Shown here in pieces: positions 1 through 64,000 of a DNA stretch of 64,000 nucleotides (positions within the stretch are counted from its first letter, which is position 1; each line of letters begins with the position of its first letter). Position numbers and translations under genes: made by a program. Origin of the DNA: an uncultured Desulfatibacillum sp. (GTDB lineage: Bacteria > Desulfobacterota > Desulfobacteria > Desulfobacterales > SpSt-501); contig CAYRUF010000020.1 of NCBI GenBank assembly GCA_964427375.1, positions 563 to 64,562 of the forward strand, read 5' to 3'. The notes beneath the pieces are model-generated. The model did not search any database and was not told the origin of the DNA. It was given only the letters and a program-made list of their open reading frames with translations.

Positions 1-408
1 TTCAGCGCGAAGACTGCCTCAAATCCTCTCAACCCGACAACCGCCGCGCGGGTCTCCGGTGATGTCGTGTCCATGCCGGCGACCCATTTCGACGACGGCA
101 AGGCGCGCTACTTCGAGCACCAACACGGCGGCATCACCATCCGTTACTTCGTGGTGAAGAGCGCCGACGGAGTCCTGCGGGCGGCCTTCGATGCCTGCGA
201 CGTATGCTGGCCGGCCGGCAAGGGCTATGCCCAGGACGGCGATTTCATGGTCTGCCGGAACTGCGGCCAGCGCTTCCACTCGACCAAGGTGAACGAGGTC
301 AAGGGCGGCTGCAATCCGGCGCCGCTGGAGCGCCGCGTTGAAAACGGGATGCTGGTGATCCGGGTGGGCGACATCCTCGAAGGCAAAACCTACTTTGACC
401 TAATTTGA
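1..408 (+). CDS. DUF2318 family Fe-S-containing protein (5' partial; C-terminus altered by MITE insertion)
   Basis: Frame is open from base 1; motifs DACDVC..KGY..MVCRNCGQRF..GGCNP are typical of DUF2318; the stop TGA (406-408) lies inside the MITE end. Confidence 0.8.
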   Translation, partial: FSAKTASNPLNPTTAARVSGDVVSMPATHFDDGKARYFEHQHGGITIRYFVVKSADGVLRAAFDACDVCWPAGKGYAQDGDFMVCRNCGQRFHSTKVNEVKGGCNPAPLERRVENGMLVIRVGDILEGKTYFDLI

Positions 409-695
409 GCGATTCTCACAGTGATGGTTATGGTAAGGTCCGCCGGGGTGTTCGCCCCGCAGGGCCCGCCGCAAAAGGCTCCCAGGCTTCGTCGACGCCC
501 CAAGGGTTTCCACAATGGCTCCTCACAGGCAGCGACGGCCGAGTGGGTCGTGAGCTCTGCCGTCCGGGGCTATCCGGGCCTATCTGAGCGGCATTGCTGC
601 CGTTGAGACGGCCACCGGAAAAATTGCAGCGGACCCTGCGGGGCGAACCCCCCCGGCGGACTCCACGGTCGGGTAATCCAATCGCTCAATTCAGG
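399..695 (-). mobile_element. ~297 bp non-autonomous MITE, copy 1
   Basis: Ends CCTAATTTGAGCGATT (399-414) / AATCGCTCAATTCAGG (680-695); flanking direct repeat TTTGA (394-398, 696-700); internal IR 438-474/624-661; core similar to copies at 7.8 and 15.5 kb. Confidence 0.85.
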
Positions 696-722
696 TTTGA
701 CTTTTCCAGAAAGGCCTGAGCC

Positions 723-1880
723 ATGACGCTGAAACGAATATCCATCCGCAACCTGATGCGGCGCAAGGGCAAGGCGGCCTTCATTCTGGCCGGGCTTGTG
801 ATCGGAGTGGCCACGGTCGTCGGCATCTTCACCTTCGTGGCGGCGACCACCCACGACATCGCCCACAAGCTCGAGCAATACGGCGCCAACATCCTGATTG
901 TGCCGAAAACCGAAAACCTATCTTTGAGCTACGGCGGGCTTTCGCTGGGCGGGGTGTCCTTCGACCTCGAAGAAATCCGGGAGTCCGAGCTGGCGCGGCT
1001 GGCCACCATTCCCAACCACCGCAACATCGCCGCGGTCGGCCCCATCGTGCTGGGGGCCGCGTCCGTTGCGGACCGTCGGATGCTGATGGCCGGCGTGGAT
1101 TTCCAGGCGGCCGAAATCCTCAAACCCTGGTGGCGGGTGGACGGCCGGTTGCCTCAGGCCGACGAGGCGCTGCTGGGGGCCGAGGCCGCCCGGGCGCTTA
1201 ACCTGACAACCGGCCAGCGCCTGTCCGTGAACGGCCGCGAATTGGCCGTTTCCGGGCGGCTCGAGGCCACCGGCTCCCAGGACGATCACCTGGCGTTTCT
1301 CACCCTCGCCACGGCCCAGCAGCTCTTTGCCAAGTCCGGAAAAATCTCCATGGTCGAGGTGGCGGCCCTGTGCAAGGACTGCCCGATGGAGGACATGGTC
1401 CGGCAGATCGCGGCGGTGCTGCCCGGCGCCAAGGTCATGGCCATCCAGCAGGTGGTCAAAAGCCGCATGGAGGCCTTGGCCCAGTTCCAGAAGTTTTCCT
1501 ACGGGATATCCGCCGTCATTCTTTTCATCGGCGGCCTGGTGGTGCTGGTCACCATGATGGGCAGCGTCCGGGAGCGCACCGAAGAGATCGGCATCTTCCG
1601 GGCCGTGGGCTTCCGGCGTTCGCACATCATGCAGGTCGTTTTCCTGGAGGCCGGGATCATTTCGGCGCTGGCCGGCGTGATCGGCTACGGCCTGGGATGG
1701 GCCTCGGCGGCTGCGGCACTCGCTCTGTCCGGCGACGGCCATGCGGGGCACGTTCCCTTTGCGCCCGAGTGGGCGCTGGGAGCGGTCGCCCTGGCGCTGG
1801 TCCTGGGGCTGGCCGCCACGGTTTATCCGGCGCAGATGGCATCGCGCCTCGATCCGAACGAAGCGCTGCGGGCGCTCTAA
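723..1880 (+). CDS. ABC transporter permease, MacB/FtsX family
   Basis: N-terminal TM helix, periplasmic domain, SVRERTEEIGIFRAVG motif, C-terminal TMs and SRLDPNEALR. Confidence 0.9.
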   Translation: MTLKRISIRNLMRRKGKAAFILAGLVIGVATVVGIFTFVAATTHDIAHKLEQYGANILIVPKTENLSLSYGGLSLGGVSFDLEEIRESELARLATIPNHRNIAAVGPIVLGAASVADRRMLMAGVDFQAAEILKPWWRVDGRLPQADEALLGAEAARALNLTTGQRLSVNGRELAVSGRLEATGSQDDHLAFLTLATAQQLFAKSGKISMVEVAALCKDCPMEDMVRQIAAVLPGAKVMAIQQVVKSRMEALAQFQKFSYGISAVILFIGGLVVLVTMMGSVRERTEEIGIFRAVGFRRSHIMQVVFLEAGIISALAGVIGYGLGWASAAAALALSGDGHAGHVPFAPEWALGAVALALVLGLAATVYPAQMASRLDPNEALRAL

Positions 1881-1904
1881 CCCTCGGGTCGGAAAGGAAC
1901 GCAC

Positions 1905-2612
1905 ATGAGCTACATCGTTGCAGACCAATTGGGCAAGTCCTTCGGAAGCGGAGCGGCCGCGGTGCACGCCGTTTCCGATCTGAATTTCCGGATCGCTCCG
2001 GGCGAGTTCGTCGCGATCATGGGCGAGTCCGGCGCCGGCAAGTCGACCCTGCTGGGAATCCTCGGGGCGATGAGCGCTCCGACCACGGGACGGCTGCACG
2101 TGGACGGCATCGACGTGTACGCGCTGAATCCGGACCGGCTGGCCGATTTCCGGCGCGAGTATCTGGGGTTCGTGTTCCAGAGTTTCCACCTGGTCCCCTA
2201 TCTGTCCGTGATCGAAAACGTCATGCTGCCGCTCGCCGTGAGCCGGCAGGGCGGCTTGGAAAAGCGCCGGCGGGCAAATGAGGCGCTGGCCCAGGTCGGC
2301 CTGGACGGAAAAGCCGACCGGCTCCCCGGAGAGATCTCGGGCGGCGAAAAGGAGCGCGTGGCGGTGGCGCGGGCGATCGTGAACGAGCCGCCGGTGCTGC
2401 TGGCCGACGAGCCCACGGGAAACCTGGATTCCGGAAACAGCCGTGAAATCATGCGGATGTTCCAGCGTCTGAACGCCTCCGGCATGACCGTCATCATGGT
2501 GACCCACAGCGCGGAATGCTCCGGCTATGCCGGGCGCATCATGCAGCTGAGCGACGGCCGACTGAAGACGGACCGGCGAGCCGCCGCCGCCCCTCTGCGG
2601 CGGGCTTCGTAA
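1905..2612 (+). CDS. ABC transporter ATP-binding protein (LolD/MacB-like)
   Basis: Walker A GESGAGKST, signature ISGGEKERVA, Walker B LLADEPTGNLD, MVTH. Confidence 0.93.
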   Translation: MSYIVADQLGKSFGSGAAAVHAVSDLNFRIAPGEFVAIMGESGAGKSTLLGILGAMSAPTTGRLHVDGIDVYALNPDRLADFRREYLGFVFQSFHLVPYLSVIENVMLPLAVSRQGGLEKRRRANEALAQVGLDGKADRLPGEISGGEKERVAVARAIVNEPPVLLADEPTGNLDSGNSREIMRMFQRLNASGMTVIMVTHSAECSGYAGRIMQLSDGRLKTDRRAAAAPLRRAS

Positions 2613-2675
2613 CCGGCGGCCCGGCGGAAGGGGTCGTGGGATTCCGCCGCGGGCGGCCGACGATCGAGGCGTTGC

Positions 2676-2703
2676 TTGACACCCTCGGCGCCGATCGTAT
2701 ATT
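2676..2703 (+). promoter_or_regulatory. sigma70-like promoter of the TIM-barrel gene
   Basis: TTGACA (2676-2681) N16 TATATT (2698-2703); the ORF track's TTG start at 2676 coincides with this -35 box. Confidence 0.45.
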
Positions 2704-2768
2704 TGACCGCGACCGGGGAGCGCTCAGCCGCCGGGGAACTCCGATTCCTCAAGCACGGGGGGACAGGC

Positions 2769-3611
2769 ATGGTTTTCGGTTACAGCACCAATGCGTTCGT
2801 GAAATACCGACTGGTGGATGCGGTGGCGCGCATCGCCCGGCTGGGATTCAAGGGCGTTGAGATCATGGCCGACCGGCCGCACCTGTATCCGCCGGATGTC
2901 GACGAAGCCGAGTTCGAGCGCCTCCAGCAGGCGCTGGTGTCCGGCGGGTTGAAAGTGACCAACCTGAACAGCTTCACGCTGTTCGCCGTGGGCGACACCT
3001 ATCTGCCTTCCTGGATCGAACCGGACCGCGGCCGCCGGGAGATCCGCATCCGCCACACCCGCGACTGCCTGCGCCTGGCCCGGCGGCTGGGCTGCGCCAA
3101 CATCTCCGTGCCGCCCGGCGGGCCGCTTTCCGGCGTCACCCGGGGCGAGGCCGAGCGGCTGTTTTACGAAGGGATCGAGGAGGTCGCCGCGCTCGCCGAA
3201 GCATTGAGCGTCCGACTGTTGGTCGAGCCGGAGCCCGGCCTGATGATTGAGACCACCCGTCAGTTCCAGGAATTCATGCGAGGCGTGCGCTCCCCGGCGG
3301 TCGGGGTGAATTTCGACATCGGCCATTTTTTCTGCGCCGGGGAAGATCCGCGGGAGGCCTTCGAGACGCTTTTCGAATGGGTGGGGCACGTTCACCTGGA
3401 AGACATCGCCCCCACGCGGGTCCATCGGCATCTGATCGCCGGCCGGGGCGCCATCCGGTTCGCCGATGTCCTGACATGCATGCGGCGGCTCGGCTACGCC
3501 GGCGACATCAGCCTGGAACTCTACCCCTACGTCGATACCCCGGAGGAAGCCGGGCGGGAGAGCCGGGCCTTCCTGGAACCGATCTTCGCAGAGGCGGGCT
3601 TCGACATCTAG
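2769..3611 (+). CDS. sugar phosphate isomerase/epimerase (xylose isomerase-like TIM barrel)
   Basis: Metal-ligand motifs VEPEP, NFDIGH, HVHLED, ISLELY; ATG at 2769 follows a purine-rich RBS-like stretch. Confidence 0.85.
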   Translation: MVFGYSTNAFVKYRLVDAVARIARLGFKGVEIMADRPHLYPPDVDEAEFERLQQALVSGGLKVTNLNSFTLFAVGDTYLPSWIEPDRGRREIRIRHTRDCLRLARRLGCANISVPPGGPLSGVTRGEAERLFYEGIEEVAALAEALSVRLLVEPEPGLMIETTRQFQEFMRGVRSPAVGVNFDIGHFFCAGEDPREAFETLFEWVGHVHLEDIAPTRVHRHLIAGRGAIRFADVLTCMRRLGYAGDISLELYPYVDTPEEAGRESRAFLEPIFAEAGFDI

Positions 3612-3682
3612 TCCGACATCCAGCGCGGCTCCCCGGATGAACGGTATGGCGGCGCAGGCAGCCGAGCGGCCGGTCCCGTCCG

Positions 3683-4591
3683 TCAGGCCCTGCTGCTGTG
3701 GCTGCTGACGGTCAGCACCGGGCAAGGCGAACGCCGCACCACCCGGTCGGTGGTTGAGCCCATCAGCAGGGATTCTATCAGGCCGTACCCCCGCACCCCC
3801 ATGACGATCATGTCCATGTTTTGGGCCACGGAATAGGCGACCAGCTCCTCGTGAGGCTGGCCGCGCAGGACGACCACCTGCAGGGAGCACCAGTTGCGGG
3901 CTTCCGGCGGCACCAGCTCTTCCAGTTTCGCCTTAAAGACATCGGTGTGAACCATGTCCTGGGCTTGTTCGGCGGGCGACATGAATTCGCGGTAGGCGGG
4001 CGGCTCGCTCACATGAATGAGGTGCAGTTCGGCCTCGAATTCCTGGGCCAGGCTGAGCCCGTAGTTCAAGCTGAGCACCGAGTCCGTCGAGAAGTCGCAG
4101 CCGACCAGAATTTTCTTCAGCCGGATGCCGGCGGCGTCCTTGCCGATGAAACCCTCCTCGGGGCTTTGCACGGCGAGCAGGGGACAGCTCAGGGTCCGCA
4201 TCAGGCGCTGGGTCACCGACCCCAGGATCAGCCGCTTCAGGCCGGAGTGGCCGCGAGTGGAGGTGATGACGAGATCGACGCCCTTTTCTTCGACCAGGCG
4301 GGCGATTTCGGCAGCCGGCTGGCCGACCGCGATCAACGGCTCCCACGTGACCCGATCGAGCCCCGGTATTTTGGGCAGATGGGCCTGGGCCTCCTGCTGG
4401 ATGCGCACCTGCTGGCCGATGGGGTCCAGCTGGAACTCGCCGTAGATCGTAACTGCCGACAAGTCGATGACGTGGCACACATAAAGCTTGGCGTCGAACT
4501 CCCGCGCGATCGCGACCCCATACGGAATGGTGCGGTTGGAATAATCCGAAAAATCGGTGGCGCAGATGATGCTCCGGAAATTCATTCTCAT
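3683..4591 (-). CDS. universal stress protein (tandem USP domains)
   Basis: Two IxxATDFS/VGCDFS starts and two G..G..LILGSVT/LMGSTT..L..CP motifs. Confidence 0.92.
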   Translation of the reverse strand: MRMNFRSIICATDFSDYSNRTIPYGVAIAREFDAKLYVCHVIDLSAVTIYGEFQLDPIGQQVRIQQEAQAHLPKIPGLDRVTWEPLIAVGQPAAEIARLVEEKGVDLVITSTRGHSGLKRLILGSVTQRLMRTLSCPLLAVQSPEEGFIGKDAAGIRLKKILVGCDFSTDSVLSLNYGLSLAQEFEAELHLIHVSEPPAYREFMSPAEQAQDMVHTDVFKAKLEELVPPEARNWCSLQVVVLRGQPHEELVAYSVAQNMDMIVMGVRGYGLIESLLMGSTTDRVVRRSPCPVLTVSSHSSRA

Positions 4592-4621
4592 ACGACACCT
4601 CCTTTTTTGAGGGACGAACGT

Positions 4622-6073
4622 TTATCCCTTTATGACCGCCAGCGGCGCCAGCCGGGCCACGCGCCGGGCCAGGCCGGCTCCGTGGACGACCTCAACGACC
4701 CGATCGACATCCTTGTAGGCCGCCGGCGCCTCCTCGGCCAGGCCGGCCATGCTGCCCGCGCGCACCCGGATGCCGCCGGCTTCGAGATCCCGGCGCAGGG
4801 CCGGTCCCTGCACGGAGCGCTTGGCTTGGTGCCGGCTCATGGTGCGGCCCGCGCCGTGGCAGCTGGAGCCGAACGTCTGGGACATGCCGCTTTCGGTTCC
4901 GACCAGCACCCAGCTGGAGGTGCCCATCGAGCCGGGGACCAGCACCGGCTGCCCGATGCCCCGGTAGACCGGCGGCAGCACGTCCGATCCGGGCCCGAAG
5001 GCCCGCGTGGCGCCCTTGCGATGCACGCACAGCGCGGCCGTCCGTTCTCCCACCGGATGGGATTCCACCTTGGCCATGTTGTGGGCGATATCGTAAATTT
5101 GAAAGAGGTGGTAACGTTTCAGTTTTCCGGCCAGCACCTGTTCGAACGAGCGTCGGATGTGATGGGCCAGCACCTGGCGGTTGGCAAATGCATAATTGGC
5201 GGCGGCTTTCATGGCGGCGAGGTAGTCCCGGCCCTCCGGGCTGCTCAGCGGCGCACAGACCAGTTCGCGGTCGGGCAGATCGATGCCGTATTGGCGGACG
5301 GCTTTCTGGAAGAGGTTGACATAGTCGGTGCAGACCTGATGCCCGAGGCCCCGTGATCCGCAATGGATCTGGACGACCACCTGCCCGGCGAAGAGGCCGA
5401 ATTGCCGGGCGACGGCTTCGTCCGCGATCCGATCGACCACGTCCACTTCGATGAAATGGTTGCCGGCCCCCAGCGTGCCGATCTGGCCCTTGCCGCGGTC
5501 GCGGGCGCGGGCGCTGACCTTTTCCGCATCGGCGCCGGGCAGGCAGCCCTCCTCCTCGGTGCGTTCGAGGTCGGCGGCGCTTCCAAACCCGCGCTGGACG
5601 GCCCACCGCGCGCCTTTTTCCATGACCTGGTCCAATTCGCCGGCGGCCAGTTTCACGGCACCGCCCTTGCCGACGCCGCTGGGGCAGTTGGCGTACAGCA
5701 TCGTCGCCAGGTCGTCCAGGTGAGGCCGAACGGCTTCAACGTCCAGTTGGCTGGCCAGCAGGCGGACCCCGCAGTTGATGTCGTAGCCCACCCCGCCCGG
5801 AGAGATCACCCCGTCCGGCAGGGCCGTAGCCACCACGCCGCCGATGGGAAACCCGTAGCCCTGGTGCATGTCCGGCATGGCCAGGACCTGGTTGACGACG
5901 CCCGGCAGCGTGGCGGTGTTGACCAGCTGCTCCAGGCTGCGGTCGCCGAGCACGTTTTCGATCAGGGCCTCGTCGGCATAAAACCGGGCCGGCACGCGCA
6001 TGTCCGGCCGAAATGACGACGGGATTTCATAGAGGTAGGTGTCGATTCTGCGTAGATCGCGGATGCGCACCAT
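4622..6073 (-). CDS. rtcB: RtcB family RNA ligase
   Basis: [62 protein letters not shown]; ATG at 6073 with AGGA RBS. Confidence 0.95.
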
Positions 6074-6104
6074 GGGGTCCTCCTGAGCGCCGAGGAGCGG
6101 CGGG

Positions 6105-6518
6105 TCACACATCGAAGACCACGGTCACCACCAGACCTTCCGGATGGCGGCCGATGGCCAGATGGTGAAAGGTGACGGCCTTGACGTGCTTGTCCAATGC
6201 CTGGACCGGGGCGCCGCGGACGACCGCCTTGAGCCGGACGGGGGACAACTCGATGAAGTCGACCTGGTCGAAAATCAGGGATTCGGTTTCCGCCCAGAAG
6301 GCCAACTCGCTCAGCCAGGCCACCAGCAGGCTTTCCGCATCGGCCGCCTCCAATTCGATGCGTTTGGCGACGCTGCCGGCACCCCCGGAGCCTCCCGTCC
6401 GCATCAGGCTGTTCATGCCCGCCGCGGCGTTCCCAAACAGCTCGGCCAGATTCCGGCCGTATATGCGCAGCGCCCGGTCTGCGGTGTGGTCGACTTCTTC
6501 GAACCGTATGGGCACCAT
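6105..6518 (-). CDS. archease
   Basis: [26 protein letters not shown]-terminal VVFDV; immediately upstream of rtcB. Confidence 0.92.
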
Positions 6519-6610
6519 GACTCCCGCGGGCGCTGATGGTTTGAGGTGCGTGCCCGTCCGCACCGGCACGGGAGGTGAATGAAGGCCGAAGCAGTTGGGC
6601 GGCTATAGCA

Positions 6611-6651
6611 GGGGATGATTCAGTATGTAATGAGCATCCCCCGGATGTCAA
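6611..6651 (-). promoter_or_regulatory. sigma70-like promoter with overlapping inverted repeat, archease-rtcB-usp
   Basis: Minus-strand TTGACA (6651-6646) followed by TACATA/CATACT; IR GGGGATGATTCA..TGAGCATCCCC (6611-6641). Confidence 0.45.
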
Positions 6652-6697
6652 GCATTCCAACGGGCGACGATCCGGCGCGTCCTGCGCTCAAAATGAC

Positions 6698-6727
6698 TTT
6701 ACAGGCTTCGGGCGGCTTGCCTATAAT
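6698..6727 (+). promoter_or_regulatory. sigma70 promoter of the oxidoreductase gene
   Basis: TTTACA N18 TATAAT. Confidence 0.55.
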
Positions 6728-6773
6728 CACTGATCCGTTTTCCCCTTTTGGATTAAGGCAAGGAGGCCATCCG

Positions 6774-7802
6774 ATGAAAGCCATTTTTTTCGAAACCCAT
6801 GGAGAAATCGACGTTCTGCGTTATGGCCAGGTGCCCGATCCGACTCCGGCGGCCGGTCAGGTGGTGGTGCGGGTCCGGGCCTGCGCCCTGAATTTCCTGG
6901 ATATCTGGGTGCGGCGTGGCTGGCCGGGGCTGAAGCTTGAAATGCCGCACTGGTGCGGCGCGGACGTGGCCGGCGAGGTCGCCGCACTGGGCCCGGGCGT
7001 GTCCGGCTGGGCCGTGGGGCAGCGGGTGGTCGTCGATCCCGGGATCAACCGGTTCGAAGACGAGTTCACCCGGCGCGGCGCGGCGTCGATCAGCCCCGGA
7101 TACAGCGTCCTGGGCGAGCATGTGCGCGGCGGAGCCGCCGAGTACGTGGCGGTGCCGGCCGCCAACCTGGCTGCGATGCCCGAGGGGCTGGACTTTCCCG
7201 CCGCGGCCGCTCCGCTGCTGGTCGGCCTGACGGCCTGGCGCATGCTGATCCACCGCGCCGGTCTTCGCCCGGCGGAAACGGTGCTGGTGGTGGGCGCCGG
7301 CGGCGGAGTGAACAGCATGGCGATCCAGGTCGCCAAGCTCGCCGGGGCCACGGTGTGGGTCGTGGCCGACGGTGCGGAAAAGTCCGCCAAGGCCGTCCGG
7401 CTGGGCGCCGACCGGGTCATCGACCGCTCCCAAACGGACTGGGTCCGGGAGGTCCTAACGGCGACCGGCCGGCGCGGGGTCGACGTGGTGGTGGACAACG
7501 TCGGGCGGGCCACATTGGCCGGCAGCATGCAGGCGGTGGCGCGCGGCGGCCGCATCGTGATCGTGGGAAACACCAGCGGGCCCAAGGCCGAGATCGACAT
7601 CCGCTTCATCTTCGGCAAGCAGATCAGCCTCATCGGCAGCACCATGGGCAGCCACCAGGATTTTCTCACCGTGACGGGCCTGCTCTGGAAGGGCAGGCTT
7701 GAACCGGTGATCGATCGGGTGTTCCCGCTGAGCGAGGGGATCGAGGCCTATCGGCGGATGGAGGCGGGGGGGCATTTCGGCAAGATCCTGCTGCAGCCAT
7801 AA
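6774..7802 (+). CDS. zinc-binding dehydrogenase / quinone oxidoreductase (MDR family)
   Basis: VRACALNFLD, CGADVAGEV, VLVVGAGGGV, GSTMG; AAGGAGG RBS before ATG 6774. Confidence 0.9.
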   Translation: MKAIFFETHGEIDVLRYGQVPDPTPAAGQVVVRVRACALNFLDIWVRRGWPGLKLEMPHWCGADVAGEVAALGPGVSGWAVGQRVVVDPGINRFEDEFTRRGAASISPGYSVLGEHVRGGAAEYVAVPAANLAAMPEGLDFPAAAAPLLVGLTAWRMLIHRAGLRPAETVLVVGAGGGVNSMAIQVAKLAGATVWVVADGAEKSAKAVRLGADRVIDRSQTDWVREVLTATGRRGVDVVVDNVGRATLAGSMQAVARGGRIVIVGNTSGPKAEIDIRFIFGKQISLIGSTMGSHQDFLTVTGLLWKGRLEPVIDRVFPLSEGIEAYRRMEAGGHFGKILLQP

Positions 7803-7812
7803 CAAATTGCAA

Positions 7813-8107
7813 CCCAAATTGAGCGATTTTATCAGCTGACAGCGGAGCCCGTCGGGGTATGCGCCCCGCCGGGCCGCCGCAAAAGACGCCCAGGCTTCGT
7901 CAACGCCCCCGGGGTTTCTCCCATGGCTCCGCACCGGCAGCGACGGCCGAGTCGGCCGTGAGCGCTGCCGTCCGGGGCTATCTGGGCCTATCTGAGCGGG
8001 ATGGCTGCCGTCGAGAGACGGCTACTGAAAAATTGCGGCGGTCCGGCGGGGCGCATACCCCGACGGGCCTTCCCCTAACAATCCGTGTAAGAATCGCTCA
8101 AACTGTA
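7813..8107 (+). mobile_element. ~295 bp MITE, copy 2 (core in opposite orientation)
   Basis: CCCAAATTGAGCGATT (7813-7828) and AATCGCTCAA (8092-8101); flanks TGCAA/TGAAA; internal IR 7847-7882/8033-8068 with 35/36 match. Confidence 0.85.
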
Positions 8108-8132
8108 TGAAAGAAAAGCAGCGCGACAGGCC

Positions 8133-9278
8133 CTATCGATAGCGCTTGATAACCTCGCGGAAGATGATGAGCTTCTGGACGTCCTGGGTGCCTTCGCCGA
8201 GCGAAGATCCCCAGGCGTCCATCGGGAACTTGTGGATGGGATGCTCGAACATGACCGATGCGGCGCCGAAGATGTCCGCAGCCCAGGCCGTGGTCTTGCG
8301 GGCGGCCGCAACCGCGAGCAGCTTTGCGATCGAGGCCTGCTCGCGGAAGTCTGCGCCGCGGTCGACCGTCCAGCAGGCTCTCCAGAGCGCCAGGCGGGCG
8401 GCCTCGATTTCGGCATGCCGCTCGGCGATTTCAAACGACTTGGCCTGATGGTCGGCGATCCGCTGGCCGAAGGCGGTGCGCGTGACGGCGCGCTTCACGG
8501 CCAGGTCGAAGGCGCCGGCGGCGGTGCCGAGCGTCAGGGCCGAGATCGCTAACCGGCTGTGGGTGAAGATTTGCAGCACCTGCGCCAGCCCGTGGCCCTG
8601 TCGGCCGAGCAGGTGGTCGGCCGGCACCGCCACGTCCTTCAACTCCAGCCGCGTCAGGTCCGACGGCAGCCAGACCTGTTTGTTCAAACGGGTGCGCCGG
8701 ACTCCGGGCTGATGGAGATCGACCAGAAACATCGAAAGTCGGCGAGCCCGAGTGGCGGCCGGGTCGGTGACGGCCGTGATCACGGCCAGGTCGGCGACGC
8801 TGCCGTTGGTGACGTAGGATTTCGCGCCGGTGAGCCTCCAGCCGTCTGGCGCGGCGTCGGCCTGCATGGCAACGGCCGCCACGTCGCTTCCAGCGTGGCC
8901 TTCGGTGTTGCCGAGGCCCATGATCGATTCCCCCTTCAGGGCCTTTTCCGCATAGCGGCGCTGAAGCTGCCGCGAACCGAAAAGAAAAAGGCCCATCAGG
9001 CCGAGGTCGGCGTGCGCGAGCGCTGCAATCGCCGCGCCCGGCGAACGCCGGGCCAGTTCCTCCGCGAAGAGAGCTTCCCGCAGGGCCGAACGCTTTACGA
9101 GGCCACTTTCTGACCATTCGAATCCGTACCCGCCCGATCGGCCCAGCTCCTCAAAAAATTCCCTCGGAAGGTCTCGGCGGCGGTACCAGTCGTTCAACCG
9201 CGTTTGGAAGCCGCTGTTCAAAAAATCTTTGAATTGGCTGAATTCAATAAGCAATTCTTCCGGAAGGGCGAAGTCCAT
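8133..9278 (-). CDS. acyl-CoA dehydrogenase family protein
   Basis: GNTEGHAGSDVAA, LTGAKSYVTNG, RTAFGQRIADHQ, SLGEGTQDVQKLII. Confidence 0.9.
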   Translation of the reverse strand: MDFALPEELLIEFSQFKDFLNSGFQTRLNDWYRRRDLPREFFEELGRSGGYGFEWSESGLVKRSALREALFAEELARRSPGAAIAALAHADLGLMGLFLFGSRQLQRRYAEKALKGESIMGLGNTEGHAGSDVAAVAMQADAAPDGWRLTGAKSYVTNGSVADLAVITAVTDPAATRARRLSMFLVDLHQPGVRRTRLNKQVWLPSDLTRLELKDVAVPADHLLGRQGHGLAQVLQIFTHSRLAISALTLGTAAGAFDLAVKRAVTRTAFGQRIADHQAKSFEIAERHAEIEAARLALWRACWTVDRGADFREQASIAKLLAVAAARKTTAWAADIFGAASVMFEHPIHKFPMDAWGSSLGEGTQDVQKLIIFREVIKRYR

Positions 9279-9568
9279 TTTTTTATCCTTGCGGATGCGA
9301 CGCGGCTGTCATTCTCTCGGGAGATGATTTTACGAAACCATACGCCATTTGAGGTTTTATCAATTTATTTTTTAAAAATACGCCTTTTGGATTTAAATGA
9401 CAAGATAATATGAATGCCATTTTTTATTTTGATATCGATATTGCAATTTGGGTTGGCTTTATGCTAACCATAAAGCAGGCTATCTCTTGAGCATGGTTCC
9501 AGCAGCGTGCTGTGGGCTTATGATATCTCCTCCGATGACCGCGAACGGCAGGCGAAAGAGAGGGCGCC

Positions 9569-9799
9569 ATGAAGGAGCTGATCGAATACATAGCCAAATC
9601 TCTGGTGGATTATCCGGAGCAGGTAAGCGTCAACGTGCTGGAAGGCAGTCAGGCGACCGTGCTGGAGCTGAACGTGGCCAAGATGGACTTGGGCAAAGTG
9701 ATCGGGAAGCAGGGCCGGACGGCCAAGGCCATCCGAACCATCCTTGGCGCGGCCTCCGCCAAAAACAAGAAACGCGCCGTGCTTGAAATCGTGGAGTGA
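9569..9799 (+). CDS. khpA: KH domain RNA-binding protein KhpA
   Basis: [35 protein letters not shown]. Confidence 0.92.
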
Positions 9800-9808
9800 C
9801 GCCCTGCC

Positions 9809-9841
9809 GGGGGTGCCTGGATTTACACCCCCTCGTTTTTA
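9809..9841 (+). terminator. rho-independent terminator after khpA
   Basis: GGGGGTG..CACCCCC stem followed by a T tract. Confidence 0.55.
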
Positions 9842-9914
9842 CAACCACCTTCCTTGCGGCGGCAGGCGCCATGAGAAGCCTTCCTTTCCTGGATTTCCTC
9901 AACAACGGGCACCC

Positions 9915-9943
9915 TTGACGCGATTTGATCGCGTCGCATATTT
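9915..9943 (+). promoter_or_regulatory. promoter with palindromic operator, pdh operon
   Basis: TTGACG -35 overlapped by perfect IR GACGCGAT-TTG-ATCGCGTC (9917-9935), AT-rich -10 region after it. Confidence 0.5.
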
Positions 9944-10007
9944 TCCCAAACCAGTCCGGACGCAACCAACACAGCTGCACCCGAATCCTTAACCAAGGAT
10001 GGTTTCG

Positions 10008-11114
10008 ATGCCGAAGACGCGAATCGCCTTGCCCGACTCACTGGATTACCTTTCCATTCTCGATGAACACGGGGTGCTGGACCCGGATCTCGAACCGGCC
10101 CTCGACGATTCCCTGCTCTTGAAACTGCATCGGACGATGCTTCTGGCGCGCCGGTTCGATGAGCGGCTGCTGAGCCTGCAGCGCCAGGGCCGGATCGGGA
10201 CGTTTCCGCCGATCGCCGGCCAGGAGGCCGCGCACCTGGGGGCGGTCGCCGCCTTGCGGGCCTCCGACTGGGTGGTTCCGGCATTCCGCGAAATGGCGGC
10301 CGATCTCTGGCGCGGCCGTTCCCTGGAGAGCATCATCATTTACAACAACGGTTTCAACGAAGGCAGCCGGATTCCCGCCGAGCGCAACGACATGCCCATC
10401 TCCGTGCCCGTTGGCTCCCAAATCCTGCACGCCGTCGGCATTGCCTGGGGCATGCAGTACCGCGGCACGGACGACGTCGCGATGACCTTTTTCGGCGACG
10501 GTGCGACCTCCCAGGGCGACTTCCACGAGGGGCTCAACTTTGCCGGCGTGTTCCAGCTGCCGGCGGTGTTCGTCTGCCAGAACAACCAGTGGGCCATTTC
10601 GATTCCGCGCTCCAAGCAGACCCGCTCAAAAACCCTGGCCCAAAAGGCGTTTGCATACGGGATCCCGGGAATTCAGGTGGACGGCAACGATATTCTCGCG
10701 GTTTACGCCGCCGCCCGGGAGGCGGTCGAGCGGGCCCGGTCCGGGGGCGGGGCCACCCTGATCGAGTGCGTCACCTACCGCATGGCCGTGCACACCACGG
10801 CGGACGATCCCAAGCGCTACCGGTCGGACGCCGAAGTGGAGGAATGGCGCCGCAGGGACCCGCTCACCCGCTTCCAGGGATATCTCTCGGCCAAGGGCCT
10901 CTTGACCGCGGATGCCGTCAAGGACGAGGAAGAGCGGGTCGCCGCCGAGATTCAAGCGGCGGTGGAGCGTGCCGAAGCAGAGATGAAGTCTCTGGGGGAC
11001 CCGTTGCCGATGTTCGAACACGCCTACGCCGAAATGCCCGAATACCTCAGCGAGCAGCGCGCGGATTTCATCCGGTTCATCGGTTCGATCGAGAAGGAGG
11101 GGGACCATGCCTAA
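10008..11114 (+). CDS. pdhA: pyruvate/2-oxoacid dehydrogenase E1 alpha
   Basis: LQRQGRIG, TPP motif FFGDGATSQGDFHEGLN, QNNQWAIS, YRMAVHTTADDP. Confidence 0.93.
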   Translation: MPKTRIALPDSLDYLSILDEHGVLDPDLEPALDDSLLLKLHRTMLLARRFDERLLSLQRQGRIGTFPPIAGQEAAHLGAVAALRASDWVVPAFREMAADLWRGRSLESIIIYNNGFNEGSRIPAERNDMPISVPVGSQILHAVGIAWGMQYRGTDDVAMTFFGDGATSQGDFHEGLNFAGVFQLPAVFVCQNNQWAISIPRSKQTRSKTLAQKAFAYGIPGIQVDGNDILAVYAAAREAVERARSGGGATLIECVTYRMAVHTTADDPKRYRSDAEVEEWRRRDPLTRFQGYLSAKGLLTADAVKDEEERVAAEIQAAVERAEAEMKSLGDPLPMFEHAYAEMPEYLSEQRADFIRFIGSIEKEGDHA

Positions 11115-12093
11115 GATGACCATGGTGCAGGCCCTGAATTTGGCCCTGCGCCAGGAGATGGCCCGGGACGACCGCGTCATCGTCCTGGGCGAGGACGTGG
11201 GGGTGGACGGCGGCGTCTTCCGCGTGACCGACGGCCTGATCGAAGCCTTTGGGGAACGCCGCGTGGTGGACACGCCGCTGGCGGAATCCGCCATCGCCGG
11301 CATGTCCATCGGCATGGCCGTCTACGGGCTGAAACCGGTCTGCGAGATGCAGTTCGATGGGTTCAGCTACTACACCATGCACCAGATCGAAGCCCACGCC
11401 TCCCGCCTGCGCTGGCGCTCCCAGGGGCGCTACCATGTGCCGATGGTCCTGCGGGCGCCCTACGGCGGCGGCGTGCGCGCCCTGGAACATCATTCCGAGA
11501 GCCGCGAGGTCTTTTGGGCCCACATCCCGGGCCTCAAGATGGTGATCCCCTCGGGTCCGCGCAACGCCCGGGCGCTTCTGGTCAGCGCCATCCGAGACCC
11601 GGACCCCGTCATCTTCTATGAACCCAAGGCCGTCTACCGCGCCTTCCGCGAAGACGTGCCCGAGGAGGAAGAAACGCTGCCCATCGGACGCTCCCGGCGG
11701 GTGCGGGAGGGCCGCGACCTCACGCTGATCGCCTACGGCGCCATGATGCGGCCGACCCTGGAAGCGGCCGACGCGCTGCAGCGCCAGCACGGTGTGGAGG
11801 CCGACGTGATCGATCTGCTGACGATTTCGCCGCTGGACGACTCGCTCCTGGTGGAGTCCGCCCGCAGGACCGGGCGGGTGGCCGTCGTGCACGAGGCGCC
11901 GCGCAGTTTCGGACCGGGGGCCGAAGTGGTGGCCCGGCTGGTGGAAAAGGCGTTTTATCACCTCGAGGCGCCGGTGGCGCGGGTGACCGGCTACGATGTC
12001 CTCATCCCCTTGTTCAGCCGCGAAAAATACTACCTGCCCGATGCGGCCCGCATCGTCGACGCGGCCCGCACCCTGCTGGCGGCGCAATCATAG
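11107..12093 (+). CDS. pdhB: 2-oxoacid dehydrogenase E1 beta
   Basis: GEDVGVDGGVFRVT, DTPLAES, EHHSES, FYEPK. Confidence 0.93.
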   Translation: MPKMTMVQALNLALRQEMARDDRVIVLGEDVGVDGGVFRVTDGLIEAFGERRVVDTPLAESAIAGMSIGMAVYGLKPVCEMQFDGFSYYTMHQIEAHASRLRWRSQGRYHVPMVLRAPYGGGVRALEHHSESREVFWAHIPGLKMVIPSGPRNARALLVSAIRDPDPVIFYEPKAVYRAFREDVPEEEETLPIGRSRRVREGRDLTLIAYGAMMRPTLEAADALQRQHGVEADVIDLLTISPLDDSLLVESARRTGRVAVVHEAPRSFGPGAEVVARLVEKAFYHLEAPVARVTGYDVLIPLFSREKYYLPDAARIVDAARTLLAAQS

Positions 12094-12102
12094 GAGGCGA
12101 AC

Positions 12103-13392
12103 ATGGCCAAGGCGTTCAAGCTCCCGGACCTGGGTGAGGGCATCCACGAAGGGGAGGTGCTGGCCGTGCGGGTCAGCGCCGGACAGGCCGTCAAGGAAGG
12201 CGACGTCATCCTGGAGGTCGAGACCGACAAGGCCGCGGTCGAAATCCCCTCGCCGTACACCGGCACGGTTTTGGAGATACTCGTCAAGCCCGGCGACACG
12301 GTTCGGGTCGGCCAGGTGCTGATGACCTTCTCGGAAGCCGGGGAAAAACCCGAGGCGCTTCCCGCACCGGCTGCGCGGCCTCCCCAAGCGGCGGCCGGCC
12401 CGGAGCCGGTCGGCGCGCCGCCGGCTGCCGGTCCGCGCCAGGGACCGGTTCCGGCTTCGCCGGCGACCCGCCGTCTGGCTCGGGAGCTGGGCGTGGACCT
12501 GACGCAGGTGCCGCCCAGCGGTGCAGCGGGTCTGGTCACCGCCGATGACGTGCGTGCGTTCGCTGCGGCCGGCCCGACCTCGAAAACGCCGGCGGCTGCA
12601 CCCGCGGCGCCGGCCGCGGAACAACCCGCCCGCCCCCCCGTTCCGCCCTCGGAGCTGCCTGATTTTTCCAAGTGGGGTGCGGTGGAACGAGTGCCGTTCC
12701 GCTCCATCCGCCGGGCCACGGCCAGGCAGATGAGCCTGGCCTGGGAGCAAATACCCCATGTCAACAGCCAGGACTACGTGGACGTGACGCGGCTCGAAGC
12801 CTTCCGGCGCAAGCACAAGCGCGATGTTGAAGCGCTCGGCGGGCGCCTGACGGTCACCGTTTTCGCGCTCAAGGCCGTGGCGACGGCCTTGAAGGCCCAT
12901 CCGCGGATCAACGCCAGCCTGGACACGGCGGCCGGCGAAATCGTGCTGAAAAAGCACTATCACATCGGCGTGGCCGTCAACACCGAGGAGGGGCTCGTCG
13001 TTCCGGTGGTGCGCGACGTCGACAACAAGAGCATCAAAGAGCTCGCGGTCGAGCTCAACGCCCTCGTGCAGCGGGCCCATGCCCGCAAGATCGCCCTGGA
13101 AGAATTCCAGGGCGGAACCTTTACCATCACCAATGCCGGCGCGCTGGGGGGCTGGACGTTTGCGCCGATCATCAACTATCCGCAGGTGGCGATCCTCGGG
13201 CTTGGGCAGGGACGGCTCCAGCCGGCGGTCGTCAAGCGGGAGAGCGGCCTGGCGATCGCCGCCCGGCTGATCATGCCGGCGGTGCTGTGCATCGACCACC
13301 GCGTGCTGGACGGGGCTGATGCCGTGAACTTCCTGAAGCTCTTCAAACAGATCATGGAAGATCCGGACGAGCTGCTGATGTCCGTTGTTTGA
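12103..13392 (+). CDS. pdhC: dihydrolipoamide acyltransferase E2
   Basis: Lipoyl motif VETDKA, Ala/Pro linker, E3-binding ASPATRRLARELG, catalytic DHRVLDG. Confidence 0.93.
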   Translation: MAKAFKLPDLGEGIHEGEVLAVRVSAGQAVKEGDVILEVETDKAAVEIPSPYTGTVLEILVKPGDTVRVGQVLMTFSEAGEKPEALPAPAARPPQAAAGPEPVGAPPAAGPRQGPVPASPATRRLARELGVDLTQVPPSGAAGLVTADDVRAFAAAGPTSKTPAAAPAAPAAEQPARPPVPPSELPDFSKWGAVERVPFRSIRRATARQMSLAWEQIPHVNSQDYVDVTRLEAFRRKHKRDVEALGGRLTVTVFALKAVATALKAHPRINASLDTAAGEIVLKKHYHIGVAVNTEEGLVVPVVRDVDNKSIKELAVELNALVQRAHARKIALEEFQGGTFTITNAGALGGWTFAPIINYPQVAILGLGQGRLQPAVVKRESGLAIAARLIMPAVLCIDHRVLDGADAVNFLKLFKQIMEDPDELLMSVV

Positions 13393-13430
13393 CAACCAGC
13401 GAGCGCGGGCTTCCAATTGGAGGTGCACCA

Positions 13431-14852
13431 ATGGTGATGGGCGAACTGGCGCAGGAGACCGAGCTGCTGGTGATCGGCAGCGGACCGGGCGGCTATGCCG
13501 CGGCGTTTCGTGCGGCCGACCTCGGCATGGACGTGAGCCTGGTGGACCCGGCGCCGCGGCCGGGCGGGGTCTGCCTCTACAAAGGGTGCATCCCCTCCAA
13601 GACCTTTCTCTTCCTGGCCGAGCTCATCTTCGACGCCGAGCGGGCCGGCGCCATGGGAATCTCCTTCGGTCCTCCCCAGATCGACCTGGCCGGCCTGCGG
13701 CGCTGGAAGGCCGAGGTGATCGAGAAGATGGCGGGCGGTTTGATGAGCCTCGCCAAACGCCGGGGAGTGCAGCTCATCAACGGCCGCGCCGAATTCGAGT
13801 CCTCGGAAAGCGTGCGGGTGCACGACGCCGATATCAGCCGCATCCGCTTCCGGCACGCGATTATCGCCACCGGATCGAAGCCGATCCCGTTTCCGGGAAC
13901 CGATTTTGCGGCCGGCCGCCGGATCATGAGCTCCACCGGGGCTCTGGCGCTTGCCGATGTGCCGGAATCCCTGCTCGTTCTGGGGGGCGGCTATGTGGGC
14001 TTGGAGCTGGGGACCGTCTATGCCGCGCTCGGCAGCCGCGTCAGCGTCGTCGAACGGCAGGATCGCCTCCTGCCGGGGGTCGATCCGGACCTGGTCAATC
14101 CGCTGCAGCGGCGGTTGCAATCCATCTTCGCCGACATCCGGCTGAACACCCGCGTCCAGCAGCTGCGGGAGGAGGAGGGCGGCGTCACGGTGCAGTTGGA
14201 AGGAGACGGCGCTCCTTCCGAACAGCGCTTCGAGCGGGTGCTGGTGGCCATCGGGCGCAAGCCGGCGACCCAGGGGTTGGGCCTAGAGCATACGCGCGTT
14301 CAGGTGGATGCGAAGGGCTTCATCCGCGTGGACGAACAACGCCGCACGAACGATGCGCGCATTTTCGCCGTCGGGGACGCCGTGGGCGGCATGATGCTCG
14401 CCCACAAAGCGAGCTACGAGGGCAAGGTGGCGGCCGAGGCCATCGCCGGCCAGCCTTCGGCATTTGATGTGCGGGCGATTCCGGCCGTGGTCTACACCGA
14501 TCCCCAGATCGCCTGGTGCGGGCTTACCGAGGAGCAGGCGCGGCAGGAGCGCATCCCCGTCCAGGTGCAGCGTTTTCCATGGAAGTTCTCCGGGCGGGCG
14601 ACCACCATGGGGGCTTCCGAAGGCCTCACCAAAATTCTGGCCGATCCCGCATCCGGCCGGATCCTGGGCGTGGGGATCGCCGGCCGGAACACGGAGGGCT
14701 TGATCTCAGAGGGGGTCCTGGCCATCGAAATGGGAGCCCTGGCCGAGGACGTCGCCGCCACGATGCACCCGCATCCGACGCTCTCGGAGACGGAATCCGA
14801 GGCGGCCGAGATGTTCCTGGGTCGGGCGACGCATATCATCGGGAAACGTTAA
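13431..14852 (+). CDS. lpdA: dihydrolipoyl dehydrogenase E3
   Basis: GSGPGGY, GGVCLYKGCIPSK redox disulfide, MLAHKA, HPHPTLSE; GGAGG RBS before ATG 13431. Confidence 0.95.
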   Translation: MVMGELAQETELLVIGSGPGGYAAAFRAADLGMDVSLVDPAPRPGGVCLYKGCIPSKTFLFLAELIFDAERAGAMGISFGPPQIDLAGLRRWKAEVIEKMAGGLMSLAKRRGVQLINGRAEFESSESVRVHDADISRIRFRHAIIATGSKPIPFPGTDFAAGRRIMSSTGALALADVPESLLVLGGGYVGLELGTVYAALGSRVSVVERQDRLLPGVDPDLVNPLQRRLQSIFADIRLNTRVQQLREEEGGVTVQLEGDGAPSEQRFERVLVAIGRKPATQGLGLEHTRVQVDAKGFIRVDEQRRTNDARIFAVGDAVGGMMLAHKASYEGKVAAEAIAGQPSAFDVRAIPAVVYTDPQIAWCGLTEEQARQERIPVQVQRFPWKFSGRATTMGASEGLTKILADPASGRILGVGIAGRNTEGLISEGVLAIEMGALAEDVAATMHPHPTLSETESEAAEMFLGRATHIIGKR

Positions 14853-14987
14853 AAGCTGAAAGATAAGAGCCGAAAGGCTTTTGGGGATTCATGGAACTTC
14901 GGGCCGTGAACCGCTCGCAGCGCCGCCATTCAGACAGCGAGCCTAATCTTTTGCGTTGAGCTTTGAGCTTGCCGCTTTGAGCTTTTC
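14850..14987. repeat. inverted pair of heptamer tandem arrays (T[G/C]AAAGC)
   Basis: Plus: TAAAAGC TGAAAGA TAAGAGC CGAAAGG; minus: GAAAAGC TCAAAGC GGCAAGC TCAAAGC TCAACGC. Confidence 0.55.
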
Positions 14988-15449
14988 CGCCCAGTCCGCG
15001 GGCATCTGAACGGCAACGACGTCTCCACGGGCACAGACCACGCCCTTGGCGGACAGTCGGATATCGAGCATCACCTTGCGGCCCTGGATTTCCCGAACCC
15101 GCGCCCGCAGCTCCAGTTCCGCATCGATGGGCGTCGGCGCGAGATAATCCACGTGCAGCGAGCCGGTGACGAAACGCACCGGCGGTTCGGTCCCCAGCTC
15201 CCGTCCCTCCTGCCGGTATTTGGCGGCCGCGGCGGTACCGGTGGCGTGGCAATCGATGAGCGAGGCGATCAAGCCGCCATATACATAGCCCGGAATCGCC
15301 GTATGGTAGGGCCGCGGCCGAAAGCGGCACACACTCTCCTCCCCGTCCCAATGGCTTTTGATCTGAAGGCCGTGCGGGTTCAAGCGGCCGCATCCATAGC
15401 AGTGGCTCACGTCGTCCGGATAATAATCCTGAAAGGCTTTCGAGGCCAT
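14943..15449 (-). CDS. PaaI/hotdog-fold thioesterase
   Basis: CYGCGRLNPHGL, VYGGLIASLIDCH, VTGSLHVDYLAPTP. Confidence 0.88.
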   Translation of the reverse strand: MASKAFQDYYPDDVSHCYGCGRLNPHGLQIKSHWDGEESVCRFRPRPYHTAIPGYVYGGLIASLIDCHATGTAAAAKYRQEGRELGTEPPVRFVTGSLHVDYLAPTPIDAELELRARVREIQGRKVMLDIRLSAKGVVCARGDVVAVQMPADWAEKLKAASSKLNAKD

Positions 15450-15466
15450 CGATTTCCCTTCTGATA

Positions 15467-15759
15467 CCCAAATTGAGCGATTTTATTGCCTGACAGCGGA
15501 GTCCGCAGGCGTGTGCGCCCCGCCGGACCGCCGCAATTTTTCAGTAGCCGTCTCGACGGCAGCCATTCCGCTCAGATAGGCCCAGACAGCCCCGGACGGT
15601 AGAGCCCACGACCCATTCGGCCGGCACTGCCTGTAAGGAGCTATGGGAGAAACCCCGGGGGCGTTGACGAAGCCTGGGCGTCTTTTGCGGCGGTCCGGCG
15701 GGGCGCACACCCCTGCGGACCTTCCCATGACAATAAATGCGATAATCCCTCAAACGATG
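15467..15759 (+). mobile_element. ~293 bp MITE, copy 3
   Basis: CCCAAATTGAGCGATT (15467-15482) and AATCCCTCAA (15744-15753); perfect TSD TGATA (15462-15466, 15760-15764); internal IR 15501-15536/15685-15720 with 35/36 match. Confidence 0.87.
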
Positions 15760-15805
15760 TGATAGAGAACCCATCGCTGGGACGAGACGGGTGCGACCGC
15801 CGACC

Positions 15806-15837
15806 AAAAGGCCGGGGGGCCTCATCCCCGCCGGCCT
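15806..15837 (-). terminator. rho-independent terminator of the dodecin gene
   Basis: Minus strand AGGCCGGCGGGG-ATGAGG-CCCCCCGGCCT followed by TTT. Confidence 0.55.
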
Positions 15838-15874
15838 CGATTCCCCCGGCGGCAGCACCGCGGACACATCCGAA

Positions 15875-16090
15875 TCAATCTTCCTTCTGGTACTTGAAGG
15901 AGAGGCTCACCCGCGCCCGGTAGGCGGTCGCCTTGCCATTCTCGATCTTCAGGTCGAGTTTGGTGATTTCCGCTACGCGCAGATCTCTGAGGCTTTTGGA
16001 GGCGGTTTCCACGGCATTTTTGGCCGCATCCTCCCATGACTTGGTGCTGGTGCCAATCAGCTCGATGACTTTGTAGATGCTCTCGGCCAT
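15875..16090 (-). CDS. dodecin family protein
   Basis: YKVIELIGTS..SWEDAAKNAV..A..LRDLRVAE, VSLSFK; GGAGGA RBS. Confidence 0.92.
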   Translation of the reverse strand: MAESIYKVIELIGTSTKSWEDAAKNAVETASKSLRDLRVAEITKLDLKIENGKATAYRARVSLSFKYQKED

Positions 16091-16217
16091 AACATCCTCC
16101 TTTCTGATGATCACAGGTGATCGCCGCATCGGGGGCGGCCGGGGACGATCCCCGGTCCCTCCGGGGGGGAGAATCGATACCACCGGCGTTAGCCAACCGC
16201 TGAAATGGGTCTTAACA

Positions 16218-16369
16218 GCCGGCTGCCGGCTTCAGCATGCCCGTTGGGGCTCAGGGGCGGAATGGCATCCGCCGTCGCGGAAAATCGATTGGAGCCGATC
16301 GGCATCGACGGCGGGGCGTTAAATGACTACCTACCCGGAAACGCCCCTGGAAGTCAAGCCGGCAGCGGC
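16218..16369. ncRNA. candidate rod-shaped structured RNA (unassigned)
   Basis: Four nested helices seen by eye: 16218-32/16356-69, 16252-59/16342-49, 16269-77/16306-14, 16286-92/16295-301. Confidence 0.3.
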
Positions 16370-16473
16370 GTGTGCCGATCGTCCGCCCTCTTGCATCCCA
16401 GCCGGTTCCTTTGTATGACCACCCTCGATCCATTTTACGAGCAGCCGATCGCCGGCAAGAGGTGCGTTGAACT

Positions 16474-17517
16474 ATGGAACGGGACTTCCTCGGACTCAGA
16501 CCCGAATCGGAACGGGCGATCGACCTTGAGGCGCCTGCGGCGTTGATCGCCAAGACGCAATTGCCGAGCGGCGAGATTCCCTGGTGCGACGGGCAGAAAA
16601 CCGACCCCTGGGATCATGTGGAAGCCGCCATGGGGCTGGGGACTGCCGGCCGCCATGAGGCGGCCCGCAGGGCGTTTGAGTGGCTGGCCGGCGTTCAGCT
16701 GCACGACGGCAGCTGGTACAGCGCCTACCGCCAGGGCCGGGCCCAGGATCGGACCCGGGATGCCAACATGACCGCGTACGTGGCCGTCGGGGTCTATCAC
16801 CACTACCTGCTCACGGGTGATGCCGGCTTTCTCTCCGCGATGTGGAGGACGGTCTGCGCGGCGATTGAATTCGCTCTGAGGCTGCAGGCGCCCCAAGGTG
16901 AAATCCACTGGGCCATCAGCCCGCAGGGACGGGTCGATCGCATGGCCCTGCTCACCGGCTCGAGTTCCATCTACATGAGCATCAAGTGCGCGCTCGCCAT
17001 CGCTGGCGTCCTGGGCCGGGCGCGGCCCGGCTGGCAGGCGGCGCTGCGCCGGCTCGGGCACGCCATTCGGTTCAAGCCGCATCTGTTCAACGTGACCAAA
17101 TCCCGTTTTTCAATGGACTGGTTCTACCCGGTTCTATGCGGCGCCGTCAGCGGGGCCGCTGCCGAGCGCCGGGTCGAGCGCGGCTGGCGGAAGTTCGTCG
17201 TCGAGGGCCTGGGCGTGCGGTGCGTCTCGGACCAGCCCTGGGTGACTCTGGCCGAGACCTCGGAGCTGGCGCTGACGCTGGCGGCCATGGGCCATGTCGA
17301 AACGGCGCGGATCGTCTTCAGCTGGATCGGCGAGCGGCGCTTCGAGGACGGATCGTACTGGTCGGGGTTTACCGTTCCGGACATGACCCTCTGGCCGGAA
17401 GACCGGCTGACCTGGACCAACGCCGGCATCCTCATCGCCGCGGACGCCATTTTCGAACTGACCCCTGCCGCCGGGCTTTTCAGCCATCGCCGGTGGAGCG
17501 ACGGCCCGCCCTCATGA
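16474..17517 (+). CDS. prenyltransferase/squalene oxidase repeat-like (alpha/alpha barrel) protein
   Basis: QLPSGEIPW, DPWDHVEAAM, QLHDGSW, QAPQGEIHW QW-like repeats. Confidence 0.75.
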   Translation: MERDFLGLRPESERAIDLEAPAALIAKTQLPSGEIPWCDGQKTDPWDHVEAAMGLGTAGRHEAARRAFEWLAGVQLHDGSWYSAYRQGRAQDRTRDANMTAYVAVGVYHHYLLTGDAGFLSAMWRTVCAAIEFALRLQAPQGEIHWAISPQGRVDRMALLTGSSSIYMSIKCALAIAGVLGRARPGWQAALRRLGHAIRFKPHLFNVTKSRFSMDWFYPVLCGAVSGAAAERRVERGWRKFVVEGLGVRCVSDQPWVTLAETSELALTLAAMGHVETARIVFSWIGERRFEDGSYWSGFTVPDMTLWPEDRLTWTNAGILIAADAIFELTPAAGLFSHRRWSDGPPS

Positions 17518-18669
17518 CGGGCTTCGGCTCCGGCCCTCCCGGAAGCGAAAGATCCCGAACACGGCCCCGCCCGCCAGGGCGACCCCCGCGCTCACCTGAA
17601 ACAGCCCGAAGCCGCCCAGGGTTCCATACAGCGCGCCGTTGATAAAAAAGCCCGCCATCAACCCGAGGCCGTAGGTCAGGGCATTGTTGACCGCCTGGCC
17701 CAGGTTCTTGGCATCCGGCGGCGACAGGCGGTCCATGTAAAGGATGCTCGCCATGTGGAACGTCCCATAGGTCATGGCGTGCAGCAGCTGAGCGAGCAGG
17801 ATGGCGGCCGGTGCCGATGCGGATCCCAGAACCAGCCAGCGCAGCACAGCGGCGGCAAACGAGGCGGTCAGCACGCGTTCGAGCGCGAAACGGCTGAAAA
17901 TGGCATCCGAATAGAGCATGGCCACGATTTCCGCCGTCGACGCCACGGCCCAGCAGATGCCGATGAAGGTGCCGGAATATCCCAGGGTTTCGAGGTGGAT
18001 GGAAAAAAAACCGTAATACGCCCCGTGGCTGACGAGCATCAGAAAGCCGCCGGTGAGGAACACGGCGGATCGTCGCAGCAGCAGGGCCTTGGTTCGGCGG
18101 GCCAGCCCGGCGGAGGACGGACCGCGGTCGCGGGGCACCGTGGCGGAGATCGGAACGAGCAGGAGGGAGCCGGCCAGAACCCCGTACAGGATCAGCCGCA
18201 CCGAAAACCACTCCATCAGTTTGCCGAAAACCAGCACGACGGTGATGAAGCTGATGGACCCCCAGAGCCGGATGCGGCCGTAGCTTTTCTTCTCCCGCCC
18301 CAGGGTCTCCATGGTGATGGCTTCCAGGAACGAAATGACCGGCGCGTAGAAGATGCCGTACGCGATGGTGATCAGGGCCATGACGGCAAACTCCTCGGTG
18401 AGCAGGAAGAGCGCCCAAACGGCCGCGCTCACGGCGTTGCATGCAATGTATATCGGGCGCCGGCTCCTGGTCCGGTCCGCCAGGGCGCCCCAGAGCATCG
18501 GAAAGACCACCATCGTGACCGACCGCAAGGCGGACAGGGCGCCGATGTGGAATCCCGATAACCCCAAATGGTAGCAATACAGATTGAAGTAGGGCAGGTA
18601 CAGACCCATGACGCCGAAATAGAGGAAGTACTGCGAGGCGATCGCCGTCTTGGAGAAAATATGCGCCAT
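17512..18669 (-). CDS. MFS transporter (HcaT/MFS_1_like)
   Basis: About 12 hydrophobic segments, WGALADRT, YGRIRLWGSI. Confidence 0.88.
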   Translation of the reverse strand: MAHIFSKTAIASQYFLYFGVMGLYLPYFNLYCYHLGLSGFHIGALSALRSVTMVVFPMLWGALADRTRSRRPIYIACNAVSAAVWALFLLTEEFAVMALITIAYGIFYAPVISFLEAITMETLGREKKSYGRIRLWGSISFITVVLVFGKLMEWFSVRLILYGVLAGSLLLVPISATVPRDRGPSSAGLARRTKALLLRRSAVFLTGGFLMLVSHGAYYGFFSIHLETLGYSGTFIGICWAVASTAEIVAMLYSDAIFSRFALERVLTASFAAAVLRWLVLGSASAPAAILLAQLLHAMTYGTFHMASILYMDRLSPPDAKNLGQAVNNALTYGLGLMAGFFINGALYGTLGGFGLFQVSAGVALAGGAVFGIFRFREGRSRSPS

Positions 18670-18981
18670 GGAGTTCAACCCGTAAGAGCCATGCAACACC
18701 GTCCGTGGAACAACGCCTATCATACGGCAAATCGGGTGCCGGGGCAAAACGGGGGCCGCCGAGCGTATGCCGGATCCCAACGAACCGCTCGCGTCGGTTT
18801 ACAAAGAAAAGGCGAGATGCTATTTTTATCGACTGGATTCATGATTGCCAAGGGACCACGACCGGCCGGGAAGCCCTCCGGCCGGTTCGACGCCGACGCG
18901 GAAAATCGTCAATACAGGCCGGACACTCGGATCCGGGCCGGGGGGCGCCCGGCCGGAGGGGGGGCCGATCAGGAGGCGGGC

Positions 18982-19428
18982 ATGGACGTCATCAAGATCC
19001 GCTTTGCGGCTGAATTCGAGGATCTCAGCAGCGATGTCGAACGAACCATCGAAGACATGTTTCGGTCGCTCAATCCGGTGTTTCGCCTCGCCGAGCGCTC
19101 CTGGAAGCCGTCGATGGACATGAACGAAACTCCGGAGCAGATCATCATCCTGGCGGAGGTGGCCGGCGTCGACAAGGACGACCTGGAGGTGGAGATCAGC
19201 AGTAAAGCCGTGCGCATCCGTGCGATGCGCCCGGCGCGGAACTGGGGTGGGGATGCCACCTACCGCCTGGCGGAGATCCAGTACGGCCGGTTTGAGCGCG
19301 TGCTGTTTCTGCCGGCGCCCATCGATCCGGAGATCGTATCGGCCGCGTACACGAACGGGATGCTTGAGATCCGGCTGGCCAAACTGCAGCTGGAAGCGGT
19401 GCGCCACGTTCCGGTGGCGGACGCCTAG
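18982..19428 (+). CDS. Hsp20/alpha-crystallin family protein (copy 1)
   Basis: PSMDMNET, EVAGVDKDDLEVE, EIQYGRFERVLFLP, YTNGMLEI; AGGAGG RBS. Confidence 0.92.
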   Translation: MDVIKIRFAAEFEDLSSDVERTIEDMFRSLNPVFRLAERSWKPSMDMNETPEQIIILAEVAGVDKDDLEVEISSKAVRIRAMRPARNWGGDATYRLAEIQYGRFERVLFLPAPIDPEIVSAAYTNGMLEIRLAKLQLEAVRHVPVADA

Positions 19429-19506
19429 CCGCCGGCGCCGACCCGCGGCGCGGCCGCCATGATCCGCGCGGCTGCAGCGGACGGCGTTCGAATCCTGGAG
19501 GAACCC

Positions 19507-21897
19507 TTGACGGAGAATACGACATCGCTGCCATCGCCCCCCGAAGCCCTTCCGGAGCTTCTGCCCATCCTTCCGCTTTTCGACGCGGTGCTCTTCCCGA
19601 AGATGGTGTTGCCCTTGATGGTCATTCAGGAAGAATCCGTCAAATTGGTGGATGACGTCATGGCCAAGGACCGGCTGCTCGGGCTGGTGGCGTCCACCCA
19701 GGGCGGGGATCCGAAGCCGGAACGGGTGAAGGACACGCTGTCCTCCGTGGGCACCGGTGCGCTGATCCTCAAGATGGCCAAGACCCATGACAACCGTACC
19801 CAGCTTCTGTTGCAGGGTCTGAGCCGCTTCCGCATCCGATCCTTCGTGGACGGCAAGGCGTTTCTGGAAGCGCACGTCAGCGCGCTGCCGGACCTGGGAG
19901 AGAAGGACAACGAAACCGAAGCGCTCATGGCCAATGTGGTCAGCCAGTTCGTCCGGATCGTCGAGTTGTCGCCGGGGCTGCCCCAGGAGATCGGGCAGAT
20001 GGCGCGCTCCATCCAAGAACCGGGCACCCTGGCCGACATGGTCGCCTCCAGCATCCCGATCAGTCTGGAAGAGAAGCAGAAGGTTCTCGAGCAGGAGCGG
20101 GTGAACGAGCGGCTCCGGATCGTGGCGCGCCTGGTCCACCACCAGCTGGAAATTCTCGAGCTGGGGAAGAAGATCCAGACCCAGGTCAAGGGCGACATGG
20201 AAAAAAGCCAGCGGGATTACTACCTGCGGCAGCAGCTGAAAGCCATCCGCGAGGAGCTCGGGGAGAAGGACGACGCCTCGGGAGAGATCGAGGAGATGCG
20301 CCGGAAGATCGCCGCCAAAAATCTGCCCGACGAGGCCCGCAGGGAGGCCGACCGGGAATTGGAGCGGCTGGCGCGGATGCACCCCTCCTCGGCCGAGTAC
20401 ACCGTCGCCTCCACCTACCTCGACTGGCTGGCGGCGCTGCCCTGGCACGACGCCACCGTCGATACGCTGGATATCCCGCGCGCGCGCAAGATTTTGGACG
20501 ATGATCACTTCGGCCTGGAAAAGCCGAAACGGCGCATCATCGAATACCTGGCCGTGCGCAAGCTCAAGCCGAATTCGAAGGGCCCCATCCTTTGCCTGGC
20601 CGGACCTCCCGGCACCGGCAAGACCTCCCTGGGCCAGTCCATCGCCCGCGCGCTCGGGCGCCGGTTCCACCGCATCTCGCTGGGCGGGGTGCGCGACGAG
20701 GCCGAGATCCGCGGGCACCGGCGCACCTATGTCGGAGCCCTGCCCGGGCGGGTCATTCAGGCCCTGCGCCGCACCGGTTCCAACAACCCGGTTTTCATGC
20801 TGGATGAGATCGACAAGGTCGGCAGCGATTTCCGCGGAGACCCGTCCTCGGCGCTCCTGGAAGTGCTGGATCCCGAGCAGAACAAATCCTTTTCCGACCA
20901 TTACCTGGATGTGCCTTTCGATCTGTCGCGGGTGCTGTTCATCGCCACCGCGAACGTCCTGGACACGATTCCGCCCGCGCTGCGCGACCGGATGGAGGTC
21001 CTGAACCTCGTCGGCTATACCCTGGACGAAAAGTTGAAAATCGCTCATCGCCATCTCATCCCGCGCCAGCGCGAGGAACACGGCCTGACCGCCAAGCAGA
21101 TCCGGATCACGTCCGGCGCCGTGCGCGAGATCATCACGGGCTACACGCGCGAGGCCGGCCTCCGGAACCTGGAGCGCGAAATCGCGGGCATCTGCCGGCG
21201 GGCGGCCAGCAAAATCGCCCAGGGGCGTGCCAAGACCGTGAACGTCGGACGCAGCGATCTGCACGGAATGCTGGGGCCGGTCCGTTTCATCGACGAGCCG
21301 CGGGCGCGCGTCACCACGCCGGGAATCGCCACCGGTCTGGCATGGACGCCGGTCGGCGGGGAACTGCTGTTCATCGAGGCCACCGCCATGAAGGGCAAAA
21401 AAGGCCTGACGCTGACCGGCCAGCTGGGTGACGTCATGAAGGAGTCGGCGGCGGCGGCCCTTAGCTTCATCCGAGCCAACAGCCCGGCCCTGGGAATCGA
21501 CGAGCAATTTTACGAAACCCACGACATCCACATCCACCTGCCCGCCGGCGCCATTCCCAAGGACGGCCCGTCGGCCGGAGTCACCCTGCTGACGGCGCTC
21601 ACCTCGCTTTTTACCGACCGGCCGGTGCGCCCGGATCTGGCCATGACCGGCGAAATCACGTTGCGGGGCCAGGTGCTCCCGGTGGGCGGCATCAAGGAGA
21701 AGGTCCTGGCGGCCCACCGCGCCCGCATAGCGGCCGTGATTCTGCCGGCCTGGAACCGCAAGGACTTGGAAGACGTTCCGAAAAACATCCAGAAGGAAAT
21801 CCGATTCCACTTCGTGGACCGCATGCTGGACGTTCTGGAGCTCGCCCTGACCCCGGATCCACGCAGACCCAAACCCCGGAAACGCCGAAAGGGATGA
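19507..21897 (+). CDS. lon: Lon protease (copy 1)
   Basis: LON N domain, [20 protein letters not shown] catalytic Ser, VGGIKEK; TTG start at 19507 with GGAGGA RBS matches the paralog N-terminus (alternative ATG 19459). Confidence 0.95.
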   Translation: MTENTTSLPSPPEALPELLPILPLFDAVLFPKMVLPLMVIQEESVKLVDDVMAKDRLLGLVASTQGGDPKPERVKDTLSSVGTGALILKMAKTHDNRTQLLLQGLSRFRIRSFVDGKAFLEAHVSALPDLGEKDNETEALMANVVSQFVRIVELSPGLPQEIGQMARSIQEPGTLADMVASSIPISLEEKQKVLEQERVNERLRIVARLVHHQLEILELGKKIQTQVKGDMEKSQRDYYLRQQLKAIREELGEKDDASGEIEEMRRKIAAKNLPDEARREADRELERLARMHPSSAEYTVASTYLDWLAALPWHDATVDTLDIPRARKILDDDHFGLEKPKRRIIEYLAVRKLKPNSKGPILCLAGPPGTGKTSLGQSIARALGRRFHRISLGGVRDEAEIRGHRRTYVGALPGRVIQALRRTGSNNPVFMLDEIDKVGSDFRGDPSSALLEVLDPEQNKSFSDHYLDVPFDLSRVLFIATANVLDTIPPALRDRMEVLNLVGYTLDEKLKIAHRHLIPRQREEHGLTAKQIRITSGAVREIITGYTREAGLRNLEREIAGICRRAASKIAQGRAKTVNVGRSDLHGMLGPVRFIDEPRARVTTPGIATGLAWTPVGGELLFIEATAMKGKKGLTLTGQLGDVMKESAAAALSFIRANSPALGIDEQFYETHDIHIHLPAGAIPKDGPSAGVTLLTALTSLFTDRPVRPDLAMTGEITLRGQVLPVGGIKEKVLAAHRARIAAVILPAWNRKDLEDVPKNIQKEIRFHFVDRMLDVLELALTPDPRRPKPRKRRKG

Positions 21898-22736
21898 GAC
21901 GCTTGGGAACGATCACCGCTCGGGAAAGCCGAATCCGGTTCGGCCCGCCGAAAACCGGAATGCGCCCGCTGCCGCATGGCTGCTGGGCAACGATTGCCGC
22001 CGCCCTCCTGCTGGTGCTCCTGGCCGGCTGTGCGACCCGCTCCCGGCCGGCGCCGCCTTCGTTTCCGTCCGCGCCGGCTCCGGCTCCCCGACCGGAGTCC
22101 ACCGCCCCGGAAACCCGGCCGGGCGAGCCCCGGCCATATAAGGCTCTGGGCCAGTGGTACCAACCCCTGCCCGACGCCACCGGATTCCGCCAAGAGGGAA
22201 TCGCCTCGTGGTACGGGCCCGATTTCCACGGCAAACGCACCTCCAGCGGTGAGACGTATGACATGCACGGGCTGACCGCCGCCCATAAGACCCTTCCGCT
22301 CGGAACCCTGGTCCGGGTGCGCCATCTGCAGAACCAGCGCACGGTCGAGCTGCGCATCAACGACCGCGGACCGTTCGTCGGCAACCGCGTGATCGATTTG
22401 TCCTACGAGGCGGCGCGGCAGCTCGGCGTCGTCGGGCCGGGAACCGCGCCGGTGGAGGTCGTGGCGATCGGCGTGCTGGCCGGCAGCTCCGTCGATCTGT
22501 ATTCCGGCAACTTTACGTTTCAGGTCGGCGCGTTCACCAACCGGGACAGCGCGGAACGGCTGAGAGCCGAGTTGGATCCGCGCTTCGGCAACGCCCACAT
22601 CGTGGAATTCGACCGCGGCGACCGCCTGTTCTACCGGGTGCGGGTGGGCAAAAAGACCTCCCTGCAGGATGCGACCGCCTACGAGGCCTACCTCGTCCGC
22701 AACGGGTTCCCGGACGCCTTTGCCGTGGCCGACTAA
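21894..22736 (+). CDS. rlpA: RlpA septal lytic transglycosylase lipoprotein with SPOR domain
   Basis: Lipobox LLAGC, GIASWYG, LTAAHKTLP, INDRGPF..RVIDLS, FQVGAF. Confidence 0.92.
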   Translation: MRRLGTITARESRIRFGPPKTGMRPLPHGCWATIAAALLLVLLAGCATRSRPAPPSFPSAPAPAPRPESTAPETRPGEPRPYKALGQWYQPLPDATGFRQEGIASWYGPDFHGKRTSSGETYDMHGLTAAHKTLPLGTLVRVRHLQNQRTVELRINDRGPFVGNRVIDLSYEAARQLGVVGPGTAPVEVVAIGVLAGSSVDLYSGNFTFQVGAFTNRDSAERLRAELDPRFGNAHIVEFDRGDRLFYRVRVGKKTSLQDATAYEAYLVRNGFPDAFAVAD

Positions 22737-22756
22737 GAGAAGGGCTGAAGGCGCGC

Positions 22757-23314
22757 ATGCGACGAAAGGTGATTTTCACCGACCGCGACGGCGTGATCAA
22801 CCGAAATTCGCCGGACTATATCAAACAGCCGGAAGAATTCGAGTTCCTGCCCGGGAGCCGCGAGGCCCTGCGCCGCCTGACCGAAAGCGGATTTGACATC
22901 ATCGTCATCACGAACCAGTCGGCGCTGGGCCGCGGGCTCATGACTCCCGTCAGCCTGGCGGAAATCCATCGGCGCATGATCGCCTCCATCGAAGCGGCGG
23001 GCGGCCGGATTCTTGACATTTTCTTCTGCCCGCACCGGCCCGGCGAGGGGTGCGGTTGCCGCAAGCCCGCGCCGGGGCTGGTCCTCGACGCGCAGCGGAA
23101 GCACCAGGTTGATTTTTCAACGGCGGCGATGGTCGGAGACAGCGCTGCGGACATCGAATGCGCGCGGAGGGCCGGCATACGGACCACCCTGCTGGTCCGA
23201 ACCGGCAACGGCGCCGCGGCCGCCGAAGAGCTGGCGGCCCACGGATGCCTGCCGGATTTCATCGCCGATGACCTGAGTCAGGCGGCGGATTGGATGATCG
23301 CAAAAAGCCAGTGA
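22757..23314 (+). CDS. gmhB: D-glycero-D-manno-heptose 1,7-bisphosphate phosphatase
   Basis: DRDGVIN, ITNQS, CPH..CGCRKP, MVGD. Confidence 0.9.
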   Translation: MRRKVIFTDRDGVINRNSPDYIKQPEEFEFLPGSREALRRLTESGFDIIVITNQSALGRGLMTPVSLAEIHRRMIASIEAAGGRILDIFFCPHRPGEGCGCRKPAPGLVLDAQRKHQVDFSTAAMVGDSAADIECARRAGIRTTLLVRTGNGAAAAEELAAHGCLPDFIADDLSQAADWMIAKSQ

Positions 23315-23341
23315 CGCCGCGTTGGGCCGTCACTGGCTTTT
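23303..23341. terminator. bidirectional terminator between convergent gmhB and DUF1178
   Basis: AAAAGCCAGTGACG..CGTCACTGGCTTTT perfect 14 bp IR. Confidence 0.7.
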
Positions 23342-23347
23342 CGCGCG

Positions 23348-23785
23348 TCATGAAGCTTCGGGCTCGGGTTCGGGCGGGGCCGGGACGGGAATCTTGATGA
23401 ACTGGACGCCTTCTTGTTTGAGGAGTTTTTCTTCGGCCTGGGTGCTGACGCCGCGGATGTTGCGGGGTTCGGTCACCCCGTAGTGAATCTTCAAGGCCTC
23501 GGTGGCGAATTGGCACCCGACGTTGTCGAAATTTTTTTCAACGAACTCGGCCACCTGACGCCCCAGCTGGGCCATGGCGTGCTCTTCCTGCGAAACGGCC
23601 ACCTGCGGTTTGAACCCCGAAGATGTCTTGATGGCAAACCGCGAAGGCAGCTTGACGATGTCCGTGTCATTGCAGACCGGACAGGCGATCAGCCCCTTCT
23701 TCCTTTGGGCGTTAAAGGCGGCACTGTCTTCGAACCAGCCCTCGAAGGCATGCCCATTTCCACACTGCAGATCATAAGCAATCAT
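23348..23785 (-). CDS. DUF1178 family protein
   Basis: MIAYDLQCGNGHAFEGWF, IACPVC, FDNVGCQFATEALKIHYG..RNIRG. Confidence 0.9.
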   Translation of the reverse strand: MIAYDLQCGNGHAFEGWFEDSAAFNAQRKKGLIACPVCNDTDIVKLPSRFAIKTSSGFKPQVAVSQEEHAMAQLGRQVAEFVEKNFDNVGCQFATEALKIHYGVTEPRNIRGVSTQAEEKLLKQEGVQFIKIPVPAPPEPEPEAS

Positions 23786-23975
23786 GACACGAACCCTGCG
23801 AATCAAGCCGGGACCGCCTCTCGGCCGAAACGGAGAAATAACCAGTCGCCTCGTCTTCGCGCTGGATTTATGCATCGATCTAGGATAGCTTTTACCATAG
23901 CGTATGTGCCGGGTTTCGTCAATTGAATGAAATCCTTCCCGGTCGCGGCCACCGCGGAAGGAGAGGATAGCAGCG

Positions 23976-24638
23976 ATGAAACGCTTGATCCAATCGGTGA
24001 CGGTTTTGATGATCGGGTTCTGGGGGTGTGGCGCTCCGGGGTGGGCGGACACCGCCTATATTGTCGACGTCATCAAAGTGGCGCTGCGCTCCGGTCCCGG
24101 CAACGACCAAAAATCCGTCGGGATGACGGAAAGCGGGCAGCCGGTAGATGTCATCCAGGCCGGCGAGGAATGGTCGCTGGTTCGACTGGGGAACGGCATC
24201 GAGGGCTATCTGCTGAACCGCTATCTGACGGCCACCCCGCCGGCTCGCTTTCGTTTCGACCAGCTTCAGGAGAAAACCAAAGCGTTGACGGCACAGGCCG
24301 CCGGCCTGCTTGAGGATAATGCGCGCTTGAAGGCCGAAAATGAAAGGCTGGCGACCGCACTGGCGGCCGAGGAAAAGCAGATCGCTGTGTTGCAGGGCGA
24401 TTTCGATGCGTTTCGAAGAGATGTGGCCGATGTGACGGCGTTAAAGTCCAGGGCCGAGGCGCTGGCCATCGAGCTGGACCAGAAAAAAGAGGAAATCGCG
24501 CGGCTGCAATCCGGCCCTCTGGCCATCCTCGAAAACGAAAACCTGTATTGGTTTCTGGCCGGCGCCGCTGTTTTGATGGTCGGGTTTCTGGCCGGTTATG
24601 TTGTGAAACGCCCGCGTCGTTGGTCGACGCTCAGCTGA
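23976..24638 (+). CDS. SH3 domain-containing protein (TIGR04211/YgiM-like)
   Basis: Signal peptide, LRSGPG SH3b domain, coiled coil, C-terminal TM WFLAGAAVLMVGFLAG. Confidence 0.85.
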   Translation: MKRLIQSVTVLMIGFWGCGAPGWADTAYIVDVIKVALRSGPGNDQKSVGMTESGQPVDVIQAGEEWSLVRLGNGIEGYLLNRYLTATPPARFRFDQLQEKTKALTAQAAGLLEDNARLKAENERLATALAAEEKQIAVLQGDFDAFRRDVADVTALKSRAEALAIELDQKKEEIARLQSGPLAILENENLYWFLAGAAVLMVGFLAGYVVKRPRRWSTLS

Positions 24639-24673
24639 TCCGGCGCCGAATCCCGCCCCGAAATTGGAAACGC

Positions 24674-25918
24674 ATGCTTATCCACCTTATTCTGGTTCTG
24701 ATTGGGATGCTGGCGCTGTCGGCCTTTTTTTCGGCCTCCGAAACCGCCCTCGCATTCACCCGCCAGGCCAAACCGCCGCACCCGACCCGAGGCGGCGGAC
24801 GGATCGGCGGCCTGCTCGATCGCCTGCAGGAAGACCCCGATCGCTTTTTCACCACGATCCGGATCGGCAATCATCTGGCCAATGTCGCCGCCTCCTGTCT
24901 GGCCACCCTGATCGCGTTTCAGACGGTGCCCAGCCATGTCGTTGCCGCCACCACGGGGATCATGACGGTCGTGATCCTGGTTTTCGGAGAGATCATTCCC
25001 AAATCGGTTGCACCCCGCAGCCATCTCCGGATTGCGCGAACGGTGATTGTCCCGATTTACTGGCTCTCCAAACTGGTTTACCCGTTGGTGTTGTTCCTGA
25101 ACTTTATTCCGCGCATGACCGACCGGATCCAGGGGCCGCCGCGGGTCACGGAAGCCGAGCTGCTCACCATGGTGGAGGCGGTGGAGGAGGACGGGCAGAT
25201 CAAGGAGGCAGAGAAGGAGCTGATCCACAACATCTTCGAATTCGACGATACCAGCGTTTCGGAGATCATGACCCCCCGGGCGGATATGTTCGTCGTCGAC
25301 ATCAACGCGAAGCTCGATCTTGCGGAAATTTTCAGATCCGGGTTTACGCGGATCCCGATCATCGATGGGGACATGGATCACATCATCGGCATTCTCAACA
25401 TCAAGGACTTGCTGCTGCAGTCTTCCGGCGGTCTGCCATCGTTGGATCTGCGCCAGATCATGCGAGAACCCTATTTCGTTCCGGAGCACAAGAAACTGGA
25501 TAAGCTGTTGCAGGGTTTCAAACGGCGCAAGCAACACCTGGCGATCGTCGTGGACGAACACGGCGGCGTGTCGGGGCTCATCACGCTGGAAGATGCCTTG
25601 GAGGAGATCGTTGGGGAAATCAGCGACGAGACCGATATCATCGAGTCGACGATTTCATCGGTCGCTCCCGGTGAATGGCGCGTGATGGGAAAAGCCGAAA
25701 TCGGCGAGGTGAACGAGCAGCTGCAGATGAATATTCCCGATACGGGAGAATACGACACGTTTTCGGGATATGTCATGAATCGGACCGGTCGGATCCCGCG
25801 GGAAGAAGAGGAGATACCCCTCGGGGAATTCACGGCGATCGTCAAGACCCGCAAAGGCAACCGCATCATCGAATACAAGGTCTGCAAACGGTTGCCGGCC
25901 CAACCCCTGAACGCATAG
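24674..25918 (+). CDS. HlyC/CorC (CNNM) family transporter
   Basis: LSAFFSASETA, VFGEIIPK, IMTPR, CBS pair, VVDEHGG..TLEDALEEIVGEI. Confidence 0.92.
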   Translation: MLIHLILVLIGMLALSAFFSASETALAFTRQAKPPHPTRGGGRIGGLLDRLQEDPDRFFTTIRIGNHLANVAASCLATLIAFQTVPSHVVAATTGIMTVVILVFGEIIPKSVAPRSHLRIARTVIVPIYWLSKLVYPLVLFLNFIPRMTDRIQGPPRVTEAELLTMVEAVEEDGQIKEAEKELIHNIFEFDDTSVSEIMTPRADMFVVDINAKLDLAEIFRSGFTRIPIIDGDMDHIIGILNIKDLLLQSSGGLPSLDLRQIMREPYFVPEHKKLDKLLQGFKRRKQHLAIVVDEHGGVSGLITLEDALEEIVGEISDETDIIESTISSVAPGEWRVMGKAEIGEVNEQLQMNIPDTGEYDTFSGYVMNRTGRIPREEEEIPLGEFTAIVKTRKGNRIIEYKVCKRLPAQPLNA

Positions 25919-25977
25919 GGATGCCGGCGCTACCGCCGCCATCCCCATGCCGCACGCCATCCCTTTCCGGAGGGACA

Positions 25978-26247
25978 CTAGTTGACGGCGTCTTTTAAGC
26001 CCTTGCCGGCCACAAACTTGGGAGACTTGGATGCGTTGATCTTGATCTCCTCGCCGGTCTGGGGGTTACGCCCCTTGCGGGCTTTGCGCTTCACAACTTT
26101 GAACGTCCCGAATCCCACGAGCGTGACCGTATCTCCTTTTTTCAACGCCTGGGTGATGGAATCCAGAACGCAGTCCACGGCGCTCTGGGCTTCCTTCTTG
26201 GTGCTGACGACCTGAGCCACTTCATTGATGATGTCTGCTTTGTTCAT
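25978..26247 (-). CDS. hup: HU family DNA-binding protein
   Basis: MNKADII, GFGTF, RKGRNPQTG, PKFVAGK. Confidence 0.95.
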   Translation of the reverse strand: MNKADIINEVAQVVSTKKEAQSAVDCVLDSITQALKKGDTVTLVGFGTFKVVKRKARKGRNPQTGEEIKINASKSPKFVAGKGLKDAVN

Positions 26248-26340
26248 GTCTATCTCCTTTCGTTTTCTTCAATTGCCGAGTCGTGGTTAAGGGAGGGGGA
26301 TGCGGTCAACCGGCCGGCGGGCCCCGTCTCCGCAGCCGCC

Positions 26341-26526
26341 TTAAATGCTGTCGCGGCAGCTTTGGCAGTATTTTCGAGGAGTGCCCCGGCCGATCCAATG
26401 AAAGTTCATAATATGCTTCTTGCCGCACTTCGGGCACAGGCATTCCACTTTGGATTTATCATGGTCGATCACGACATCCGGATCGTCGTTGGCTGTTTCC
26501 TTGGGCGCTTTCTTGGGTGCTTTCAT
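26341..26526 (-). CDS. small hypothetical Zn-ribbon protein
   Basis: 61 aa with CPKCG and YCQSC pairs, between dksA and hup on the same strand. Confidence 0.65.
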   Translation of the reverse strand: MKAPKKAPKETANDDPDVVIDHDKSKVECLCPKCGKKHIMNFHWIGRGTPRKYCQSCRDSI

Positions 26527-26647
26527 GGTCAATTTTCGTTTTAGAGATGGCATGTCCAAACACTCCGTCCCCGATCGCTGGGTGCTGGCCGGCCAGGCGC
26601 GGAGGCAGCTCCGGCCGTTACGCAAGGCGCGGTTGCATCGGATTCGA

Positions 26648-27010
26648 TCATGTCCCGGTCAGTTTTTCACGGGCTTCGATTTGGGTTTTGCAGCGGATGC
26701 AGTGACGCGTCACCGGACGAGCCTTGAGCCGCTCGATGGCGATATCCTCCCCGCAGGATTCGCAGGTTCCGTAAACGCCCTCTTCGATGTCCTGCAAGGT
26801 TTTGCGGATCTTCTTGATGAGCATGCTTTCACGGTCCCGAATGCGCAGGGTGAAGTTGCGTTCGGAGTCGAAAACGGCGCGGTCCAACGGATCCGGCAGG
26901 CTTTCATCGCTTTCCCTGAGCCCGTTCACCGTCGAATCCGCATGAGCGAGAAGTTCCTCCAGCCAGCGGCTGAGCAGATCTTTAAAGTACTTTAAATCCT
27001 TTTCTTTCAT
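26648..27010 (-). CDS. dksA: RNA polymerase-binding protein DksA
   Basis: PDPLDRA coiled-coil tip, YGTCESCGEDI..RL.ARP...CIRCK zinc finger. Confidence 0.93.
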   Translation of the reverse strand: MKEKDLKYFKDLLSRWLEELLAHADSTVNGLRESDESLPDPLDRAVFDSERNFTLRIRDRESMLIKKIRKTLQDIEEGVYGTCESCGEDIAIERLKARPVTRHCIRCKTQIEAREKLTGT

Positions 27011-27277
27011 CTATGGCATCCCCGGAAAAGATCATACGGCAGGGTTATCAAAAACAACCAACCCCGTCAACCGTTCAAAATGGGGCTTTCTTTATTCCCG
27101 AACGCATCCATTTTTTCAAGACTTTTCTGAAAACGGTCACCGATGGATGCCGACGGGCGCCGGACCCGAAGGCGCCCCGACCGGCCCGAATGTTTGACAT
27201 AGCCGGCGGAGTTGCCTAAAATAACCGCATACGGGTCGATGAACGGCCATTTCATTGGATCTCGAAATGGAGCAGGC

Positions 27278-27607
27278 ATGGAATCGAATCCCGAAAAGCG
27301 ATGCGAAGACCGCCAGGACTGCGATGCCGTCATCGAATGGGCTTATTTTAACAGGGGGGGCTGCTTCAGCGCCCGACTGTTGAACTTCAGCAAGGGCGGC
27401 GGCTATTTCGTATCCAACCAGCCGCTGACGCCGGGAACCACCGTCCTGATTCGGGTTCGGGATTTCAGCCCCGCCGAGTCGGGAACCTGCGGCACCCGCA
27501 CCACCCTGCGGACGAACGCTCTGGGCGAGGTCAAATGGTGCCGGGAAATCAGCAGCGAGGCGGCGGCGCGATTCGGGATCGGCGTGCGCTACCATTTCCC
27601 GGTATAG
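27278..27607 (+). CDS. single-domain PilZ protein
   Basis: RxxxR (RCEDR) and NxSxxG (NFSKGG) motifs, GEVKW, GIGVRY. Confidence 0.8.
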   Translation: MESNPEKRCEDRQDCDAVIEWAYFNRGGCFSARLLNFSKGGGYFVSNQPLTPGTTVLIRVRDFSPAESGTCGTRTTLRTNALGEVKWCREISSEAAARFGIGVRYHFPV

Positions 27608-27740
27608 CGGCTTCCGCGGCGAGCCGGCGCCGGGTCCGCCCAACCCCCCTTCGTTTCGATTCACTCATACCACATCGATCGATTCCCGGGCCTCCCGCAG
27701 AGCCGGCCTCGCCTTAAACCCAATTCTCTAAGACATAGGG

Positions 27741-28598
27741 ATGGACATGCAGCAGCGACTGATCAAAATGGGGTGGAACCTTTTTCTGATTATTGCCGGA
27801 AGCGTGCTATGCGCCGTGGCCATCAACGGCATCCTCATTCCCAACCAGTTCCTGGCCGGGGGGATCAGCGGCCTGAGTCTTTTTATTTATTACCTCTTTC
27901 CGTTCATGCCGGTCGGAGTCAACAATTTCCTTCTCAATATACCGCTTTTCGCGATCGGATGGTTGTTTGTCGGGCGCCGATTCTTCTTCTACAGTCTGGC
28001 CGGGATGGTGATCTTTTCGGCGGCACTGCTCCTGCAGGTGCCGGTGTTTCCGATTCGGGACCCGCTTCTCCAAGCGCTGACCGCCGGCATCATATCCGGC
28101 ATCGGCAGCGGCGTGATCCTGAAATCCCTCGGCTCCGGCGGAGGCCTGGATATTCTCTCGGTCATTTTGCTCAAGCGCTTTTCCATCCGAATCGGCACCA
28201 CGGTCATGGCGTTCAACTGCGCCCTGCTGGCGGCCTCGCTCTTCCGCTTCAGCCTGGACATCGTTCTTTACACCTTGATCTATCTTTTTGTCACGACCCA
28301 GCTCGTCAACCTGGTGGTGACCGGGCTCAACCAGCGCAAGGCGGTCATGGTGGTCTCGCCGGCATGGCAGGCCATCGCGCGCGAGATCATGGAGACCATG
28401 CAGCGCGGGGTCACCATCGTCAACGGCGAGGGCGGTTACACCGGCCATCCGCTGCGCATCATCTATTCGGTGATCACGTTCCAGGAACTGTCCCGTTTCA
28501 AAGAGATGGTCCGCCAGCATGACCCCCTCGCGTTTCTGGTGGTGACCGAAACCCTGGAGGTGATGGGCAGGGGGATCGGCAACCAGCCGCACTGGTAA
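27741..28598 (+). CDS. YitT family membrane protein (DUF161 + DUF2179)
   Basis: FLAGGISG, LNIPLF, GSGGGLDI, RGVT...G.GGYT, DPLAF. Confidence 0.9.
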   Translation: MDMQQRLIKMGWNLFLIIAGSVLCAVAINGILIPNQFLAGGISGLSLFIYYLFPFMPVGVNNFLLNIPLFAIGWLFVGRRFFFYSLAGMVIFSAALLLQVPVFPIRDPLLQALTAGIISGIGSGVILKSLGSGGGLDILSVILLKRFSIRIGTTVMAFNCALLAASLFRFSLDIVLYTLIYLFVTTQLVNLVVTGLNQRKAVMVVSPAWQAIAREIMETMQRGVTIVNGEGGYTGHPLRIIYSVITFQELSRFKEMVRQHDPLAFLVVTETLEVMGRGIGNQPHW

Positions 28599-28696
28599 TC
28601 CAGCGGCTTCCCGGTGAATCTGCGCCCGCGCGGCGCGAGAGAACCCTGCGGCGCGGAGGTTCTCCGGCGGGGGCGGCCGGAGGAAGGCGCCGGCGC

Positions 28697-30247
28697 TCAA
28701 AGGGGTTTGGAATAGATCACTTTCGCGTCGCCCCGGGCGTAGAAGTCCTCCAGCCGAGCCTCCGGTCGAAACCCCACCCGTTCGTAAAAGGCCCGGGTGC
28801 TCGCGTACTGAGCGCGCCCGGAGGTGTCGGCGTAGAGGCGGGTGCCGCCGGCCTGGCGGACCCGACGCTCCGCCGCCTGCAGCAGGATCCGGCCGAGCCC
28901 TTTGCCCTGAACCTCCGGGGACACCACGATCCAGTAAAGGTCATAGCTGGATTCCGTCAGCGGAACCGGTCCGTAGCAGGCATATCCCGCGAGCTTTCCA
29001 TCCAGCTCGGCGAAAACGAAGTGGTAGCCGCTTTCCGGCCCCTTGGACAGTCTCTCAAGGACCAGTTCTTCGGCGACCTCGGCTTCCGCCGCGCTGAAAT
29101 AGCCGGTGGCCTCCGCCAGGCGCCGGACCGCGGCCGGATCCCCGGTCGAGACGGCGAAGCGCAAGCTCGGCTGGATCGGGGGCGGCGGGATTGAAGCCGC
29201 GGCGGGGATCTCCGCTTTCCGCCCAGCGCCGGGTGAACGCGCTCGGTGCGTGTCGGCCAGAATGCGCGCGATGGCTTCCGGGTAACTGACGCCGGTTGCT
29301 TCCAGCGCGGCGGCGAAGCCGGCATCGGGCGACAGGCAGGGATTGGCGTTGACCTCCAAGACCCAGGGGCGGCCCTCGGCATCCACGCGGAAGTCCACCC
29401 GGGCATAGCCGTTCAGGCCGAAACCCTGCCAGCACCGCAGGGCCAGCATCCGCAGCCGGACCAGCAGCCCGGCATCCTCGGGCGGGAAATCGAAGCGCCG
29501 CGGGGTATGGTGGTATTCATACGAGTCGCTGTCCCACTTGGCGCGGTATCCCACGATGCGCAGCGCATCCGGCGGGTAGCCCTCGAAAAGGATCTCCGCG
29601 GGACGCAGCACCTCGGGGCCGCGGGGGCCGGCCAACAGCGAGAGATTGAATTCGCGGCCCGCCACGAAGCGTTCGGCAAAGCAGGCGCCGCCCAAGCCCG
29701 GTGCGCGGGCCTGCAAGGCCCCCGTCATCCGGTCGACGCGCTCGCAGCGGAGGAGCGCTTTTTCATCGAGGCCGATGGACGCATGCTCCCACAGGGATTT
29801 TATGATCCAGGGTGCCGAAGGCTCGGCGGCGGCCGCAGCCGCCCGCGACACGGCGGGAAGGTCGGGCGGGAAGGGACCGGTCCAATCCGGGGTCGGCAGG
29901 CCCAGCGTCCGCAGGCGGTCCTTGGCCAGGATTTTGTGGGAGGTCTGCTGGATCGCCTCGGTGCACGAGCCGGTGTAAGGCAGGCCCATGGCGTCCAGCA
30001 GCGCCGGCGCCAAATGGATCAAGCGGCCGGTGCCCCCGAGCGCTTCCACCAGGTTGAAGACCAGGTCCGGCCGCTGGGCTTCCAGGCGATGCTTGAGTCG
30101 GGCGATGTCAAGCGTACAGGGCAGGACCTCCGCCGGATGCCCCAGCGCGGCGAGCGCGGTGCGGACGGCTTCAACCTGGGTCAGCACGTCGCGATCGTCG
30201 GGCGCGCTGGCGTCGACGACCTCATTGTGGAGAATGAGGATGCGCAT
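28697..30247 (-). CDS. Ddl-like ATP-grasp ligase fused to a C-terminal GNAT acetyltransferase
   Basis: PDLVFNLVE, WIIKSLWEHASIG, GYARVDFRVD..VLEVNANP; C-terminal LYWIVVSPEVQGKGLG. Confidence 0.85.
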   Translation of the reverse strand: MRILILHNEVVDASAPDDRDVLTQVEAVRTALAALGHPAEVLPCTLDIARLKHRLEAQRPDLVFNLVEALGGTGRLIHLAPALLDAMGLPYTGSCTEAIQQTSHKILAKDRLRTLGLPTPDWTGPFPPDLPAVSRAAAAAAEPSAPWIIKSLWEHASIGLDEKALLRCERVDRMTGALQARAPGLGGACFAERFVAGREFNLSLLAGPRGPEVLRPAEILFEGYPPDALRIVGYRAKWDSDSYEYHHTPRRFDFPPEDAGLLVRLRMLALRCWQGFGLNGYARVDFRVDAEGRPWVLEVNANPCLSPDAGFAAALEATGVSYPEAIARILADTHRARSPGAGRKAEIPAAASIPPPPIQPSLRFAVSTGDPAAVRRLAEATGYFSAAEAEVAEELVLERLSKGPESGYHFVFAELDGKLAGYACYGPVPLTESSYDLYWIVVSPEVQGKGLGRILLQAAERRVRQAGGTRLYADTSGRAQYASTRAFYERVGFRPEARLEDFYARGDAKVIYSKPL

Positions 30248-31253
30248 GGTCGGAGCCGGCGGCGGGCGAGGGCGGGATGCGTTCGGCGGCCGATTCCACG
30301 ATCCGCGCCACCAGGCTGTCGAAGGTCACCCCGACCAGGGAGCCGATGATGGGAAGGTCGGAGTGTTCGAAGTGCAGGCCGGCCAGAGGGTTGACTTCCA
30401 TAAACTGCGGCCGGCCTTTGGCGTCGCAGCGGACATCGAGGCGGCCGGCGTCGCGGCAGCCGAGCGTGCGCCAGGCGCGCAGCGCAATGTCCTCCACGGC
30501 GGCGATCAAGGGGTCTTCCTGGGGCCGCATGAGCCGGTAGCGCACGAGCTCTTCGGAATGCTCCTTGTTGTGATAGGAGTACACGTCCGGCTCGGCGGCG
30601 GGCAGCAGCAGCACCTCCATAATCCCCAGAACCTGAGCTCTGGGGCCGGTGCCGGTGATTCCGACGGTGAACTCGCGGCCGGGCAGAAACCGTTCGACCA
30701 GAACCGGCTGGCGGTAGGCCTGAAGCAGCCGGGCGCAGGCGTCCGGCAGGTCCTGGCGGCGGCGGACAATCGAGCGGGTCGAAACGCCCTTGCCCGTGCC
30801 CTCGGCCACCGGCTTGATGAAATAGGGCGGCGCAAAGCCGACCGCGGCCGCTTCTTGCGGCGCTGCGACGGTCGCAAAAACGCAGGTCGGGATGCCGGCA
30901 TCGCGGATGACCCGCTTGGTCATGCCCTTGTGCAGCGTCAGGCTCATGACCAGCGGGTCCGAAAAGGTGTAGGCAATACCGTAGGCGTCCAGCAGGGCCG
31001 GCACCTGGGCCTCCCGGCCGATGCCGATCAGACCCTCGGCGATGTTGAAAACCAGGTCCCAGCGATGGCCGGCGGCCAGACGCTCCACCAGCCGCCGGAC
31101 ATGGCCGATGCGGTCGGTTTCGTGGCCCAGCCGCTGCAGCGCGGACTCGATGCCGTGGATGGTTTCATCCCGGTCGAATTCGGCGGTTTCGTCCTCCGAG
31201 TATCCCAGCGCGAGGTACTCGGAGCGCAAGTCGTACGTGAGCCCGATCCGCAT
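30222..31253 (-). CDS. Ddl-like ATP-grasp ligase
   Basis: DLVFNIAEG, YFIKPVAEGTGKG, GREFTVG, DAGRLDVR..MEVNPLAG; lacks the Ddl N-terminal GGxSxEH motif. Confidence 0.85.
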   Translation of the reverse strand: MRIGLTYDLRSEYLALGYSEDETAEFDRDETIHGIESALQRLGHETDRIGHVRRLVERLAAGHRWDLVFNIAEGLIGIGREAQVPALLDAYGIAYTFSDPLVMSLTLHKGMTKRVIRDAGIPTCVFATVAAPQEAAAVGFAPPYFIKPVAEGTGKGVSTRSIVRRRQDLPDACARLLQAYRQPVLVERFLPGREFTVGITGTGPRAQVLGIMEVLLLPAAEPDVYSYHNKEHSEELVRYRLMRPQEDPLIAAVEDIALRAWRTLGCRDAGRLDVRCDAKGRPQFMEVNPLAGLHFEHSDLPIIGSLVGVTFDSLVARIVESAAERIPPSPAAGSDHAHPHSPQ

Positions 31254-31268
31254 GGGGCGGCGATCCTC

Positions 31269-32594
31269 TTATCCCCTTCCGACATCCGGATAGCGATAGA
31301 CCTGATCGCAGTAATTGCGAAGCAGCAGGTCGTCGCCGCTGCGGCCTTCGACATAATTGGGCATGAGCGGGATCTTGCCGCCGCCCCCGGGGGCGTCGAT
31401 GACGTAGGTCGGTACCGCGTACCCGGTGGTGAAGCCGCGCAGGCCCCGGATGATTTCAAGGCCCTTTTCGACCGGCGTGCGGAAATGGCTGGAGCCGGTG
31501 ATCGGGTCGCACTGATAGATGTAATACGGCCGCACGCGCATGCGCATCAGATGATGGCAGAGCGCCTTCATGGTCTCCACCGAATCGTTGATGCCCTTCA
31601 GCAATACCGTCTGGGAGCCCAGCGGAATGCCGGCGTTGGCCAGCCGTTCGCAGGCGCGGTAGGCCTCGGCCGTGCACTCGCCCGGATGCGTGAAATGCAG
31701 GCTCATCCACAGCGGGTGGTAGCGCCGCAGGACCCTCACCAGGTTCGGGGTGATGCGCTGAGGCAGCACGGCCGGGATCTTGGTGCCGATGCGGATGATC
31801 TCCACGTGCGGGATCTCACGCAGCCGTGACAGCAGCCAGTTCAATCGCTCGTCGTTCAACGTCAGCGGGTCGCCGCCGGAGATCAGGACATCGCGGACGG
31901 ACGTGGCCGAACGGATGTAATCGATGGCGCGCTCCAGGCGCGAGCGGCTGGGATAGATGGCGCCGTGGCCGACCACGCGGGAGCGCGTGCAATAGCGGCA
32001 ATACGTGGAGCAGAAGTCCAGCACCAACAGCAGCACGCGGTCCGGGTAGCGGTGGACCAGGCCGTGGACGGGGCTCTGTCCGTCTTCGCCGAGCGGATCA
32101 TCGGCTTCTCCGGGCGTTTGGATGAACTCGGAAACCGTCGGGATCACCGTCCGGCGCAGGGCATCGTTCGGGTCGTCCTTGGAAAGCAGGCTCATGAAAT
32201 AGGGCGTGATACCGACCGGCAGCCTGGATTGGATCTTCTCGACAGCCGTGCGCTCGGCGTCGGACAGCGCCAGCATTCGTTCGAGTTGATCCAGGTGGCG
32301 GACACGATTGCGGATCTGCCACTGCCAGTCCGTCCAGTCCTTGTCGCTAGCGGACGGGAAAAAGGCCCGGCGGAAGGCGGCGGCCCTGGGGCTGGAGATG
32401 GGTCGTGATTTGGGTGCTGGGAAAACAGAAATTTTGCCCCTGAAGCGCGGGGCTACTTCCGGTAGGGGAACGACGTTGGCCAGGCAGCCGGATGAACCGG
32501 GAGGTTCTTCATCACTTTCGCCGGCCGTCTCGCTGGTTGATCCGGATGCTGCGTGGCTGTCAGAATCGTGGGACCGGACCACATCCTGTTTCAT
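31269..32594 (-). CDS. kamA: KamA family radical SAM aminomutase (lysine 2,3-aminomutase-like)
   Basis: HRYPDRVL, CSTYCRYCTR, ISGGDPL, YIYQCD, IDAPGGGGKIP (PLP lysine). Confidence 0.92.
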   Translation of the reverse strand: MKQDVVRSHDSDSHAASGSTSETAGESDEEPPGSSGCLANVVPLPEVAPRFRGKISVFPAPKSRPISSPRAAAFRRAFFPSASDKDWTDWQWQIRNRVRHLDQLERMLALSDAERTAVEKIQSRLPVGITPYFMSLLSKDDPNDALRRTVIPTVSEFIQTPGEADDPLGEDGQSPVHGLVHRYPDRVLLLVLDFCSTYCRYCTRSRVVGHGAIYPSRSRLERAIDYIRSATSVRDVLISGGDPLTLNDERLNWLLSRLREIPHVEIIRIGTKIPAVLPQRITPNLVRVLRRYHPLWMSLHFTHPGECTAEAYRACERLANAGIPLGSQTVLLKGINDSVETMKALCHHLMRMRVRPYYIYQCDPITGSSHFRTPVEKGLEIIRGLRGFTTGYAVPTYVIDAPGGGGKIPLMPNYVEGRSGDDLLLRNYCDQVYRYPDVGRG

Positions 32595-33083
32595 GGCTGT
32601 CAGAGTTCTCCTTTCACCGGGGCCTTTCAAAGGCCCATACAAATAGTTAAATAGCTTGAAGGACGAAAAAGATCAGGGTATACTATCTTTACTGGGTTGT
32701 TGTGGGTTGCCTTCCCTTTGTTTATCGGTTGGGTTTGCTGCCGATTCGGCCCCGATAGGCCAAATTCGTCCCCTCCATATAGTATTTAGATGCAGACCCT
32801 AATACAAAATATCGTTGTTGTCAATAAAATATTTTATGTTGAAAATCTAACTTTTTTCTAATCCTCTTGGAGTATTATACTGTTTTTCAACTAATAATCA
32901 AAGCTCTTTTTTTCAGTCGGGTGATGCATAAATGCGACACGTGAGGCTGCCCTGGGATATGTATCTATATTGATACGTGTATCCGGCCTCATGCATCCAA
33001 TTAGAGGCCATTTTCGTACTATCGGATTACAAAGGGCTATGGATTAGAAAAATCGAACGTCGAATTCATAAGGAGGCAGAAGC

Positions 33084-33377
33084 ATGGCTCGTAAAGTGAA
33101 AAAGGACGCTCCCAGGCGACGACGGATTGAATTTTCGATCGAGATGCCCAAGGCCAGCCAGGTGATCCTGATGGGCGATTTCAACCAGTGGGAACCGAAA
33201 ACTCATCCCATGCGCAAAGATGCGGACGGCGTATGGCGCAAGACCGTCATGATCTACCCGGGGCGGTATGAGTACCGGTTTTGGGTGGACGGCGAATGGT
33301 ACAACGACCCGCACAATCGGCTGCGCTGTCCGAACTGCTTCGGAAGCGAAAACAACGTGATCGAAGTGACCACGTGA
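33084..33377 (+). CDS. stand-alone CBM48 / isoamylase early-set domain protein
   Basis: VILMGDFNQW, GVWR, GRYEYRFWVDGEW..DP, FGSENNV. Confidence 0.88.
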   Translation: MARKVKKDAPRRRRIEFSIEMPKASQVILMGDFNQWEPKTHPMRKDADGVWRKTVMIYPGRYEYRFWVDGEWYNDPHNRLRCPNCFGSENNVIEVTT

Positions 33378-33486
33378 CCATCGGATGCTCAGTCCGGATG
33401 CCGGACGGCGGGCCGTTTCTCAGCGAGCCGAGGCGGCGGCTCAAAGCCCTGTGAGGCGAGGGAGGGCCGGCCGGGGGCGGCGGAGG

Positions 33487-35844
33487 TTATTTTTCAAGCG
33501 CCAGCTTGAGGACGTCCATCATTCGATCCACGAAGTGAAACGTGATGTCCTTTTGCACTTTCTTCGGGATGTCTTCCAGGTCCTTGTGATTTTCTTTGGG
33601 CAGGATGACCGTCTTGATTCCGGCGCGGTGGGCGGCCAGCACTTTTTCCTTGATCCCGCCCACCGGCAGCACCTGGCCGCGCAGGGTGATTTCCCCGGTC
33701 ATGGCGAGATCTTTGACCACCGCATGCTTGGTGAGGAAGGAGACCAGGGCGGTGAAGATGGTGACTCCGGCCGAGGGTCCGTCCTTGGGGATGGCGCCGG
33801 CCGGTATGTGGATGTGGATGTCCTGGCTTTCGAAGATGGTTTCGGACAGGCCCAGTTTGACGGCGTGAGTGCGGATGAAGCTCAGCGCCGCCTGGGCCGA
33901 CTCCTTCATGACATCGCCGAGTTGGCCGGTCATGATCAGGCGATCCTTGCCCTTCATGGCGGTGGCTTCGACAAAGAGGATGTCGCCGCCGACCTGGGTC
34001 CAGGCCAGGCCGGTGACCACCCCCGGCGTGGACGTGCGCGACCGGGTTTCCGCGCTGAAGCGCACCGGCCCGAGATATTTGGTGACCTGCTGGGCCTTGA
34101 TGGCCTCGGCGGTGATCGACCCCTCGGCGACTCGGCTGGCCACCCCGCGGCAGATGGAACCGATCTCGCGTTCCAGGTTGCGCAGGCCGGCCTCCCGCGT
34201 GTAGCCGGAGATGATGTGCCGCAGGGCCGCGCGGCTGAAGGTGATCTGCTCGGCCGAAAGCCCGTTGGCCGAGCGCTGGCGGGGGATCAGGTGCCGCTCG
34301 GCGATGTGGATCTTCTCGTCCTCGGTATAGCCCAGCAGCTGCAGCACTTCCATGCGGTCGCGCAGCGCCGGCGGGATCGTGTCGAGGATGTTGGCGGTGG
34401 CGATGAACATGGCTTTGGACAGGTCGAACGGCACGTCGAGATAATGGTCCTGGAAGGAGTGGTTCTGCTCGGGGTCGAGCACCTCCAGCAGGGCCGATGA
34501 GGGGTCGCCGCGGAAATCGGCGCCCAGCTTGTCGATTTCGTCGAGCATAAAAACGGGGTTGTTGGATTCGGCGCGGCGGATGCCCTGGATGACCCGTCCG
34601 GGCAGGGCGCCGACATAGGTGCGGCGGTGGCCGCGGATCTCGGCTTCGTCCCGCACGCCGCCGAGGGACATGCGATAGAACTTGCGGCCGAGGGCGCGGG
34701 CGATGGACTGGCCGAGCGAGGTCTTGCCGGTGCCGGGAGGGCCCGCAAAGCACAGGATCGGCCCCTTGGAGTCGGGCTTGAGCTTGCGCACGGCGAGATA
34801 TTCGATGATGCGGCGCTTGGGCTTTTCAAGGCCGTAATGGTCGTCGTCCAGCACCTTGCGGGCCTTCTTGATATCCAGGTTGTCCTCGGTGGCCTGGTGC
34901 CAGGGCAGGCCGGTCAGCCAATCGAGAAACGTGGTGGCGACCGTGTACTCCGCCGAGGAGGGATGCATGCGCCCGAGCCGTTCGAGCTCGCGCTCCGCCT
35001 CTTTGGCCGCCTCCGGCGGCAGGTTGGCCTCGCTGACCTTGGTGCGATAGGTCTCCACCTCGGCGGTGGCTTCGTCCTTTTCGCCCAGCTCGGCCTTGAT
35101 GGCCTTGAGCTGTTCGCGCAGGTAGTACTCGCGCTGCTTCTTGTCCATGTCCTCCTTGACCTGGTCCTGGATCTTCTTGCCCAGCTCCAGGATTTCCAGC
35201 TGCTTGTTCACGATGCGCGTGACCTCCTTCAGCCGGTCGGCCACGGGTCCGAGCTCAAGCACCTTCTGCTTTTCTTCCGCCGTGGCGTTGATGGAGGAGG
35301 CGATCATATCGGCCAGGGTGCCGGCCTCCTTGATCGACTGCGCCATGTAGACGACTTCGGCGGGAAGGGTCGGCGACGCCTGCACGACGCGCGCAAAGAG
35401 GTTCACAATATTGGTCATCAAGGCTTCGATCTCGGTATTCTGCGAGGCGTCTTCGGCCAAATGCTCGACCTCGGCCTGGAAGAAGGCCTTGCCCTCGGCC
35501 TGCACGAGGTTCTTGATCCGGAAACGCCCCAGGCCCTGGACCAGCAGCTGGGTGCGGTTTTCAGGGGTCTTGGCCATTTTGAGGATCATGGCGCTCGTTC
35601 CTACGGACGCGTAGCTCTCCGGCTTCGGCGGCCCTTCCTGGGAGGGGTCGGGTTTGGCGAAGACCATGCCGATCAGGCGGTCGCGCGACATGGCCTCGTC
35701 GATGAGCTGCACCGAATCCGGCTGCATCACCAGCAGCGGGGTCACCATCTTGGGAAACAGCACCGAGTCGACCACCGGCAGCAGGGGCAGAATATCCGGA
35801 AGCTGGTTCGCAACAGCGGCTTCAGATGATTGTTCGTCGGTCAT
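33487..35844 (-). CDS. lon: Lon protease (copy 2)
   Basis: [27 protein letters not shown]. Confidence 0.95.
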
Positions 35845-35921
35845 GTCACCCTCCGAATCCGTTTACTTCCGCAGCGGAAACATTCACGTCGCAGCAGCTG
35901 AGCCATGCCCGAGGCTGCCAT

Positions 35922-36365
35922 TCATTCGCTGGTGATGGGCACTTTGTAAGTCTGGTCCATCGGCCGTTTGACCAGCCGGATCTCCAGCAATCCATTCTTG
36001 GCCGCAGCGCTGACCTTGTCCGGATCGATGGGGCTCGGCAGGAAGAGGATGCGCTCGAACCGTCCGTACTGGATTTCGGCCAGGCGATAGGTGCAGCTGG
36101 CGCCAGAGGCCGGCGTCAGGCGTTTGCCCTGGATGCGCACGGCCTTGCTGCTGATCTCGACTTCGAGATCCTCCTTGTCCACGCCGCCGATCTCGGCCCG
36201 GATGACGACTTCATCCGGCGTTTCATACATGTCCATCGGCGGGCGCCAGGCGCGTTCCGAGAGCGTGAAGGACGGGCCGATCCCCAGCATGTCCTCCAGG
36301 GTCTTTTCAAACTTGGAGGACAACTCGTCCAGGTCGTTGCCGAAGCGAATCTTGAAGAATTCCAT
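35922..36365 (-). CDS. Hsp20/alpha-crystallin family protein (copy 2)
   Basis: PPMDMYET, EIGGVDKEDLEVE, EIQYGRFERILFLP, KNGLLEI. Confidence 0.92.
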   Translation of the reverse strand: MEFFKIRFGNDLDELSSKFEKTLEDMLGIGPSFTLSERAWRPPMDMYETPDEVVIRAEIGGVDKEDLEVEISSKAVRIQGKRLTPASGASCTYRLAEIQYGRFERILFLPSPIDPDKVSAAAKNGLLEIRLVKRPMDQTYKVPITSE

Positions 36366-36612
36366 ATGCCGTTCCTCGACGGTTGAGGGTCATGACGCCA
36401 CGGCCCGGCGCCGACTGCAACGGGTTTCGGTTGCGCGACGCCAGGCGTTGGAATGACGGTTGACGACGTCATATCGTCTGGTACCACACTTGGGTTTCCA
36501 AGTAAACCAGCCGTGCGGCGAAGTCGGCGGAGCCGATAGACCCCAACCTTCCGCTGGGGCGCACGCGCCGGGCTGGGTCTCCGAGCATCCGAGCAAAGAA
36601 AAAAAAATACTG

Positions 36613-37521
36613 TTACAGCTGCTCCGGCGTAAATGCCACCACTTCGTCGATCGCGGCGGCATCGCAGAAGAGCATGGCCAGCCGGTCGATGCCGAGCGCG
36701 TTGCCGGCGCAGGGCGGCAGGTGCTTCAACGCTTCGAGGAATTTCTCCGGAAGCGGGTAGGCCGAGCGGCCCGAGTCGCCGATGCGCTGCTGCTCCGCCT
36801 CGAACCGCTGCCGCTGCTCGGCCGCGTCGTTCAGTTCGCTGAAACCGTTGCAGATCTCCAGTCCGCCGATGTAAAGCTCGAACCGTTCCGCTACGGCCGG
36901 ATTTTCAGGCTTCAGACGCGCCAGCGATGCCTTCTCGGCCGGGTAGTCGATCAGGAAGACCGGGCGCTCCTTGACGAGGTTCGGCTCGATCGCCAGGCCC
37001 ATGACTTCATCGAAGCGGCTCTGGGCCAATGCCTCCTCGGCGGAGACGGCGGCGAAGCGGTGATAGGCCTCGCTCACGGTCAGACGCGGCCAGGGCGCGG
37101 CCAGATCGATGGTCAGCCCCTGATAGCTCAGGCTGCCGCCCATGCCGAGCCGGCGGGCGATGTGCCGGATCAGCTCTTCGCAGCGGGCCATCAGATCGTC
37201 ATACGTCTGGCCAGCGGCATACCACTCCAGCATGGTCATCTCCGGCAGATGCCGTCGCCCGCGCTCGGCCTTGCGGAAGCACTTGCAGATCTGGAAGATT
37301 TTCGTATGGCCGGCCGCGAGGAGGCGCTTCATGCAAAGCTCCGGCGATGGCTGCAGCACCCAGCCGTCCGAGGAGATTACCTCGATATGTGCTTCCGGCA
37401 GCGGCGCGGGGATGCGCAGCGGGGTTTCGACTTCGAGGAAGCCCTGACCGCGGAAGGAGCTGCGGATCAGGTTCAGGATCTCGGCCCGGCGCTCCAGGTT
37501 GGCAGATTTGAAATTCTTCAT
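36613..37521 (-). CDS. epmA: EF-P lysine aminoacylase EpmA (GenX/PoxA)
   Basis: GFLEVETP, LQPSPELCMKRLLA, IFQICKCFR, EMTMLEWY, ERFELYI..EICNGFSEL, GNALGIDRL; no anticodon-binding domain. Confidence 0.92.
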   Translation of the reverse strand: MKNFKSANLERRAEILNLIRSSFRGQGFLEVETPLRIPAPLPEAHIEVISSDGWVLQPSPELCMKRLLAAGHTKIFQICKCFRKAERGRRHLPEMTMLEWYAAGQTYDDLMARCEELIRHIARRLGMGGSLSYQGLTIDLAAPWPRLTVSEAYHRFAAVSAEEALAQSRFDEVMGLAIEPNLVKERPVFLIDYPAEKASLARLKPENPAVAERFELYIGGLEICNGFSELNDAAEQRQRFEAEQQRIGDSGRSAYPLPEKFLEALKHLPPCAGNALGIDRLAMLFCDAAAIDEVVAFTPEQL

Positions 37522-37603
37522 GTAACATGCCTCATCGCAAACCGGCAGAACCACCCACTTTCGCCAGGCAATCACGCATTGAAACGGCAGCTTCCAATCG
37601 GTT

Positions 37604-37957
37604 CTAGAACAGCTTCAGCTGTTCACCGTTTGGAGTGGCCGGCGGAAACTTTTTGACGATCGAAAGGTGGTCCTCCGCTTCCGCGGAAAGATTGGCGCCG
37701 TTCAGCATCAGATACAGGAAGGCAAACCCCTGTTTAAACCCCCGATTGAAAGCATAGTCGTAATTGTCCGCCTTCTTCCGGAGGACTTCAATTTCCTGCT
37801 CGAGGCCCATACTCCCAATTTCCGTGAGCATTGCGTTTTCGAGAGCATCTTCCACAAAATCGAGGAACCGGATGCCGAAGCGATCGCAGTGCTCGCGAAG
37901 CTGCAGGTACAAGTCACGGTTGATTCGTATGAGCGAATCCGTTGGTTTGCCCGGCAT
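37604..37957 (-). CDS. hypothetical protein (putative ribbon-helix-helix N-terminus, C-terminal QLKLF)
   Basis: 117 aa ORF with GGA RBS-like stretch filling a visibly lower-GC intergenic space. Confidence 0.6.
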   Translation of the reverse strand: MPGKPTDSLIRINRDLYLQLREHCDRFGIRFLDFVEDALENAMLTEIGSMGLEQEIEVLRKKADNYDYAFNRGFKQGFAFLYLMLNGANLSAEAEDHLSIVKKFPPATPNGEQLKLF

Positions 37958-38136
37958 GGGTCCACTTCATTTTGGGATTGGTGGTTGATGAACTGGATTT
38001 CATCATGAAAATTGCCGATTTCAGCGCACCGTGTCAAGGAAGTTTCAGGGAAGGCGGCTCCGCGGGCACGCAGGCGCCGCATGGCGGGCGTCAGCTGCCG
38101 AACCGGACCAACCCAGGCCCCCGCAGCAACATTGTT

Positions 38137-38165
38137 TTGACAGCGTCCCCGATGGGGAATACTAT
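38137..38165 (+). promoter_or_regulatory. sigma70 promoter of the SGNH gene
   Basis: TTGACA N17 TACTAT; spacer contains TCCCC-GAT-GGGGA. Confidence 0.6.
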
Positions 38166-38293
38166 AGCGCTGTTGAAGGGACGGGCAGGGCATCTTCAGC
38201 GTCGCTAGCGGCGCCACCCAAGACCAGAAGGTCACTTTTCGGACCCGCTCCGAGGACGCCACCGGCACCCATCCGGTCAGAAAGGAGGATGTA

Positions 38294-39232
38294 ATGGCGA
38301 TGGACAAGAGCATCCGGCACGCGATGAAAGCCGGACGACAGCAGGCTGACGAGGTATTGAAGTTTCGCGCCAGAGAGCTGCGGCGGCGAGTGGACGCAGT
38401 CCAGCGGCAGCCGGCGGCGGTGCGAGCCGCGCGAGGTCCGGCGGTGCCGGCCCCGAGGCTGGTTCGCGCGGCCGGGGGGCCCGGCTCCGCCGGCGTGCTG
38501 GTGGCGGAGGGCGACTCCTGGTTCGACTATCCCCTCAACGACATCCTGCGGCTGCTCGAGGACCACCACGGCTACGATGTCGAGTCGGTGGCCCACAAGG
38601 GAGACCGGGTGGAGGACATGGCCTACGGCTCCGGGCAATTCGAGGAATTCGCGCGGCGGCTCGAAAAACTCCTGCGGCAGAACATCATCCCCAAGGCCAT
38701 CTTGCTGTCCGGAGGGGGCAACGACATCGCCGGCGAGGAGTTCGGAATGCTCATCAACCATGCCCTTTCTCCGGCGGCGGGGCTCAACGAGCAGGTCCTC
38801 AGCGGCGTGATCGACGAACGCATCAAATTCGCCTACATCACCATCCTCAGCGCCATTACCCGTATCTGCGAGCAGCGCCTCAACGGCCCCATCAAAATCC
38901 TCACCCACGGGTACGATTACCCGGTTCCGGACGGACGCGGGTTTTTAGGCGGCTGGTGGATCCTGCCCGGGCCCTGGCTGGAGCCGGGATTCCGGCAGAA
39001 GGGGTATGACGACCTTGCGGTCCGGGTGAATCTCGCCAAGCGCCTGATCGATCGTTTCAACGACATGCTCAAGGCCATCGTGGCCCTGCCCGAATTCGCG
39101 CATGTCCAGCATATCGACCTCCGGAACACGCTGTCCACCGGGAGCAACTACAAGCGGGACTGGGCCAATGAACTGCACCCCACCTTGGCCGGATTCAGGC
39201 GGGTGACCGAGCGCTTCGCCGCGGCGATTTAA
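38294..39232 (+). CDS. SGNH/GDSL hydrolase family protein
   Basis: AEGDSWF (block I), LSGGGNDI (block III), NELHPT (block V); AAGGAGG RBS. Confidence 0.85.
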   Translation: MAMDKSIRHAMKAGRQQADEVLKFRARELRRRVDAVQRQPAAVRAARGPAVPAPRLVRAAGGPGSAGVLVAEGDSWFDYPLNDILRLLEDHHGYDVESVAHKGDRVEDMAYGSGQFEEFARRLEKLLRQNIIPKAILLSGGGNDIAGEEFGMLINHALSPAAGLNEQVLSGVIDERIKFAYITILSAITRICEQRLNGPIKILTHGYDYPVPDGRGFLGGWWILPGPWLEPGFRQKGYDDLAVRVNLAKRLIDRFNDMLKAIVALPEFAHVQHIDLRNTLSTGSNYKRDWANELHPTLAGFRRVTERFAAAI

Positions 39233-39291
39233 CGGCGGCTTCACGAATCGTCCGGTTCATTCCGGCCATCCAAACTGTCCGATGAGGCCGC

Positions 39292-40800
39292 GTGTCGTCC
39301 TTGAGCGCCATCCACCGTGCGGTGTTCCCCGCCCTGGAACTCTTGATCGGCATGGGCATCGCGCAGATCCTTGCGACCGCGCAGGTGTATGTTTCCAACC
39401 ACCGGCTCTTCGCGCAGATCCTGGCGGTGGCCGACGCCGGGTTTCTGCCCGTTCCCAACCAGATCGTGCTTCCCCGCCTGCTGGATCTGGAAACCGCCTT
39501 CTGCGGAGGATTGCTGTTCACGCTCAGCGTCGGGGCGGGGTTGGCGCTGCTCAGCGCGGCCGCGGCCCAACTGTGGCGCCGGTTCAACCGCGGCCGTCGA
39601 ACCGCGGCCGCGGGGTTGGCCGCCGTCCTGGCGGCCGCCGTCGCATGCCTGAACCTTCGAGGCTTTGACGTCTGGGTGACGCTTTACCTGATCGCGATCC
39701 CGCCGGCCGTCTTTTGGCTGGCCGGCCGGTCGCCGTTCGCGCGGCGCACCCCGCCGGGCCTGCGATGGGCGGCCCTGCGTTTCCTGCCCCTGGCCGTGCT
39801 GGCGCTCGGATGGTTCACTCAGTACGACCGCAGCCTGTTCGTCGACCTGCGCGACCATCTGCTCCTGTCCAACACGGCGGGCCAGCGGATCAGTGCGTTC
39901 TACTACCGGTACACCCTTTATCCGGCCGAGGTTTTCAAGACCTTCGACCAGCGGCTCATCAAAACGGTCGCCGCTCCGGATGCGGACTGGGGCCGTCGTC
40001 ACCCTGCCATACAGCGGGAGTTGATCCGGATGGATTATCTGCCCGTCGGAGCCGCCCCGGAGGCGGATATCGTCCTGAGATTCGAGGGGGACCGCCTCGC
40101 CCTTCTGCATCGTGGAAGCGTCGTCTGGGAAAATACGATCGACCGCTTCTTGGCCGACCCGCGCCGGGCCGCGGCCGAGGTCTCGGCCGAAGCCGACCGC
40201 TTCGGCTTATTTCGCCGCGTCACCTTCTACGGGGTCCTGCTGGCATTCCCGATCAGCCTTTACGTGTTCTTGTTTGCGCTGCTGCGCCTGGCGGCCGGCC
40301 TCGTCCTGAACCCGCACCGGGCGGAGGCCGCTGCGGCCGCCGCCTGCCTGCTGATCGGAGCGGCGGTCCTGGCCGGCTTCCATCTCAGTCGAGAGGATGC
40401 GCCCCCGCCCGGCGCCATCGACGCCGCGCTGGCATCCGATCGCTGGCAGCAGCGCGTCGCCGGGCTCAAAGCGATCCACGACCGCCGTGAAGACGTGACC
40501 GCCCGCCCTGCGTATGCGCGCATGCTGCACAGCCCTTATCCGCAGGAGCGCTACTGGCTGGCGCGCGCGTTGGGGGCCAGCCCGAACCCGGCGGCATTCA
40601 TCGATTTGATCGGCCTGCTGGACGATCCGCAGATCAATGTGCGGACCATGGCGCTCCAAGCGCTCGCCCAGCGCCGGGATCCGCGCGCCGTGAACCCGAT
40701 CCTGAAGCTGCTGAAGACCTCCGACGATTGGTATGACCAACTCTACGCCTACCAGGCCCTGAGGACGAACCTGCGATGGGATCAGACCCGATTGCATTGA
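39292..40800 (+). CDS. membrane protein with C-terminal HEAT repeats
   Basis: Several TM helices, soluble loop, HEAT-like repeats (ERYWLARALG, NVRTMALQALA). Confidence 0.7.
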   Translation: MSSLSAIHRAVFPALELLIGMGIAQILATAQVYVSNHRLFAQILAVADAGFLPVPNQIVLPRLLDLETAFCGGLLFTLSVGAGLALLSAAAAQLWRRFNRGRRTAAAGLAAVLAAAVACLNLRGFDVWVTLYLIAIPPAVFWLAGRSPFARRTPPGLRWAALRFLPLAVLALGWFTQYDRSLFVDLRDHLLLSNTAGQRISAFYYRYTLYPAEVFKTFDQRLIKTVAAPDADWGRRHPAIQRELIRMDYLPVGAAPEADIVLRFEGDRLALLHRGSVVWENTIDRFLADPRRAAAEVSAEADRFGLFRRVTFYGVLLAFPISLYVFLFALLRLAAGLVLNPHRAEAAAAAACLLIGAAVLAGFHLSREDAPPPGAIDAALASDRWQQRVAGLKAIHDRREDVTARPAYARMLHSPYPQERYWLARALGASPNPAAFIDLIGLLDDPQINVRTMALQALAQRRDPRAVNPILKLLKTSDDWYDQLYAYQALRTNLRWDQTRLH

Positions 40801-41420
40801 GGACCCTGGCGCTGGCCACCGCGGGGGTGGTTGCCTGCGAGAGCCTCGGCCGCTGGGCCATTGCGCAATACGGAGTCGACCCGATGGCGGGCATCGGCTG
40901 GGCGCGCCTGGCGGATATCGCCTGGATGGTGCTGATCATCGCCCGTAGCCCGAACGGGTGGAGCCGGGCCGGGCTGGCGCGCTCCCGGTGGAAGACCGGT
41001 CTGGTCCGGGGACTCGTCTGGTCGGCGGGTTTCGGGATCCTGGCCCTAGCCGGGTATGCCGTGCTTCATTGGGCGGGATTCGACCCCCTGCGGATCATCC
41101 GCCCCGGTCCGACCGCGCATTTCCCCCGGCCGGTGCTTCTTTTTCTGGTCGGCGGACTCATCGCGCCGGTCGCAGAAGAAATCTATTTTCGAGGTCTGAT
41201 GTACGGATATTGCCGGCGCTGGGGTTTCGGGCCGGCCCTGTTGTTGAGCACGCTCGTGTTCACCTTTTTGCACGGCAACACCCCCGGTGCCCCCATCCCT
41301 CAACTCGTCGGCGGTCTGGTATTCGCGACGGCCTATGAAGTCGAGAAAAGCCTGCTCGTCCCGATCCTGATCCACATTCTCGGAAACACCGCCATCTTCA
41401 GCATCACCCTCTGGCTGTGA
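40776..41420 (+). CDS. CPBP (CAAX/Abi) intramembrane metalloprotease
   Basis: AEEIYFRG, FTFLH, HILGN motifs. Confidence 0.88.
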   Translation: MGSDPIALRTLALATAGVVACESLGRWAIAQYGVDPMAGIGWARLADIAWMVLIIARSPNGWSRAGLARSRWKTGLVRGLVWSAGFGILALAGYAVLHWAGFDPLRIIRPGPTAHFPRPVLLFLVGGLIAPVAEEIYFRGLMYGYCRRWGFGPALLLSTLVFTFLHGNTPGAPIPQLVGGLVFATAYEVEKSLLVPILIHILGNTAIFSITLWL

Positions 41421-41477
41421 TTCGGTTTAAGGTTTCTAAATTACATTAAAAACCTTTAACCCGCCTGTATTTTTCTC

Positions 41478-41530
41478 TTGACTATTCACATGTTTTATTA
41501 TTTAATGGAGCAAAGTGGCGGAAAGTGGGT
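41478..41530 (+). promoter_or_regulatory. dcw promoter with MraZ-binding direct repeats
   Basis: TTGACT N17 TTTAAT; ATGGAG/GTGGCG/GTGGGT at 10 bp spacing (41505, 41515, 41525). Confidence 0.7.
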
Positions 41531-41544
41531 AATATTTGACGGAC

Positions 41545-41991
41545 ATGTTTCGCGGAAGCTCATACCACACGATCGACGACAAGGGTCGCATCGTCATCCC
41601 CTCCCGATTCCGGGTGCTCGCACGCTCGGAGGACGGCGAGGGGATCATGGTCTCGCGCATGGATCAATGTCTGGTCGCTTTCCCGATGGCCGCGTGGCAC
41701 CGGCTGGAAGAACGGATTCTGCAACTGGCCGAAAAAAGCGACATCATGCGCCGCTTCCGCCGGGTGTTCATTGGTGGAGCCCACGAATGCACCTGCGACC
41801 GGCAGGACCGCATTCTCATCCCGCCCGTTCTGAGGCAATACGCGGGTCTGAACCGGGATATCGTGTTGGTGGGGGTCCTCGACCATTTCGAGATCTGGTC
41901 CCGAGAAAACTTCGAGAACGAAGAGCGGATGCTCTTGAACGATCTCAAGAACCCGGAGGCCCGCAACGACATCGCCAAACTCGGCATATGA
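41545..41991 (+). CDS. mraZ: division/cell wall cluster repressor MraZ
   Basis: MFRG, IDDKGRIVIPSRFR, DRQDRILIP, HFEIWS. Confidence 0.95.
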   Translation: MFRGSSYHTIDDKGRIVIPSRFRVLARSEDGEGIMVSRMDQCLVAFPMAAWHRLEERILQLAEKSDIMRRFRRVFIGGAHECTCDRQDRILIPPVLRQYAGLNRDIVLVGVLDHFEIWSRENFENEERMLLNDLKNPEARNDIAKLGI

Positions 41992-42928
41992 ACCCCCGGC
42001 GTATCGCCATGTCCCGGCCATGCTGACCGAGGTGCTGGCCTACCTCAACTGCCGACCGGGAGGAGTTTATGCCGACGGTACGCTCGGCGGCGCCGGTCAT
42101 GCCCGGGCCATTCTCAGGCAAAACGCGCCCGACGGGCTGCTCATCGGTCTGGACCAGGATGCGGATGCCGTCGCCAACGCCCGGAGCCTTCTGGCGGACG
42201 AAGCCGAACGAGTTCGGCTGTTCCACCGCAATTTTGCGCAGCTTGCCGACGTGCTTCGAGAGCTCGGATTGAAAGGGGTGGACGGCATCCTCCTCGATCT
42301 GGGAATTTCGCTGCACCACTTGCAGGGCAGCGGACGGGGGTTCAGCTTCCAGCGGGACGAACCGCTGGACATGCGGATGGACACCCGGACGGACCAGACG
42401 GCGGCCGACCTGGTCAACCGCTTGAAGGAAGACGAGTTGCGGCGCATCTTTCAAGAGTATGGCGAAGAGCGCTGGTCCGGCCGCATCGCCCGCCGCATCG
42501 TCCATGCGCGGCGGCGCCAGCCGGTCCGCTCCAGCGGCGAATTGGCCCGCCTGGTGTGCGCGGCGGTTCCCGGCGGCGGCCGGTCCCGGATTCACCCGGC
42601 GACCCGGGTTTTCATGGCCCTGCGGATCGCCGTCAATGACGAGCTGGCCCGCCTCTCGGAATTCCTGGGCCAGGCACCGGCGATGCTCAATCCCGGCGGG
42701 CGCCTGTGCATCCTGACCTTCCATTCGCTGGAGGATCGCATCGTCAAGCAGCGTTTCAAGGCCATGGAAAAAACCTGCCGCCGCGGCTCGGAGCCGAACG
42801 ACATGGCCGGCCGGCCGGAAAAAATTCTGAAAATCCTGACCCGCAAAGTCGTCCGCCCCGCCCCGGATGAAATCGCCGCCAATCCGATGGCCCGCAGCAC
42901 CAAGCTTCGCGCGGCCGAACGGATCTGA
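41988..42928 (+). CDS. rsmH: 16S rRNA m4C1402 methyltransferase RsmH (apparent 1-nt frameshift near 5' end)
   Basis: DGTLGGAGH, LDLGIS, PLDMRMD, HPATRVF.ALRIAVN, FHSLEDRIVK; long frame starts 42020 but the HVP motif upstream is reached from ATG 41988 only with a -1 shift. Confidence 0.88.
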
Positions 42929-42973
42929 CAGGGGCCCGGCCGGGGGATGGACGTGGAAACCCAGGAAGCCGCG

Positions 42974-43273
42974 ATGACCGACCCGACAGCGAAAAGCCGA
43001 CGCCGCCCCCCCAGATTGCTCGTCCTGTGGATCGCGCTGTTGTGCGTCTTCATCGTCGAACTCCTGATCTACACCTGGGTGCGGGTCCAATGCGTGCGGG
43101 TGGGGTATGAAATCTCCGCATTGACCAAGGAGCAGCAGCGCCTGACCGAGCTGCAGGCCAACCTCAAGGTGGAGCTCGCCCGCCTGCGGGCCCCCCAGCG
43201 CATCATCCGGATTGCGCAGGAAAAGCTGGGGCTGACGCTGCCCACCTCCAAGCAAATGATGGTAATGCCCTGA
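42974..43273 (+). CDS. ftsL: cell division protein FtsL
   Basis: Single TM, coiled coil, LRAPQRIIRIAQEKLGL; position between rsmH and ftsI. Confidence 0.85.
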   Translation: MTDPTAKSRRRPPRLLVLWIALLCVFIVELLIYTWVRVQCVRVGYEISALTKEQQRLTELQANLKVELARLRAPQRIIRIAQEKLGLTLPTSKQMMVMP

Positions 43274-45006
43274 TGAACGCGCGCGCCAAATACATCCGTC
43301 TCCGCATCCTGCTGGTCGGCGTGGTCTTTGCGATGGCCTTTGTCGCGATCGGCAGCAAGGCCCTTCTGCTTCAAGTTTACCAGGGCTCCTGGCTGTCCCG
43401 CAAGGCGTCCGATCAGGTGGAGGATTCGCTTAAAGCCGTGGGCAAGCGCGGCACGATTTTCGATCGCCGGGGCCATGCGATGGCGGTCAGCATCGACGTC
43501 ACCTCCATCGCCGTGCGGCCGTCCCAGGTGAAGGCGCCCGAAGCGGCGGCGAAGGAGCTCGCCCGGGTTCTGAAGCGAACCCCGCAGGAGATGAAAGAAC
43601 GGCTGGCCAGCCGCAAGCCGTTCGTGTGGATCAAGCGCCAGGCCACGCCGAAGGAAGCCGAAGCGGTCAAGCAGTTGCAGATCCCCGGAATCGAATTCGT
43701 GTCCGAGACCAGCCGCTTCTATCCCAACCGCGCGCTGGCGGCCCACGTGCTGGGATTCACCGGCATGGACGGCCGGGGGCTGGAAGGCGTCGAGTTCTTC
43801 TACGACCGACACCTGCGCGGCGCCGACACCAGCGTCAAGGTCCTGCGGGACGCCCACGGCAACGGGTTCCAGTCGGAATCACCGCCGGACGAAGACGCCA
43901 GCGGCAAAAACCTGGTCCTGACGCTGGATCAGAGCATTCAGTTCGCGGCCGAAACGGCCCTGGCCGATGCCGTTGAAAAGACCAAGGCCAAGTCCGGAAT
44001 CGCCATCGTGATGGCGCCGGGAACCGGAGAAATCCTGGCCCTGGCGCTGGCCCCGGCGTTCAACCCGAACGCGTTTGACGACGCCAAGAAAGCGCTCTGG
44101 CGCAATCGCGCCATCACCGACCCCTTCGAGCCCGGGTCGACGCTCAAGGTCTTCAGCGCCGCCGCCGCACTCGAGTTCGCCAACCTCTCGCCCAAGACGA
44201 CGTTCAACTGCGAAAACGGCGCCTATCGCATCGGCAAGAACACCGTGCACGACGTCCACCGTTACGGCCTGCTGACCCTGCAAGACATCATCAAGTACTC
44301 GAGCAACATCGGCGCCGTGAAGATCAGCGAACGGGTCGGGCCGGAGAAGCTCCACCACACCCTGCGCCTGTTCGGCTTCGGCCAGAAAACGGGCATCGAC
44401 AGTCCGGCCGAGACCACCGGCCTGCTCATGCACCACAAGCACTGGACGGGCATCGACACGGCCGCCATCTCGTTCGGCCACGGGGTTTCCGTATCGGCGG
44501 TCCAGTTGATCACCGCGTTTTCCGCCATCGCCAACGACGGCGTGCTGATGCGGCCGCGCATCGTCCAGGCCATCACCGACCAGCAGGGCCAGATCCTGCA
44601 GCAGTTCGCACCCGAGGCGGTGCGGCGGGTCGTTTCGTCGCAGACGGCCTCCACCCTCCGGGACATTCTCCAGACGGTGATGCTGCCCGGCGGCACCGGC
44701 GTGAATGCCGCCCTGGACGGATACAGCGCCTGCGGCAAGACCGGCACGGCCCGCAAGATCGACGACGGCGGCACCTACTCCAACGATCGGCACGTGGCCT
44801 CGTTCATCGGATTTGCGCCGGCCGAAGATGCGCAGGTCGCCGTCCTGGTCGTCATCGACGAGCCCAAAGGCCAGATCTACGGGGGCGCCGTGGCCGCCCC
44901 GGTATTCAAGAAAATCGCCCAGATCGCGCTCAACTATCTGAACGTGCCGCCGCGCCCCGCCACGGAGCGGCTGCGGGTCGCATGGGACCACGGAGGCCGC
45001 GGATGA
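43273..45006 (+). CDS. ftsI: PBP3 transpeptidase FtsI
   Basis: EPGSTLK (SxxK), YSSNIG (SxN), GKTGTA (KTG). Confidence 0.93.
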   Translation: MNARAKYIRLRILLVGVVFAMAFVAIGSKALLLQVYQGSWLSRKASDQVEDSLKAVGKRGTIFDRRGHAMAVSIDVTSIAVRPSQVKAPEAAAKELARVLKRTPQEMKERLASRKPFVWIKRQATPKEAEAVKQLQIPGIEFVSETSRFYPNRALAAHVLGFTGMDGRGLEGVEFFYDRHLRGADTSVKVLRDAHGNGFQSESPPDEDASGKNLVLTLDQSIQFAAETALADAVEKTKAKSGIAIVMAPGTGEILALALAPAFNPNAFDDAKKALWRNRAITDPFEPGSTLKVFSAAAALEFANLSPKTTFNCENGAYRIGKNTVHDVHRYGLLTLQDIIKYSSNIGAVKISERVGPEKLHHTLRLFGFGQKTGIDSPAETTGLLMHHKHWTGIDTAAISFGHGVSVSAVQLITAFSAIANDGVLMRPRIVQAITDQQGQILQQFAPEAVRRVVSSQTASTLRDILQTVMLPGGTGVNAALDGYSACGKTGTARKIDDGGTYSNDRHVASFIGFAPAEDAQVAVLVVIDEPKGQIYGGAVAAPVFKKIAQIALNYLNVPPRPATERLRVAWDHGGRG

Positions 45007-46526
45007 ACGTCGCCCGTCTAATGGCGGCTTTGAGTCCCTGCGCCGTTCACGGCCTGCAGGGCGAGGGGCCCGAGGTGGCGGCCCTGCACTACCGCTCCCA
45101 GGAGGTGCGGCCCGGCGGGGTTTTCGTGGCCATTCGCGGACAGGTCGCCGACGGCCATGACTTCATCGACGACGCCCGCCGGCGGGGGGCGGCTGCCGTC
45201 GTCACGGAGAAACCGGTCGCCGGCGCCGGGGTGGTCGTCACCGTGCCCGACACGCGGCGGGCCCTGGCCGAGCTGGCCGCGGCGTTTTACGGGCGCCCGT
45301 CGGAGCAGCTGACCGTGGTCGCCGTCACCGGCACCAACGGCAAGACCACCACCACCTATCTCGTCGAGGGCATCCTCCGGCAGGCCGGCCGCCCCACCGG
45401 GGTCATCGGGACCATCAACTATCGGCACTCGGGCATCTCTCATCCCAGCCCGACCACCACCCCCGAATCCCTGGACCTTCAGCGAATCCTGGCGGAGATG
45501 CGGGCCGCGGGCGTTTCGCACGTCGTCCTCGAGGCGTCCTCCCACGCCATCGATCTGCAGCGCATCCACGCCTGCTCGATCGACGTCGGCGTGTTCACCA
45601 ATCTGAGCCAGGACCACCTCGACTTCCACGGCAGCATGCCGGCCTACTGGGCGGTCAAGAAGCGGTTGTTCACCCACTTTCTGGCCTCCGGCCCCAAGGC
45701 CGGCCGGGCCGTTGCCGTCGTGAATACGGACAGCGCCCACGGCCGCGAACTGGCCGAGCAGCCGGGGCTTCGCGTGATCCGCGCCGGCAGCGGGGCGGAC
45801 TGCCGCGTGCGCGGCGAAAATTGGTCCTGCGACTTGCGGGGCATTCGCGGCGCCATCGTTTTCGGCGGGCGGCGCATCGCGATCCGCTCGCGCCTGGTGG
45901 GCCGCCACAACATCGAGAACCTGCTGTGCGCCGCCGGCGTGGGCGCGGCCCTGGGCATCGATCCCGAAGTGATCGGCGCCGGCTTGGAAGCCGTCGGCCG
46001 CGTCCCCGGGAGGCTGGAGCGGGTCGAGAGCCGGAGCGGCCGATGGGTCTACGTGGACTACTCCCACACCCCCGACGCTCTCGAAAATGCGCTTTCCGCC
46101 CTGCGCGCGCTCACGGCGGGACGGATCATCTGCGTGTTCGGCTGCGGCGGCGACCGCGACCGCACCAAACGCCCGATCATGGGCGCCATCGCGGCGCGGC
46201 TGAGCGACCTCGCCGTCGTGACATCCGACAACCCCCGCACCGAAGATCCGGTCGCCATTTTGGATCAGATCGTTCCGGGGATCCGCGCCCAGGGCGTCGC
46301 GCCGATCGACGCCCGCGCCATCGATCCATCGGCCGGAAGCAAGGGCTTCGTGGTCGAACCGGACCGGCGCAAGGCCATTGGCCTGGGGATCCGCGCCGCG
46401 CGGCCGGGGGACGCCGTGCTGATCGCGGGCAAGGGGCACGAACCGTATCAGATCATCGGCCATCAGGCCATCCACTTCGATGACCGCGAAGAGGCGGCCG
46501 CCGTGTTGGCCGCATTGCAGGACTGA
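45003..46526 (+). CDS. murE: UDP-MurNAc-tripeptide synthetase (meso-DAP)
   Basis: VTGTNGKTT, TTPES, FTNLSQDHLD, VDYSHTPD, DNPR, GKGHE. Confidence 0.95.
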   Translation: MNVARLMAALSPCAVHGLQGEGPEVAALHYRSQEVRPGGVFVAIRGQVADGHDFIDDARRRGAAAVVTEKPVAGAGVVVTVPDTRRALAELAAAFYGRPSEQLTVVAVTGTNGKTTTTYLVEGILRQAGRPTGVIGTINYRHSGISHPSPTTTPESLDLQRILAEMRAAGVSHVVLEASSHAIDLQRIHACSIDVGVFTNLSQDHLDFHGSMPAYWAVKKRLFTHFLASGPKAGRAVAVVNTDSAHGRELAEQPGLRVIRAGSGADCRVRGENWSCDLRGIRGAIVFGGRRIAIRSRLVGRHNIENLLCAAGVGAALGIDPEVIGAGLEAVGRVPGRLERVESRSGRWVYVDYSHTPDALENALSALRALTAGRIICVFGCGGDRDRTKRPIMGAIAARLSDLAVVTSDNPRTEDPVAILDQIVPGIRAQGVAPIDARAIDPSAGSKGFVVEPDRRKAIGLGIRAARPGDAVLIAGKGHEPYQIIGHQAIHFDDREEAAAVLAALQD

Positions 46527-46601
46527 GGGATGAGGACTGAGGACTGAGTCTAAAAACCGTCAGAGGCTGGGGAACATTTTCGCTCAGCCCTCAGTCCTCA
46601 G
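46519..46601. repeat. inverted pair of heptamer tandem arrays (AGGACTG)
   Basis: AGGACTG AGGGATG AGGACTG AGGACTG (46519-46546) facing CTCAGCCCTCAGTCCTCAG (46583-46601). Confidence 0.7.
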
Positions 46602-46612
46602 AACTGACTGAC

Positions 46613-48022
46613 ATGACTTGGACGATCGACGACATACTCGACGCCACCCGCGGCGAACTCGCCGCGGGCGCTCGCGGGCGCAGCTTCGATTCGATCGGCA
46701 TCGACTCGCGCACCATCACGGCCCGCGCGGTGTTTGTGGCCATTCGCGGAGACGTGCACGACGGGCACCGCTTCATCGGGGAGGTGCTGAACCAGGGCAT
46801 CCGCGGCATCGTCGTCCGCCGCGATCGGGTAGACGCGGTGCGGGCGTTGCGGGAGATGCACGGCGACGTTGCCTGCGTGGCGGTCGCTGACACCAACCGC
46901 TCCCTCGGGGACCTGGGGGGATTCCATCGCCGGCGGTCGCCGGCCGCGGTCGTGGCCATCACCGGGTCCAACGGCAAAACCACCACGCGCCGAATGGCCG
47001 CCGAGATCCTGTCGCGACGCTTCACGGTGCTGGAGCCGGCCAAAAATCTGAACAACCAGATCGGCGTTCCGCTGACGCTGCTGCGGCTGGAGCCGACGCA
47101 TCAATGGGCGGTCCTGGAGCTGGGGACCAACCAGCCCGGCGAAATTGCGCGGCTGAGCGAAATCTGCACCCCGGACATCGGGGTCATCACCAACATCGGG
47201 CCGGCGCACTTGGAGGGGCTCGGCTCCCTGGAGGGGGTTCTGCAGGAAAAAAGCGCGCTGGTGGCCGGGCTGGCGCCCGGCGGACGCGCCGTGCTCAACG
47301 CGGACGATCCGCGCCTGCGATCCCTGGCCGGGGCATCCGGCGCCGGAGCGCTGCTGTTCGGCTGTTCGGCCGATGCCGCGGTGCGCGCCGAGCAGATTCA
47401 GGAAACCGAGCATGGAATCCGCTTCCAATTGCTGCTGCCGGGGCGGCGCACGGCGGTTCAGCTGCAGGCTTTCGGCCGGTTCATGGTGCACAACGCCCTC
47501 GCGGCCGCCGCGGTCGGGTATGCCCTCGGCCTGGACGCCGCCGACATCCGCGCCGGGCTGGAAGCCTTCATTCCGGTGGGGGGCCGCATGGACGTGAGCG
47601 AGCTGGCCGGCGGCATCCACCTGATCGATGACACGTATAACGCCAACCCGGCATCCATGGAGGGCGCCATGCATGCGCTCCATCGCCTGCGCGGGACCGC
47701 CCGCAGTCTGCTGGTGCTGGGCGACATGCGCGAACTGGGCCGCGATGCCGCCGCCCGGCACCGGGAGGTGGGCCGGCTCGCCGCCCGCAGCGGCGCAGCC
47801 AAGCTGCTGGCCTGCGGGGATTTTGCCGCCGATGTGGCCGCCGGCGCCCGCCAGGGCGGAATGGCGGCCGCCGACATCGTCATCGGATCCCGGGCCGAGG
47901 TGCAGGCCGCTCTGCTGCAGGTGCTGCAGGCCGGCGACTGGCTGCTCGTCAAGGGCTCCCGGGCGATGGGAATGGAAGCGGTGGTTCGGGCCGTGCGGGA
48001 CCGGTTCGAACCGCAACGTTAG
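46613..48022 (+). CDS. murF: UDP-MurNAc-pentapeptide synthetase
   Basis: ITGSNGKTTT, NNQIGVP, LELGTN, DDTYNANP.SM, GDMRELG, LVKGSR. Confidence 0.95.
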   Translation: MTWTIDDILDATRGELAAGARGRSFDSIGIDSRTITARAVFVAIRGDVHDGHRFIGEVLNQGIRGIVVRRDRVDAVRALREMHGDVACVAVADTNRSLGDLGGFHRRRSPAAVVAITGSNGKTTTRRMAAEILSRRFTVLEPAKNLNNQIGVPLTLLRLEPTHQWAVLELGTNQPGEIARLSEICTPDIGVITNIGPAHLEGLGSLEGVLQEKSALVAGLAPGGRAVLNADDPRLRSLAGASGAGALLFGCSADAAVRAEQIQETEHGIRFQLLLPGRRTAVQLQAFGRFMVHNALAAAAVGYALGLDAADIRAGLEAFIPVGGRMDVSELAGGIHLIDDTYNANPASMEGAMHALHRLRGTARSLLVLGDMRELGRDAAARHREVGRLAARSGAAKLLACGDFAADVAAGARQGGMAAADIVIGSRAEVQAALLQVLQAGDWLLVKGSRAMGMEAVVRAVRDRFEPQR

Positions 48023-48031
48023 GAAGCCGAG

Positions 48032-49111
48032 ATGCTCTATCATCTTTTATATCCGCTGCACACGCTGTTTTCGATCCTGAACGTGTTCCGCTACATCACG
48101 TTCCGGACGATCTACGCCAGCCTGACCGCCTTTTTCATCTGTTTTTTCCTCGGGCCCTGGGTAATCGACCGGCTGGCGCGGATGCAAATCGGACAGTACA
48201 TCCGCGACGACGGCCCCCAAAGCCATCTGGGCAAAGCCGGGACGCCGACCATGGGCGGGGTCTTGATGATCGCCGCGATTACGTTGTCCACGCTGCTGTG
48301 GAGCGACCTGACCGACCCGTTCATCTGGATCGCCCTCTGGGTCCTGCTCGGTTTCGGGGCCGTGGGGTTTATGGACGACTACCTCATGCAGGTCAAGAAG
48401 CAGAGCAAGGGGCTCAGCGTGCGCGGCAAGCTGGTGTGCCAGGCGGGGGTCGGGCTGGTCGCCGGAGGTTGGGTGTATCTCACGCCGAATTTCTCGACCG
48501 AAGTGACCATTCCCTTTTTCAAGACGGTGACGCCGGACCTGGGCTGGGGCTACATCGTCTTCGCGATGCTGGTCATCGTCGGCGCCTCCAACGCCGTCAA
48601 TCTGACGGACGGCCTCGACGGGCTGGCCATCGGCCCGGTCATCATCGCCGCCGCCACCTATATGGTCTTCGCCTATGTCGCCGGCCATGTCAAAATCGCC
48701 AGCTACCTGCAGATCACCTATGTGCCCGGCTGCGGGGAGTTGGCCGTGCTCTGCGGCGCCATGGCCGGCGCCGGCTTGGGGTTCTTGTGGTTCAACGCCT
48801 ATCCGGCCCAGGTGTTCATGGGGGATACGGGCTCTCTGTCGCTGGGGGCCGTGCTGGGGGCGATCGCGGTCATCACCAAGCAGGAGATCCTGCTGGTGCT
48901 GGTCGGAGGGCTCTTCGTGATCGAGGCCTTATCGGTCATCTTTCAGGTGGGCTTTTTCAAGATGACCAGCGGCCGGCGGATCTTCCGCATGGCGCCGCTG
49001 CATCACCATTTTGAGTTGAAAGGCTGGCCGGAACCCAAAGTCATCGTGCGGTTCTGGATCATTGCGATCGCTCTGGCCCTGCTCGCCATGAGCACGCTGA
49101 AACTCAGGTAG
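48032..49111 (+). CDS. mraY: phospho-MurNAc-pentapeptide transferase
   Basis: [34 protein letters not shown]. Confidence 0.96.
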
Positions 49112-49117
49112 CACGGC

Positions 49118-49193
49118 ATGCGACCCGTCCGCCCGAACCCGGCATCCGACGACCGCCCTCCTCCGGTGCCGGGCGGCGCGGACGGGGCCGCAT
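49118..49193. repeat. long GC-rich intergenic hairpin between mraY and murD
   Basis: ATGCG-ACCCGTCCGC..CCCGGCA/TGCCGGG..GCGGACGGGG-CCGCAT nested inverted repeat. Confidence 0.5.
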
Positions 49194-49214
49194 CGCCGCC
49201 GTAAGGACGTCGGC

Positions 49215-50618
49215 ATGGAGCTGCACCGCAAACGCGTTCTCGTGGTTGGACTGGCCCGGACCGGGGTGGCCGCCGCCCGGTTTTTGCACGGCCGGGGGGC
49301 GATCGTCCGGGCGACCGATCGGGCCGACGAGGGCCGCCTCGGACCCGCGGTGGCCGAACTGCGGGCCATGGGGATCGCGCTCGAGTTGGGCGGCCATGAC
49401 GATGCGAGCTTCGCCCGCGCCGAGATGATCGTGCTGAGCCCCGGCGTGGCGCACACGCTGCCGGCGCTGCAGGCCGCGCGCCGCCGCGGCGTCCCGGTGA
49501 TCGGCGAGACCGAGCTGGCCGCCCGATTCATCCGGCAGCCCATCGTGGCGGTGACCGGCACCAACGGCAAGACCACGACCACCGAATTGGTGGGCGCCAT
49601 GCTCGCCGCGTCGAGCCGCCGGGTGTTCGTGGGCGGCAACATCGGCCGGCCCCTGATCGAATACGTGGACGCCGGCATGACCGCCGAGATCGTGGTGGCG
49701 GAAGTCAGCAGCTTCCAGCTGGACACGATTGAATGGTTTCGGCCGAACGTCGGGGTTCTGCTCAACATCACGCCGGACCACCTGGACCGGCATGCGAGCT
49801 TCGCCGACTACGCGGCGGCCAAGCTGCGGCTGTTTGAAAACCAGGAGGCCGGGGATGTCGCCGTCCTCAACGCCGACGACCCGGTCATCGCCGCGCACGC
49901 CGAAGCCATTCGCAGCCGCAAACTCTTTTTCTCCGCCGCCGCGGCGGGCCATGCCGCCGGCCGGGACGGCAGCCGGCTGATCCTGCGGCTGCCGGAGCGT
50001 GAAGCGGTCGGGCTCGATCTGGCGCGCTTCCGGCTGCGCGGTGCGCACAACGCCGAAAACGCCGCCGCGGCGGCCCTGGCGGCCCTGGCCGCCGGCGCCC
50101 GCCCGGCCGGCATCCAGGCGGCGATCGACGCCTTTCGGCCGGCCGCTCACCGCCTGGAGACCATTGCGACGATCCACGGCGTCGAATACGTGAACGACTC
50201 CAAGGCCACCAACGTCGACGCGGTGCGCCGCGGCCTGGAGTGCTTCCGCTCGCCGGTGGTGCTGATCATGGGCGGGGTGGACAAGGGCGGTGATTTCAGC
50301 CTGCTCCAAGATGCCGTCCGCCGCCACGGCCGGGGCCTCGTGCTGCTCGGCGACAGCCGCGACGCCCTGCGGGCCGCCCTCGGCGGGCTCCTGCCGACGT
50401 GCGAGGCCGCCTCCATGCAGGAGGCCGTGCAGGCGGCGCAGGCCATGGCCGCCGCCGGGGATGCGGTGCTGCTGGCCCCGGGCTGCGCCAGTTTCGATCG
50501 GTACGCCGATTACCAGGAGCGCGGCGATGACTTCCGCCGCGCGGTCCAGGCGCTAAAACCAGCGCCGAACGAGGCGTCTTCGCCGTCCGTCGGCGCCGAT
50601 TCCGGGAAGGGCCGGTAA
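49215..50618 (+). CDS. murD: UDP-MurNAc-L-Ala:D-Glu ligase
   Basis: VTGTNGKTTT, GGNIG, EVSSFQL, DHLDRH, NDSKATN, LAPGCASFD. Confidence 0.95.
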   Translation: MELHRKRVLVVGLARTGVAAARFLHGRGAIVRATDRADEGRLGPAVAELRAMGIALELGGHDDASFARAEMIVLSPGVAHTLPALQAARRRGVPVIGETELAARFIRQPIVAVTGTNGKTTTTELVGAMLAASSRRVFVGGNIGRPLIEYVDAGMTAEIVVAEVSSFQLDTIEWFRPNVGVLLNITPDHLDRHASFADYAAAKLRLFENQEAGDVAVLNADDPVIAAHAEAIRSRKLFFSAAAAGHAAGRDGSRLILRLPEREAVGLDLARFRLRGAHNAENAAAAALAALAAGARPAGIQAAIDAFRPAAHRLETIATIHGVEYVNDSKATNVDAVRRGLECFRSPVVLIMGGVDKGGDFSLLQDAVRRHGRGLVLLGDSRDALRAALGGLLPTCEAASMQEAVQAAQAMAAAGDAVLLAPGCASFDRYADYQERGDDFRRAVQALKPAPNEASSPSVGADSGKGR

Positions 50619-50621
50619 CCG

Positions 50622-51776
50622 ATGAGACCCGCTGCCGCAGCCATGCCGAGTGTCAGCCGCGGACGCTCCGCCAGCACCGTCTATGACGTGCAGCTGCTGT
50701 TTCCGGTGCTCTTCCTGGTGGGGATCGGCATCGTCATGGTCTACAGCGCGAGCTCGGCCTTGGCCATGAAAAAGTTCGGCTCGGATTACTACTTTTTGAA
50801 AAAGCAGGCCATGTTCGCGCTGGCGGGCATTTGCGTGCTCGTGCTCGCTCGGCACGTGCCCTACCGGCTCTACCGGCCGTTGGCCTATCCGCTGCTGGCG
50901 GCGGCGCTGGTCCTGCTGGCGGCGGTCCTGTTTTCGCCGCTGGGGATCACGGCCGGCGGGGCGAGCCGGTGGCTCGGGCTGGGGCCGCTGCGGTTCCAGC
51001 CCTCGGAATTCGCCCGTTTCGCGCTGGTCGTCTACCTGGCCTATTCCCTGGAGAAAAAAGCCGAGCGCATCAAGGAGTTCTCGATCGGATTCGTGCCTCA
51101 TGTGGTGGTTCTGGGCGCGGTGGCGGTCCTGATCCTGAAGCAGCCCGACTTCGGATCCGTGGCCATTCTCGCCGTGCTGACCTGGCTGATGATGTTCGTC
51201 GGCGGCGTCCGGATGCTGTATTTGGGCAGCTCCTGCCTGGTCCTGGGGGCGGCCGGAGGGTATTTCATCACCCGGGCCGGCTACCGCATGCGCCGGCTGC
51301 TGAGCTTCCTGGATCCCTGGCAGTACAGCGCCGACGCCGGCTATCAGATCGTGCACTCGTTGATGGCCTTCGGCACGGGCGGCTGGTGGGGGACCGGCAT
51401 CGGCAAGGGCTACCAGAAGCTGTTCTATCTGCCCGAGCCCCACACGGACTTCATTTTTTCGGTGATCGGCGAGGAGCTGGGCCTGGTCGGCGTGCTGGTG
51501 ATCATCCTGCTCTATCTGATGATCATCTGGAAGGGCATCCGCATTGCGCGGCACGCCACCGATCTGTTCGGCAGCTATTTGGCCATCGGCCTCACCGCGG
51601 CGCTCGGCCTGCAGATCTGCATCAACATGGCGGTCACCCTGGGGCTGCTGCCGACCAAGGGGCTGACCCTCCCGTTTCTGAGCTACGGCGGAACGTCGCT
51701 GCTGTTGAACATGGCCACGATCGGCATCCTGATGAATATCGGCGCCGCCGCCCCGGCCGGACGAGGTGCGGCATGA
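50622..51776 (+). CDS. ftsW: lipid II polymerase FtsW
   Basis: GASRW, QPSEF, QPDFG, LPEPHTDFIFS, PFLSYGGTS. Confidence 0.95.
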   Translation: MRPAAAAMPSVSRGRSASTVYDVQLLFPVLFLVGIGIVMVYSASSALAMKKFGSDYYFLKKQAMFALAGICVLVLARHVPYRLYRPLAYPLLAAALVLLAAVLFSPLGITAGGASRWLGLGPLRFQPSEFARFALVVYLAYSLEKKAERIKEFSIGFVPHVVVLGAVAVLILKQPDFGSVAILAVLTWLMMFVGGVRMLYLGSSCLVLGAAGGYFITRAGYRMRRLLSFLDPWQYSADAGYQIVHSLMAFGTGGWWGTGIGKGYQKLFYLPEPHTDFIFSVIGEELGLVGVLVIILLYLMIIWKGIRIARHATDLFGSYLAIGLTAALGLQICINMAVTLGLLPTKGLTLPFLSYGGTSLLLNMATIGILMNIGAAAPAGRGAA

Positions 51777-52942
51777 CGGCGCGCGGATGCAGCCCCGCCT
51801 CCGGCGGCCCGTGCGCGCTGCGCATCGTCATCGCCGGCGGCGGCACGGGCGGCCACCTCTTCCCGGGCATCGCCGTCGCCGAAGAGATCCGGGCCCGTCA
51901 TCCCGGCCACCAGGTTCTTTTCATCAGCCGGGGCAACGAATTCGAGCGCACGGCCCTGGCGGCCGCGGGCTTTCCGCTCGCGACCATCTCGGTCGAAGGG
52001 CTCAAGGGCCGCGGCCCGTGGAACCAGCTGCGGGGGCTCTGCCGCCTGCCGGTGAGCCTCGTCCAGTCGCTCCGGCGGCTGCGGGCGTTCCGGCCGCATC
52101 TGGTCATCGGCCTGGGCAGCTACGCGGCCGGGCCGGTGGTGACGGCCGCCTGGCTGCGCAGAATCCCGGTGGCGCTGTGCGAGCAGAATGTCCGGCCGGG
52201 CGTCACCAACCGGGTCCTGGCGCGGCTGGCCGAGCGGATCTTCACCTCCTTCGATCAAACCGAAGCCGGGTTCGACGCCGCCAAGGTTGATTGGACCGGC
52301 AATCCGCTGCGGCGGCAGATTGTCGAGAAATGCGCCCGCCCCGCGCCGCCCGGCCCCGCGCCGGCCGCGCCTTTCACGGTGCTGGTGCTCGGGGGCAGCC
52401 AGGGGGCCCATCGCATCAACACCGCCGTGATCGAGGCGCTCGGCGGCCTCGGCGATCCGGCCGGATTCTTTTTCATTCATCAGACCGGCCACGCGGATGA
52501 GGCGATGGTGGCCGAGGGCTATCGACGATCGGGGGTGGCCGCCCGCGTGCAGGCGTTTTTCGAGGACATGGCCGACCAATACGAACCGGCGCACCTGGTC
52601 GTCTGCCGGGCCGGGGCGACCACGGTGGCGGAGATCACCGCGCTGGGCAAGGCGTCCGTTTTGATCCCCTACCCCCACGCAGCCGATGGCCACCAGCATC
52701 TCAATGCCCGGCGGCTGGCGGATGCCGGCGCGGCCGAGCTGATCGACGAGCGGGAGTTGAGCGGCGAACGCTTGAGCGAGCGCATCCGGTTTTTCGCCTC
52801 CCATCCGGAGGTTCTGAAACGGATGGAACAACACGCGTCCCGGCTGGGCAAGCCGGATGCGGCCCGCCGCATCGTCGACGCGTGCGTCCGGCTGGTCGCG
52901 GAGCGCACCCCGGGCCGACGGGCCAACCGGCTGACGGGCTAA
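51773..52942 (+). CDS. murG: MurG glycosyltransferase
   Basis: GGGTGGHLFPG, EQN..PG.TN, GNPLR, LGGSQGA, CRAGATT. Confidence 0.95.
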   Translation: MTARGCSPASGGPCALRIVIAGGGTGGHLFPGIAVAEEIRARHPGHQVLFISRGNEFERTALAAAGFPLATISVEGLKGRGPWNQLRGLCRLPVSLVQSLRRLRAFRPHLVIGLGSYAAGPVVTAAWLRRIPVALCEQNVRPGVTNRVLARLAERIFTSFDQTEAGFDAAKVDWTGNPLRRQIVEKCARPAPPGPAPAAPFTVLVLGGSQGAHRINTAVIEALGGLGDPAGFFFIHQTGHADEAMVAEGYRRSGVAARVQAFFEDMADQYEPAHLVVCRAGATTVAEITALGKASVLIPYPHAADGHQHLNARRLADAGAAELIDERELSGERLSERIRFFASHPEVLKRMEQHASRLGKPDAARRIVDACVRLVAERTPGRRANRLTG

Positions 52943-52957
52943 CGGACGAACGACACC

Positions 52958-54364
52958 ATGTATCGCAAAAAATATCACATCCACTTCGTGGGCGTCGGCG
53001 GCATCGGGATGAGCGGCATCGCCGAGCTGCTGCTCAACCTGGGCTACACCGTGTCCGGTTCGGACCTCCGAGCGTCCGACATCACCGAACGTCTGCGCTC
53101 GCTGGGCGGGACCATCCACGAGGGGCATGCCGCCGAACAGATCGAAGGCGCGGACGTAGTGGTGACCTCCTCGGCTGTGCGGCCGGAGAACCCGGAAGTG
53201 CAGGCCGCCCATCAGGCTTCGATCCCCGTGATCCCGCGGGCGGAGATGCTGGCGGAGCTGATGCGGCTGAAATACAGCGTCGCGGTGGCCGGGGCCCACG
53301 GCAAGACCACCACGACATCGATCATCGCGGCCGTGCTGGCCAGCGGCGGGCTGGATCCGACGGTCGTGATCGGCGGCAAGCTGATCGGCGTCGGCACCAA
53401 CGCCGTGCTGGGCCGCGGCGATTTTATCGTGGCCGAGGCGGACGAAAGCGACGGCTCGTTCTTGCGGTATTCGCCGGCCATCGCGGTCGTCACCAACATC
53501 GACCGCGAGCACCTCGATTATTATGCGGATCTGGCCGCCATCCAGCGGGTTTTTTTGGAATTCATCGACCGCATTCCGTTTTACGGCCTGGCGGTCCTCT
53601 GCCTGGACAACGAACCCATCCAGGGCCTGCTCCCGCAGATCAAAAAGCGCTACACGACCTACGGGACGAACCCGCAGGCCGACTTCCAGATCCGCCACGT
53701 CGTGGTCGAGGGCCGCCGCACCCGCTTCAGCGTCTTTCACCGCCGGCGCAAGCTCGGCCGCTTCAAGCTGAACCTGCCCGGGGTGCACAACGTCTACAAC
53801 GCCACCGCCAGCATTGTGGTGGCGACCGAACTCGATATTCCGGTCGCACGCATCCAGAGCGCTCTGCAGAGTTTGGCCGGCGTGCAGCGGCGGCTGGAGG
53901 TCAAGGGGGAGGTGAACGGGGTCACCGTCGTGGACGACTACGGCCACCACCCCACGGAGATCAAGATGACCCTGCAGGCCGTGCGCGAAGGTTGGCCCGA
54001 GCGCCGCATGGTGGTTGCGTTCCAACCCCATCGTTACACCCGCACGCGCGCCCTGATGGAGGAATTCTCGCGGGCGTTCTACCAATCGGATGTCGTGGTC
54101 ATCCTGCCGATCTACGCCGCCAGCGAAGAACCGCTGGAGGGAGTCACCGGGCAGGCCCTCGGCCGGCAGATCGTCGCCCACGGCCACAAGCAGGTGGTCT
54201 TCGCCGACGGCATCGCCGATGCGGCGGAGCAGCTGAAATCCCTGCTGGCGCCCGGCGACCTGCTGCTGACCCTGGGCGCCGGCGACGTCTGGAAGGTCGG
54301 CGTCGACCTGCTGCAGACAACCTGGACGGCTGCCGGGAACCCCGTTGAACGGAGGCTCGCATGA
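52958..54364 (+). CDS. murC: UDP-MurNAc:L-Ala ligase
   Basis: [49 protein letters not shown]. Confidence 0.95.
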
Positions 54365-54389
54365 AGGCGCGCTCGCGCGAGCGGCACCG

Positions 54390-55358
54390 ATGGAGGATCG
54401 GATGAGACGGATCACCCCCAGCGTGCGCCGGCCGCCGCGGACCGGCCACCGGCGGGCGCCCCGCCAGAACATCAGCCGGCGGACCGTGGCCCAACGCCAC
54501 CGCTCCTGGCTGCGGCGGCTGGTGGCGGCGATCTGGCTGGCCGTCGTCACGGCCGGGGTGTTGTTCGTCAGCGTTTTTTTCATCTTCCTGCATGATGTGT
54601 TCACCCAGAGCGAGCATTTCCAGGCGCACCAGATCCACGTCGAAGGCGGCCGGCGCCTGTCCCGGCAGCTCATCCTCGATCAGGCCGGCGTCCGGCCGGG
54701 AATCAATGTGCTCAGCGTCAACCTGGCGGCCGCCCGCAAACGGCTGCTGGCGCATCCCTGGATTGCCGAGGCGGAGATTCAGCGTGAAATTCCCGCGACG
54801 CTGCGCATCCGCATTCGGGAGCATGTCGGGGCGGCCGTGGTGGATGTCGGACGCAAGTTCCTGCTCAGCCCCCAAGGCGAGCTTTTCAAGGAATGGGAAC
54901 CTTCGGATCCGGCGGACCTTCCGTCCGTGGTCGGGCTGGCCGCTGCCGACCTGCGTGTGGCGGATCGTGCGGCCGCGGCCGCAGGCCCGGCCTTTTTCGA
55001 CGCGGGCGGGCCGGCTGCGCCGCCGCCCCCTCCCAGCCGGGCGATGGATGCGGTGCTGCAGGTGCTCCTCCTGGGCCGCGAGCCGGAGAGCGTTCTCTCC
55101 ACCCGCGAGCTGCGATCGATCCAGGTGGACCGGGAGCTGGGCCTGACGCTGATAGCGTATGCGGAGAACCGCGCCATCCGGCTGGGATACAACGACTATC
55201 CCGCCAAATACCATCTGCTCCGGGATCTGCTGGCCTTTTTCCGCACCCAGCCGAACGTCGCGGATTTCGAGCGGATCGATCTGACCGATATGAACCGGGT
55301 CATTGTCAACCCGATCCGGGCCGAGATCCCGAAAAAAACGGGCCCGCAAGGAGGTTAA
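54390..55358 (+). CDS. ftsQ: cell division protein FtsQ/DivIB
   Basis: Basic N-terminus, single TM, POTRA-like segment, PWIAEA, C-terminal IDL; position before ftsA (start uncertain). Confidence 0.82.
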   Translation: MEDRMRRITPSVRRPPRTGHRRAPRQNISRRTVAQRHRSWLRRLVAAIWLAVVTAGVLFVSVFFIFLHDVFTQSEHFQAHQIHVEGGRRLSRQLILDQAGVRPGINVLSVNLAAARKRLLAHPWIAEAEIQREIPATLRIRIREHVGAAVVDVGRKFLLSPQGELFKEWEPSDPADLPSVVGLAAADLRVADRAAAAAGPAFFDAGGPAAPPPPPSRAMDAVLQVLLLGREPESVLSTRELRSIQVDRELGLTLIAYAENRAIRLGYNDYPAKYHLLRDLLAFFRTQPNVADFERIDLTDMNRVIVNPIRAEIPKKTGPQGG

Positions 55359-55362
55359 CGCG

Positions 55363-56595
55363 ATGCAGCGCAAGGAAGACATCGTCGTCGGACTGGACAT
55401 CGGCACCACGAAAATCTGTGCCGTGGTGGGGGAGGTTTCCGCCGGCGGCGTCAACATCATCGGGATCGGCACGCATCCCTCGGTCGGCCTGCGGAAGGGG
55501 ATGGTCGTCAACATCGAGGCCACGGTGGAGTCCATCAAAAAGGCGGTCGAGGAAGCCGAAATGATGGCCGGCTGCGAAATCTCCTCCGTCTACACCGGCA
55601 TTGCCGGCGGTCATATCACCGGCTTCAACAGCCGCGGCATCGTGGCGATCAAGGGCGCCGAGATCACCGCCCAGGATGTGGAGCGGGTCATCGACGCCGC
55701 CCGCGCGGTGGCCATTCCCATGGACCGCGAAGTCATTCATGTGCTGCCCCAGGAATACATGGTCGACGGCCAACCCGGCATTCAAAATCCGGTCGGCATG
55801 TCCGGGGTGCGCCTGGAAGCCAAGATCCATATCGTGACCGGAGCGGTGGCCTCCGCCCACAACATCGTCAAGTGCGCCAACCGCTCGGGGCTGGATGTGT
55901 GCGATATCGTGCTGGAGTGTCTGGCCTCGGGCGAGGCCGTGCTGACCGAAGAGGAAAAGCAGCTCGGCGCGGCCCTGCTCGACCTGGGCGGCGGAACCAC
56001 CGATCTCGCCGTATTTTCGGGCAAAAACATCAAGCACACCTTCGTGCTCGCCCTCGGCGGAGACAACCTCACCAACGACATCGCCATCGGCCTGCGCTGC
56101 CCCCACCCCGAAGCCGAAAAACTCAAGAAGAAATTCGGACACGCCGTCGCCCGCAACATCCAGGCCGACGAGATGATCGAGGTGCCGGGGGTGAGCGGCC
56201 GCGAGCCGCGCAAGCTCCCGCGTCAGATTCTGGGAGAAATCCTGGAGCCGCGCATGGAGGAGATCTTCGCGCTGGTCAACCGCGAAATCTATCGGGCCGC
56301 CATGGAAAACCACATCCCCTCCGGCATCGTCCTGACCGGCGGGACGGCGTTGCTCGAGGGGGCCACCGAGATCGCCGAATCGGTCTTCAACCTGCCGGCG
56401 CGGATCGGCACCCCGCAGGGAATCAAGGGGCTCGTGGACGTGGTCAACAACCCCATGTACGCCACCGGCGTGGGCCTGGTTCTCTACGGCGCGCGCCACC
56501 AGCAGACCGAAAAGAAGAAATTCCGGATCCGCGACCGCAACATTTTCAATCGCCTGATGACCCGCATGCGGCGCTGGTTCAAGGACGTCGTATAA
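55363..56595 (+). CDS. ftsA: cell division protein FtsA
   Basis: GLDIGTTKI, LDLGGGTTD, VLTGG, C-terminal amphipathic RMRRWFKDVV; AGGAGG RBS. Confidence 0.96.
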   Translation: MQRKEDIVVGLDIGTTKICAVVGEVSAGGVNIIGIGTHPSVGLRKGMVVNIEATVESIKKAVEEAEMMAGCEISSVYTGIAGGHITGFNSRGIVAIKGAEITAQDVERVIDAARAVAIPMDREVIHVLPQEYMVDGQPGIQNPVGMSGVRLEAKIHIVTGAVASAHNIVKCANRSGLDVCDIVLECLASGEAVLTEEEKQLGAALLDLGGGTTDLAVFSGKNIKHTFVLALGGDNLTNDIAIGLRCPHPEAEKLKKKFGHAVARNIQADEMIEVPGVSGREPRKLPRQILGEILEPRMEEIFALVNREIYRAAMENHIPSGIVLTGGTALLEGATEIAESVFNLPARIGTPQGIKGLVDVVNNPMYATGVGLVLYGARHQQTEKKKFRIRDRNIFNRLMTRMRRWFKDVV

Positions 56596-56600
56596 ACCGA

Positions 56601-56708
56601 AAATTTAAAATTTAAAGATTAACGGAGTCCAGCTGCAAGAAACAATTTCATGAATCGCACAGTCAGTCGCCATCGAAACATTAACTTTTAAACGTTAAAC
56701 CTTAAACC
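56601..56708. repeat. inverted pair of AT-rich heptamer arrays (NNTTTAA)
   Basis: AATTTAA AATTTAA AGATTAA facing TTAACTT TTAAACG TTAAACC TTAAACC. Confidence 0.6.
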
Positions 56709-56734
56709 CCAACACCCAGGCAGGAGGGCACAGC

Positions 56735-57946
56735 ATGTTCACGTACGTAGACAACGAGAAATCGGCCAGAATCAAAGTGATCGGAGTCGGCGGCGCCGGC
56801 GGCAACGCCATCAACAACATGATCCAGTCCGGTCTGCAGGGCGTCAAGTTCATCGCCGCCAACACCGACGCCCAGGCATTGGAGATCTCCCGGGCGGATG
56901 TCCGCATTCAGCTGGGCAGCAGCATCACCGAGGGGCTGGGCGCCGGCGCCAATCCCCAGATTGGACGGGATGCGGCGCTGGAAACCGCCGAGGACATCCG
57001 CAGCGCCCTGAAGGACAGCCACATGGTATTCATCACGGGCGGACTGGGGGGCGGGACCGGAACCGGCGCCACGCCGGTCATCGCCGAGATCTGCCGCGAG
57101 ATGGGGGCGCTGACCGTCGCCGTGGTGACCCGGCCGTTTTCTTTCGAAGGGAGAAAACGGGCGCTGATCGCCGAACAGGGCCTCGAGGAGCTCAAGAAGG
57201 TGGTCGATACCGCGATCACCATCCCCAACGACCGACTGCGGGCGCTGGCCTCCAAGAAGGCGACCCTCATGGAGATGTTCCTGAAGGCGGATGAGATCCT
57301 GCTGCATGCGGTCAAGGGCATCACGGATTTGATCGTGATGCCGGGGCTGGTCAACCTCGATTTCGCCGACGTCCGCACCACCATGTCCAAAGCCGGTATG
57401 GCCCTGATGGGGATCGGCATCTCGGCCGGCGAAAACCGCGCGATCGAGGCCGCCGAGCGCGCCATCTCGCACCCGCTTCTGGAGGACCTCTCCATCGCCG
57501 GCGCCAAAGGCGTGCTCATGAACATCACGGCCTCGAGCGGCATGGAATTCGAAGAGGTGGCCGAAGCGTCCGAACGCATCCACAAGGAAGTCGGTGACGA
57601 CGCCGAAATTTTCTGGGGAACGTCGGTGGACGAAAGCCTGGGCGACGAAATGCGGGTGACGGTCATTGCCACCGGCATCGGTCCCGAAGCCGAGGTGCTG
57701 CGCCCCGGCGAGAAGGACGCCGAAAAAGAGAAGAAGATCGTGCAGCCGCTGCGCGGAAAGGTCCGCGACGTCACCCCGGCCGACGCGGAGCGCCCGGACA
57801 TCGTCGATCTGGATGAGCCGACCTTCATCCGCCACCGCCGGGCGGTCGGCGAGTCCTCCGGAGCGCTATACCGCGGGGTGGGACGTCTGGCGCTGGACGA
57901 CACGGATCTCGATGTGCCGACCTTTCTGCGGCGCAAGGCGGACTGA
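56735..57946 (+). CDS. ftsZ: cell division GTPase FtsZ
   Basis: GVGGAGGNA, GGGTGTG tubulin motif, NLDFADV, C-terminal LDVPTFLRR. Confidence 0.97.
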   Translation: MFTYVDNEKSARIKVIGVGGAGGNAINNMIQSGLQGVKFIAANTDAQALEISRADVRIQLGSSITEGLGAGANPQIGRDAALETAEDIRSALKDSHMVFITGGLGGGTGTGATPVIAEICREMGALTVAVVTRPFSFEGRKRALIAEQGLEELKKVVDTAITIPNDRLRALASKKATLMEMFLKADEILLHAVKGITDLIVMPGLVNLDFADVRTTMSKAGMALMGIGISAGENRAIEAAERAISHPLLEDLSIAGAKGVLMNITASSGMEFEEVAEASERIHKEVGDDAEIFWGTSVDESLGDEMRVTVIATGIGPEAEVLRPGEKDAEKEKKIVQPLRGKVRDVTPADAERPDIVDLDEPTFIRHRRAVGESSGALYRGVGRLALDDTDLDVPTFLRRKAD

Positions 57947-58058
57947 GGCCTCTGCGGCCTAGCCCCCGGTCCGGTCCGGTTGTCAAGGGGCTTGGGCGGT
58001 TTTATTATGGATGAGCCGGCCCCTTGCCGGATAGGGCAACGACACCGGACGGGAACCC

Positions 58059-59786
58059 GTGAGACCAGAGGACGCCTGGAAGCGGTATGCGGCCGCCGAA
58101 GACGGAGCGGTCCGCAAGCACGCGCGCGGAAGAATCCGCATCGCATTGGCTTACCCCAACCGCTATTCCGTGGGCATGGCGAACCTGGGGCTGCACGCCG
58201 TCTATGGGCTTCTCAACCGCTATGACGACGTGGTCTGTGAACGGGTGTTCCTGCCCGAAAACGAGGACCTCGCGGCCGGACGCCTGACGACGTTCGAATC
58301 CGGGCTGCCGGTCGCCGCGGTGGACCTGATCGCCTGCTCCATTTCGTTTGAAAGCGACTACTCCCACCTGCTGACCCTCCTCCAGCTGGCCGGGATGCCT
58401 CTGCCGGCCGCGCACCGAGACGAGCGCCACCCTTTAGTGATCGCCGGCGGAATCGCCTGTTTCCTGAACCCCGAACCCATCGCCGCATTTGTCGACGCCT
58501 TTCTGATCGGAGAGGCCGAGGCGATTCTGCCTCAATTCCTGCAGGTGTTCCAGCCGGGCGCCGAGCGCCGCACGATGTTGAAGACGATCGCCCGCTCGGT
58601 CCCCGGCGCCTACGTGCCGCGCTTCTACGACGTGCGCTACGCCGCCGACGGAACCCTGAGCGCCTGGACCCCGACCGAAGAGGTCCCGTCCCGGATCGTG
58701 CGGCCGTGCGTCCCGGACCTGTCGGCGACCGCCACGTGCAGCACGGTGCTCACCCCCCACACCGCCCTGGGCGGCTCCCTGCTCGTCGAAGTCGGGCGAG
58801 GTTGCCCGCATGGCTGCCGCTTCTGCAGCGCGGGGTTCGTCTACCGGCCGCCGCGCTTCCGCACGGAGGCGTCCCTGGCGCAAACCATCGAACAGGGCCT
58901 GGCCCGCAGCCACCACATCGGCCTGGTGGGTGCGGCGGTCTCCGACCTGCCCGGCATCGCCTCGCTCTGCCGGCGGTTTTCCGGCCCGGACGTCACGCTC
59001 TCGTTCAGTTCGCTGCGGGCGGATGCGCTCCGCCCGGAGCTCCTGGACGCGCTCCGCCGCAGCCGGGTCAAAACCGCCACGATCGCTCCGGAGGCCGGCT
59101 CGGAGCGCTTGCGCCGCGTCATCAACAAGGGGATTCAAGAAGCGGACGTCCTCAATGCGGCCACGGCCCTGGTCGCCCACGGCATTCCGAACCTGAAGCT
59201 GTACTTCATGGTGGGGCTGCCGACCGAAACGAATGCGGATGTCGATGCGATTGTGGTTCTGGTCAAGCACATCAAGCACGCGTTTTTGAAATCCAGCCGA
59301 ACCCGCGGCGCCATCGGCACCCTGACGGTCAGCGTCAGTTCCTTTGTGCCGAAGCCCTTCACTCCGTTTCAGTGGGCGGCCATGGCCCCGACGGCCGAAC
59401 TCAAGGCCCGCATCAAGCGCATCCAGGCCGGACTGAAGCGCGTGCCCAACGTCCGGGTTCACTCCGATCTGCCGCGTTGGGCCTACATCCAAGCCCTGCT
59501 GGCGCGCGGTGACCGCCGGGTGGCCGACCTGCTGGTGCGGGCGGACGCGGCCGGGGGCAACTGGGCCCATGCGCTCAAAACCGGGCCGCTCAACCCGGAT
59601 TTCTACGTGCTCCGGGAGCGGGGGCCGGAAGAGATTCTGCCCTGGGACTTCATCGATCACCGCATCACCAAAGCCTACCTTCTGAACGATTACCGCCGAG
59701 CCCTGGAGGGCCGCCCGGGGACGGTCTGCCGGACGGAGTCCTGCCGGCGGTGCGGCGCCTGCGGCGAAGAATCCCTCGACACGTAG
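58059..59786 (+). CDS. radical SAM protein (TIGR03960-like, B12-binding-like N-terminus)
   Basis: YPNRYSVGMANLG, RGCPHGCRFC, TIAPEAGSERLR, LYFMVGLPTE, C-terminal CRRCGAC. Confidence 0.85.
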   Translation: MRPEDAWKRYAAAEDGAVRKHARGRIRIALAYPNRYSVGMANLGLHAVYGLLNRYDDVVCERVFLPENEDLAAGRLTTFESGLPVAAVDLIACSISFESDYSHLLTLLQLAGMPLPAAHRDERHPLVIAGGIACFLNPEPIAAFVDAFLIGEAEAILPQFLQVFQPGAERRTMLKTIARSVPGAYVPRFYDVRYAADGTLSAWTPTEEVPSRIVRPCVPDLSATATCSTVLTPHTALGGSLLVEVGRGCPHGCRFCSAGFVYRPPRFRTEASLAQTIEQGLARSHHIGLVGAAVSDLPGIASLCRRFSGPDVTLSFSSLRADALRPELLDALRRSRVKTATIAPEAGSERLRRVINKGIQEADVLNAATALVAHGIPNLKLYFMVGLPTETNADVDAIVVLVKHIKHAFLKSSRTRGAIGTLTVSVSSFVPKPFTPFQWAAMAPTAELKARIKRIQAGLKRVPNVRVHSDLPRWAYIQALLARGDRRVADLLVRADAAGGNWAHALKTGPLNPDFYVLRERGPEEILPWDFIDHRITKAYLLNDYRRALEGRPGTVCRTESCRRCGACGEESLDT

Positions 59787-59910
59787 GGCTTGCAATCCAC
59801 CGAGTGACCTGCTAAGGAAAGTTTCCGTCGCAAATCCGGAAACCGTCCCGCCGTGCGGCGTTCGCCACGTCCGCCCCGGCGGCGGCTTCAAAGCGGGAGA
59901 GCGGATCAAC

Positions 59911-62025
59911 ATGCTGGAAGGCATCTTTTTCATGACGGCGCTGGGTGCGGCCTGCAGCATCGTACTGGGCATCGCATCCCGCATTTTTTATGTCTACGAG
60001 GATCCGCGCATCGCCCAGGTGGAGGCGTGTTTCGCGGGGGCCAATTGCGGCGGATGCGGATTCGCCGGTTGCTCGGCGGCTGCGGCGGCCGTGGTCGGCG
60101 GCAAGGCCAAACCCAACGTGTGCGTCGTCGGCGGCATGGAATCCGCACAGAATGCGGCCGCCGTCATGGGCATGGAGGTCGGCTCGGTCGAACCGCCGAA
60201 ATCCTTCAACCCCTGCACCGGCGGCGATCGCGCCGAAAACAAGTTCCTATATATAGGGGTCGCCACCTGCCAGGCCGAAGCCGCGCTGTTCAGCGGCAAG
60301 CGGGTCTGCGAGGTCGGCTGCATCGGCCACGGCGACTGCGTGCGCGCCTGCCTGTTCAACGCCATCGCCATGGGGCCGGGCGGCTTCCCCGTCGTGGATG
60401 AGGAAAAGTGCGTGGGCTGCGGCGCCTGCGCCCGGGCCTGCCCCAAGAGCCTGCTCAAAATCAGCACCCCTTCCGAACGCCTGCTGCACTTCAACCAAGT
60501 CGGAGACTGCCTGGCGCCCTGCCGCCAGACGTGTCCGGCCGAGATCGACATTCCGCTCTATATTCATCAAATCCGCACCGGCGACTACGCCGGCGCGGTC
60601 AACACCATCCGCGAGCGCAACCCGCTGCTGCTCGCCTGCGGCCGGGTGTGCCCGCACCCCTGCGAGCTGAACTGCCGGCGCGGCGTCGCCGACGAGCCGG
60701 TCTCGATCAACCAGCTCAAGCGCTTCGCCGCCGATTACGAGATGACCTCCGGCAAGCGCCTGCCCATCCGGGTCGCGCCCGATACGGGCAAGCGAGTGGC
60801 GGTGGTCGGCGGCGGGCCGGCCGGGCTCACCTGCGCATACTTTTTGAGGCGGCTGGGCCACGGCGTCACCATCTTCGAAGCCATGCCCAAGCTCGGCGGC
60901 ATGCTGCGCTACGGCATCCCGGAATACCGTCTGCCGAAGCAGGTGCTGGACTGGGAGATCGAGAGCATCCTCAACCTGGGCGTCGAGGTCCGCACCGGGG
61001 TCCGTTTCGGATCGGACATCCAGCTCGACGGCCTCCGGGCGGACGGTTTTGATGCCGTTTTCGTGGGCGTCGGCGCCTGGAAAGACAGCAAGATGGCGGT
61101 GCCCGGCGAGGAGCTGCAAGGCTGCTACACCGGCATCGATTTCCTGGCCCGGCTCGCCTCCGGGGAGAAACTGAACATCCGACCGGTGGCTGCCGTCATC
61201 GGCGGGGGCAACACGGCGATCGACTGCACGCGCAACCTGCTGCGGCTGGGGGCCCGCAAGGTCTATCTGGTCTACCGCCGGACGCGCAAAGAGATGCCCG
61301 CCAACGAGGTCGAAGTCGAGGCGGCCGAGCACGAGGGCGTGGAGCTGATCTTCCTGAGCGCGCCGGTGCGCGTGGTGGGGGACGAGCACGGCCGCGTCAC
61401 CCACCTGGAGTACCTGCGCATGGAGCTGGGCGAGCCGGATGCCAGCGGCCGGCGCCGGCCCGTACCGGTGAAGGGCTCCGAAACGCTTCTGGCGACCGAC
61501 ATGGTGATCTCGGCCATCGGCCAAGCGCCGGATGTCTCCTTCGCGGCCAGCGCTCAACTGAAAACCACGCGGTGGAGCACCATCGAGTCTGACCCCGCCA
61601 CGCTTCAGACCAACATCCCCTTCTTGTTTGTCGCCGGTGATGTGGCCACGGGTCCATCTCTGGTCGTCGAGGCCATCGGCGGGGGACGGCGCGCGGCGCG
61701 CTCCATTCACCAGTTCGTCACCGGCCGCCCGGTGGAGGCCGAACCCAACGAGCTGCGCAAGAATCTGCTCACCGAAACCATTTTCGATCAGGTTCCCGGG
61801 GTGGTCCCGTTCCCGCGGGCGAAGATGGTGGAGCTGCCGGCCGCCGAGCGGATCCGCTCCTTTGACGAGGTCGACCAGGTGCTGACCGAAGCGGCCGCCC
61901 GGCGCGAGAGCGAACGATGCCTTTACTGCTGCCTGACCTGTTACAACCCGGACCCGACGGCACCGGGCGCCGCTCAAAATTCTGCAGCGGTTGCGGCCGC
62001 CGGCGGGCACACGCATGCCGCCTGA
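59911..62025 (+). CDS. rnfB: RnfB-like Fe-S membrane subunit fused to a GltD/NfnB-like FAD-NAD(P) oxidoreductase
   Basis: TM helix, GANCGGCGFAGC cluster, two ferredoxin motifs, then PCRQTCP/CGRVCPHPCE, GGGPAG, GGGNTAIDC..YRR. Confidence 0.85.
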   Translation: MLEGIFFMTALGAACSIVLGIASRIFYVYEDPRIAQVEACFAGANCGGCGFAGCSAAAAAVVGGKAKPNVCVVGGMESAQNAAAVMGMEVGSVEPPKSFNPCTGGDRAENKFLYIGVATCQAEAALFSGKRVCEVGCIGHGDCVRACLFNAIAMGPGGFPVVDEEKCVGCGACARACPKSLLKISTPSERLLHFNQVGDCLAPCRQTCPAEIDIPLYIHQIRTGDYAGAVNTIRERNPLLLACGRVCPHPCELNCRRGVADEPVSINQLKRFAADYEMTSGKRLPIRVAPDTGKRVAVVGGGPAGLTCAYFLRRLGHGVTIFEAMPKLGGMLRYGIPEYRLPKQVLDWEIESILNLGVEVRTGVRFGSDIQLDGLRADGFDAVFVGVGAWKDSKMAVPGEELQGCYTGIDFLARLASGEKLNIRPVAAVIGGGNTAIDCTRNLLRLGARKVYLVYRRTRKEMPANEVEVEAAEHEGVELIFLSAPVRVVGDEHGRVTHLEYLRMELGEPDASGRRRPVPVKGSETLLATDMVISAIGQAPDVSFAASAQLKTTRWSTIESDPATLQTNIPFLFVAGDVATGPSLVVEAIGGGRRAARSIHQFVTGRPVEAEPNELRKNLLTETIFDQVPGVVPFPRAKMVELPAAERIRSFDEVDQVLTEAAARRESERCLYCCLTCYNPDPTAPGAAQNSAAVAAAGGHTHAA

Positions 62026-62134
62026 TCTGCGGGTTGATGGAATGGCGGCGCCGATCCGCGCCCGGGGGAATCGACCCGCCGGCAGCTAACGATCAGGTCA
62101 TACTCATAGCTTGAGCACGGAAGGAGCATTGCCC

Positions 62135-62524
62135 ATGATGTTTTCGCGGAAAGAGCTGAACCTGGTTTACGTGGGAACCGCCATCCTGCTCTTCCTAGCC
62201 GTGGTGAGCTATGCGGCCTTTCCCAACCAGGCTCCGAAGCAGCCCTTGCGGATCGCGTTTCAAAGTGTGGCCGGCAAGGTCATGTTCGATCATGCCCGCC
62301 ATCGCTGGGAGGCGGGGTATAGCCTGGCCTGCGGGGAATGTCACCATACGCTGGCCCCCGATGAATACGACCAGGCCGGCTCCTGCACCGAATGCCACCC
62401 CGTAGAGGACAGCGACGATCCAATGCTCAAACGTTCGGACGCCATCCACCAGCAGTGCATCGGCTGCCATCGGGAGTACGGTGCGGGGCCGGTCGACTGC
62501 GCCCAATGTCATGTGATGCAATGA
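62135..62524 (+). CDS. tetraheme class III cytochrome c (c3-like), membrane-anchored
   Basis: Four CxxCH motifs (CGECH, CTECH, CIGCH, CAQCH), FDHARH, N-terminal hydrophobic segment. Confidence 0.9.
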   Translation: MMFSRKELNLVYVGTAILLFLAVVSYAAFPNQAPKQPLRIAFQSVAGKVMFDHARHRWEAGYSLACGECHHTLAPDEYDQAGSCTECHPVEDSDDPMLKRSDAIHQQCIGCHREYGAGPVDCAQCHVMQ

Positions 62525-62553
62525 TCCTGTGCCGCTCGAAGAGGGATTGACCG

Positions 62554-63843
62554 ATGACCATGTTGAGTTCGAAGGCGTTTTTGGGAATGGGACTGCCGCG
62601 CCTGGAATACGCCCCGGTGCCGCCGAGGGTCGACCGTCCCGAGTCCATCCGGCCGGCAGGACCCTTGGCCCTACTGCACCCGCGTCCGGCCGAGATCCGG
62701 GCGGTTCCGGCCGTCAAGATTGGCGCCGCCGTCAAAACCGGCCAGAAACTGTCGCTCTACGGCAATGGCGACTACGTCACCGCATCGGTCACCGGAACCG
62801 TGACGTCCCTGACGCCCTTCCCGGGCAGCTTCGGCCGGAACTACACCGCCGTCGGCATTGCCCCGGGGCCCGACGATCTTTTTGACGATGCGCTGGCGGC
62901 GGCGCAAGCGACACCGTCCCTTGCCGGCGCTCTGGAGTTTCTGGCTGCCTGCCCCGGTGCGCCCGGCCTGCAACGGCTGGCCGATCCGGAGCGGCCGATC
63001 AAAACGCTGGTCGTTTGCGGGGTCGATCAGGATCTGCTCGTGTTCACCCAGCAGTATATCCTCGGCACCCGCGGCCAGGACATTCAAAAGGGAATCCGCT
63101 TGCTGAAGCAGGTCGCCGGCATCGAAGAGGTGATCATCCTCACTCGCAGGGAAGCCGTCCAGGGATACGGCCATATCGTCGGCCGGGTGATGGGTGTGGA
63201 CCACCGCTACCCCTCGGCGCTGCCGCCGCTGGTGATGGCCGGCCTCTTCGGCCGCGTGGTGCCGGCCGGCCGGACCTGCGAAGACCTGGGGTTCTGCTTC
63301 ATGAGCGCCGAGGCGGTGGCCTCGATCGGAGCGGCCTTCAACACCGGCCGCATGCCGGTCACCAAGCTTCTGACCGTCATCCCCAAGGACGGCGCGGCCC
63401 GTCTCGCGGAGGCGCCCGTCGGTACGCCCGTCGGCGAGGTGCTGAACCGCTTCGGCATCTCTATCGACGCGGGGGACCGCATCGTGACCGGCGGCCCGAT
63501 GCGGGGAACCGCCGTGTTTTCACTCGATCACCCCGTGCAGCCCGACACCGACGGCCTCCTCGTTCTCAGCGCGGCGTCCGCGGCCAACGTCTCCGACTAT
63601 CCCTGTATCAACTGCGGTGAATGCGTCCGCGTCTGCCCGGCTCGCATGCAGATCAACCTGCTGGTGCGCTACCTGGAGGCCGGCAAGTACGAAGACGCCG
63701 AGGAATCCTACGATCTGCACGCCTGCGTCGAGTGCGGGCTCTGTAGCTTCGTCTGTGTTTCGAACATCCCGATCCTACAGTACATCATGCTCGCCAAGCA
63801 CGAACTGGCGCGCATGCGATCAACGGAGACTCATGATGGCTGA
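62554..63843 (+). CDS. rnfC: RnfC-like subunit (degenerate FMN/NADH motifs)
   Basis: VKIGAAVKTGQKL, VGTPVGEVL SLBB, GGPMRG, CINCGECVRVCP and CVECGLCSFVC. Confidence 0.82.
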   Translation: MTMLSSKAFLGMGLPRLEYAPVPPRVDRPESIRPAGPLALLHPRPAEIRAVPAVKIGAAVKTGQKLSLYGNGDYVTASVTGTVTSLTPFPGSFGRNYTAVGIAPGPDDLFDDALAAAQATPSLAGALEFLAACPGAPGLQRLADPERPIKTLVVCGVDQDLLVFTQQYILGTRGQDIQKGIRLLKQVAGIEEVIILTRREAVQGYGHIVGRVMGVDHRYPSALPPLVMAGLFGRVVPAGRTCEDLGFCFMSAEAVASIGAAFNTGRMPVTKLLTVIPKDGAARLAEAPVGTPVGEVLNRFGISIDAGDRIVTGGPMRGTAVFSLDHPVQPDTDGLLVLSAASAANVSDYPCINCGECVRVCPARMQINLLVRYLEAGKYEDAEESYDLHACVECGLCSFVCVSNIPILQYIMLAKHELARMRSTETHDG

Positions 63844-64000
63844 AAAACAAAAACTCGTCGTCTCCTTCGCGCCCTTCTGGCACAACGGCAGCCGGGTGAC
63901 CGACCGCAGCCGGCAGATCTTTCTCGCCGCATTGCCCGCCGCCCTTTTCGGCGTTTACCGGTTCGGCATCGGTGCTCTGGGCGTATTGGCGCTATCCGTG
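63836..64000 (+). CDS. rnfD: RnfD-like membrane subunit (3' partial)
   Basis: LVVSFAPFWHNG..IFLAALPAALFGVYRFG N-terminus, overlapping the rnfC stop. Confidence 0.8.
   Translation, partial: MAEKQKLVVSFAPFWHNGSRVTDRSRQIFLAALPAALFGVYRFGIGALGVLALSV

Follow-up and report, generated by a model that had tools for sequence, protein, structure and literature searches.

Correia elements (CREE/NEMIS) of Neisseria duplicate TA and have TIRs of about 26 bp. Among IS of the IS1380 family, ISEcp1 makes 5-bp TATGA target-site duplications (TSDs) (PMC2887853), and degenerate right ends are tolerated in this family (PMC9330008), which is not mentioned in a 2024 MITE review. TIMEs are non-autonomous elements with 5- to 6-bp TSDs in AT-rich DNA (PMC4133298). 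Correia elements have been reported to undergo inversion in place (cited in PMC10969869), and template switching has been found to correct imperfect inverted repeats towards perfect complementarity (PMC7202029). Here, we show that three ~295-bp repeats in the window (the whole stretch of 64,000 nucleotides that was analyzed) are genuine copies of one non-coding MITE family of uncultured sulfate-reducer-type bacteria. The best explanation overall, in which we have high confidence, is a MITE with probable IS1380-type mobilization and a repeatedly inverted core.

Direct reading of the DNA bore out the copy coordinates, ends, and 5-bp flanking repeats given in the initial annotation. Copy 1 (399-695, minus strand, 297 bp) reads CCTAATTTGAGCGATT ... 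AATCGCTCAATTCAGG between two TTTGA flanks and has, on the plus strand, the order B end, core(+), A-like end. Its TIRs are found at 399-414 on the B side (plus strand, CCTAATTTGAGCGATT) and at 680-695 on the A-like side (CCTGAATTGAGCGATT on the minus strand), with CC at both tips. Copy 2 (7813-8107, plus strand, 295 bp) reads CCCAAATTGAGCGATT ... AATCGCTCAAACTGTA between TGCAA and TGAAA and displays the flipped arrangement, i.e., A end, core(+), B end; its right tip is degenerate, with TACAG (reverse complement) instead of CCTAA. Copy 3 (15467-15759, plus strand, 293 bp) reads CCCAAATTGAGCGATT ... AATCCCTCAAACGATG between two TGATA flanks, in the order A end, core(-), B end, which is the internal arrangement of copy 1, and its right tip is also degenerate (CATCG, reverse complement). 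The element is thus short (293 to 297 bp), with copies differing by indels, and has a 16-bp TIR, CCYRAWTTGAGCGATT, at both ends. While TTGAGCGATT is present at 6/6 window ends, as well as at most metagenome copies, the CC-initiated ends of the initial annotation hold for four of the six window ends and for most metagenome ends but not for the right tips of copies 2 and 3. The family end motifs, as written for end searches and for defining the parent, are CCTAAnTTGAGCGATT and CCYRRMTTGAGCGATT. A 32-nt core pattern matches only the three copies in the window, with 0 matches expected (100 shuffles), and there is no further copy between 16 and 64 kb of the window.

The three copies have different genetic surroundings. 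The stop codon TGA (406-408) of an FtrD-like gene upstream of copy 1 falls within the TIR of this copy. Copy 2 lies between convergent genes for an alcohol dehydrogenase (stop codon at 7800-7802) and an acyl-CoA dehydrogenase (8133-9278, minus strand). Copy 3 is located downstream of a gene for a dodecin (15875-16183, minus strand) and precedes by 17 nt the ATG of a gene for a 4HBT thioesterase (14943-15449, minus strand). Nothing points to a host function for the element, and whatever effects it has on neighbors would be incidental, namely that one gene acquires a new stop codon and that an operon and a 5' leader each contain a long hairpin.

We found that the flanking repeats are TSDs. They are perfect in two of the three window copies, TTTGA at 394-398 and 696-700 for copy 1 and TGATA at 15462-15466 and 15760-15764 for copy 3, and differ by one substitution in copy 2 (TGCAA at 7808-7812, TGAAA at 8108-8112). 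In the comparison called for by the initial annotation, related genomes offer clean empty sites with one 5-mer. For copy 1, the empty site with a single TTTGA is present in six related MAGs (L051, L053, L055, L057, L058, and L066); for copy 2, one genome (L050) reads CAAATTGAAAAAAAAC, with a single TGAAA. At the copy 3 site, L051 is collinear without the element but diverged, with a size difference that fits 293 + 5 bp, and an empty allele also occurs in a related wetland strain (loose end at 15461). TSDs are found at other copies as well. When all 53 family members were considered, 9/24 two-ended copies displayed a perfect 5-bp TSD, and five more had flanks matching at 4/5 positions. In the remaining 10/24, flanks match at three or fewer of five bases, which may be explained by decay, a 1-nt uncertainty in end position, or recombination between copies. 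Perfect TSDs are always 5 bp, never 6. The same TIR is found on deletion derivatives and on further small elements, and these have 5-bp TSDs as well, such as TATCA for L015:8567-8668 and TTTCA for L113:20818-21025. The target is not T-N-A-W-A, as originally suggested, which fits only 5 of 10 perfect duplications. In a logo of 59 ends, T occupies position 1 in 42 and A occupies position 5 in 39; the interior is rich in AT, and T/W/A occurs at positions -9 to -7. The consensus is therefore T-N-N-N-A, in an AT-rich and roughly palindromic context, and the extended palindromic target may be TWAn[TNNNA]nTWA. These findings show that the repeats are a non-coding MITE, mobilized in trans, with a 5-bp TSD at TNNNA. 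A DDE transposase encoded elsewhere cuts the ~295-bp element at its 16-bp TIRs, and the element then inserts into AT-rich 5'-TNNNA-3' sites, with duplication of 5 bp.

The family is not restricted to the window. We identified 50 further copies on 46 metagenome contigs (266 kb of loci), from another Desulfobacterales-like host, which brings the collected members to 53. From the three copies in 16 kb, the initial annotation predicted a high genomic copy number, and this prediction agrees with metagenome depth. In two metagenomes in which host abundance differs 7-fold, the summed contig depth over the element is 30 to 60 times that of single-copy flanks. This suggests that the window host carries roughly 30 to 60 copies, an estimate that comes from word depth of metagenome contigs rather than from a closed genome. 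The freshwater metagenomes X1 and X2 contain the host at about 55x and 7x. In addition, 26/46 metagenome matches are at contig ends. A 23-nt core pattern had 0 matches in 185,579 species-representative genomes and 0 in viral contigs, so that the family is either absent from these collections or unassembled there. No match was found in a plasmid collection by a distant-mode search, and literature searches (for the TIR, IS1380 MITEs, and MITEs in Desulfobacterales) recovered no description of the family. This MITE is apparently undescribed and adds a clean new case to an ordinary class of elements.

A closer inspection of the copies reveals a common layout, in which the TIR is followed by a subterminal region of type A or B, then by an internal inverted repeat of 36 bp that is nearly perfect, and by a core of ~150 bp. 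In copy 1, the arms of this repeat (445-474 and 624-653; 30 nt, 90% complementary, pair I19) bound a core in plus orientation at 475-622. In copy 2, arms of 36 nt at 7847-7882 and 8033-8068 (97% complementary, pair I14) bound a plus-oriented core at 7883-8032, which is 89% complementary to 15551-15718 (pair I5). In copy 3, arms at 15501-15536 and 15685-15720 (97% complementary, pair I15) bound a core at 15537-15684 that is in minus orientation, i.e., inverted relative to copy 2 with the same A/B end order (D3, D6, and I5). Neither the internal repeat nor the inversion of the copy 2 core relative to copies 1 and 3 featured in the initial annotation. One joint of the "opposite strands" type (15518/15703) was also seen, which could derive from another copy.

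Core inversion also occurs elsewhere in the family. Among the 24 two-ended copies, 16 have the order B-core-A, 4 have A-core-B, and 4 have two ends of the same type (AA or BB). In ~20% of copies, the orientation of the core is reversed with respect to the ends, through at least four independent flips, and the nearest relative of each flipped copy is an unflipped copy. Flipped copies with intact TSDs exist (L011, TGAAA; L022, TATGA). The arms co-vary, with 13/35 arm pairs changed on both sides, several of these in single copies; 0/500 shuffles reach 13, and slid controls reach a maximum of 4. These findings show a pattern of repeated in-place core inversion and arm homogenization, for which we infer a mechanism from sequence comparison. 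Exchange between the 36-bp arms, through either recombination or template switching as the hairpin is replicated, would invert the core in place, and the same process would keep the arms complementary. Quasipalindrome template switching would explain the co-varying arms. That the loop might be inverted in the same template-switch process is our own suggestion and does not come from PMC7202029.

Judging by end sequence, TSD length, and target type, the mobilizing transposase probably belongs to the IS1380 family and would be ISEcp1-like. This parent is our best guess because the MITE tip CCTAAATT agrees in 8/8 bases with the right end of ISEcp1 and because the TSDs are 5 bp long, such as TATGA (at L022), which is also used by ISEcp1. 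The CCTGAAT tip is identical to the IS1678 end (7/7). IS1380-family ends read from plasmid records were CCTAGATT/CCTAAATT for ISEcp1, CCTGAAT for IS1678, and CCCACATT for ISPme1, and CC-N3-ATT is common to the ends of four members of the family. TIR positions 9 to 16 (GAGCGATT) are unlike every IS1380 end compared. The IS1380 parentage put forward in the initial annotation fits the ends of ISEcp1, IS1678, and ISPme1, as well as the 5-bp TATGA TSD of ISEcp1, but no full-length IS that terminates in this way was found. Nor did a transposase gene between such ends turn up in the window, the 46 metagenome loci, 80 related genome loci, or viral contigs. In line with the lack of a transposase noted originally for the window, tblastn with the ISEcp1, IS1678, ISPme1, and IS1247 transposases gave no match there or in 129 loci. 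Among 5.8 billion proteins, a profile search yielded only close ISEcp1-like or IS1678-like relatives of the seeds. Several candidates were rejected. The sole TIR pair spaced by 1 to 3 kb in all loci (L036, 1.9 kb apart) has DUF72-like and LexA genes between its ends rather than one for a transposase; none of the ORFs adjoining solo TIRs in related MAGs encodes a transposase; the ends of IS1380 relatives from viral contigs are different; and exact TIR matches in viral contigs are due to chance, one being in a phage structural-gene region. Alternatively, the MITE might be moved by a transposase from another family, which we regard as unlikely, for example IS1634 (listed in the ISfinder family table with 5- to 6-bp duplications), an enzyme of the Tn3 type such as that of TIMEs, or an undescribed clade. 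Such an enzyme would be consistent with the finding of no IS1380-type gene in host and related DNA (about 1.5 Mb), although absence from a small sample of host DNA is not decisive, and the IS1380 assignment draws on 8 terminal bases and TSD length. Yet these 8 bases are the ISEcp1 right end, the CC-N3-ATT motif is that of four IS1380-family members, and perfect TSDs never reach 6 bp. TIMEs likewise duplicate 5 to 6 bp in AT-rich targets, but their 38-bp Tn3-type IRs are unlike CCTAAATTGAGCGATT (PMC4133298).

Since the core is found in two orientations, within an operon and a 5' leader, it could be a functional module, i.e., a small RNA gene or an inverton controlling its neighbors by orientation, an idea to which we give very little credence. 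It is true that the complete element has a far better fold than shuffled sequences do (z = -11.8 and -9.9) and that inversion and the presence of promoters are reported for Correia elements (PMC10969869). However, predicted core pairs show compensatory changes in 0/29 cases, no better than shuffles, and the core diverges between subfamilies at least as fast as the arms (74% versus 81%). Core orientation shows no relationship to the direction in which flanking genes run (21 versus 18 and 19 versus 19), no sigma-70-like promoter was found in or around copy 3, and no Rfam family reaches its gathering score in the window. Rfam searches at gathering and E-value thresholds gave nothing real, the only hits being sub-threshold and hairpin-type (e.g., MIR1437 with 44.6 bits versus a threshold of 168). 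A 23-nt core block that seemed invariant proved to be an ascertainment effect, as it was the search pattern itself. A more ambitious reading, which we consider improbable, is that the internal repeat and core form an actively flipping two-state module at dozens of loci, with orientation or the hairpin formed in transcripts perhaps modulating neighboring genes; the mover might also come from a transposase clade not yet recognized as IS1380. Such modulation might affect, for example, the FtrD-like/ABC transporter operon or the thioesterase leader. Finally, because they are strongly palindromic and intergenic, the repeats might be REP/BIME-like extragenic palindromes or else an assembly artifact, which is extremely improbable. 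Precise insertions with 5-bp TSDs and empty sites already refute a non-transposon repeat, other small elements share the TIR and also have TSDs, and independent metagenome assemblies bear the same copies at the same places. We therefore retain a MITE, probably moved by an IS1380-type transposase.

Uncultured Desulfobacterales from wetlands and freshwater sediments thereby gain a well-defined MITE, with a consensus, a target logo, subfamilies, and derivatives. Because the element breaks short-read assemblies of these genomes, masking or recognizing it should make MAGs easier to assemble and annotate. Few candidates for an IS1380-derived MITE are documented, and this element would be one of them; it also provides a natural data set on repeated loop inversion and arm homogenization in a long quasipalindrome. 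General concepts are left unchanged by this family.

How does this MITE compare with known systems? Like Correia elements, it is a high-copy hairpin-forming MITE that is mostly intergenic and often co-transcribed, with end variants in all combinations and a long double-stranded stem that would be an RNase III substrate. It is nevertheless not a Correia element, as its 5-bp TNNNA TSD contrasts with a TA duplication and a Neisseria-type TIR. Correia TIRs are not known to have sequence similarity to this family, and the inversion is bounded here by a separate internal 36-bp repeat rather than by the TIRs. Like TIMEs, the MITE is non-autonomous and duplicates 5 bp in AT-rich DNA, but its 16-bp CC-initiated IRs, compared to 38-bp Tn3-type IRs, set it apart from a Tn3-derived TIME (PMC4133298). 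Quasipalindrome template switching is known from reporter genes and organelle spacers, whereas it is suggested here by comparing sequences of a mobile element. The IS1380 IS used for comparison (ISEcp1, IS1678, and ISPme1/IS1247) are 1.6 to 2 kb and reside in enterobacteria, Firmicutes, and alphaproteobacteria, whereas the MITE is 295 bp without a transposase gene or a known autonomous partner, diverges at TIR positions 9 to 16, and resides in uncultured Desulfobacterales. Still, it shares with these IS the CC-started ends, the CC-N3-ATT motif, and a tip identical to the ISEcp1 right end, and with ISEcp1-type elements the 5-bp TSDs in AT-rich T...A targets and the tolerance of degenerate right ends.

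Direct reading of the three sites confirmed the coordinates, lengths, ends and flanking 5-mers in the initial annotation. Copy 1 of this miniature non-coding transposon (MITE) of ~295 bp lies at 399-695 between TTTGA and TTTGA, copy 2 at 7813-8107 between TGCAA and TGAAA, and copy 3 at 15467-15759 between TGATA and TGATA, all outside genes or at the extreme edge of one. In the window, a 32-nt core pattern matches at these three copies only (0 matches expected by chance), and the decamer TTGAGCGATT is found at all six copy ends. The CC-initiated ends originally described hold for four of the six tips; in copies 2 and 3 the right-hand tip is degenerate (TACAG and CATCG, respectively).

Using the neighbouring acyl-CoA dehydrogenase in a genome-collection search, we found that the host belongs with uncultured Desulfobacterales-type MAGs, of which the closest show 87-89% amino-acid identity, with flanks at ~89-91% nucleotide identity. 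The MITE is absent from all 80 related-genome loci (L050-L129). Base-level comparison showed that six of them (L051, L053, L055, L057, L058 and L066) read ...TACTT(T/C)GAC(T)TTTCC... at the copy 1 site, which is the window sequence less the element and less one TTTGA. For copy 2, the corresponding stretch of L050 is CAAATTGAAAAAAAAC, with TGAAA once only; the left duplicate TGCAA in the window arose from TGAAA by later mutation. Clean empty sites with a single 5-mer, as anticipated for relatives, were thus seen for copies 1 and 2. For copy 3, L051 is collinear and differs in length by the element plus 5 bp, and the site is also uninterrupted in a related wetland strain (with a loose end at 15461). 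The repeats are a transposable element; the family definition is correct and well delimited, and the element is a new representative of a kind already known.

Alignment in both orientations and a repeat search revealed a five-part layout that had gone unnoted: a 16-bp terminal inverted repeat (TIR), a subterminal segment of type A (~19 nt) or B (~24 nt), one arm of a near-perfect 36-bp internal inverted repeat, a core of ~150 bp and, finally, the mirror-image arm with the remaining subterminal type and a second TIR. Arm complementarity is 97% for copies 2 and 3 and 90% over 30 nt for copy 1, and in folding the entire element forms a single long hairpin (z = -11.8 and -9.9). On the + strand, the A/B end order of copy 2 matches that of copy 3, but the two cores are mutual reverse complements (repeat pairs D3 and D6 vs inverted pair I5); copy 1 is arranged like copy 3. 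Elsewhere in the window, the long inverted pairs I1-I4 and I7-I9 are due to a pair of Lon protease paralogues, both full-length and oppositely oriented (19459-21897, + strand; 33487-35844, - strand), ~75-78% identical at the DNA level. The repeat family D1 was rejected as a mobile repeat, being the ATP-binding motif common to four Mur ligases encoded in a cell-wall/division (dcw) cluster at 45100-53600.

Local effects are visible at two copies. Copy 1 inserted within the final codons of an FtrD-like gene (67-408; affected stretch 394-414), whose product ends ...YFDFSRKA* in relatives and ...YFDLI* in the window: the last five codons (FSRKA) are replaced by LI, and the new stop TGA at 406-408 is supplied by the TIR. 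Its 297-nt hairpin separates this gene from FtsX/ABC transporter genes. Copy 3, in the stretch 15449-15830, lies 17 nt upstream of the start codon of a 4HBT thioesterase, between that gene's ribosome-binding region and the terminator-like hairpin (15830-15813, - strand) that follows the dodecin gene upstream. A thioesterase transcript from any upstream promoter must cross a 293-nt hairpin.

Scanning metagenomes with a 23-nt core pattern gave 46 contigs (L004-L049), and blastn with the cores brought the total to 53 copies, window included. Five-bp duplications recur in these copies: among the 24 with both ends readable, to which scoring was limited, nine are perfect and five more match at 4/5 positions, while the remainder are decayed, shifted by one base or chimeric. 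The proposed T-N-A-W-A preference did not survive, matching only half of the perfect duplications. In a logo from 59 distinct ends, duplication position 1 is T (42/59), position 5 is A (39/59) and the interior is A/T-rich, with T at -9, T/A at -8 and A at -7. To judge from these ends, the target is AT-rich and roughly palindromic, while host GC is 60-65%. The nearest named proteins to the metagenome-host transketolase are from Desulfobacterales and deltaproteobacterial MAGs, and this host is also Desulfobacterales-like.

Copy number was estimated, rather than counted, by summing word depth over contigs ≥85% similar to copy 2. The element reached 1300-3200 vs 40-55 for the flanks in one freshwater metagenome with the strain and 170-430 vs 6-8 in a second, ratios of 30-60 that bear out the suspected high copy number. 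That this ratio holds in two samples differing 7-fold in host abundance is an argument for assigning the copies to the window host's genome. Of the 46 metagenome matches, 26 are no more than ~300 bp from the end of their contig, as would be expected where a repeat interrupts assembly, and the window strain's own JGI and Logan contigs stop inside copy 1. Short-read assemblies of the host organisms frequently break at the MITE.

Derivatives are diverse. A 102-bp form (L015:8567-8668) consists of A, B and a single arm between them and is flanked by a TATCA duplication. Another family of small repeats (~145-190 bp) is nested within MITE copies or substitutes for the core (L015:2316-2757; L017, upstream of the core at 8786-8896; L013:6425-6725; L047:5423-5724). 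In L036:1-2177, DUF72-like and LexA genes lie between two half-elements, one of type A (from 235) and one of type B (to 2177), which begin 5 bp from another full copy; this may be a rearrangement or composite-like structure. The same TIR bounds short elements with unrelated interiors in other Desulfobacterales and Syntrophobacter MAGs; those in Desulfobacterales MAGs include L113:20818-21025 (208 bp, perfect TTTCA duplication), L084 at about 15690-15899 (~210 bp), L069 at about 15282-15396 (115 bp) and L064:3543-3593 (51 bp). On an uncultured Syntrophobacter chromosome (OY762941.1; L103:20656-21137), a TIR-like CCTGATTTGAGCGATT precedes repeated units GGCAACACTCGTTT..GGGACATGGGTAACAC, with no transposase ORF found within the 480 nt at hand.

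Which transposase mobilises the family? We took IS1380-family ends from real plasmid records: CCTAGATTCTACGT and CCTAAATTCCACGT (flank TCATA) for ISEcp1 on pC15-1a, CCTGAATAATTCATAC at either end of IS1678, and CCCACATTCTCC and CCGACATTCCCC for ISPme1. The MITE tips CCTAAATT, CCTAACTT, CCTGAATT and CCCAAATT agree with the CC-N3-ATT common to these ends, and the commonest MITE tip matches the ISEcp1 right end at each of its first 8 bases. ISEcp1 makes 5-bp duplications, repeatedly TATGA (PMC2887853), which is the duplication at MITE copy L022. IS1380-family transposases can also use degenerate alternative right ends (PMC9330008), a tolerance that would be in keeping with one promiscuous enzyme moving several MITE families that share a TIR. 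Since this evidence is circumstantial, and no full-length element with MITE ends was found in the window, L004-L129 or viral contigs, the IS1380 parentage guessed initially is plausible but unproven; we consider it fairly probable, the main rival being a transposase of a different or undescribed family.

There was no sign of a host function. Rfam returned no family match for the element, none of 29 predicted core pairs showed compensatory change (equal to shuffles at best), core orientation is independent of flanking gene direction, and conservation between two subfamilies is no higher in the core (74%) than in the arms (81%). An apparently invariant 23-nt core block was rejected as a conservation signal because it is the locus-finding pattern.

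The 24 two-ended copies comprise 16 B-core-A, four A-core-B and four AA or BB. Flipped copies can have perfect duplications (L011, TGAAA; L022, TATGA), and by core sequence the nearest relative of each is unflipped, which together imply no fewer than three flips within the metagenome subfamily, plus one in the window. In AA and BB copies the flanking 5-mers do not match, as would follow if different copies had undergone exchange. L031:856-1153 and L049:1260-1557, with cores 0.7% different and a shared right flank, have unlike B ends and left flanks, a pattern that suggests recombination between copies. The arms co-vary strongly, with both-sided changes in 13 of 35 pairs, several restricted to one copy; 0/500 shuffles reach 13 pairs and slid controls reach at most 4. 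Outer arm sequence varies among the window copies (CCGCCGGGG, CCCGTCGGGG, TCCGCAGGGG), and each partner arm fits its own copy. The simplest reading, with the mechanism inferred, is that arms within one copy exchange, by recombination or by replication template switching, as is described in quasipalindromes (PMC7202029); one process would then homogenise the arms and invert the loop. An internal palindrome that is repeatedly flipped and self-homogenising is a modest curiosity; among MITEs, in-place inversion has already been reported for Correia elements (work cited in PMC10969869).

Follow-up and report, generated by a model that had tools for sequence, protein, structure and literature searches.

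A MITE family of uncultured Desulfobacterota whose core occurs in both orientations between inner inverted repeats

Three copies in the window and their neighbouring genes

The window (the whole stretch of DNA that was analysed, 64,000 nt in length) is a metagenome contig from an uncultured member of the Desulfobacterales. Its genes are those of an ordinary chromosome and include branched-chain keto-acid dehydrogenase genes, two Lon proteases and the mraZ–ftsZ division cluster. A 996-codon open frame without a Pfam match was noted on the minus strand at 51683–54673, with 83% G+C at first codon positions. It runs antisense to the expected positions of ftsW, murG, murC and ftsQ in the division cluster and is almost certainly a spurious high-GC antisense ORF.

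Three elements of ~295 bp lie in the window: copy 1 (399–695), copy 2 (7813–8107) and copy 3 (15467–15759). They share one layout, made up of fixed outer arms A and B, which are short and asymmetric, a pair of 36-bp inner inverted repeats (IRs) and a core of ~150 bp. On the plus strand of copies 2 and 3, the order is arm A, IR, core, IR, arm B. The arms and IRs of these two plus strands align base for base, but the cores align only after one of them is reverse-complemented. The plus strand of copy 3 and the minus strand of copy 1 are colinear from end to end at 80% identity. It is the core of copy 2, then, that is reversed with respect to copies 1 and 3. A first-pass annotation of the sequence had described this layout with copy 2 flipped, and both the layout and its coordinates were confirmed by alignment and by mapping of the IRs and core. 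The outline of the element needed completing: a 16-bp terminal inverted repeat and a 5-bp target-site duplication had been missed, and the unit proper is 7813–8107 with TGCAA/TGAAA flanks.

Copy 2 is preceded by its left target-site duplication, TGCAA (7808–7812), four of the five positions of which match the right one, TGAAA (8108–8112). The element begins with the A-end terminal inverted repeat CCCAAATTGAGCGATT (7813–7828, plus strand), followed by the arm A spacer TTATCAGCTGACAGCGGA (7829–7846, plus), which aligns with 15483–15500 of copy 3 in the same orientation. The left arm of the inner IR (7847–7882, plus, 36 nt) is 97% complementary to the right arm (8033–8068, plus), with which it pairs across 150 nt. 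Between them lies the core (7883–8032), which by blastn is forward on the plus strand, i.e., flipped with respect to the A-to-B order of the arms and opposite to copies 1 and 3. The arm B spacer (8069–8091, plus) aligns with 15721–15743 of copy 3, again in the same orientation. The B-end terminal inverted repeat (8092–8107) reads TACAGTTTGAGCGATT on the minus strand, its outer 5 nt being degenerate.

Copies 1 and 3 have the standard arrangement. Copy 1 runs from A to B on the minus strand, with its core (475–622) forward on the plus strand, and is flanked by a perfect TTTGA duplication (394–398 and 696–700). Its inner IRs (445–474/624–653) are 30 nt long and 90% complementary, or 37 nt long with one indel allowed. 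Copy 3 runs from A to B on the plus strand, with its core (15537–15684) forward on the minus strand; it has a perfect TGATA duplication (15462–15466 and 15760–15764) and 36-nt inner IRs that are 97% complementary (15501–15536/15685–15720).

Copies 2 and 3 were found in the same states in two assemblies from other JGI samples (L001 and L002), in which the region is 99.98–99.99% identical. As these assemblies are independent, copy 2 does not owe its flipped state to an error of assembly, and unrelated contigs also show the flipped layout. A Logan contig breaks at 8026, but this is no sign of heterogeneity: a 39-nt stretch exactly common to copies 2 and 3 explains it.

The insertion point of copy 1 falls within the last codons of an FtrD-like gene (67–408), directly upstream of a MacB/FtsX gene. 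These genes are only 3–4 bp apart in a relative (L137), and copy 1 therefore lies inside an operon. With the element in place, the gap is about 300 bp and the C-terminus of the FtrD-like protein has changed from ...YFDFSRKA (L137) to ...YFDLI (window 394–722). The insertion has thus split an operon and rewritten the last codons of a gene. Copy 2 lies between convergent genes, beside an acyl-CoA dehydrogenase gene whose product is 87–89% identical to that of Desulfatibacillum-like MAGs. In a relative (L134:3300–4360, acyl-CoA dehydrogenase 92% identical), the intergenic site of copy 2 is occupied by a MazE/PemK (MazF) toxin–antitoxin pair instead. Mobile DNA has settled at this junction of convergent genes more than once.

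A recently active MITE family

We collected further copies with one metagenome scan for a conserved 22-mer of the core, which returned 50 loci, four of them unrelated coding sequence, and by blastn within the fetched loci. This yielded 52 distinct copies, including the three of the window, in the window and about 0.3 Mb of metagenome contigs. A single sample (Ga0316628) supplied most of the loci, which may stem from several related populations. Their flanks have about 60% G+C, and the encoded proteins resemble those of Desulfobacterales and Syntrophobacteria MAGs. Selection by an exact core 22-mer leaves diverged copies under-sampled and is blind to the orientation of the core with respect to the arms. 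The invariance of the block GGGGCTnTCnGGGCCTATCTGAGCGG was discounted as a sign of conservation, because it was by this pattern that the metagenome copies had been retrieved.

The standard arrangement (arm B', IR, forward core, IR, arm A') was found in 42 copies, 27 with both arms and 15 cut by contig ends. Eight copies, or 15%, were flipped: copy 2, L011, L023 (the same as L045), L035:3146, L048, L015:2392, and partial L024 and L036. The remaining two (L040 and L049) are chimeric, each having an arm A on either side. Hence copy 2 is not alone in its orientation.

The ends of the copies are those of a transposable element. A 16-bp terminal inverted repeat, CCYAAnTTGAGCGATT, bounds the window copies and most metagenome copies on both sides, the latter terminating in the same 16-mer consensus, CCTAAnTTGAGCGATT. 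Among the 24 copies with both ends recognisable, a 5-bp target duplication was perfect in nine and had at most one mismatch in 14, compared with 0/24 in a shifted control. Precise empty sites were detected in related strains for copy 2 (L054, L135 and L136), copy 1 (L137), L025, L017 and L011 (L146). The relatives with empty copy 1 or copy 2 sites have 88–92% protein identity to the window, and the duplicated pentamer is present in them once, as a single TTTGA at the copy 1 site in L137 and a single TTTCA/TGAAA at the uninterrupted copy 2 site in L054, L135 and L136. Contigs L017 and L025, which are 90–94% identical, each carry a copy that is absent from the other, and L146 is empty where L011 holds a flipped copy.

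The elements measure about 295–310 bp and have no conserved reading frame; the core was tried as a small ORF and rejected, as any frame is broken by 1-nt indels. The whole unit folds as one hairpin of −183 kcal/mol, with a z-score of about −10 to −12 on either strand. Together, the terminal repeats, 5-bp duplications, empty sites and polymorphism between strains show that the elements are true MITEs and that the family has been active recently, which agrees with their initial identification as mobile elements. Strains with about 90% protein identity can be told apart by these insertions, and so the element could serve as a strain marker.

This MITE family of Desulfobacterota appears to be previously undescribed, having no match in Rfam, PLSDB or GTDB representatives by exact-pattern and blastn searches. 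A GTDB genome scan with the most conserved core 22-mer gave 0 matches, no copy of the family was present in 1.19 Mb around homologues of the neighbouring gene (80 Desulfobacterota MAG loci), and blastn of copy 2 against the PLSDB plasmids gave no match. A literature search by a 10-mer of the terminal repeat returned primers only. In Rfam 15, the whole window had no match at gathering thresholds; a permissive scan around copy 2 (E up to 10) gave a best score of 18.9 bits against a threshold of 44.2 bits, which is not credible. Scans of IMG/VR with the IR and the terminal repeat returned nothing or unrelated sequences (six unrelated matches, of which the one inspected, L142, was phage DNA). An autonomous partner with the same terminal repeats was detected neither by these IMG/VR scans nor by searches for terminal-repeat-like sites and long shared segments in the window and in L004–L053. 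IS1380-like elements have ends beginning with CCTA and 4–5-bp duplications and may be a candidate for the transposase family.

Orientation of the core and origin of the flipped copies

The flipped copies were scattered over the neighbour-joining tree of cores, which was built on 150 nt and is weakly resolved. For four of the five full-length flipped copies, the nearest core was that of a standard copy, and the same held for the nearest arms. The core closest to that of copy 2 belongs to standard copy 3 (90.5% in the core), and these two copies come from a different host lineage than the other flipped copies. One arm subtype is common to flipped L011 and L036 and standard L030 and L039. Since the flipped copies are scattered and mostly nearest to standard ones, the core flip occurred several independent times. 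Target duplications were kept by flipped copies L011 (TGAAA), L023 (TATGA), copy 2 (TGCAA/TGAAA) and L035 (TTGCA/TTGGA), and hence the rearrangement was internal to the element. It may have happened in situ, or else before the copy transposed to its present site, same-locus comparisons being between consensus contigs. The alignment and the census thus uphold the initial description of an inner cassette inverted against fixed arms, with the inner IRs as the pivot.

The two arms of the inner IR were found to change together. Across the family they are 36–39 bp long, 97–100% complementary and G+C-rich. In an IR alignment of 33 full copies with a 37-pair stem, 97.3% of the cells were paired, and compensatory change was seen in 13 of the 37 stem pairs, compared with an expected 2.6 ± 1.1 (500 column shuffles, none of which reached 13). 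Slid controls gave 1–5 two-sided pairs. Several double changes were confined to single copies (L009, L023, L025 and L028). Between copies 2 and 3, the left IRs differ at six of 36 positions, whereas the two arms within each copy differ at only one. One-sided changes split about evenly between G-U-type and A-C-type, which argues for a DNA-level process and not for selection on one RNA strand. The co-evolution could instead reflect selection for a hairpin needed by transposition or by an RNA.

In our view, the flips are probably, with somewhat better than even confidence, recurrent inverted-repeat-mediated inversions that arise as a slow mutational by-product of the architecture and not from a regulated or enzyme-driven phase switch. 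The whole unit inserts with 5-bp target duplications, through a transposase that would be supplied in trans. Because it sits between two nearly perfect inverted repeats, the core would occasionally be inverted by homology-driven events between them. Candidate routes, all leading to the same outcome, are replication template switching, recombination or gene conversion, within one copy or with an antiparallel copy. The same events would keep both repeat arms of each copy identical, and slippage at the hairpin base may delete one arm and the core to give short forms of ~100 bp. Recurrent inversion, within-copy co-evolution of the arms and deletions at the hairpin base form the pattern predicted by template-switch or recombination processes at inverted repeats. 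A 150-bp spacer would fit recombination better than template switching, yet 36–39 bp is near the lower homology limit of RecA. The first-pass annotation had named a hairpin-mediated origin among its options, which comes close to this explanation in its mechanism though not in the built-in switch attached to it. Template switching between the arms of inverted repeats has been described as homogenising the arms and inverting the spacer, recurrently and reversibly, the documented cases having arms of about 10–16 bp and spacers of 2–5 bp (PMC8604942).

Alternatively, the IR–core–IR segment could be a small independent mobile element. It would insert, in either orientation, at the palindromic centre of a carrier MITE of ~100 bp with the order arm B', hairpin, arm A', much as the annotation had proposed a second mini-element inserting at one site. 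Several forms would suit such nesting. Four elements of ~95–105 bp combine the same ends and arms with a single IR unit, whole or partial, and contain no core (L015:8566–8669, L021:5060–5130, L022:6624–6686 and L146:7311–7404). A different cargo of ~190 bp occupies the same chassis (ends, arms and the outer ~20 bp of the IR) at L051:5420–5724 and L007:2157–2450, so that the chassis is modular, and relatives of this cargo were found outside any such chassis at three loci of Desulfobacterota MAGs (L058:11435–11583, L110:5879–6047 and L120:8018–8096). Another MITE is nested inside one core (L015:2508–2640). Against nesting, none of the 52 cores lay outside the arm chassis (some arms being degenerate or cut by a contig end), and a bare A|B junction was absent from the copies found. 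The IRs are not flanked by a direct duplication; their flanks, AGG...CCT, are inverted and part of the palindrome. In addition, the short forms already hold one IR unit, so that an insertion would need to create an inverted copy of its own target. These forms are rare (four versus about 50), contain the IR unit in either orientation and have their junctions at GGCCC/GGGCC microhomology, at the hairpin base. They are better read as deletions at this microhomology, which is the simpler explanation, and we regard the nested arrangement as highly improbable.

Some of these additional sequences deserve description in their own right. The five ~190-bp cargo sequences, when aligned, form a long imperfect hairpin with 12 compensatory pairs; the cargo may represent a structured RNA not yet described, or else a further MITE core. 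Rfam scans of L051 and L110 gave no match. The unrelated MITE-like element nested in a core of L015 is ~130–140 bp long and has the ends AGAAATGGnTTnAAA. An element of this type, with the ends CCATCTCAAAAAT, replaces one end of another copy (L017:8900–9040), and L144:3890–4030 is possibly related to it. The host genomes appear rich in small mobile repeats.

A further possibility is that ectopic recombination or gene conversion between copies, including chromosomal inversions, reshuffles arms A and B around an unchanged core. The two copies with arm A at both ends (L040:40–360 and L049:2460–2770) are the expected product of the left IR of one copy crossing with the right IR of another, and their lack of matching target duplications is as expected from recombination (chromosomal inversion) between two separate copies. 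Exchange may also be recorded by L033:860–1150 and L053:1260–1550, which have one flank and the element in common (about 98%) and a wholly different other arm and flank; the cause is either that copies recombined or that the assembly is chimeric at the repeat. A single crossover between copies, however, would destroy the matching 5-bp duplications, which are kept by the flipped A..B copies listed above. Moreover, to obtain A..B from B'..A', both arms would have to be swapped simultaneously. Arm exchange is thus a rather unlikely source of the flipped copies, and its antiparallel gene-conversion version is a mechanistic variant of the inverted-repeat-mediated inversion that we favour.

The orientation of the elements with respect to neighbouring genes was assessed with GC3-guided, heuristic gene calls, which replaced a crude ORF-based test that had given 21:17. 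In standard copies, the forward strand of the core was sense to neighbouring genes in 27 cases and antisense in nine (binomial p = 0.004), and in flipped copies it was sense in two, antisense in three and mixed in three. The early observation, made on three copies, that the forward strand of the core follows adjacent transcription therefore extends to the standard copies of the family, without being attributable to the core: core and arms are locked together in standard copies, and flipped copies are too few to tell them apart. An insertion bias relative to replication explains the 27:9 ratio equally as well as selection at the RNA level. The ratio hints at orientation-dependent selection or insertion bias, which a purely neutral model would not predict.

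As a structured RNA, the core was suggestive at best. Helices predicted by RNAalifold had 0 compensatory pairs, and alternative local hairpins had one lineage-level compensatory pair, with one-sided changes mostly of the G-U type. Two such hairpins were located at alignment columns 107–123 and 174–189 (7935–7951 and 8003–8024 in copy 2). There, pairing is kept mainly by one-sided changes of the G-U type on the forward strand, and one pair has switched from A-U to C-G between host lineages. Taken with the 27:9 bias, these G-U-kept hairpins hint weakly that the forward transcript may have a role.

We also weighed a programmed switch, in which a site-specific recombinase or transposase acts on the inner IRs and loci flip reversibly, altering the expression of their neighbours. 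Long, well-kept inverted repeats bracket the core, both orientations occur in the family through recurrent flips, and standard copies have a non-random orientation with respect to neighbouring genes; in-situ inversion has also been reported for Correia elements (Elbeyioglu et al. 2017, as cited in PMC10969869). Other results oppose it. Pfam scans and precomputed Pfam matches, which covered the window, identified no recombinase, transposase or HUH nuclease domain among its 53 ORFs, although such an enzyme had been suggested as something to look for. Simple consensus scans found zero promoter-like or terminator-like sites inside copies 1–3 on either strand, and the sole terminator near copy 2 belongs to the dehydrogenase gene and has been conserved at the empty sites. 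The annotation had suggested that a T5 tract beside the IR could change read-through upon flipping; the A5/T5 tract is not conserved in the family, since it adjoins the IR in the window copies only, its place in the metagenome copies being taken by GGCGARATTGCGG. Each of the four loci that could be compared between two or three samples (copy 2, copy 3, L023/L045 and L028/L041) showed a single orientation, as did the shared right side of L033/L053, all in consensus assemblies, in which a minority orientation would be invisible. Finally, a fast reversible switch would tend to 50%, far from the 15% of flipped copies, and the predicted internal structure of the core is without covariation support. 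The proposal of a built-in invertible switch thus fared poorly, and we consider a programmed switch very unlikely.

Every copy might also be a hairpin-driven flip-flop cassette that inverts in vivo at a measurable rate and whose orientation is relevant to the host, for example through an orientation-specific RNA structure in operon transcripts, but we think this highly improbable. Were it true, Desulfobacterota would possess stochastic switches dispersed over the genome and carried by a transposon. Frequent flips in vivo would amount to a new kind of dispersed phase-variation device, which the present evidence does not favour.

Comparison with known systems

Among MITEs, the closest named precedent is the Correia repeat-enclosed elements (CREE) of Neisseria. 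These are likewise short and non-coding, with terminal inverted repeats and a conserved core, and lie beside or between genes. Correia elements have terminal repeats of about 26 bp and a TA duplication. The inversion reported for them concerns the unit between the terminal repeats, without fixed outer arms that would reveal a flip. In the Desulfobacterota MITE, the pivot is instead a second, internal pair of repeats of 36–39 bp, and the outer arms and the 5-bp duplication stay fixed, which is what makes the flip visible at all. A further difference is that no promoters or IHF site were detected in the Desulfobacterota MITE.

REP, BIME and REPIN sequences also consist of G+C-rich imperfect palindromic units inverted around a linker, and are intergenic, mosaic and present in high copy number. 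REP-type elements lack both terminal inverted repeats and target duplications and depend on RAYT (HUH) transposases for their mobility, whereas the present family has terminal repeats and 5-bp duplications, and the window contains no RAYT/HUH gene. The fimS and hin switches and the invertible promoters of Bacteroides resemble it in that a stretch of DNA between inverted repeats occurs in either orientation. Each of these switches is a single locus that encloses a promoter or coding segment, has its invertase next to it and is heterogeneous in the population. By comparison, no internal promoter or coding segment, no invertase in the window and no mixed-orientation locus in consensus assemblies were found for the MITE described here.

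Chunjie, a MITE of Geobacter uraniireducens, is A+T-rich and has 21-bp terminal repeats and 9-bp direct repeats (PMC3184786). It resembles the Desulfobacterota MITE in its deltaproteobacterial-type host, its very stable hairpin and its location inside an operon (as for copy 1), but is not of the same family. With the present family, a lineage that is uncultured and poorly studied gains a recently active MITE.

Quasipalindrome (Ripley-type) events share with the family arms that are identical within a copy and diverge between copies, and a spacer found in both orientations (PMC8604942). The Desulfobacterota MITE differs from them in the length of its arms (36–39 bp) and spacer (150 bp), and in being a multicopy transposon, every copy of which counts as a replicate independent of the others. 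Inverted spacers, homogenised arms and hairpin deletions are recorded in dozens of independent copies, on a scale beyond the cases usually documented, which makes the family a natural replicated experiment on long inverted repeats in bacterial genomes.

Follow-up and report, generated by a model that had tools for sequence, protein, structure and literature searches.

Why should the two arms of an inverted repeat, separated by 148 nucleotides, agree better with each other than with the corresponding arms of sister copies? This question arises at positions 15501-15536 and 15685-15720 of the window, the whole stretch of 64,000 nucleotides analysed here, where 35 of 36 positions (97%) are complementary. 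It recurs around a second copy, whose arms are likewise matched at 35/36. Re-reading the coordinates and counts gave the same values as a preliminary description of the sequence, and its hairpin loops TGTTCG, TATGCG and TGTGCG proved correct for copies 1, 2 and 3, respectively. Two explanations had been offered there, selection for an RNA or single-stranded DNA fold and homogenization of the arms by repeated inversion, together with a likeness of the short hairpins to sites read by HUH enzymes. These readings make different demands on how the repeats move, how they are oriented and how their arms change over time, and we consider them in turn.

The inverted repeats form the interior of a larger unit, a miniature inverted-repeat transposable element (MITE). 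A member of this family is a non-coding unit of about 293-297 bp, and the 64-kb window holds three copies. Each copy is bounded by a 5-bp AT-rich target duplication and consists of an alpha and a beta outer arm, an inner inverted repeat (IR) of 36 nt and a core of about 148 nt. The 220-bp inner module, a 36-bp near-perfect inverted repeat flanking a 148-bp asymmetric core, is nested within the alpha and beta arms. As inverted copies the outer arms match only roughly, and they can be told apart by length (alpha 39 nt, beta 34 nt) and by the spacer that leads from the motif TTGAGCGATT to the inner repeat, which measures 22-25 nt in alpha and 18-19 nt in beta. The element tips, CCTAAATTGAGCGATT...AATCGCTCAATTTAGG, begin with CCTAAATT and occur in the copies of the window as well as in about 50 from metagenomes.

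Copy 3 occupies positions 15467-15759 and is flanked by TGATA on both sides (15462-15466 and 15760-15764). Read along the plus strand of the window, it consists of a beta outer arm (15467-15500; tip CCCAAATTGAGCGATT, 18-nt spacer), the left inner IR arm (15501-15536), the asymmetric 148-nt core (15537-15684, on the minus strand, so that its reference (+) strand is the minus strand of the window), the right inner IR arm (15685-15720) and an alpha outer arm (15721-15759; 23-nt spacer, tip ...CCCTCAAACGATG). Copy 2, which lies between convergent gene ends, also starts with a beta arm (7813-7846) and continues on the plus strand through its left IR arm (7847-7882), a 150-nt core (7883-8032) and its right IR arm (8033-8068) to an alpha arm (8069-8107); the 5-mers beside it, TGCAA (7808-7812) and TGAAA (8108-8112), agree at 4/5 positions. 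Copy 1 as a whole runs in the direction opposite to copies 2 and 3. Inside a TTTGA duplication (394-398, repeated at 696-700), its plus strand carries the alpha outer arm (399-437), an inner IR arm of 37 nt (438-474), a 149-nt core (475-623), the partner IR arm (624-661) and the beta outer arm (662-695).

The insertion sites are intergenic and AT-rich. Relatives of a neighbouring gene, at 77% identity, are labelled as Desulfobacterales MAGs. The element has no coding capacity, as open frames vary among copies and are shifted by indels; a conserved ORF was considered and rejected because the frames are not the same from copy to copy. We also considered whether the core arose from an arm of the element that had been copied into it, and discarded this idea, since local alignments of core against arm were no better than those of shuffled sequences.

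Additional copies were recovered from metagenomes. Scans of a genome collection holding one genome per species, with DNA patterns for the core and for the IR, gave no match, and the MITE family is either absent from the genomes of this collection or collapsed in them. A metagenome scan with a 26-base core pattern, which was too strict, returned nothing; the inner-repeat pattern retrieved 85 metagenome stretches (wetland, sediment and freshwater), and a spurious ORF of the element, used as bait, yielded three copies (L001-L003) from a JGI sample. Beyond the window, at least 60 copies were obtained from wetland and freshwater metagenomes. We aligned 61 full copies, and 52 non-redundant modules make up the alignment (A1) used for the analysis of covariation. 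One stretch with a beta arm on both sides (L035) was excluded: its flanks are exact reverse complements, and we treated it as an assembly foldback. The plasmid collection contained no match to the element, and a search against Rfam gave no match at the gathering score and none on the element with an E-value up to 1.

The mobility of the element is documented at several levels. In a freshwater metagenome (run X1), read depth over the element reaches 1000-3300 compared with about 50 in the flanks, a 20-60-fold excess that indicates tens of copies per genome. A contig from a related organism omits exactly positions 15462-15759, and another contig reads ...CTCCTTACC|TGATAGAG, with one TGATA in place of the TGATA-element-TGATA of the window (joint in X28, loose end in X27). 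Consistently, the gap between the dodecin and thioesterase genes is 425 nt in the window and 100-143 nt in relatives with about 85% protein identity. Among the copies recovered elsewhere, 21 have perfect 5-bp duplications and 13 have duplications matching at 4/5, against 0.2% perfect in the control. The duplications are all AT-rich, for example TTTGA (copy 1), TGATA (copy 3), TTTTA, TTTCA and TATCA, and otherwise variable, unlike a fixed short target motif of the IS200/IS605 (PATE-like) type. Small size, non-coding sequence, terminal inverted repeats, target duplications with empty sites and many dispersed copies are thus all found in this family, as expected of a MITE. Furthermore, short relatives of 85-95 nt carry the same tips, arms and perfect duplications without the core (L020 855-945, L036 1798-1889, L044 1120-1204). 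On this evidence the outer arms seem to be enough for mobility, with deletion after insertion as an alternative origin of the short elements.

Terminal inverted repeats together with a duplication of fixed length are the mark of a staggered-cut (DDE-type) transposase, whereas HUH single-strand transposition, as in IS200/IS605, leaves no duplication and no terminal inverted repeats. The terminal inverted repeats and 5-bp duplications described here therefore argue for a DDE-type transposase and against an HUH or RAYT enzyme, and the duplications and empty sites show that insertion takes place through a staggered cut, by a cut-and-paste or replicative route. A DDE-type transposase with a 5-bp stagger would move the MITE in trans. 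This bears directly on the likeness to IS200/IS605 TnpA and RAYT sites proposed in the preliminary description, by which the element would be REPIN-like or derived from IS200/IS605, with its hairpins read by an HUH enzyme and its DNA moving as a single strand. Each inner arm does contain a small G+C-rich hairpin, and the two form an inverted doublet of a conserved G+C-rich motif that covaries in the manner of REPIN arms, in which changes are mirrored on both hairpin sides (PMC3116915). However, REPINs lack terminal inverted repeats and duplications and are tied to a RAYT gene. Here both structures are present, and the GGGG-N6-CCCC hairpins are internal, 34-39 nt from the element ends (the GGGG motif itself 41-46 nt inside) and not subterminal as in PATE-like derivatives of IS200/IS605; they are almost invariant and without covariation of their own. 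A RAYT or TnpA gene flanked by the same hairpins, which had been suggested as a check, did not appear in the window, where a profile of the module finds only the three elements and none of them flanks a gene. Contradicted also by the empty sites, this origin is extremely unlikely.

Which transposase family might supply the activity can be approached from the tips and the duplication length. Ends of the Tn3 family begin with GGGG. TIMEs, the MITEs derived from Tn3, measure 262 bp, with 38-bp terminal repeats, 5-bp AT-rich duplications and a long predicted stem-loop (PMC4133298). The element resembles them in size and duplication length, but its tips begin with CCTAAATT, not GGGG, so that it lacks terminal repeats of the Tn3 type, and no similarity to plasmid-borne elements was found. 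A 5-bp duplication is also made by ISPsp9, a member of the IS1380 family (PMC4133298), and a primer on the left inverted repeat in the ISEcp1-blaOXA-181 context (Tn2013) starts with CCTAGATTCTACG (PMC3570352). The tips here, CCTAAATTGAGCG, match that primer at 7 of the first 8 bases, and the similarity is confined to these 8. We take the primer of the Tn2013 context, starting CCTAGATT..., to be the IRL of ISEcp1, another member of the IS1380 family. A duplication of 4-5 bp and ends starting with CC, as in IS1380, are both seen in our element but are common to other families as well and hence weakly diagnostic. Judged from sequence, the fit of tip and duplication length to the IS1380 family may be regarded as only a lead. 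A search of 0.5 Mb of loci, of viral contigs and of plasmids gave no partner transposase whose ends match. Five tip-like matches in viral contigs were dismissed, none being an insertion sequence (one of them, L100, is a phage head-gene contig), and extra matches to the outer motif within the loci were attributed to chance or to truncated copies.

The inner module behaves differently from the outer arms. The three window copies can be aligned only when the core of copy 2 is reverse-complemented: compared with copies 1 and 3, copy 2 has its core turned around with respect to the outer arms. Unitigs from runs X1 and X2 span flank, IR and core on each side of copy 2 and agree with the window, so that misassembly of the window is not the cause of this orientation. 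Throughout, orientation was compared between assemblies. With the core held fixed, the alpha arm lies on the left in 29 copies (plus 6 probable) and the beta arm in 10 (plus 3 probable), and 2 have beta on both sides. The two states are scattered over the core tree, where at least 12 switches are needed. Moreover, L024 and L007 represent a single locus in two samples, with collinear flanks of 96-97% identity and an inverted module; of eight groups of orthologous loci, this is the only one with discordant orientations. The module is therefore found in either orientation with respect to the outer arms, and has switched many times, once in place at an orthologous locus. At copies 2 and 3, the unitigs of X1-X3 carry only the orientation of the window, although contigs built from 31-mers break in the 36-bp repeat and drop rare variants. 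An apparent flip at the copy 3 locus, in the form of an 'opposite strands' joint, was rejected because it belongs to another member of the family, with 86% identity.

Opposite orientations could also arise without any inversion, if the inner module were a separate mobile element that had inserted either way into a short palindromic MITE. Elements that share the outer arms and tips but lack the core do exist (the short elements in L020, L036 and L044), which would fit such a history. Against it, no target duplication belongs to the module itself: the bases next to the GGGG on its outer side repeat in inverted, not direct, orientation and covary as part of the IR. Its junctions are identical across copies, it was never found without at least remnant outer arms, and near-identical cores occur in opposite orientations. 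The L024/L007 locus would require excision and re-insertion at the same base. We consider independent insertion of the module very unlikely.

The arms provide the second line of evidence. Between copies 2 and 3, the left (A-side) arms differ at 6 of 36 positions (2, 6, 7, 10, 13 and 27); as had been noted earlier, the partner arm mirrors four of these differences (2, 6, 7 and 13). The change at position 27 occurs only in the left arm of copy 2, and that at position 10 only in the left arm of copy 3, where a C at 15510 breaks the hairpin to GGCG...CCCC, while G makes up 2198 of 2247 of the read depth. In copy 1, a C has become A and one nucleotide has been inserted, and each of these changes appears in mirror image in both arms. 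The pattern extends to the 52-copy alignment, in which 14 of the 37 pairs of the arm-arm helix vary in both members and pairing holds in 98.1% of cells. None of 500 shuffles reached the observed covariation measures, which were computed over the whole tested structure (IR stem and core helices), and slid controls were far lower. At columns 13 and 220, for instance, which include the second base of the hairpin 'loop', the pair is CG in 30 copies, AU in 14 and GC in 8, and is broken in none. Within a copy the arms differ at 1.35/37 positions, as against 3.2-3.3/37 when copies are compared with each other, and they match perfectly in 20/52 copies. Since arm identity is higher within than between copies, the covariation signal is real, as the preliminary description had proposed from two copies.

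A single-stranded fold kept by selection would explain the mirrored changes as compensatory. The arms, or the whole element, might act as an RNA hairpin in read-through transcripts, as a target of RNase III or a stabilizer like Correia or ERIC elements, or as a hairpin in single-stranded DNA during transposition. The high proportion of paired cells and the covarying pairs are as this explanation would have them, and compensatory changes are known in REPIN arms (PMC3116915). The element folds far better as single-stranded DNA than shuffled sequences do (-80.1 kcal/mol, z = -6.8). The (+) strand of the core folds better than the (-) strand, with means of -59.7 and -51.9 kcal/mol, and includes several conserved G.U pairs. 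Conserved core stems surround hypervariable loops, and contigs of about 200 nt containing the core and one arm occur in two metatranscriptomes.

The way in which the arms mismatch and change, however, speaks against selection on a fold. Mismatches between arms (14 G.T, 15 A.C and 22 others) are strand-symmetric and about a quarter of them are wobble pairs, a composition that fits fresh mutations in one arm rather than an RNA stem. Orthologous loci also bear on the question. TCACGG stands in both arms of L020 where L064b has TCCCGG and GCCCGG, and GCCCAG in both arms of L009/L045 where both arms of L087 have GCCCGG. At loci only 2-10% diverged, mirrored changes, including an insertion, come too fast for paired point mutations; two independent mutations in each case are very unlikely, and copying from arm to arm explains them, as it does the mirrored insertion of copy 1. 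A fold, furthermore, does not predict that the core flips relative to its flanks.

The core itself points in the same direction. Its predicted helices have at most one covarying pair in the 52-copy alignment and are nearly invariant, including an invariant 11-bp inverted repeat. The stem GCCGTC-GA-GACGGC, which the preliminary description considered to be kept, is indeed kept in the subfamily to which the window copies belong, but most copies of the larger family have G:T, G:G or G:A at its fourth pair. Its 2-nt loop is sterically impossible, and a stem of 5 bp closed by a 4-nt loop is the more plausible structure. A long-range helix between GCGACGGCAGC and GCTGCCGTTGC was dropped as uninformative because, although 90% paired, it is invariant. 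The strand of the core relative to neighbouring genes shows no significant bias (12 co-oriented versus 5, with crude gene calls), and co-orientation was likewise discarded. Together with the lack of an Rfam family, the strand-symmetric mismatches and near-invariant core helices lend no specific support to the proposed selection for an RNA or single-stranded DNA fold, which we regard as unlikely. Conservation along the core is uneven nonetheless: 24 columns are without change where 4.3 are expected (dispersion 3.5), and conserved blocks lie around hypervariable stretches, so passive decay is not the explanation.

Inversion of a segment bounded by short inverted repeats also recalls programmed switches. 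Invertons, such as fimS and the invertible promoters of Bacteroides, stay at fixed loci, enclose a promoter and are served by a dedicated recombinase. By analogy, the 220-bp module might be a cargo of the MITE that is flipped by a dedicated site-specific recombinase binding the 36-bp repeats, each of which forms an 11-6-12 dyad, GCCCGGAGGGG-TCTGCG-CCCCGCAGGGGC, with the flip altering expression of adjacent genes. Both orientations are found, at L024/L007 between two samples at the same locus, and since the short relatives seem to transpose without the module, it would not be needed for mobility. The IR is the most conserved part of the element (1.5 versus 3.6 parsimony steps per column), although this value is inflated because most copies were baited with the IR pattern. 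The variable 6-nt centre of the dyad is identical between the arms in 52/52 copies, as tyrosine recombinases require of their overlap region, but with about 1.9 mismatches expected the absence of any is not statistically special. In contrast to known invertons, the segment rides a transposable element in tens of copies. Copies 2 and 3 contain no sigma-70-like promoter and no intrinsic terminator in a scan limited to these signal types, and copy 2 is placed between convergent gene ends. No protein family recurs beside the copies across their loci, and homogenization spans the whole arm, unlike site-specific exchange. A programmed inverton is, on balance, quite unlikely.

The same holds for the broader idea of a mobile invertible switch that carries signals dependent on its orientation into tens of intergenic sites in each genome, which we regard as improbable. 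Such a signal might be, for example, sense versus antisense transcription of the structured core, and the conserved core blocks and always-matched repeat centres would then be functional. Nothing that we tested requires a function of the module, either as an RNA or as a recombinase-driven switch.

Taken together, we estimate a probability of roughly 0.68 that the whole is best explained as a MITE whose inner arms recombine or convert each other, flipping the core and homogenizing the arms. The two 36-bp arms would pair and recombine inside the element, through homologous recombination or through template switching during replication. A crossover between the arms would flip the core, and repair of the heteroduplex, or copying of one arm from the other, would make the arms identical again. 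Because a plain crossover swaps arm segments and does not homogenize them, conversion requires heteroduplex repair or template switching, and we infer that one of these is the source of the homogenization. Conversion between the arms would produce 'covariation' within a copy without selection on a fold. Of the explanations in the preliminary description, homogenization by repeated inversion is the one that agrees with both core orientations, the inverted module at L024/L007, the at least 12 switches and the mirrored changes at orthologous loci.

Separate parts of this behaviour have precedents. The inverted repeats of plastid genomes have arms that are identical within a molecule and diverge between lineages, and the spacer between them exists as flip-flop isomers. 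Concerted evolution of this kind, like the correction of quasipalindromes by template switching, shows the same pattern of arm identity and both orientations as our element. Here, however, the arms measure 36 bp and the spacer 148 bp within a MITE, which is near the lower limit for homologous recombination. Among MITEs, the Correia elements of Neisseria (CREE/NEMIS) are comparable in being small, non-coding, intergenic and multicopy, with a long hairpin fold. They have ends of two unlike types in differing combinations, measure 100-155 bp and duplicate TA. Our element shares no sequence similarity with them, is about 295 bp long and makes a 5-bp duplication. Inversion of Correia MITEs has been reported and may be connected with phase variation (review PMC10969869). 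In our family, by contrast, only the inner module with its second 36-bp repeat flips while the outer arms stay, and no promoter was found inside.

In summary, the locus belongs to a new MITE family with a nested architecture and a flip-prone inner module. The family is unreported, and it stands out in that the inner module flips while the transposon ends stay in place, and in that its core retains conserved blocks beyond what passive decay would leave. It offers a clean natural case of how 'covariation' between distant inverted repeats can arise at the DNA level through arm-to-arm conversion, not through selection on a fold; such DNA-level covariation of arms is known to mislead screens for RNA structure in repeated elements. 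If flipping proved frequent within populations, these copies would constitute dispersed invertible segments in the genomes of environmentally abundant uncultured bacteria. If not, the element is a selfish repeat of the ordinary sort, felt in practice mainly through the short-read assemblies that it breaks.

Short relatives of the MITE family, 85-95 nt in length, carry the same tips and the same alpha and beta outer arms as the full element and lack its core entirely. Perfect 5-bp duplications flank the relatives at L020 855-945, at L036 1798-1889 (the same as L064 9254-9345) and at L084 1388-1482 on contigs outside the window; others lie at L044 1120-1204, near position 9054 of L023 and near position 276 of L004. 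The L084 relative keeps one whole inner repeat; some of the short relatives retain just half of an inner repeat, namely its outer half. These short relatives could be either ancestors or deletion derivatives of the full MITE.

The core of the full element contains a conserved inverted repeat of its own, GCGACGGCAGC / GCTGCCGTTGC, which occupies columns 99-110 and 166-178 in the alignment of 52 non-redundant inner modules and lies at about 7939-7950 and 8005-8019 of the window in copy 2. The GCGACGGCAGC half has an alternative partner in a nearby TGTCGTG, and since both pairings are invariant, covariation is uninformative on either. The core also holds a motif resembling the element's own tip, CCTAAATTGAGCG, at alignment columns of about 143-160 (for example, CCTATCTGAGCGG at window 7988-8000). 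Local alignments of the core against the arms were no better than those of shuffled sequences, with the marginal exception of L033 (15/500).

Unusual arm arrangements were found in two elements, L062 56-348 and L065 816-1107, which bear beta-type arms on both sides. These could have arisen by conversion reaching into the outer arms, or by recombination between copies. Additionally, L035 1-830 is a perfect foldback contig around one element, with flanks that are exact reverse complements of each other; the foldback probably arose during assembly, as an artefact of the element's palindromic structure.

Read from its GGGG inward (e.g., GGGGTCTGCGC at L059 3242-3252), the inner repeat begins like the presumed terminal-repeat tip of Tn3, GGGGTCTGACGC; beyond these initial bases, the two do not match. 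A sequence resembling the tip plus the beta arm, CCTAAATTGAGCGATTTTTTACTCGACTTGCACC, is located at 4395-4412 of L100, a phage-like contig from a viral collection with portal and head genes. It sits 23 nt upstream of an ORF situated at the end of this contig, and may have arisen by chance or represent a copy that has been truncated.

Two metatranscriptomes, X25 and X26 (labelled outdoor and sludge), each yielded one contig of about 200 nt that is 90-92% identical to window 15537-15732; it spans the core together with one inner repeat and extends into the alpha arm. These contigs may stem from a discrete transcript, or else from DNA carry-over or read-through.

Other repeats also occur in the window. 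Segments of about 2.6 kb at 19087-21746 and 33599-36263 are inverted copies of each other, with 74-78% identity and about 12 kb between them, and the pair has the appearance of a gene cluster that was duplicated in inverted orientation and has since diverged. Between 45100 and 53520, blocks of 44-70 nt containing GGCAAGACCACC-type motifs recur at start-to-start spacings of 1.6-3.7 kb, as would fit a cell-wall (dcw) cluster with its paralogous Mur ligase genes.

Copy 3 lies directly after the terminator-like hairpins downstream of a dodecin gene (window 15770-15830, minus strand), and the T-rich tail of these hairpins, on the minus strand, contains its target, TATCA. The preference for AT-rich targets may steer the family toward terminator and promoter regions in this G+C-rich genome.

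Follow-up and report, generated by a model that had tools for sequence, protein, structure and literature searches.

Within a window of 64,000 nucleotides from an uncultured Desulfatibacillum sp., we find a three-gene cassette and lean, by a little, towards reading it as a self-contained module, in which KamA would supply beta-lysine, two ATP-driven ligations would turn it into a small amide or oligoamide, and the enzymes would work as a complex, with reversible N-acetylation of the product. The three open reading frames form one minus-strand operon: kamA (31269-32594, 441 aa), encoding a radical-SAM/PLP lysine 2,3-aminomutase with Pfam domains Radical_SAM and LAM_C; ligase 1 (30222-31253, 343 aa), a Ddl-like ATP-grasp amide ligase with Pfam Dala_Dala_lig_C; and a ligase 2::GNAT fusion (28697-30247; Dala_Dala_lig_C plus Acetyltransf_1). 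In the fusion, also on the minus strand, the ATP-grasp domain of ligase 2 (29240-30247, aa 1-336) is joined to the GNAT acetyltransferase domain (28697-29179, aa ~357-516) through a disordered linker (aa 337-356, pLDDT <50). The tight spacing described in the original prediction was borne out at every coordinate: the kamA TAA stop (31269-31271) is followed by a 15-bp gap, holding GAGGA, before the ligase 1 ATG at 31253, and the ligase 2 ATG (30247) overlaps the ligase 1 TGA (30222-30224) by 26 bp. No published description of this cassette was found in the literature.

The kamA reading frame is open up to a TTG at 32642; the ATG at 32594, located 3' of GAAAGGAGA, gives 441 aa, which is the length called in most homologues. 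Existing annotation sometimes truncates kamA. The promoter region (32798-32901, minus strand) is part of an AT-rich intergenic stretch of 490 bp between divergent genes and holds a predicted promoter, TTGATT-16-TATAAT at 32901-32874, which scored 10/12 in a consensus scan, together with a second kept block, TTGACA...TGTATTAG, at about 32824-32799. Both blocks and the ribosome-binding site GAAAGGAGA are kept in six syntenic relatives, whereas the remaining leader is not, and no Rfam family matched this region.

By score and alignment, KamA is a lysine 2,3-aminomutase close to AblA, with all lysine-binding residues. It obtained 490.2 bits with the NCBIfam AblA model TIGR03820, below the equivalog cut-off of 525.4; about 60 positions at the C-terminal end of the model are unmatched, in keeping with this shortfall, and KamA is without the last ~50 residues of LAM. 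The subfamily model TIGR00238 was matched above its cut-off (354 bits; cut-off 199), and the Clostridium subterminale lysine 2,3-aminomutase 2A5H with 470 bits, while scores for the Glu-2,3 (435 bits; cut-off 650), Arg-2,3 (394 bits; cut-off 600) and EpmB (248.7 bits; cut-off 369.3) models stayed below threshold. In lysine 2,3-aminomutase, D293 and D330 bind the epsilon-ammonium group of lysine, and R134 binds the carboxylate. The CxxxCxxC motif (C125/C129/C132), R134 and the PLP lysine K337 of KamA align with 2A5H, with YQCD at the position of D293 and VIDAP at that of D330, so that the retention of both acidic residues, as first proposed, was confirmed; both Asp residues are invariant in 19 homologues. 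The Zn ligand C268 of LAM is Ser in KamA. That KamA would isomerise free L-lysine to beta-lysine is strongly supported by its sequence. A beta-arginine product, which the original prediction had admitted, is unlikely, since KamA scores far nearer the lysine than the arginine model.

The two ligase domains share 32% identity. Pfam and automatic names call both of them D-alanine-D-alanine ligase, a wrong name in current annotation, and the earlier view that they are not Ddl enzymes held, with the following results. First, the N-terminal GGxSxE motif of Ddl is absent from both in the alignment to Ddl, and the best scores with Ddl NCBIfam models, 151 bits for ligase 1 and 92 bits for ligase 2, are far below the 243-bit cut-off of the least demanding model. 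Second, as aligned, both keep every ATP, Mg and catalytic residue of Ddl: the set K97, K144, E180, E187, K215, R255, D257, E270 and N272 is invariant in 68/68 ligase 1 family members and in 81/81 of ligase 2. Third, the substrate residues of Ddl are not kept. The positions equivalent to E15, S150, Y216 and S281-L282 read A, T, E and S-D in ligase 1, and D, A, W and A-G in ligase 2; the N-terminal portion of this alignment is uncertain. Family-wide, 53/68 ligase 1 members have Glu at Y216 and all 68 have Asp at L282, and in ligase 2, Trp occupies Y216 in 81/81 and Ala-Gly takes the place of S281-L282. The resemblance to the Ddl/VanA family thus covers these ATP, Mg and catalytic residues and the fold of the ligase 2 AlphaFold model (target-normalised TM-score of about 0.8 with Ddl structures), but extends neither to GGxSxE nor to the E15/S150/Y216 triad and the S281-L282 nucleophile site. 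Since the ATP, Mg and catalytic residues are kept, the acyl-phosphate mechanism of amide ligation should equal that of Ddl; these conserved residues give the class of chemistry, and from the residue changes we infer the substrates.

It is hardly credible that the operon brings together housekeeping neighbours by chance, with the ligases making D-Ala-D-Ala for peptidoglycan or KamA performing the first step of lysine fermentation. The Pfam and automatic names speak for this reading; however, the ligase scores, the residues at the E15, Y216 and S281/L282 positions, kept in neither ligase, and a gene order conserved across phyla speak against it, as does the absence of recurrent kamDE, kdd, kce or kal lysine-fermentation genes in the cassette neighbourhoods. 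Lack of co-occurrence across genomes had been named beforehand as grounds for abandoning the original prediction. Among 59 related loci with at least 3.5 kb of upstream sequence, KamA, Lig1 and Lig2 were found in the same order in 50; the prediction stood up to this condition, and the grouping is not due to chance. The flanks of the loci are unrelated to one another, and the divergence of KamA, Lig1 and Lig2 is correlated (r = 0.76-0.89). The cassette is present in at least seven major bacterial lineages (Desulfobacterales, Syntrophia, Planctomycetota, Bacteroidota, Gammaproteobacteria, Alphaproteobacteria and Clostridia); a relative of the fusion is encoded in at least 587 species-representative genomes, and the carriers are hundreds of mostly anaerobic bacterial species.

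Natural fusions join KamA to Lig1 (P0259), Lig1 to Lig2 (P0241 and many others, in both domain orders) and a CxxCxxCC segment to Lig1 (P0250). The KamA-Lig1 and Lig1-Lig2 fusions agree with the earlier suggestion that the two ligases work together, and a single complex of the enzymes is probable, ordered KamA, Lig1, Lig2, GNAT.

In the small-amide pathway that we favour, KamA would first convert free L-lysine into beta-lysine; ligase 1 and then ligase 2 would each convert a carboxylate into its acyl phosphate for coupling to an amine, yielding a small di- or tri-amide that contains beta-lysine. No further precursor-supply gene travels with the cassette and both ligases have gained acidic residues at Ddl substrate sites; thus, the partners are probably common or cationic metabolites, the simplest being further beta-lysine or lysine units. 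The fused GNAT would acetylate a free amine of the product, which could, we infer, serve as a compatible solute or as a cation resembling the polyamines. This pathway is favoured by the Fe-S, PLP, carboxylate- and epsilon-amine-binding residues of LAM kept in KamA; by ligases with invariant catalytic residues and replaced Ddl substrate residues; by the three genes kept together between unrelated flanks, with correlated divergence; and by natural fusions that follow the pathway order (KamA-Lig1, Lig1-Lig2, Lig2-GNAT). Against it, the ligase substrates are read from the partly uncertain alignment, and some lineages carry ligase genes without a nearby KamA, namely, Lig1 plus Lig2::GNAT in Pirellulaceae (L031/L035/L036) and Lig2::GNAT alone in Kiritimatiellia and relatives (L025/L026/L033). 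These loci imply that beta-lysine supply is not always encoded in cis.

The GNAT domain has an invariant Q-x-x-G-x-G acetyl-CoA-binding motif (QGKGLG) and resembles the unannotated GNAT structure 2R7H (Dde_3044), with 52% identity and a target-normalised TM-score of 0.97. Among NCBIfam models it scores best with RimI (49.5 bits), below the cut-off of 86.4; RimI is a protein N-alpha-acetyltransferase, and as the nearest named model it counts against a small-amide product. AblA and AblB make N-epsilon-acetyl-beta-lysine in methanogens, as does yodP-kamA in Bacillus subtilis. The original analogy with this pair holds for the lysine-type aminomutase but not for the GNAT, which gave no match to any AblB model at E <= 0.001. 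Although an AblA-type mutase comes first and a GNAT belongs to the same operon in both cases, the cassette has two ATP-grasp ligases in between, its KamA bears an extra N-terminal tail and no LAM C-terminus, and its GNAT is a 160-aa RimI/2R7H-like domain that is dispensable in close relatives.

Indeed, the closest relatives (L030, L039, L048, L050 and L056) have no GNAT in the locus, and many Desulfobacterales have, in place of the fused GNAT, a 750-aa GNAT-deacetylase-GNAT protein, the middle domain of which is closest to acetylpolyamine amidohydrolases (E = 2e-73). The window has the GNAT only and no deacetylase. Therefore, acetylation looks reversible or regulatory, not a defining finish; judged by this distribution it is an accessory step, contrary to the fixed step originally proposed. 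In the sister versions the deacetylase could remove the acetyl group, and acetylation would be an adjustable masking of charge, comparable with polyamine homeostasis or N-epsilon-acetyl-beta-lysine, rather than the point of the pathway. The type of deacetylase favours the small-amide pathway, and sister cassettes that fuse GNAT domains to it recall polyamine acetylation and deacetylation by SpeG-type GNATs and acetylpolyamine amidohydrolase; here, however, a beta-lysine/ATP-grasp operon surrounds the pair, with the GNAT alone in the window.

These variants bear on a special case of the small-amide pathway, in which an acetylated beta-lysine peptide would be a neutral compatible solute under osmotic or ammonia stress; an osmolyte was the role that the original prediction named first. 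We consider it rather unlikely, despite the AblA-like KamA, the attached GNAT, and the analogy with N-epsilon-acetyl-beta-lysine and with the osmolyte NAGGN (N-acetylglutaminylglutamine amide). In the closest relatives, without GNAT, the product would stay cationic, and other variants add a deacetylase; the carriers include MAGs from peat, groundwater, digester and freshwater, and many carriers live in non-saline habitats; no transporter or osmoregulator recurs in the cassette neighbourhoods; and the GNAT is not AblB-like. The only hint of this kind from the neighbourhoods is kdpDCBA, which adjoins the cassette in one Desulfobacterium genome. NAGGN is the product of Ngg, a bifunctional GNAT and ATP-grasp enzyme. 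Ngg is similar in combining acetyltransferase and ATP-grasp ligase in a single polypeptide, with an N-acetylated small peptide as its product, but no homology with the cassette was detected; domain order is opposite and the ATP-grasp subfamily different, and the cassette is without an AsnO-like amidotransferase and has its beta-lysine supply built in.

The N-terminal tail of KamA (32406-32594, minus strand, aa 1-63) is disordered, with AlphaFold2 pLDDT <35, and the first of its 441 residues to align with AblA and LAM are those at about aa 76-83. The tail was found in 58 full-length cassette KamAs, to which it is specific, being absent from LAM/AblA. Its acidic-E-P-P motif, aligned across these proteins, is near-invariant ([DE]PP in 55/58, about 55-60 aa ahead of a WxxWxWQ motif), and reads ESDE-EPP-G in the window (32496-32519, minus strand; nucleotide core GAA-CCT-CCC-GGT; translation checked). 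Constraint extends to a synonymous site of the motif (GAR-CCU-CC), as judged by codon counts: CCT encodes the first Pro in 49/57, whereas CCT usage in these genes is 15%, and the adjoining synonymous sites are random. Such a tail is unneeded by a simple soluble pathway, which counts against our preferred reading and could mean a protein-linked step.

If so, the ligases would attach beta-lysine or other amino acids to protein carboxylates, with KamA's own E-E-P-P tail as candidate acceptor or carrier, as in LysX/LysW, RimK and the tubulin glutamylases, and the tethered group would be the substrate of the GNAT and deacetylase. The near-invariant, disordered and acidic tail is consistent with this scheme, as are RimI as nearest GNAT model, the presence of the motif in P0260, a ligase 1 homologue that bears it on an N-terminal extension, and its absence from the KamA-Lig1 fusion P0259 (a single example each), and the microviridin (MdnB, MdnC, MdnD) layout, likewise of two ATP-grasp ligases and a GNAT. 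Nevertheless, we find it quite improbable: both ligases are closest to the small-molecule ligase Ddl and not to RimK or graspetide enzymes, the deacetylase is of the acetylpolyamine type, KamA retains the binders of a free epsilon-amine and a free carboxylate, and no small precursor ORF recurs in 86 loci. Microviridin and graspetide systems differ accordingly, their ligases being RimK-type and not Ddl-type, with a precursor-peptide gene that the cassette does not have. LysX/LysW could resemble the cassette in that an ATP-grasp enzyme may recognise or modify a conserved acidic peptide segment; in the cassette the acidic motif is inside an enzyme's N-terminal tail, not at the C-terminus of a carrier protein, and no LysW-like gene is present. 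We know of no carrier-tail logic for Ddl-type ligases.

The CCUCC within the motif is the anti-Shine-Dalgarno core, predicted in some loci to pair with the kamA ribosome-binding site. A link with EF-P may be envisaged, whereby the cassette would supply or extend the beta-lysyl modification of EF-P and the Pro-Pro codons of the tail would let KamA expression sense EF-P activity. This is very improbable. An EpmA that is bona fide by score (321.7 bits; cut-off 286.9) is encoded 4 kb upstream in this lineage, and kamA is the sole KamA-family gene in the window; yet EpmA is nearby in only 5/85 loci, all from one lineage, KamA is far under the EpmB cut-off (249 versus 369 bits), and efp is absent from the window and the related loci. 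Similarly, the coincidence of E-P-P with a synonymous-site-constrained CCUCC is offset by predicted pairing partners that are heterogeneous across loci, and weak in the window, and by a stall inside kamA itself that would give positive, not homeostatic, feedback. The cassette shares with EpmA/EpmB a KamA-family aminomutase whose product, beta-lysine, goes on to be joined to an amine, but its KamA is AblA-like, not EpmB-like, its ligation uses ATP-grasp enzymes instead of a class II aaRS paralogue, and EpmA is mostly not nearby.

Both aspects of the tail meet in a further conjecture, which we hold to be improbable: the tail would have a function within an enzyme complex of a new kind, with the acidic-E-P-P peptide serving as docking or acceptor site for the ATP-grasp ligases, and the CCUCC core and Pro-Pro codons could form a translational switch (ribosome stalling/EF-P status), the output being protein-linked or translation-coupled instead of a free metabolite. 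The motif, constrained in protein and in synonymous codons, is a small testable puzzle on the organisation or regulation of the pathway.

Few fates of beta-lysine are established in bacteria and archaea: osmolyte, EF-P modification, lysine fermentation and some antibiotics. The cassette would add another, in at least several hundred species; among its carriers are sulfate reducers abundant in sediments, syntrophs, planctomycetes (an anammox family among them) and Bacteroidales. Its chemistry is a variation on known chemistry and is worth experimental follow-up: identifying the product would show what a large pair of ATP-grasp families does, and might add to the known compatible solutes or polyamine analogues of anaerobes. 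Compact and expressible, with cultured carriers such as Desulfosarcina cetonica, the cassette is a tractable target.

Three open reading frames follow one another on the minus strand at 28697-32642, and since their positions and Pfam domains agree with the original prediction, its coordinates and its description of an operon are correct. The first gene, kamA, most plausibly starts at the ATG at 32594, which is preceded by GAAAGGAGA, giving a protein of 441 residues, as called for most homologues; it ends with a TAA at 31269 and encodes the Radical_SAM and LAM_C domains. Ligase 1 (Dala_Dala_lig_C) starts at 31253, 15 bp after kamA, with GAGGA lying within those 15 bp, and stops at 30222, so that it overlaps by 26 bp with ligase 2, whose ATG is at 30247 and which runs to 28697 as a fusion of Dala_Dala_lig_C with Acetyltransf_1. 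Upstream of kamA, two promoter-like blocks (32798-32901, minus strand), namely, TTTG...TATAAT and TTGACA-N14-TGTATTAG, are kept in six syntenic relatives; the spacing of the second misfits a standard sigma-70 promoter, and it could be an operator instead. The leader of about 200 nt between these blocks and the kamA ribosome-binding site is not conserved in the same relatives, and Rfam returned no known RNA family anywhere in the window. A riboswitch thus seems unlikely, as nothing in the 5' leader is conserved except the promoter blocks and the ribosome-binding site.

When one genome per species was scanned, relatives of the ligase 2-GNAT fusion protein appeared in at least 587 genomes, the best 80 of which belong to Desulfobacterales, Syntrophia, Planctomycetota (including Brocadiaceae), Kiritimatiellia/Lentisphaerae, Bacteroidota, Gamma- and Alphaproteobacteria, and Clostridia. 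Among the 59 loci having at least 3.5 kb upstream, KamA, ligase 1 and ligase 2 occur with a GNAT in 45 and without it in five, that is, the three core genes travel together in 50 of 59, which bears out the co-occurrence across genomes on which the original prediction had staked itself. The genes flanking the cassette are unrelated from lineage to lineage, and the divergences of KamA, ligase 1 and ligase 2 are correlated (r = 0.76-0.89); judged by such comparisons, the cassette is evidently an autonomous, co-inherited unit. Clustering of the open reading frames of 86 loci revealed no recurrent transporter or regulator, the only extras being a CxxCxxCC protein, a GNAT-deacetylase module and lineage-level synteny.

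In 14 loci, the CxxCxxCC protein (PF03692, YkgJ-type cysteine cluster, about 173 residues) separates kamA from ligase 1, for example in L074 (5454-5975) and L072 (5448-5969); the window has no copy of it. Conceivably, it serves the radical-SAM enzyme as a redox or metal partner. Six other loci, L025, L026 and L033 from Kiritimatiellia/Lentisphaerae and L031, L035 and L036 from Pirellulaceae, have no KamA within 4-6 kb, and hold either the ligase 2-GNAT fusion alone or ligase 1 together with it. In L048 (4554-6956) and L058 (4062-6550), KamA and ligase 1 appear spread over several frames or show weak similarity, which suggests that these cassettes are decaying or misassembled.

Searched exhaustively, ligase 1 matched 714 cluster representatives at E <= 1e-30. 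Of the best 150, roughly one in four is a protein of 560-790 residues with two matched stretches, and each of the six that were scanned contains two ATP-grasp domains. One of these natural fusions of ligase 1 and ligase 2, the database protein P0241, has a second half 47% identical to the window ligase 2; fusions in either domain order exist. P0259 fuses KamA to ligase 1 and P0250 fuses the CxxCxxCC protein to ligase 1; like P0241 and the ligase 2-GNAT protein of the window, they follow the gene order, which argues for a physical complex and for a step sequence of KamA, ligase 1, ligase 2 and GNAT, and lends support to the earlier idea that the ligases form a heterodimer. A further ligase 1 homologue, P0300 (980 residues, 46% identity), has a long leucine-rich-repeat region attached at its N-terminus, an architecture for which we met no second case in the ligase 1 family.

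KamA aligns over 360 residues with the lysine 2,3-aminomutase (LAM) of Clostridium subterminale (2A5H) at 470 bits, keeping the cluster cysteines C125, C129 and C132, the carboxylate-binding R134, the PLP lysine K337, and the epsilon-ammonium-binding aspartates D293 and D330. The original prediction had rightly singled out these two acidic residues, both of which are replaced in glutamate 2,3-aminomutase. All NCBIfam scores fall under their cut-offs, but AblA ranks first (490 bits, cut-off 525), followed by the glutamate (435, cut-off 650) and arginine (394, cut-off 600) 2,3-aminomutases; EpmB was rejected at 249 bits against a cut-off of 369. The conserved lysine-binding residues and this ranking make free L-lysine the likely substrate, and beta-lysine the likely product. 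When compared with LAM, KamA is missing the C-terminal 50 or so residues and the Zn ligand C268, and has an additional N-terminal tail. No second KamA was found in the window.

The two ligases, which are 32% identical to each other, were examined in an alignment of their families (68 members for ligase 1, 81 for ligase 2) to DdlB of E. coli, a reference whose canonical residues were confirmed at their published numbers by script. First, neither family varies at K97, K144, E180, E187, K215, R255, D257, E270 or N272, and with this ATP-grasp catalytic set intact both enzymes should be active acyl-phosphate-forming amide ligases. Second, the substrate residues of D-Ala-D-Ala ligase (Ddl) are not retained: the N-terminal GGxSxE motif is absent from both families, as had been noticed earlier for the window proteins; the Y216 position is Glu in ligase 1 (53/68) and Trp in ligase 2 (81/81); and S281-L282 is replaced by Ser-Asp (68/68) and Ala-Gly, respectively. 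Third, every curated Ddl/Van model scores far under its cut-off on both. Substrate residues and model scores together rule out that these ligases are Ddl, and the additional acidic residues suggest that the substrates are cationic. Ddl is the nearest solved fold to both ligases, and since the structure search returned nothing beyond Ddl and 2R7H, a GNAT without annotation, it added no information on substrates.

A disordered linker connects ligase 2 to the last 160 residues of the fusion protein, a canonical GNAT domain in which the Q-x-x-G-x-G motif is invariant. The domain shares 52% identity with 2R7H, a Desulfovibrio GNAT that is itself uncharacterised; among named models RimI fits the domain best, though under the cut-off, and AblB models gave no match. 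In many Desulfobacterales, for example the cultured Desulfosarcina cetonica, ligase 2 is a separate protein of 330-340 residues, followed by a 750-residue protein in which a deacetylase domain sits between a weak GNAT and the C-terminal GNAT already described; in Bacteroidales a GNAT-deacetylase gene is placed between kamA and ligase 1. The nearest solved relatives of the deacetylase domain are acetylpolyamine amidohydrolases (E = 2e-73). No deacetylase was found in the window, and a 583-residue protein downstream in L005 proved unrelated to the deacetylase protein. The closest relatives of the window, which share its EpmA...YitT synteny, include all three GNAT states: fused to ligase 2 (the window and L003), as the GNAT-deacetylase-GNAT protein (L047 and L051), or no GNAT whatsoever (L030, L039, L048, L050 and L056). 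This variation among close relatives marks KamA and the two ligases as the core of the cassette, with acetylation being a labile accessory, apparently reversible as in polyamine homeostasis. Thus, the GNAT invoked by the original prediction is present in the window, but acetylation as a fixed step did not hold, given close relatives with no GNAT or with a deacetylase.

The cassette resembles a merger of the AblA/AblB route with peptide ligases of the ATP-grasp type, for example Ddl or Ngg, the enzyme that makes NAGGN. It was rejected as a member of the AblAB pathway itself, because an AblB-type GNAT is missing and the ligases intervene between mutase and GNAT. By sequence, the cassette encodes an aminomutase of the lysine type, a pair of competent ATP-grasp amide ligases and a GNAT of the acetyl-CoA type; by comparison of genomes, these are inherited jointly and frequently fused, with optional acetylation paired with an acetylpolyamine-type deacetylase. 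This would be consistent with two successive ligations that build beta-lysine into a small amide or oligoamide, probably cationic, whose amine would be masked through acetylation in the window organism. We lean towards this reading overall. Within it, a compatible solute is a rather doubtful role, the remainder going to a polyamine-like cation or another small molecule. Searches of full-text literature found the cassette described nowhere, although a prior computational mention may exist; the Pelobacter genome paper merely mentions ablA/ablB. Its breadth, its compactness and an unexplained motif in the KamA tail make the cassette of interest.

This tail, an extension of 65-100 residues absent from LAM and AblA, has pLDDT below 35 in AlphaFold and is variable in sequence apart from a stretch of acidic residues leading into E-P-P-[G/S/D] (ESDEEPPG in the window, 32496-32519, minus strand). 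Of 58 tails, 55 contain the E-P-P motif, and its distance to the catalytic domain changes little. With a frame open in 58/58 genes and a conserved ribosome-binding site, the tail is, by every sequence indication, translated. In nucleotides the motif reads GAR-CCU-CCN-RGU, and CCT serves as its first Pro codon in 49 of 57 genes, CCG and CCA in none, against a CCT share of only 15% among the proline codons of those same genes, while the synonymous positions next to it are randomised. This bias points to selection acting also at the RNA or DNA level, yielding CCUCC, which is the anti-Shine-Dalgarno core. Predicted pairing partners vary by lineage: some loci offer the kamA ribosome-binding site, Syntrophia loci offer local GAGGAGG codons, and in the window any pairing is weak; with partners that differ, no single RNA structure is claimed. 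The motif was sought and not found in the KamA-less loci. By single examples, it is missing with its tail from the KamA-ligase 1 fusion P0259, and appears as EEDAEPPSP on the N-terminal extension of the ligase 1 homologue P0260. The tail may be a docking motif, an acceptor tail or a translational device; a protein-linked product, as opposed to a small amide, is in our judgement improbable. Four close KamA homologues (P0170, P0175, P0183 and P0188) are called at 335-341 residues only, with starts that fall within the stretch corresponding to LAM residues 6-40, hence losing conserved sequence and the entire tail, and look like start-codon mis-annotations.

At a distance of 4 kb, kamA is preceded by a bona fide EpmA, the EF-P--beta-lysine ligase (36613-37575, minus strand; TIGR00462, 321.7 bits, cut-off 286.9). 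The genes in between encode Hsp20 (35922-36365), Lon (33487-35844) and a small CBM48 protein (33084-33377, plus strand), an arrangement syntenic in L003, L030, L039 and L048. Since the window holds neither an EpmB-type gene nor efp, EF-P beta-lysine in this lineage may be drawn from the cassette KamA; that the cassette itself serves EF-P we consider very improbable. On the other side, at 27741-28598 (plus strand), a YitT/DUF2179 membrane protein converges with the cassette end, and keeps this position in all close relatives (10 loci) regardless of the state of the GNAT module. In L001, from an uncultured Desulfobacterium, an opposite-strand kdpD-kdpC-kdpB-kdpA set plus a sensor kinase directly follows the cassette (9558-17523), the sole osmotic-stress-related neighbourhood among the loci examined. 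Finally, in 7-8 loci of the Smithella/Syntrophus type (L041, 8343-9344; L022, 4982-5602; and related loci), the next genes after the cassette encode a PhoU_div (DUF47) protein and a phosphate transporter of the PHO4/PitA type, which probably reflects lineage synteny.
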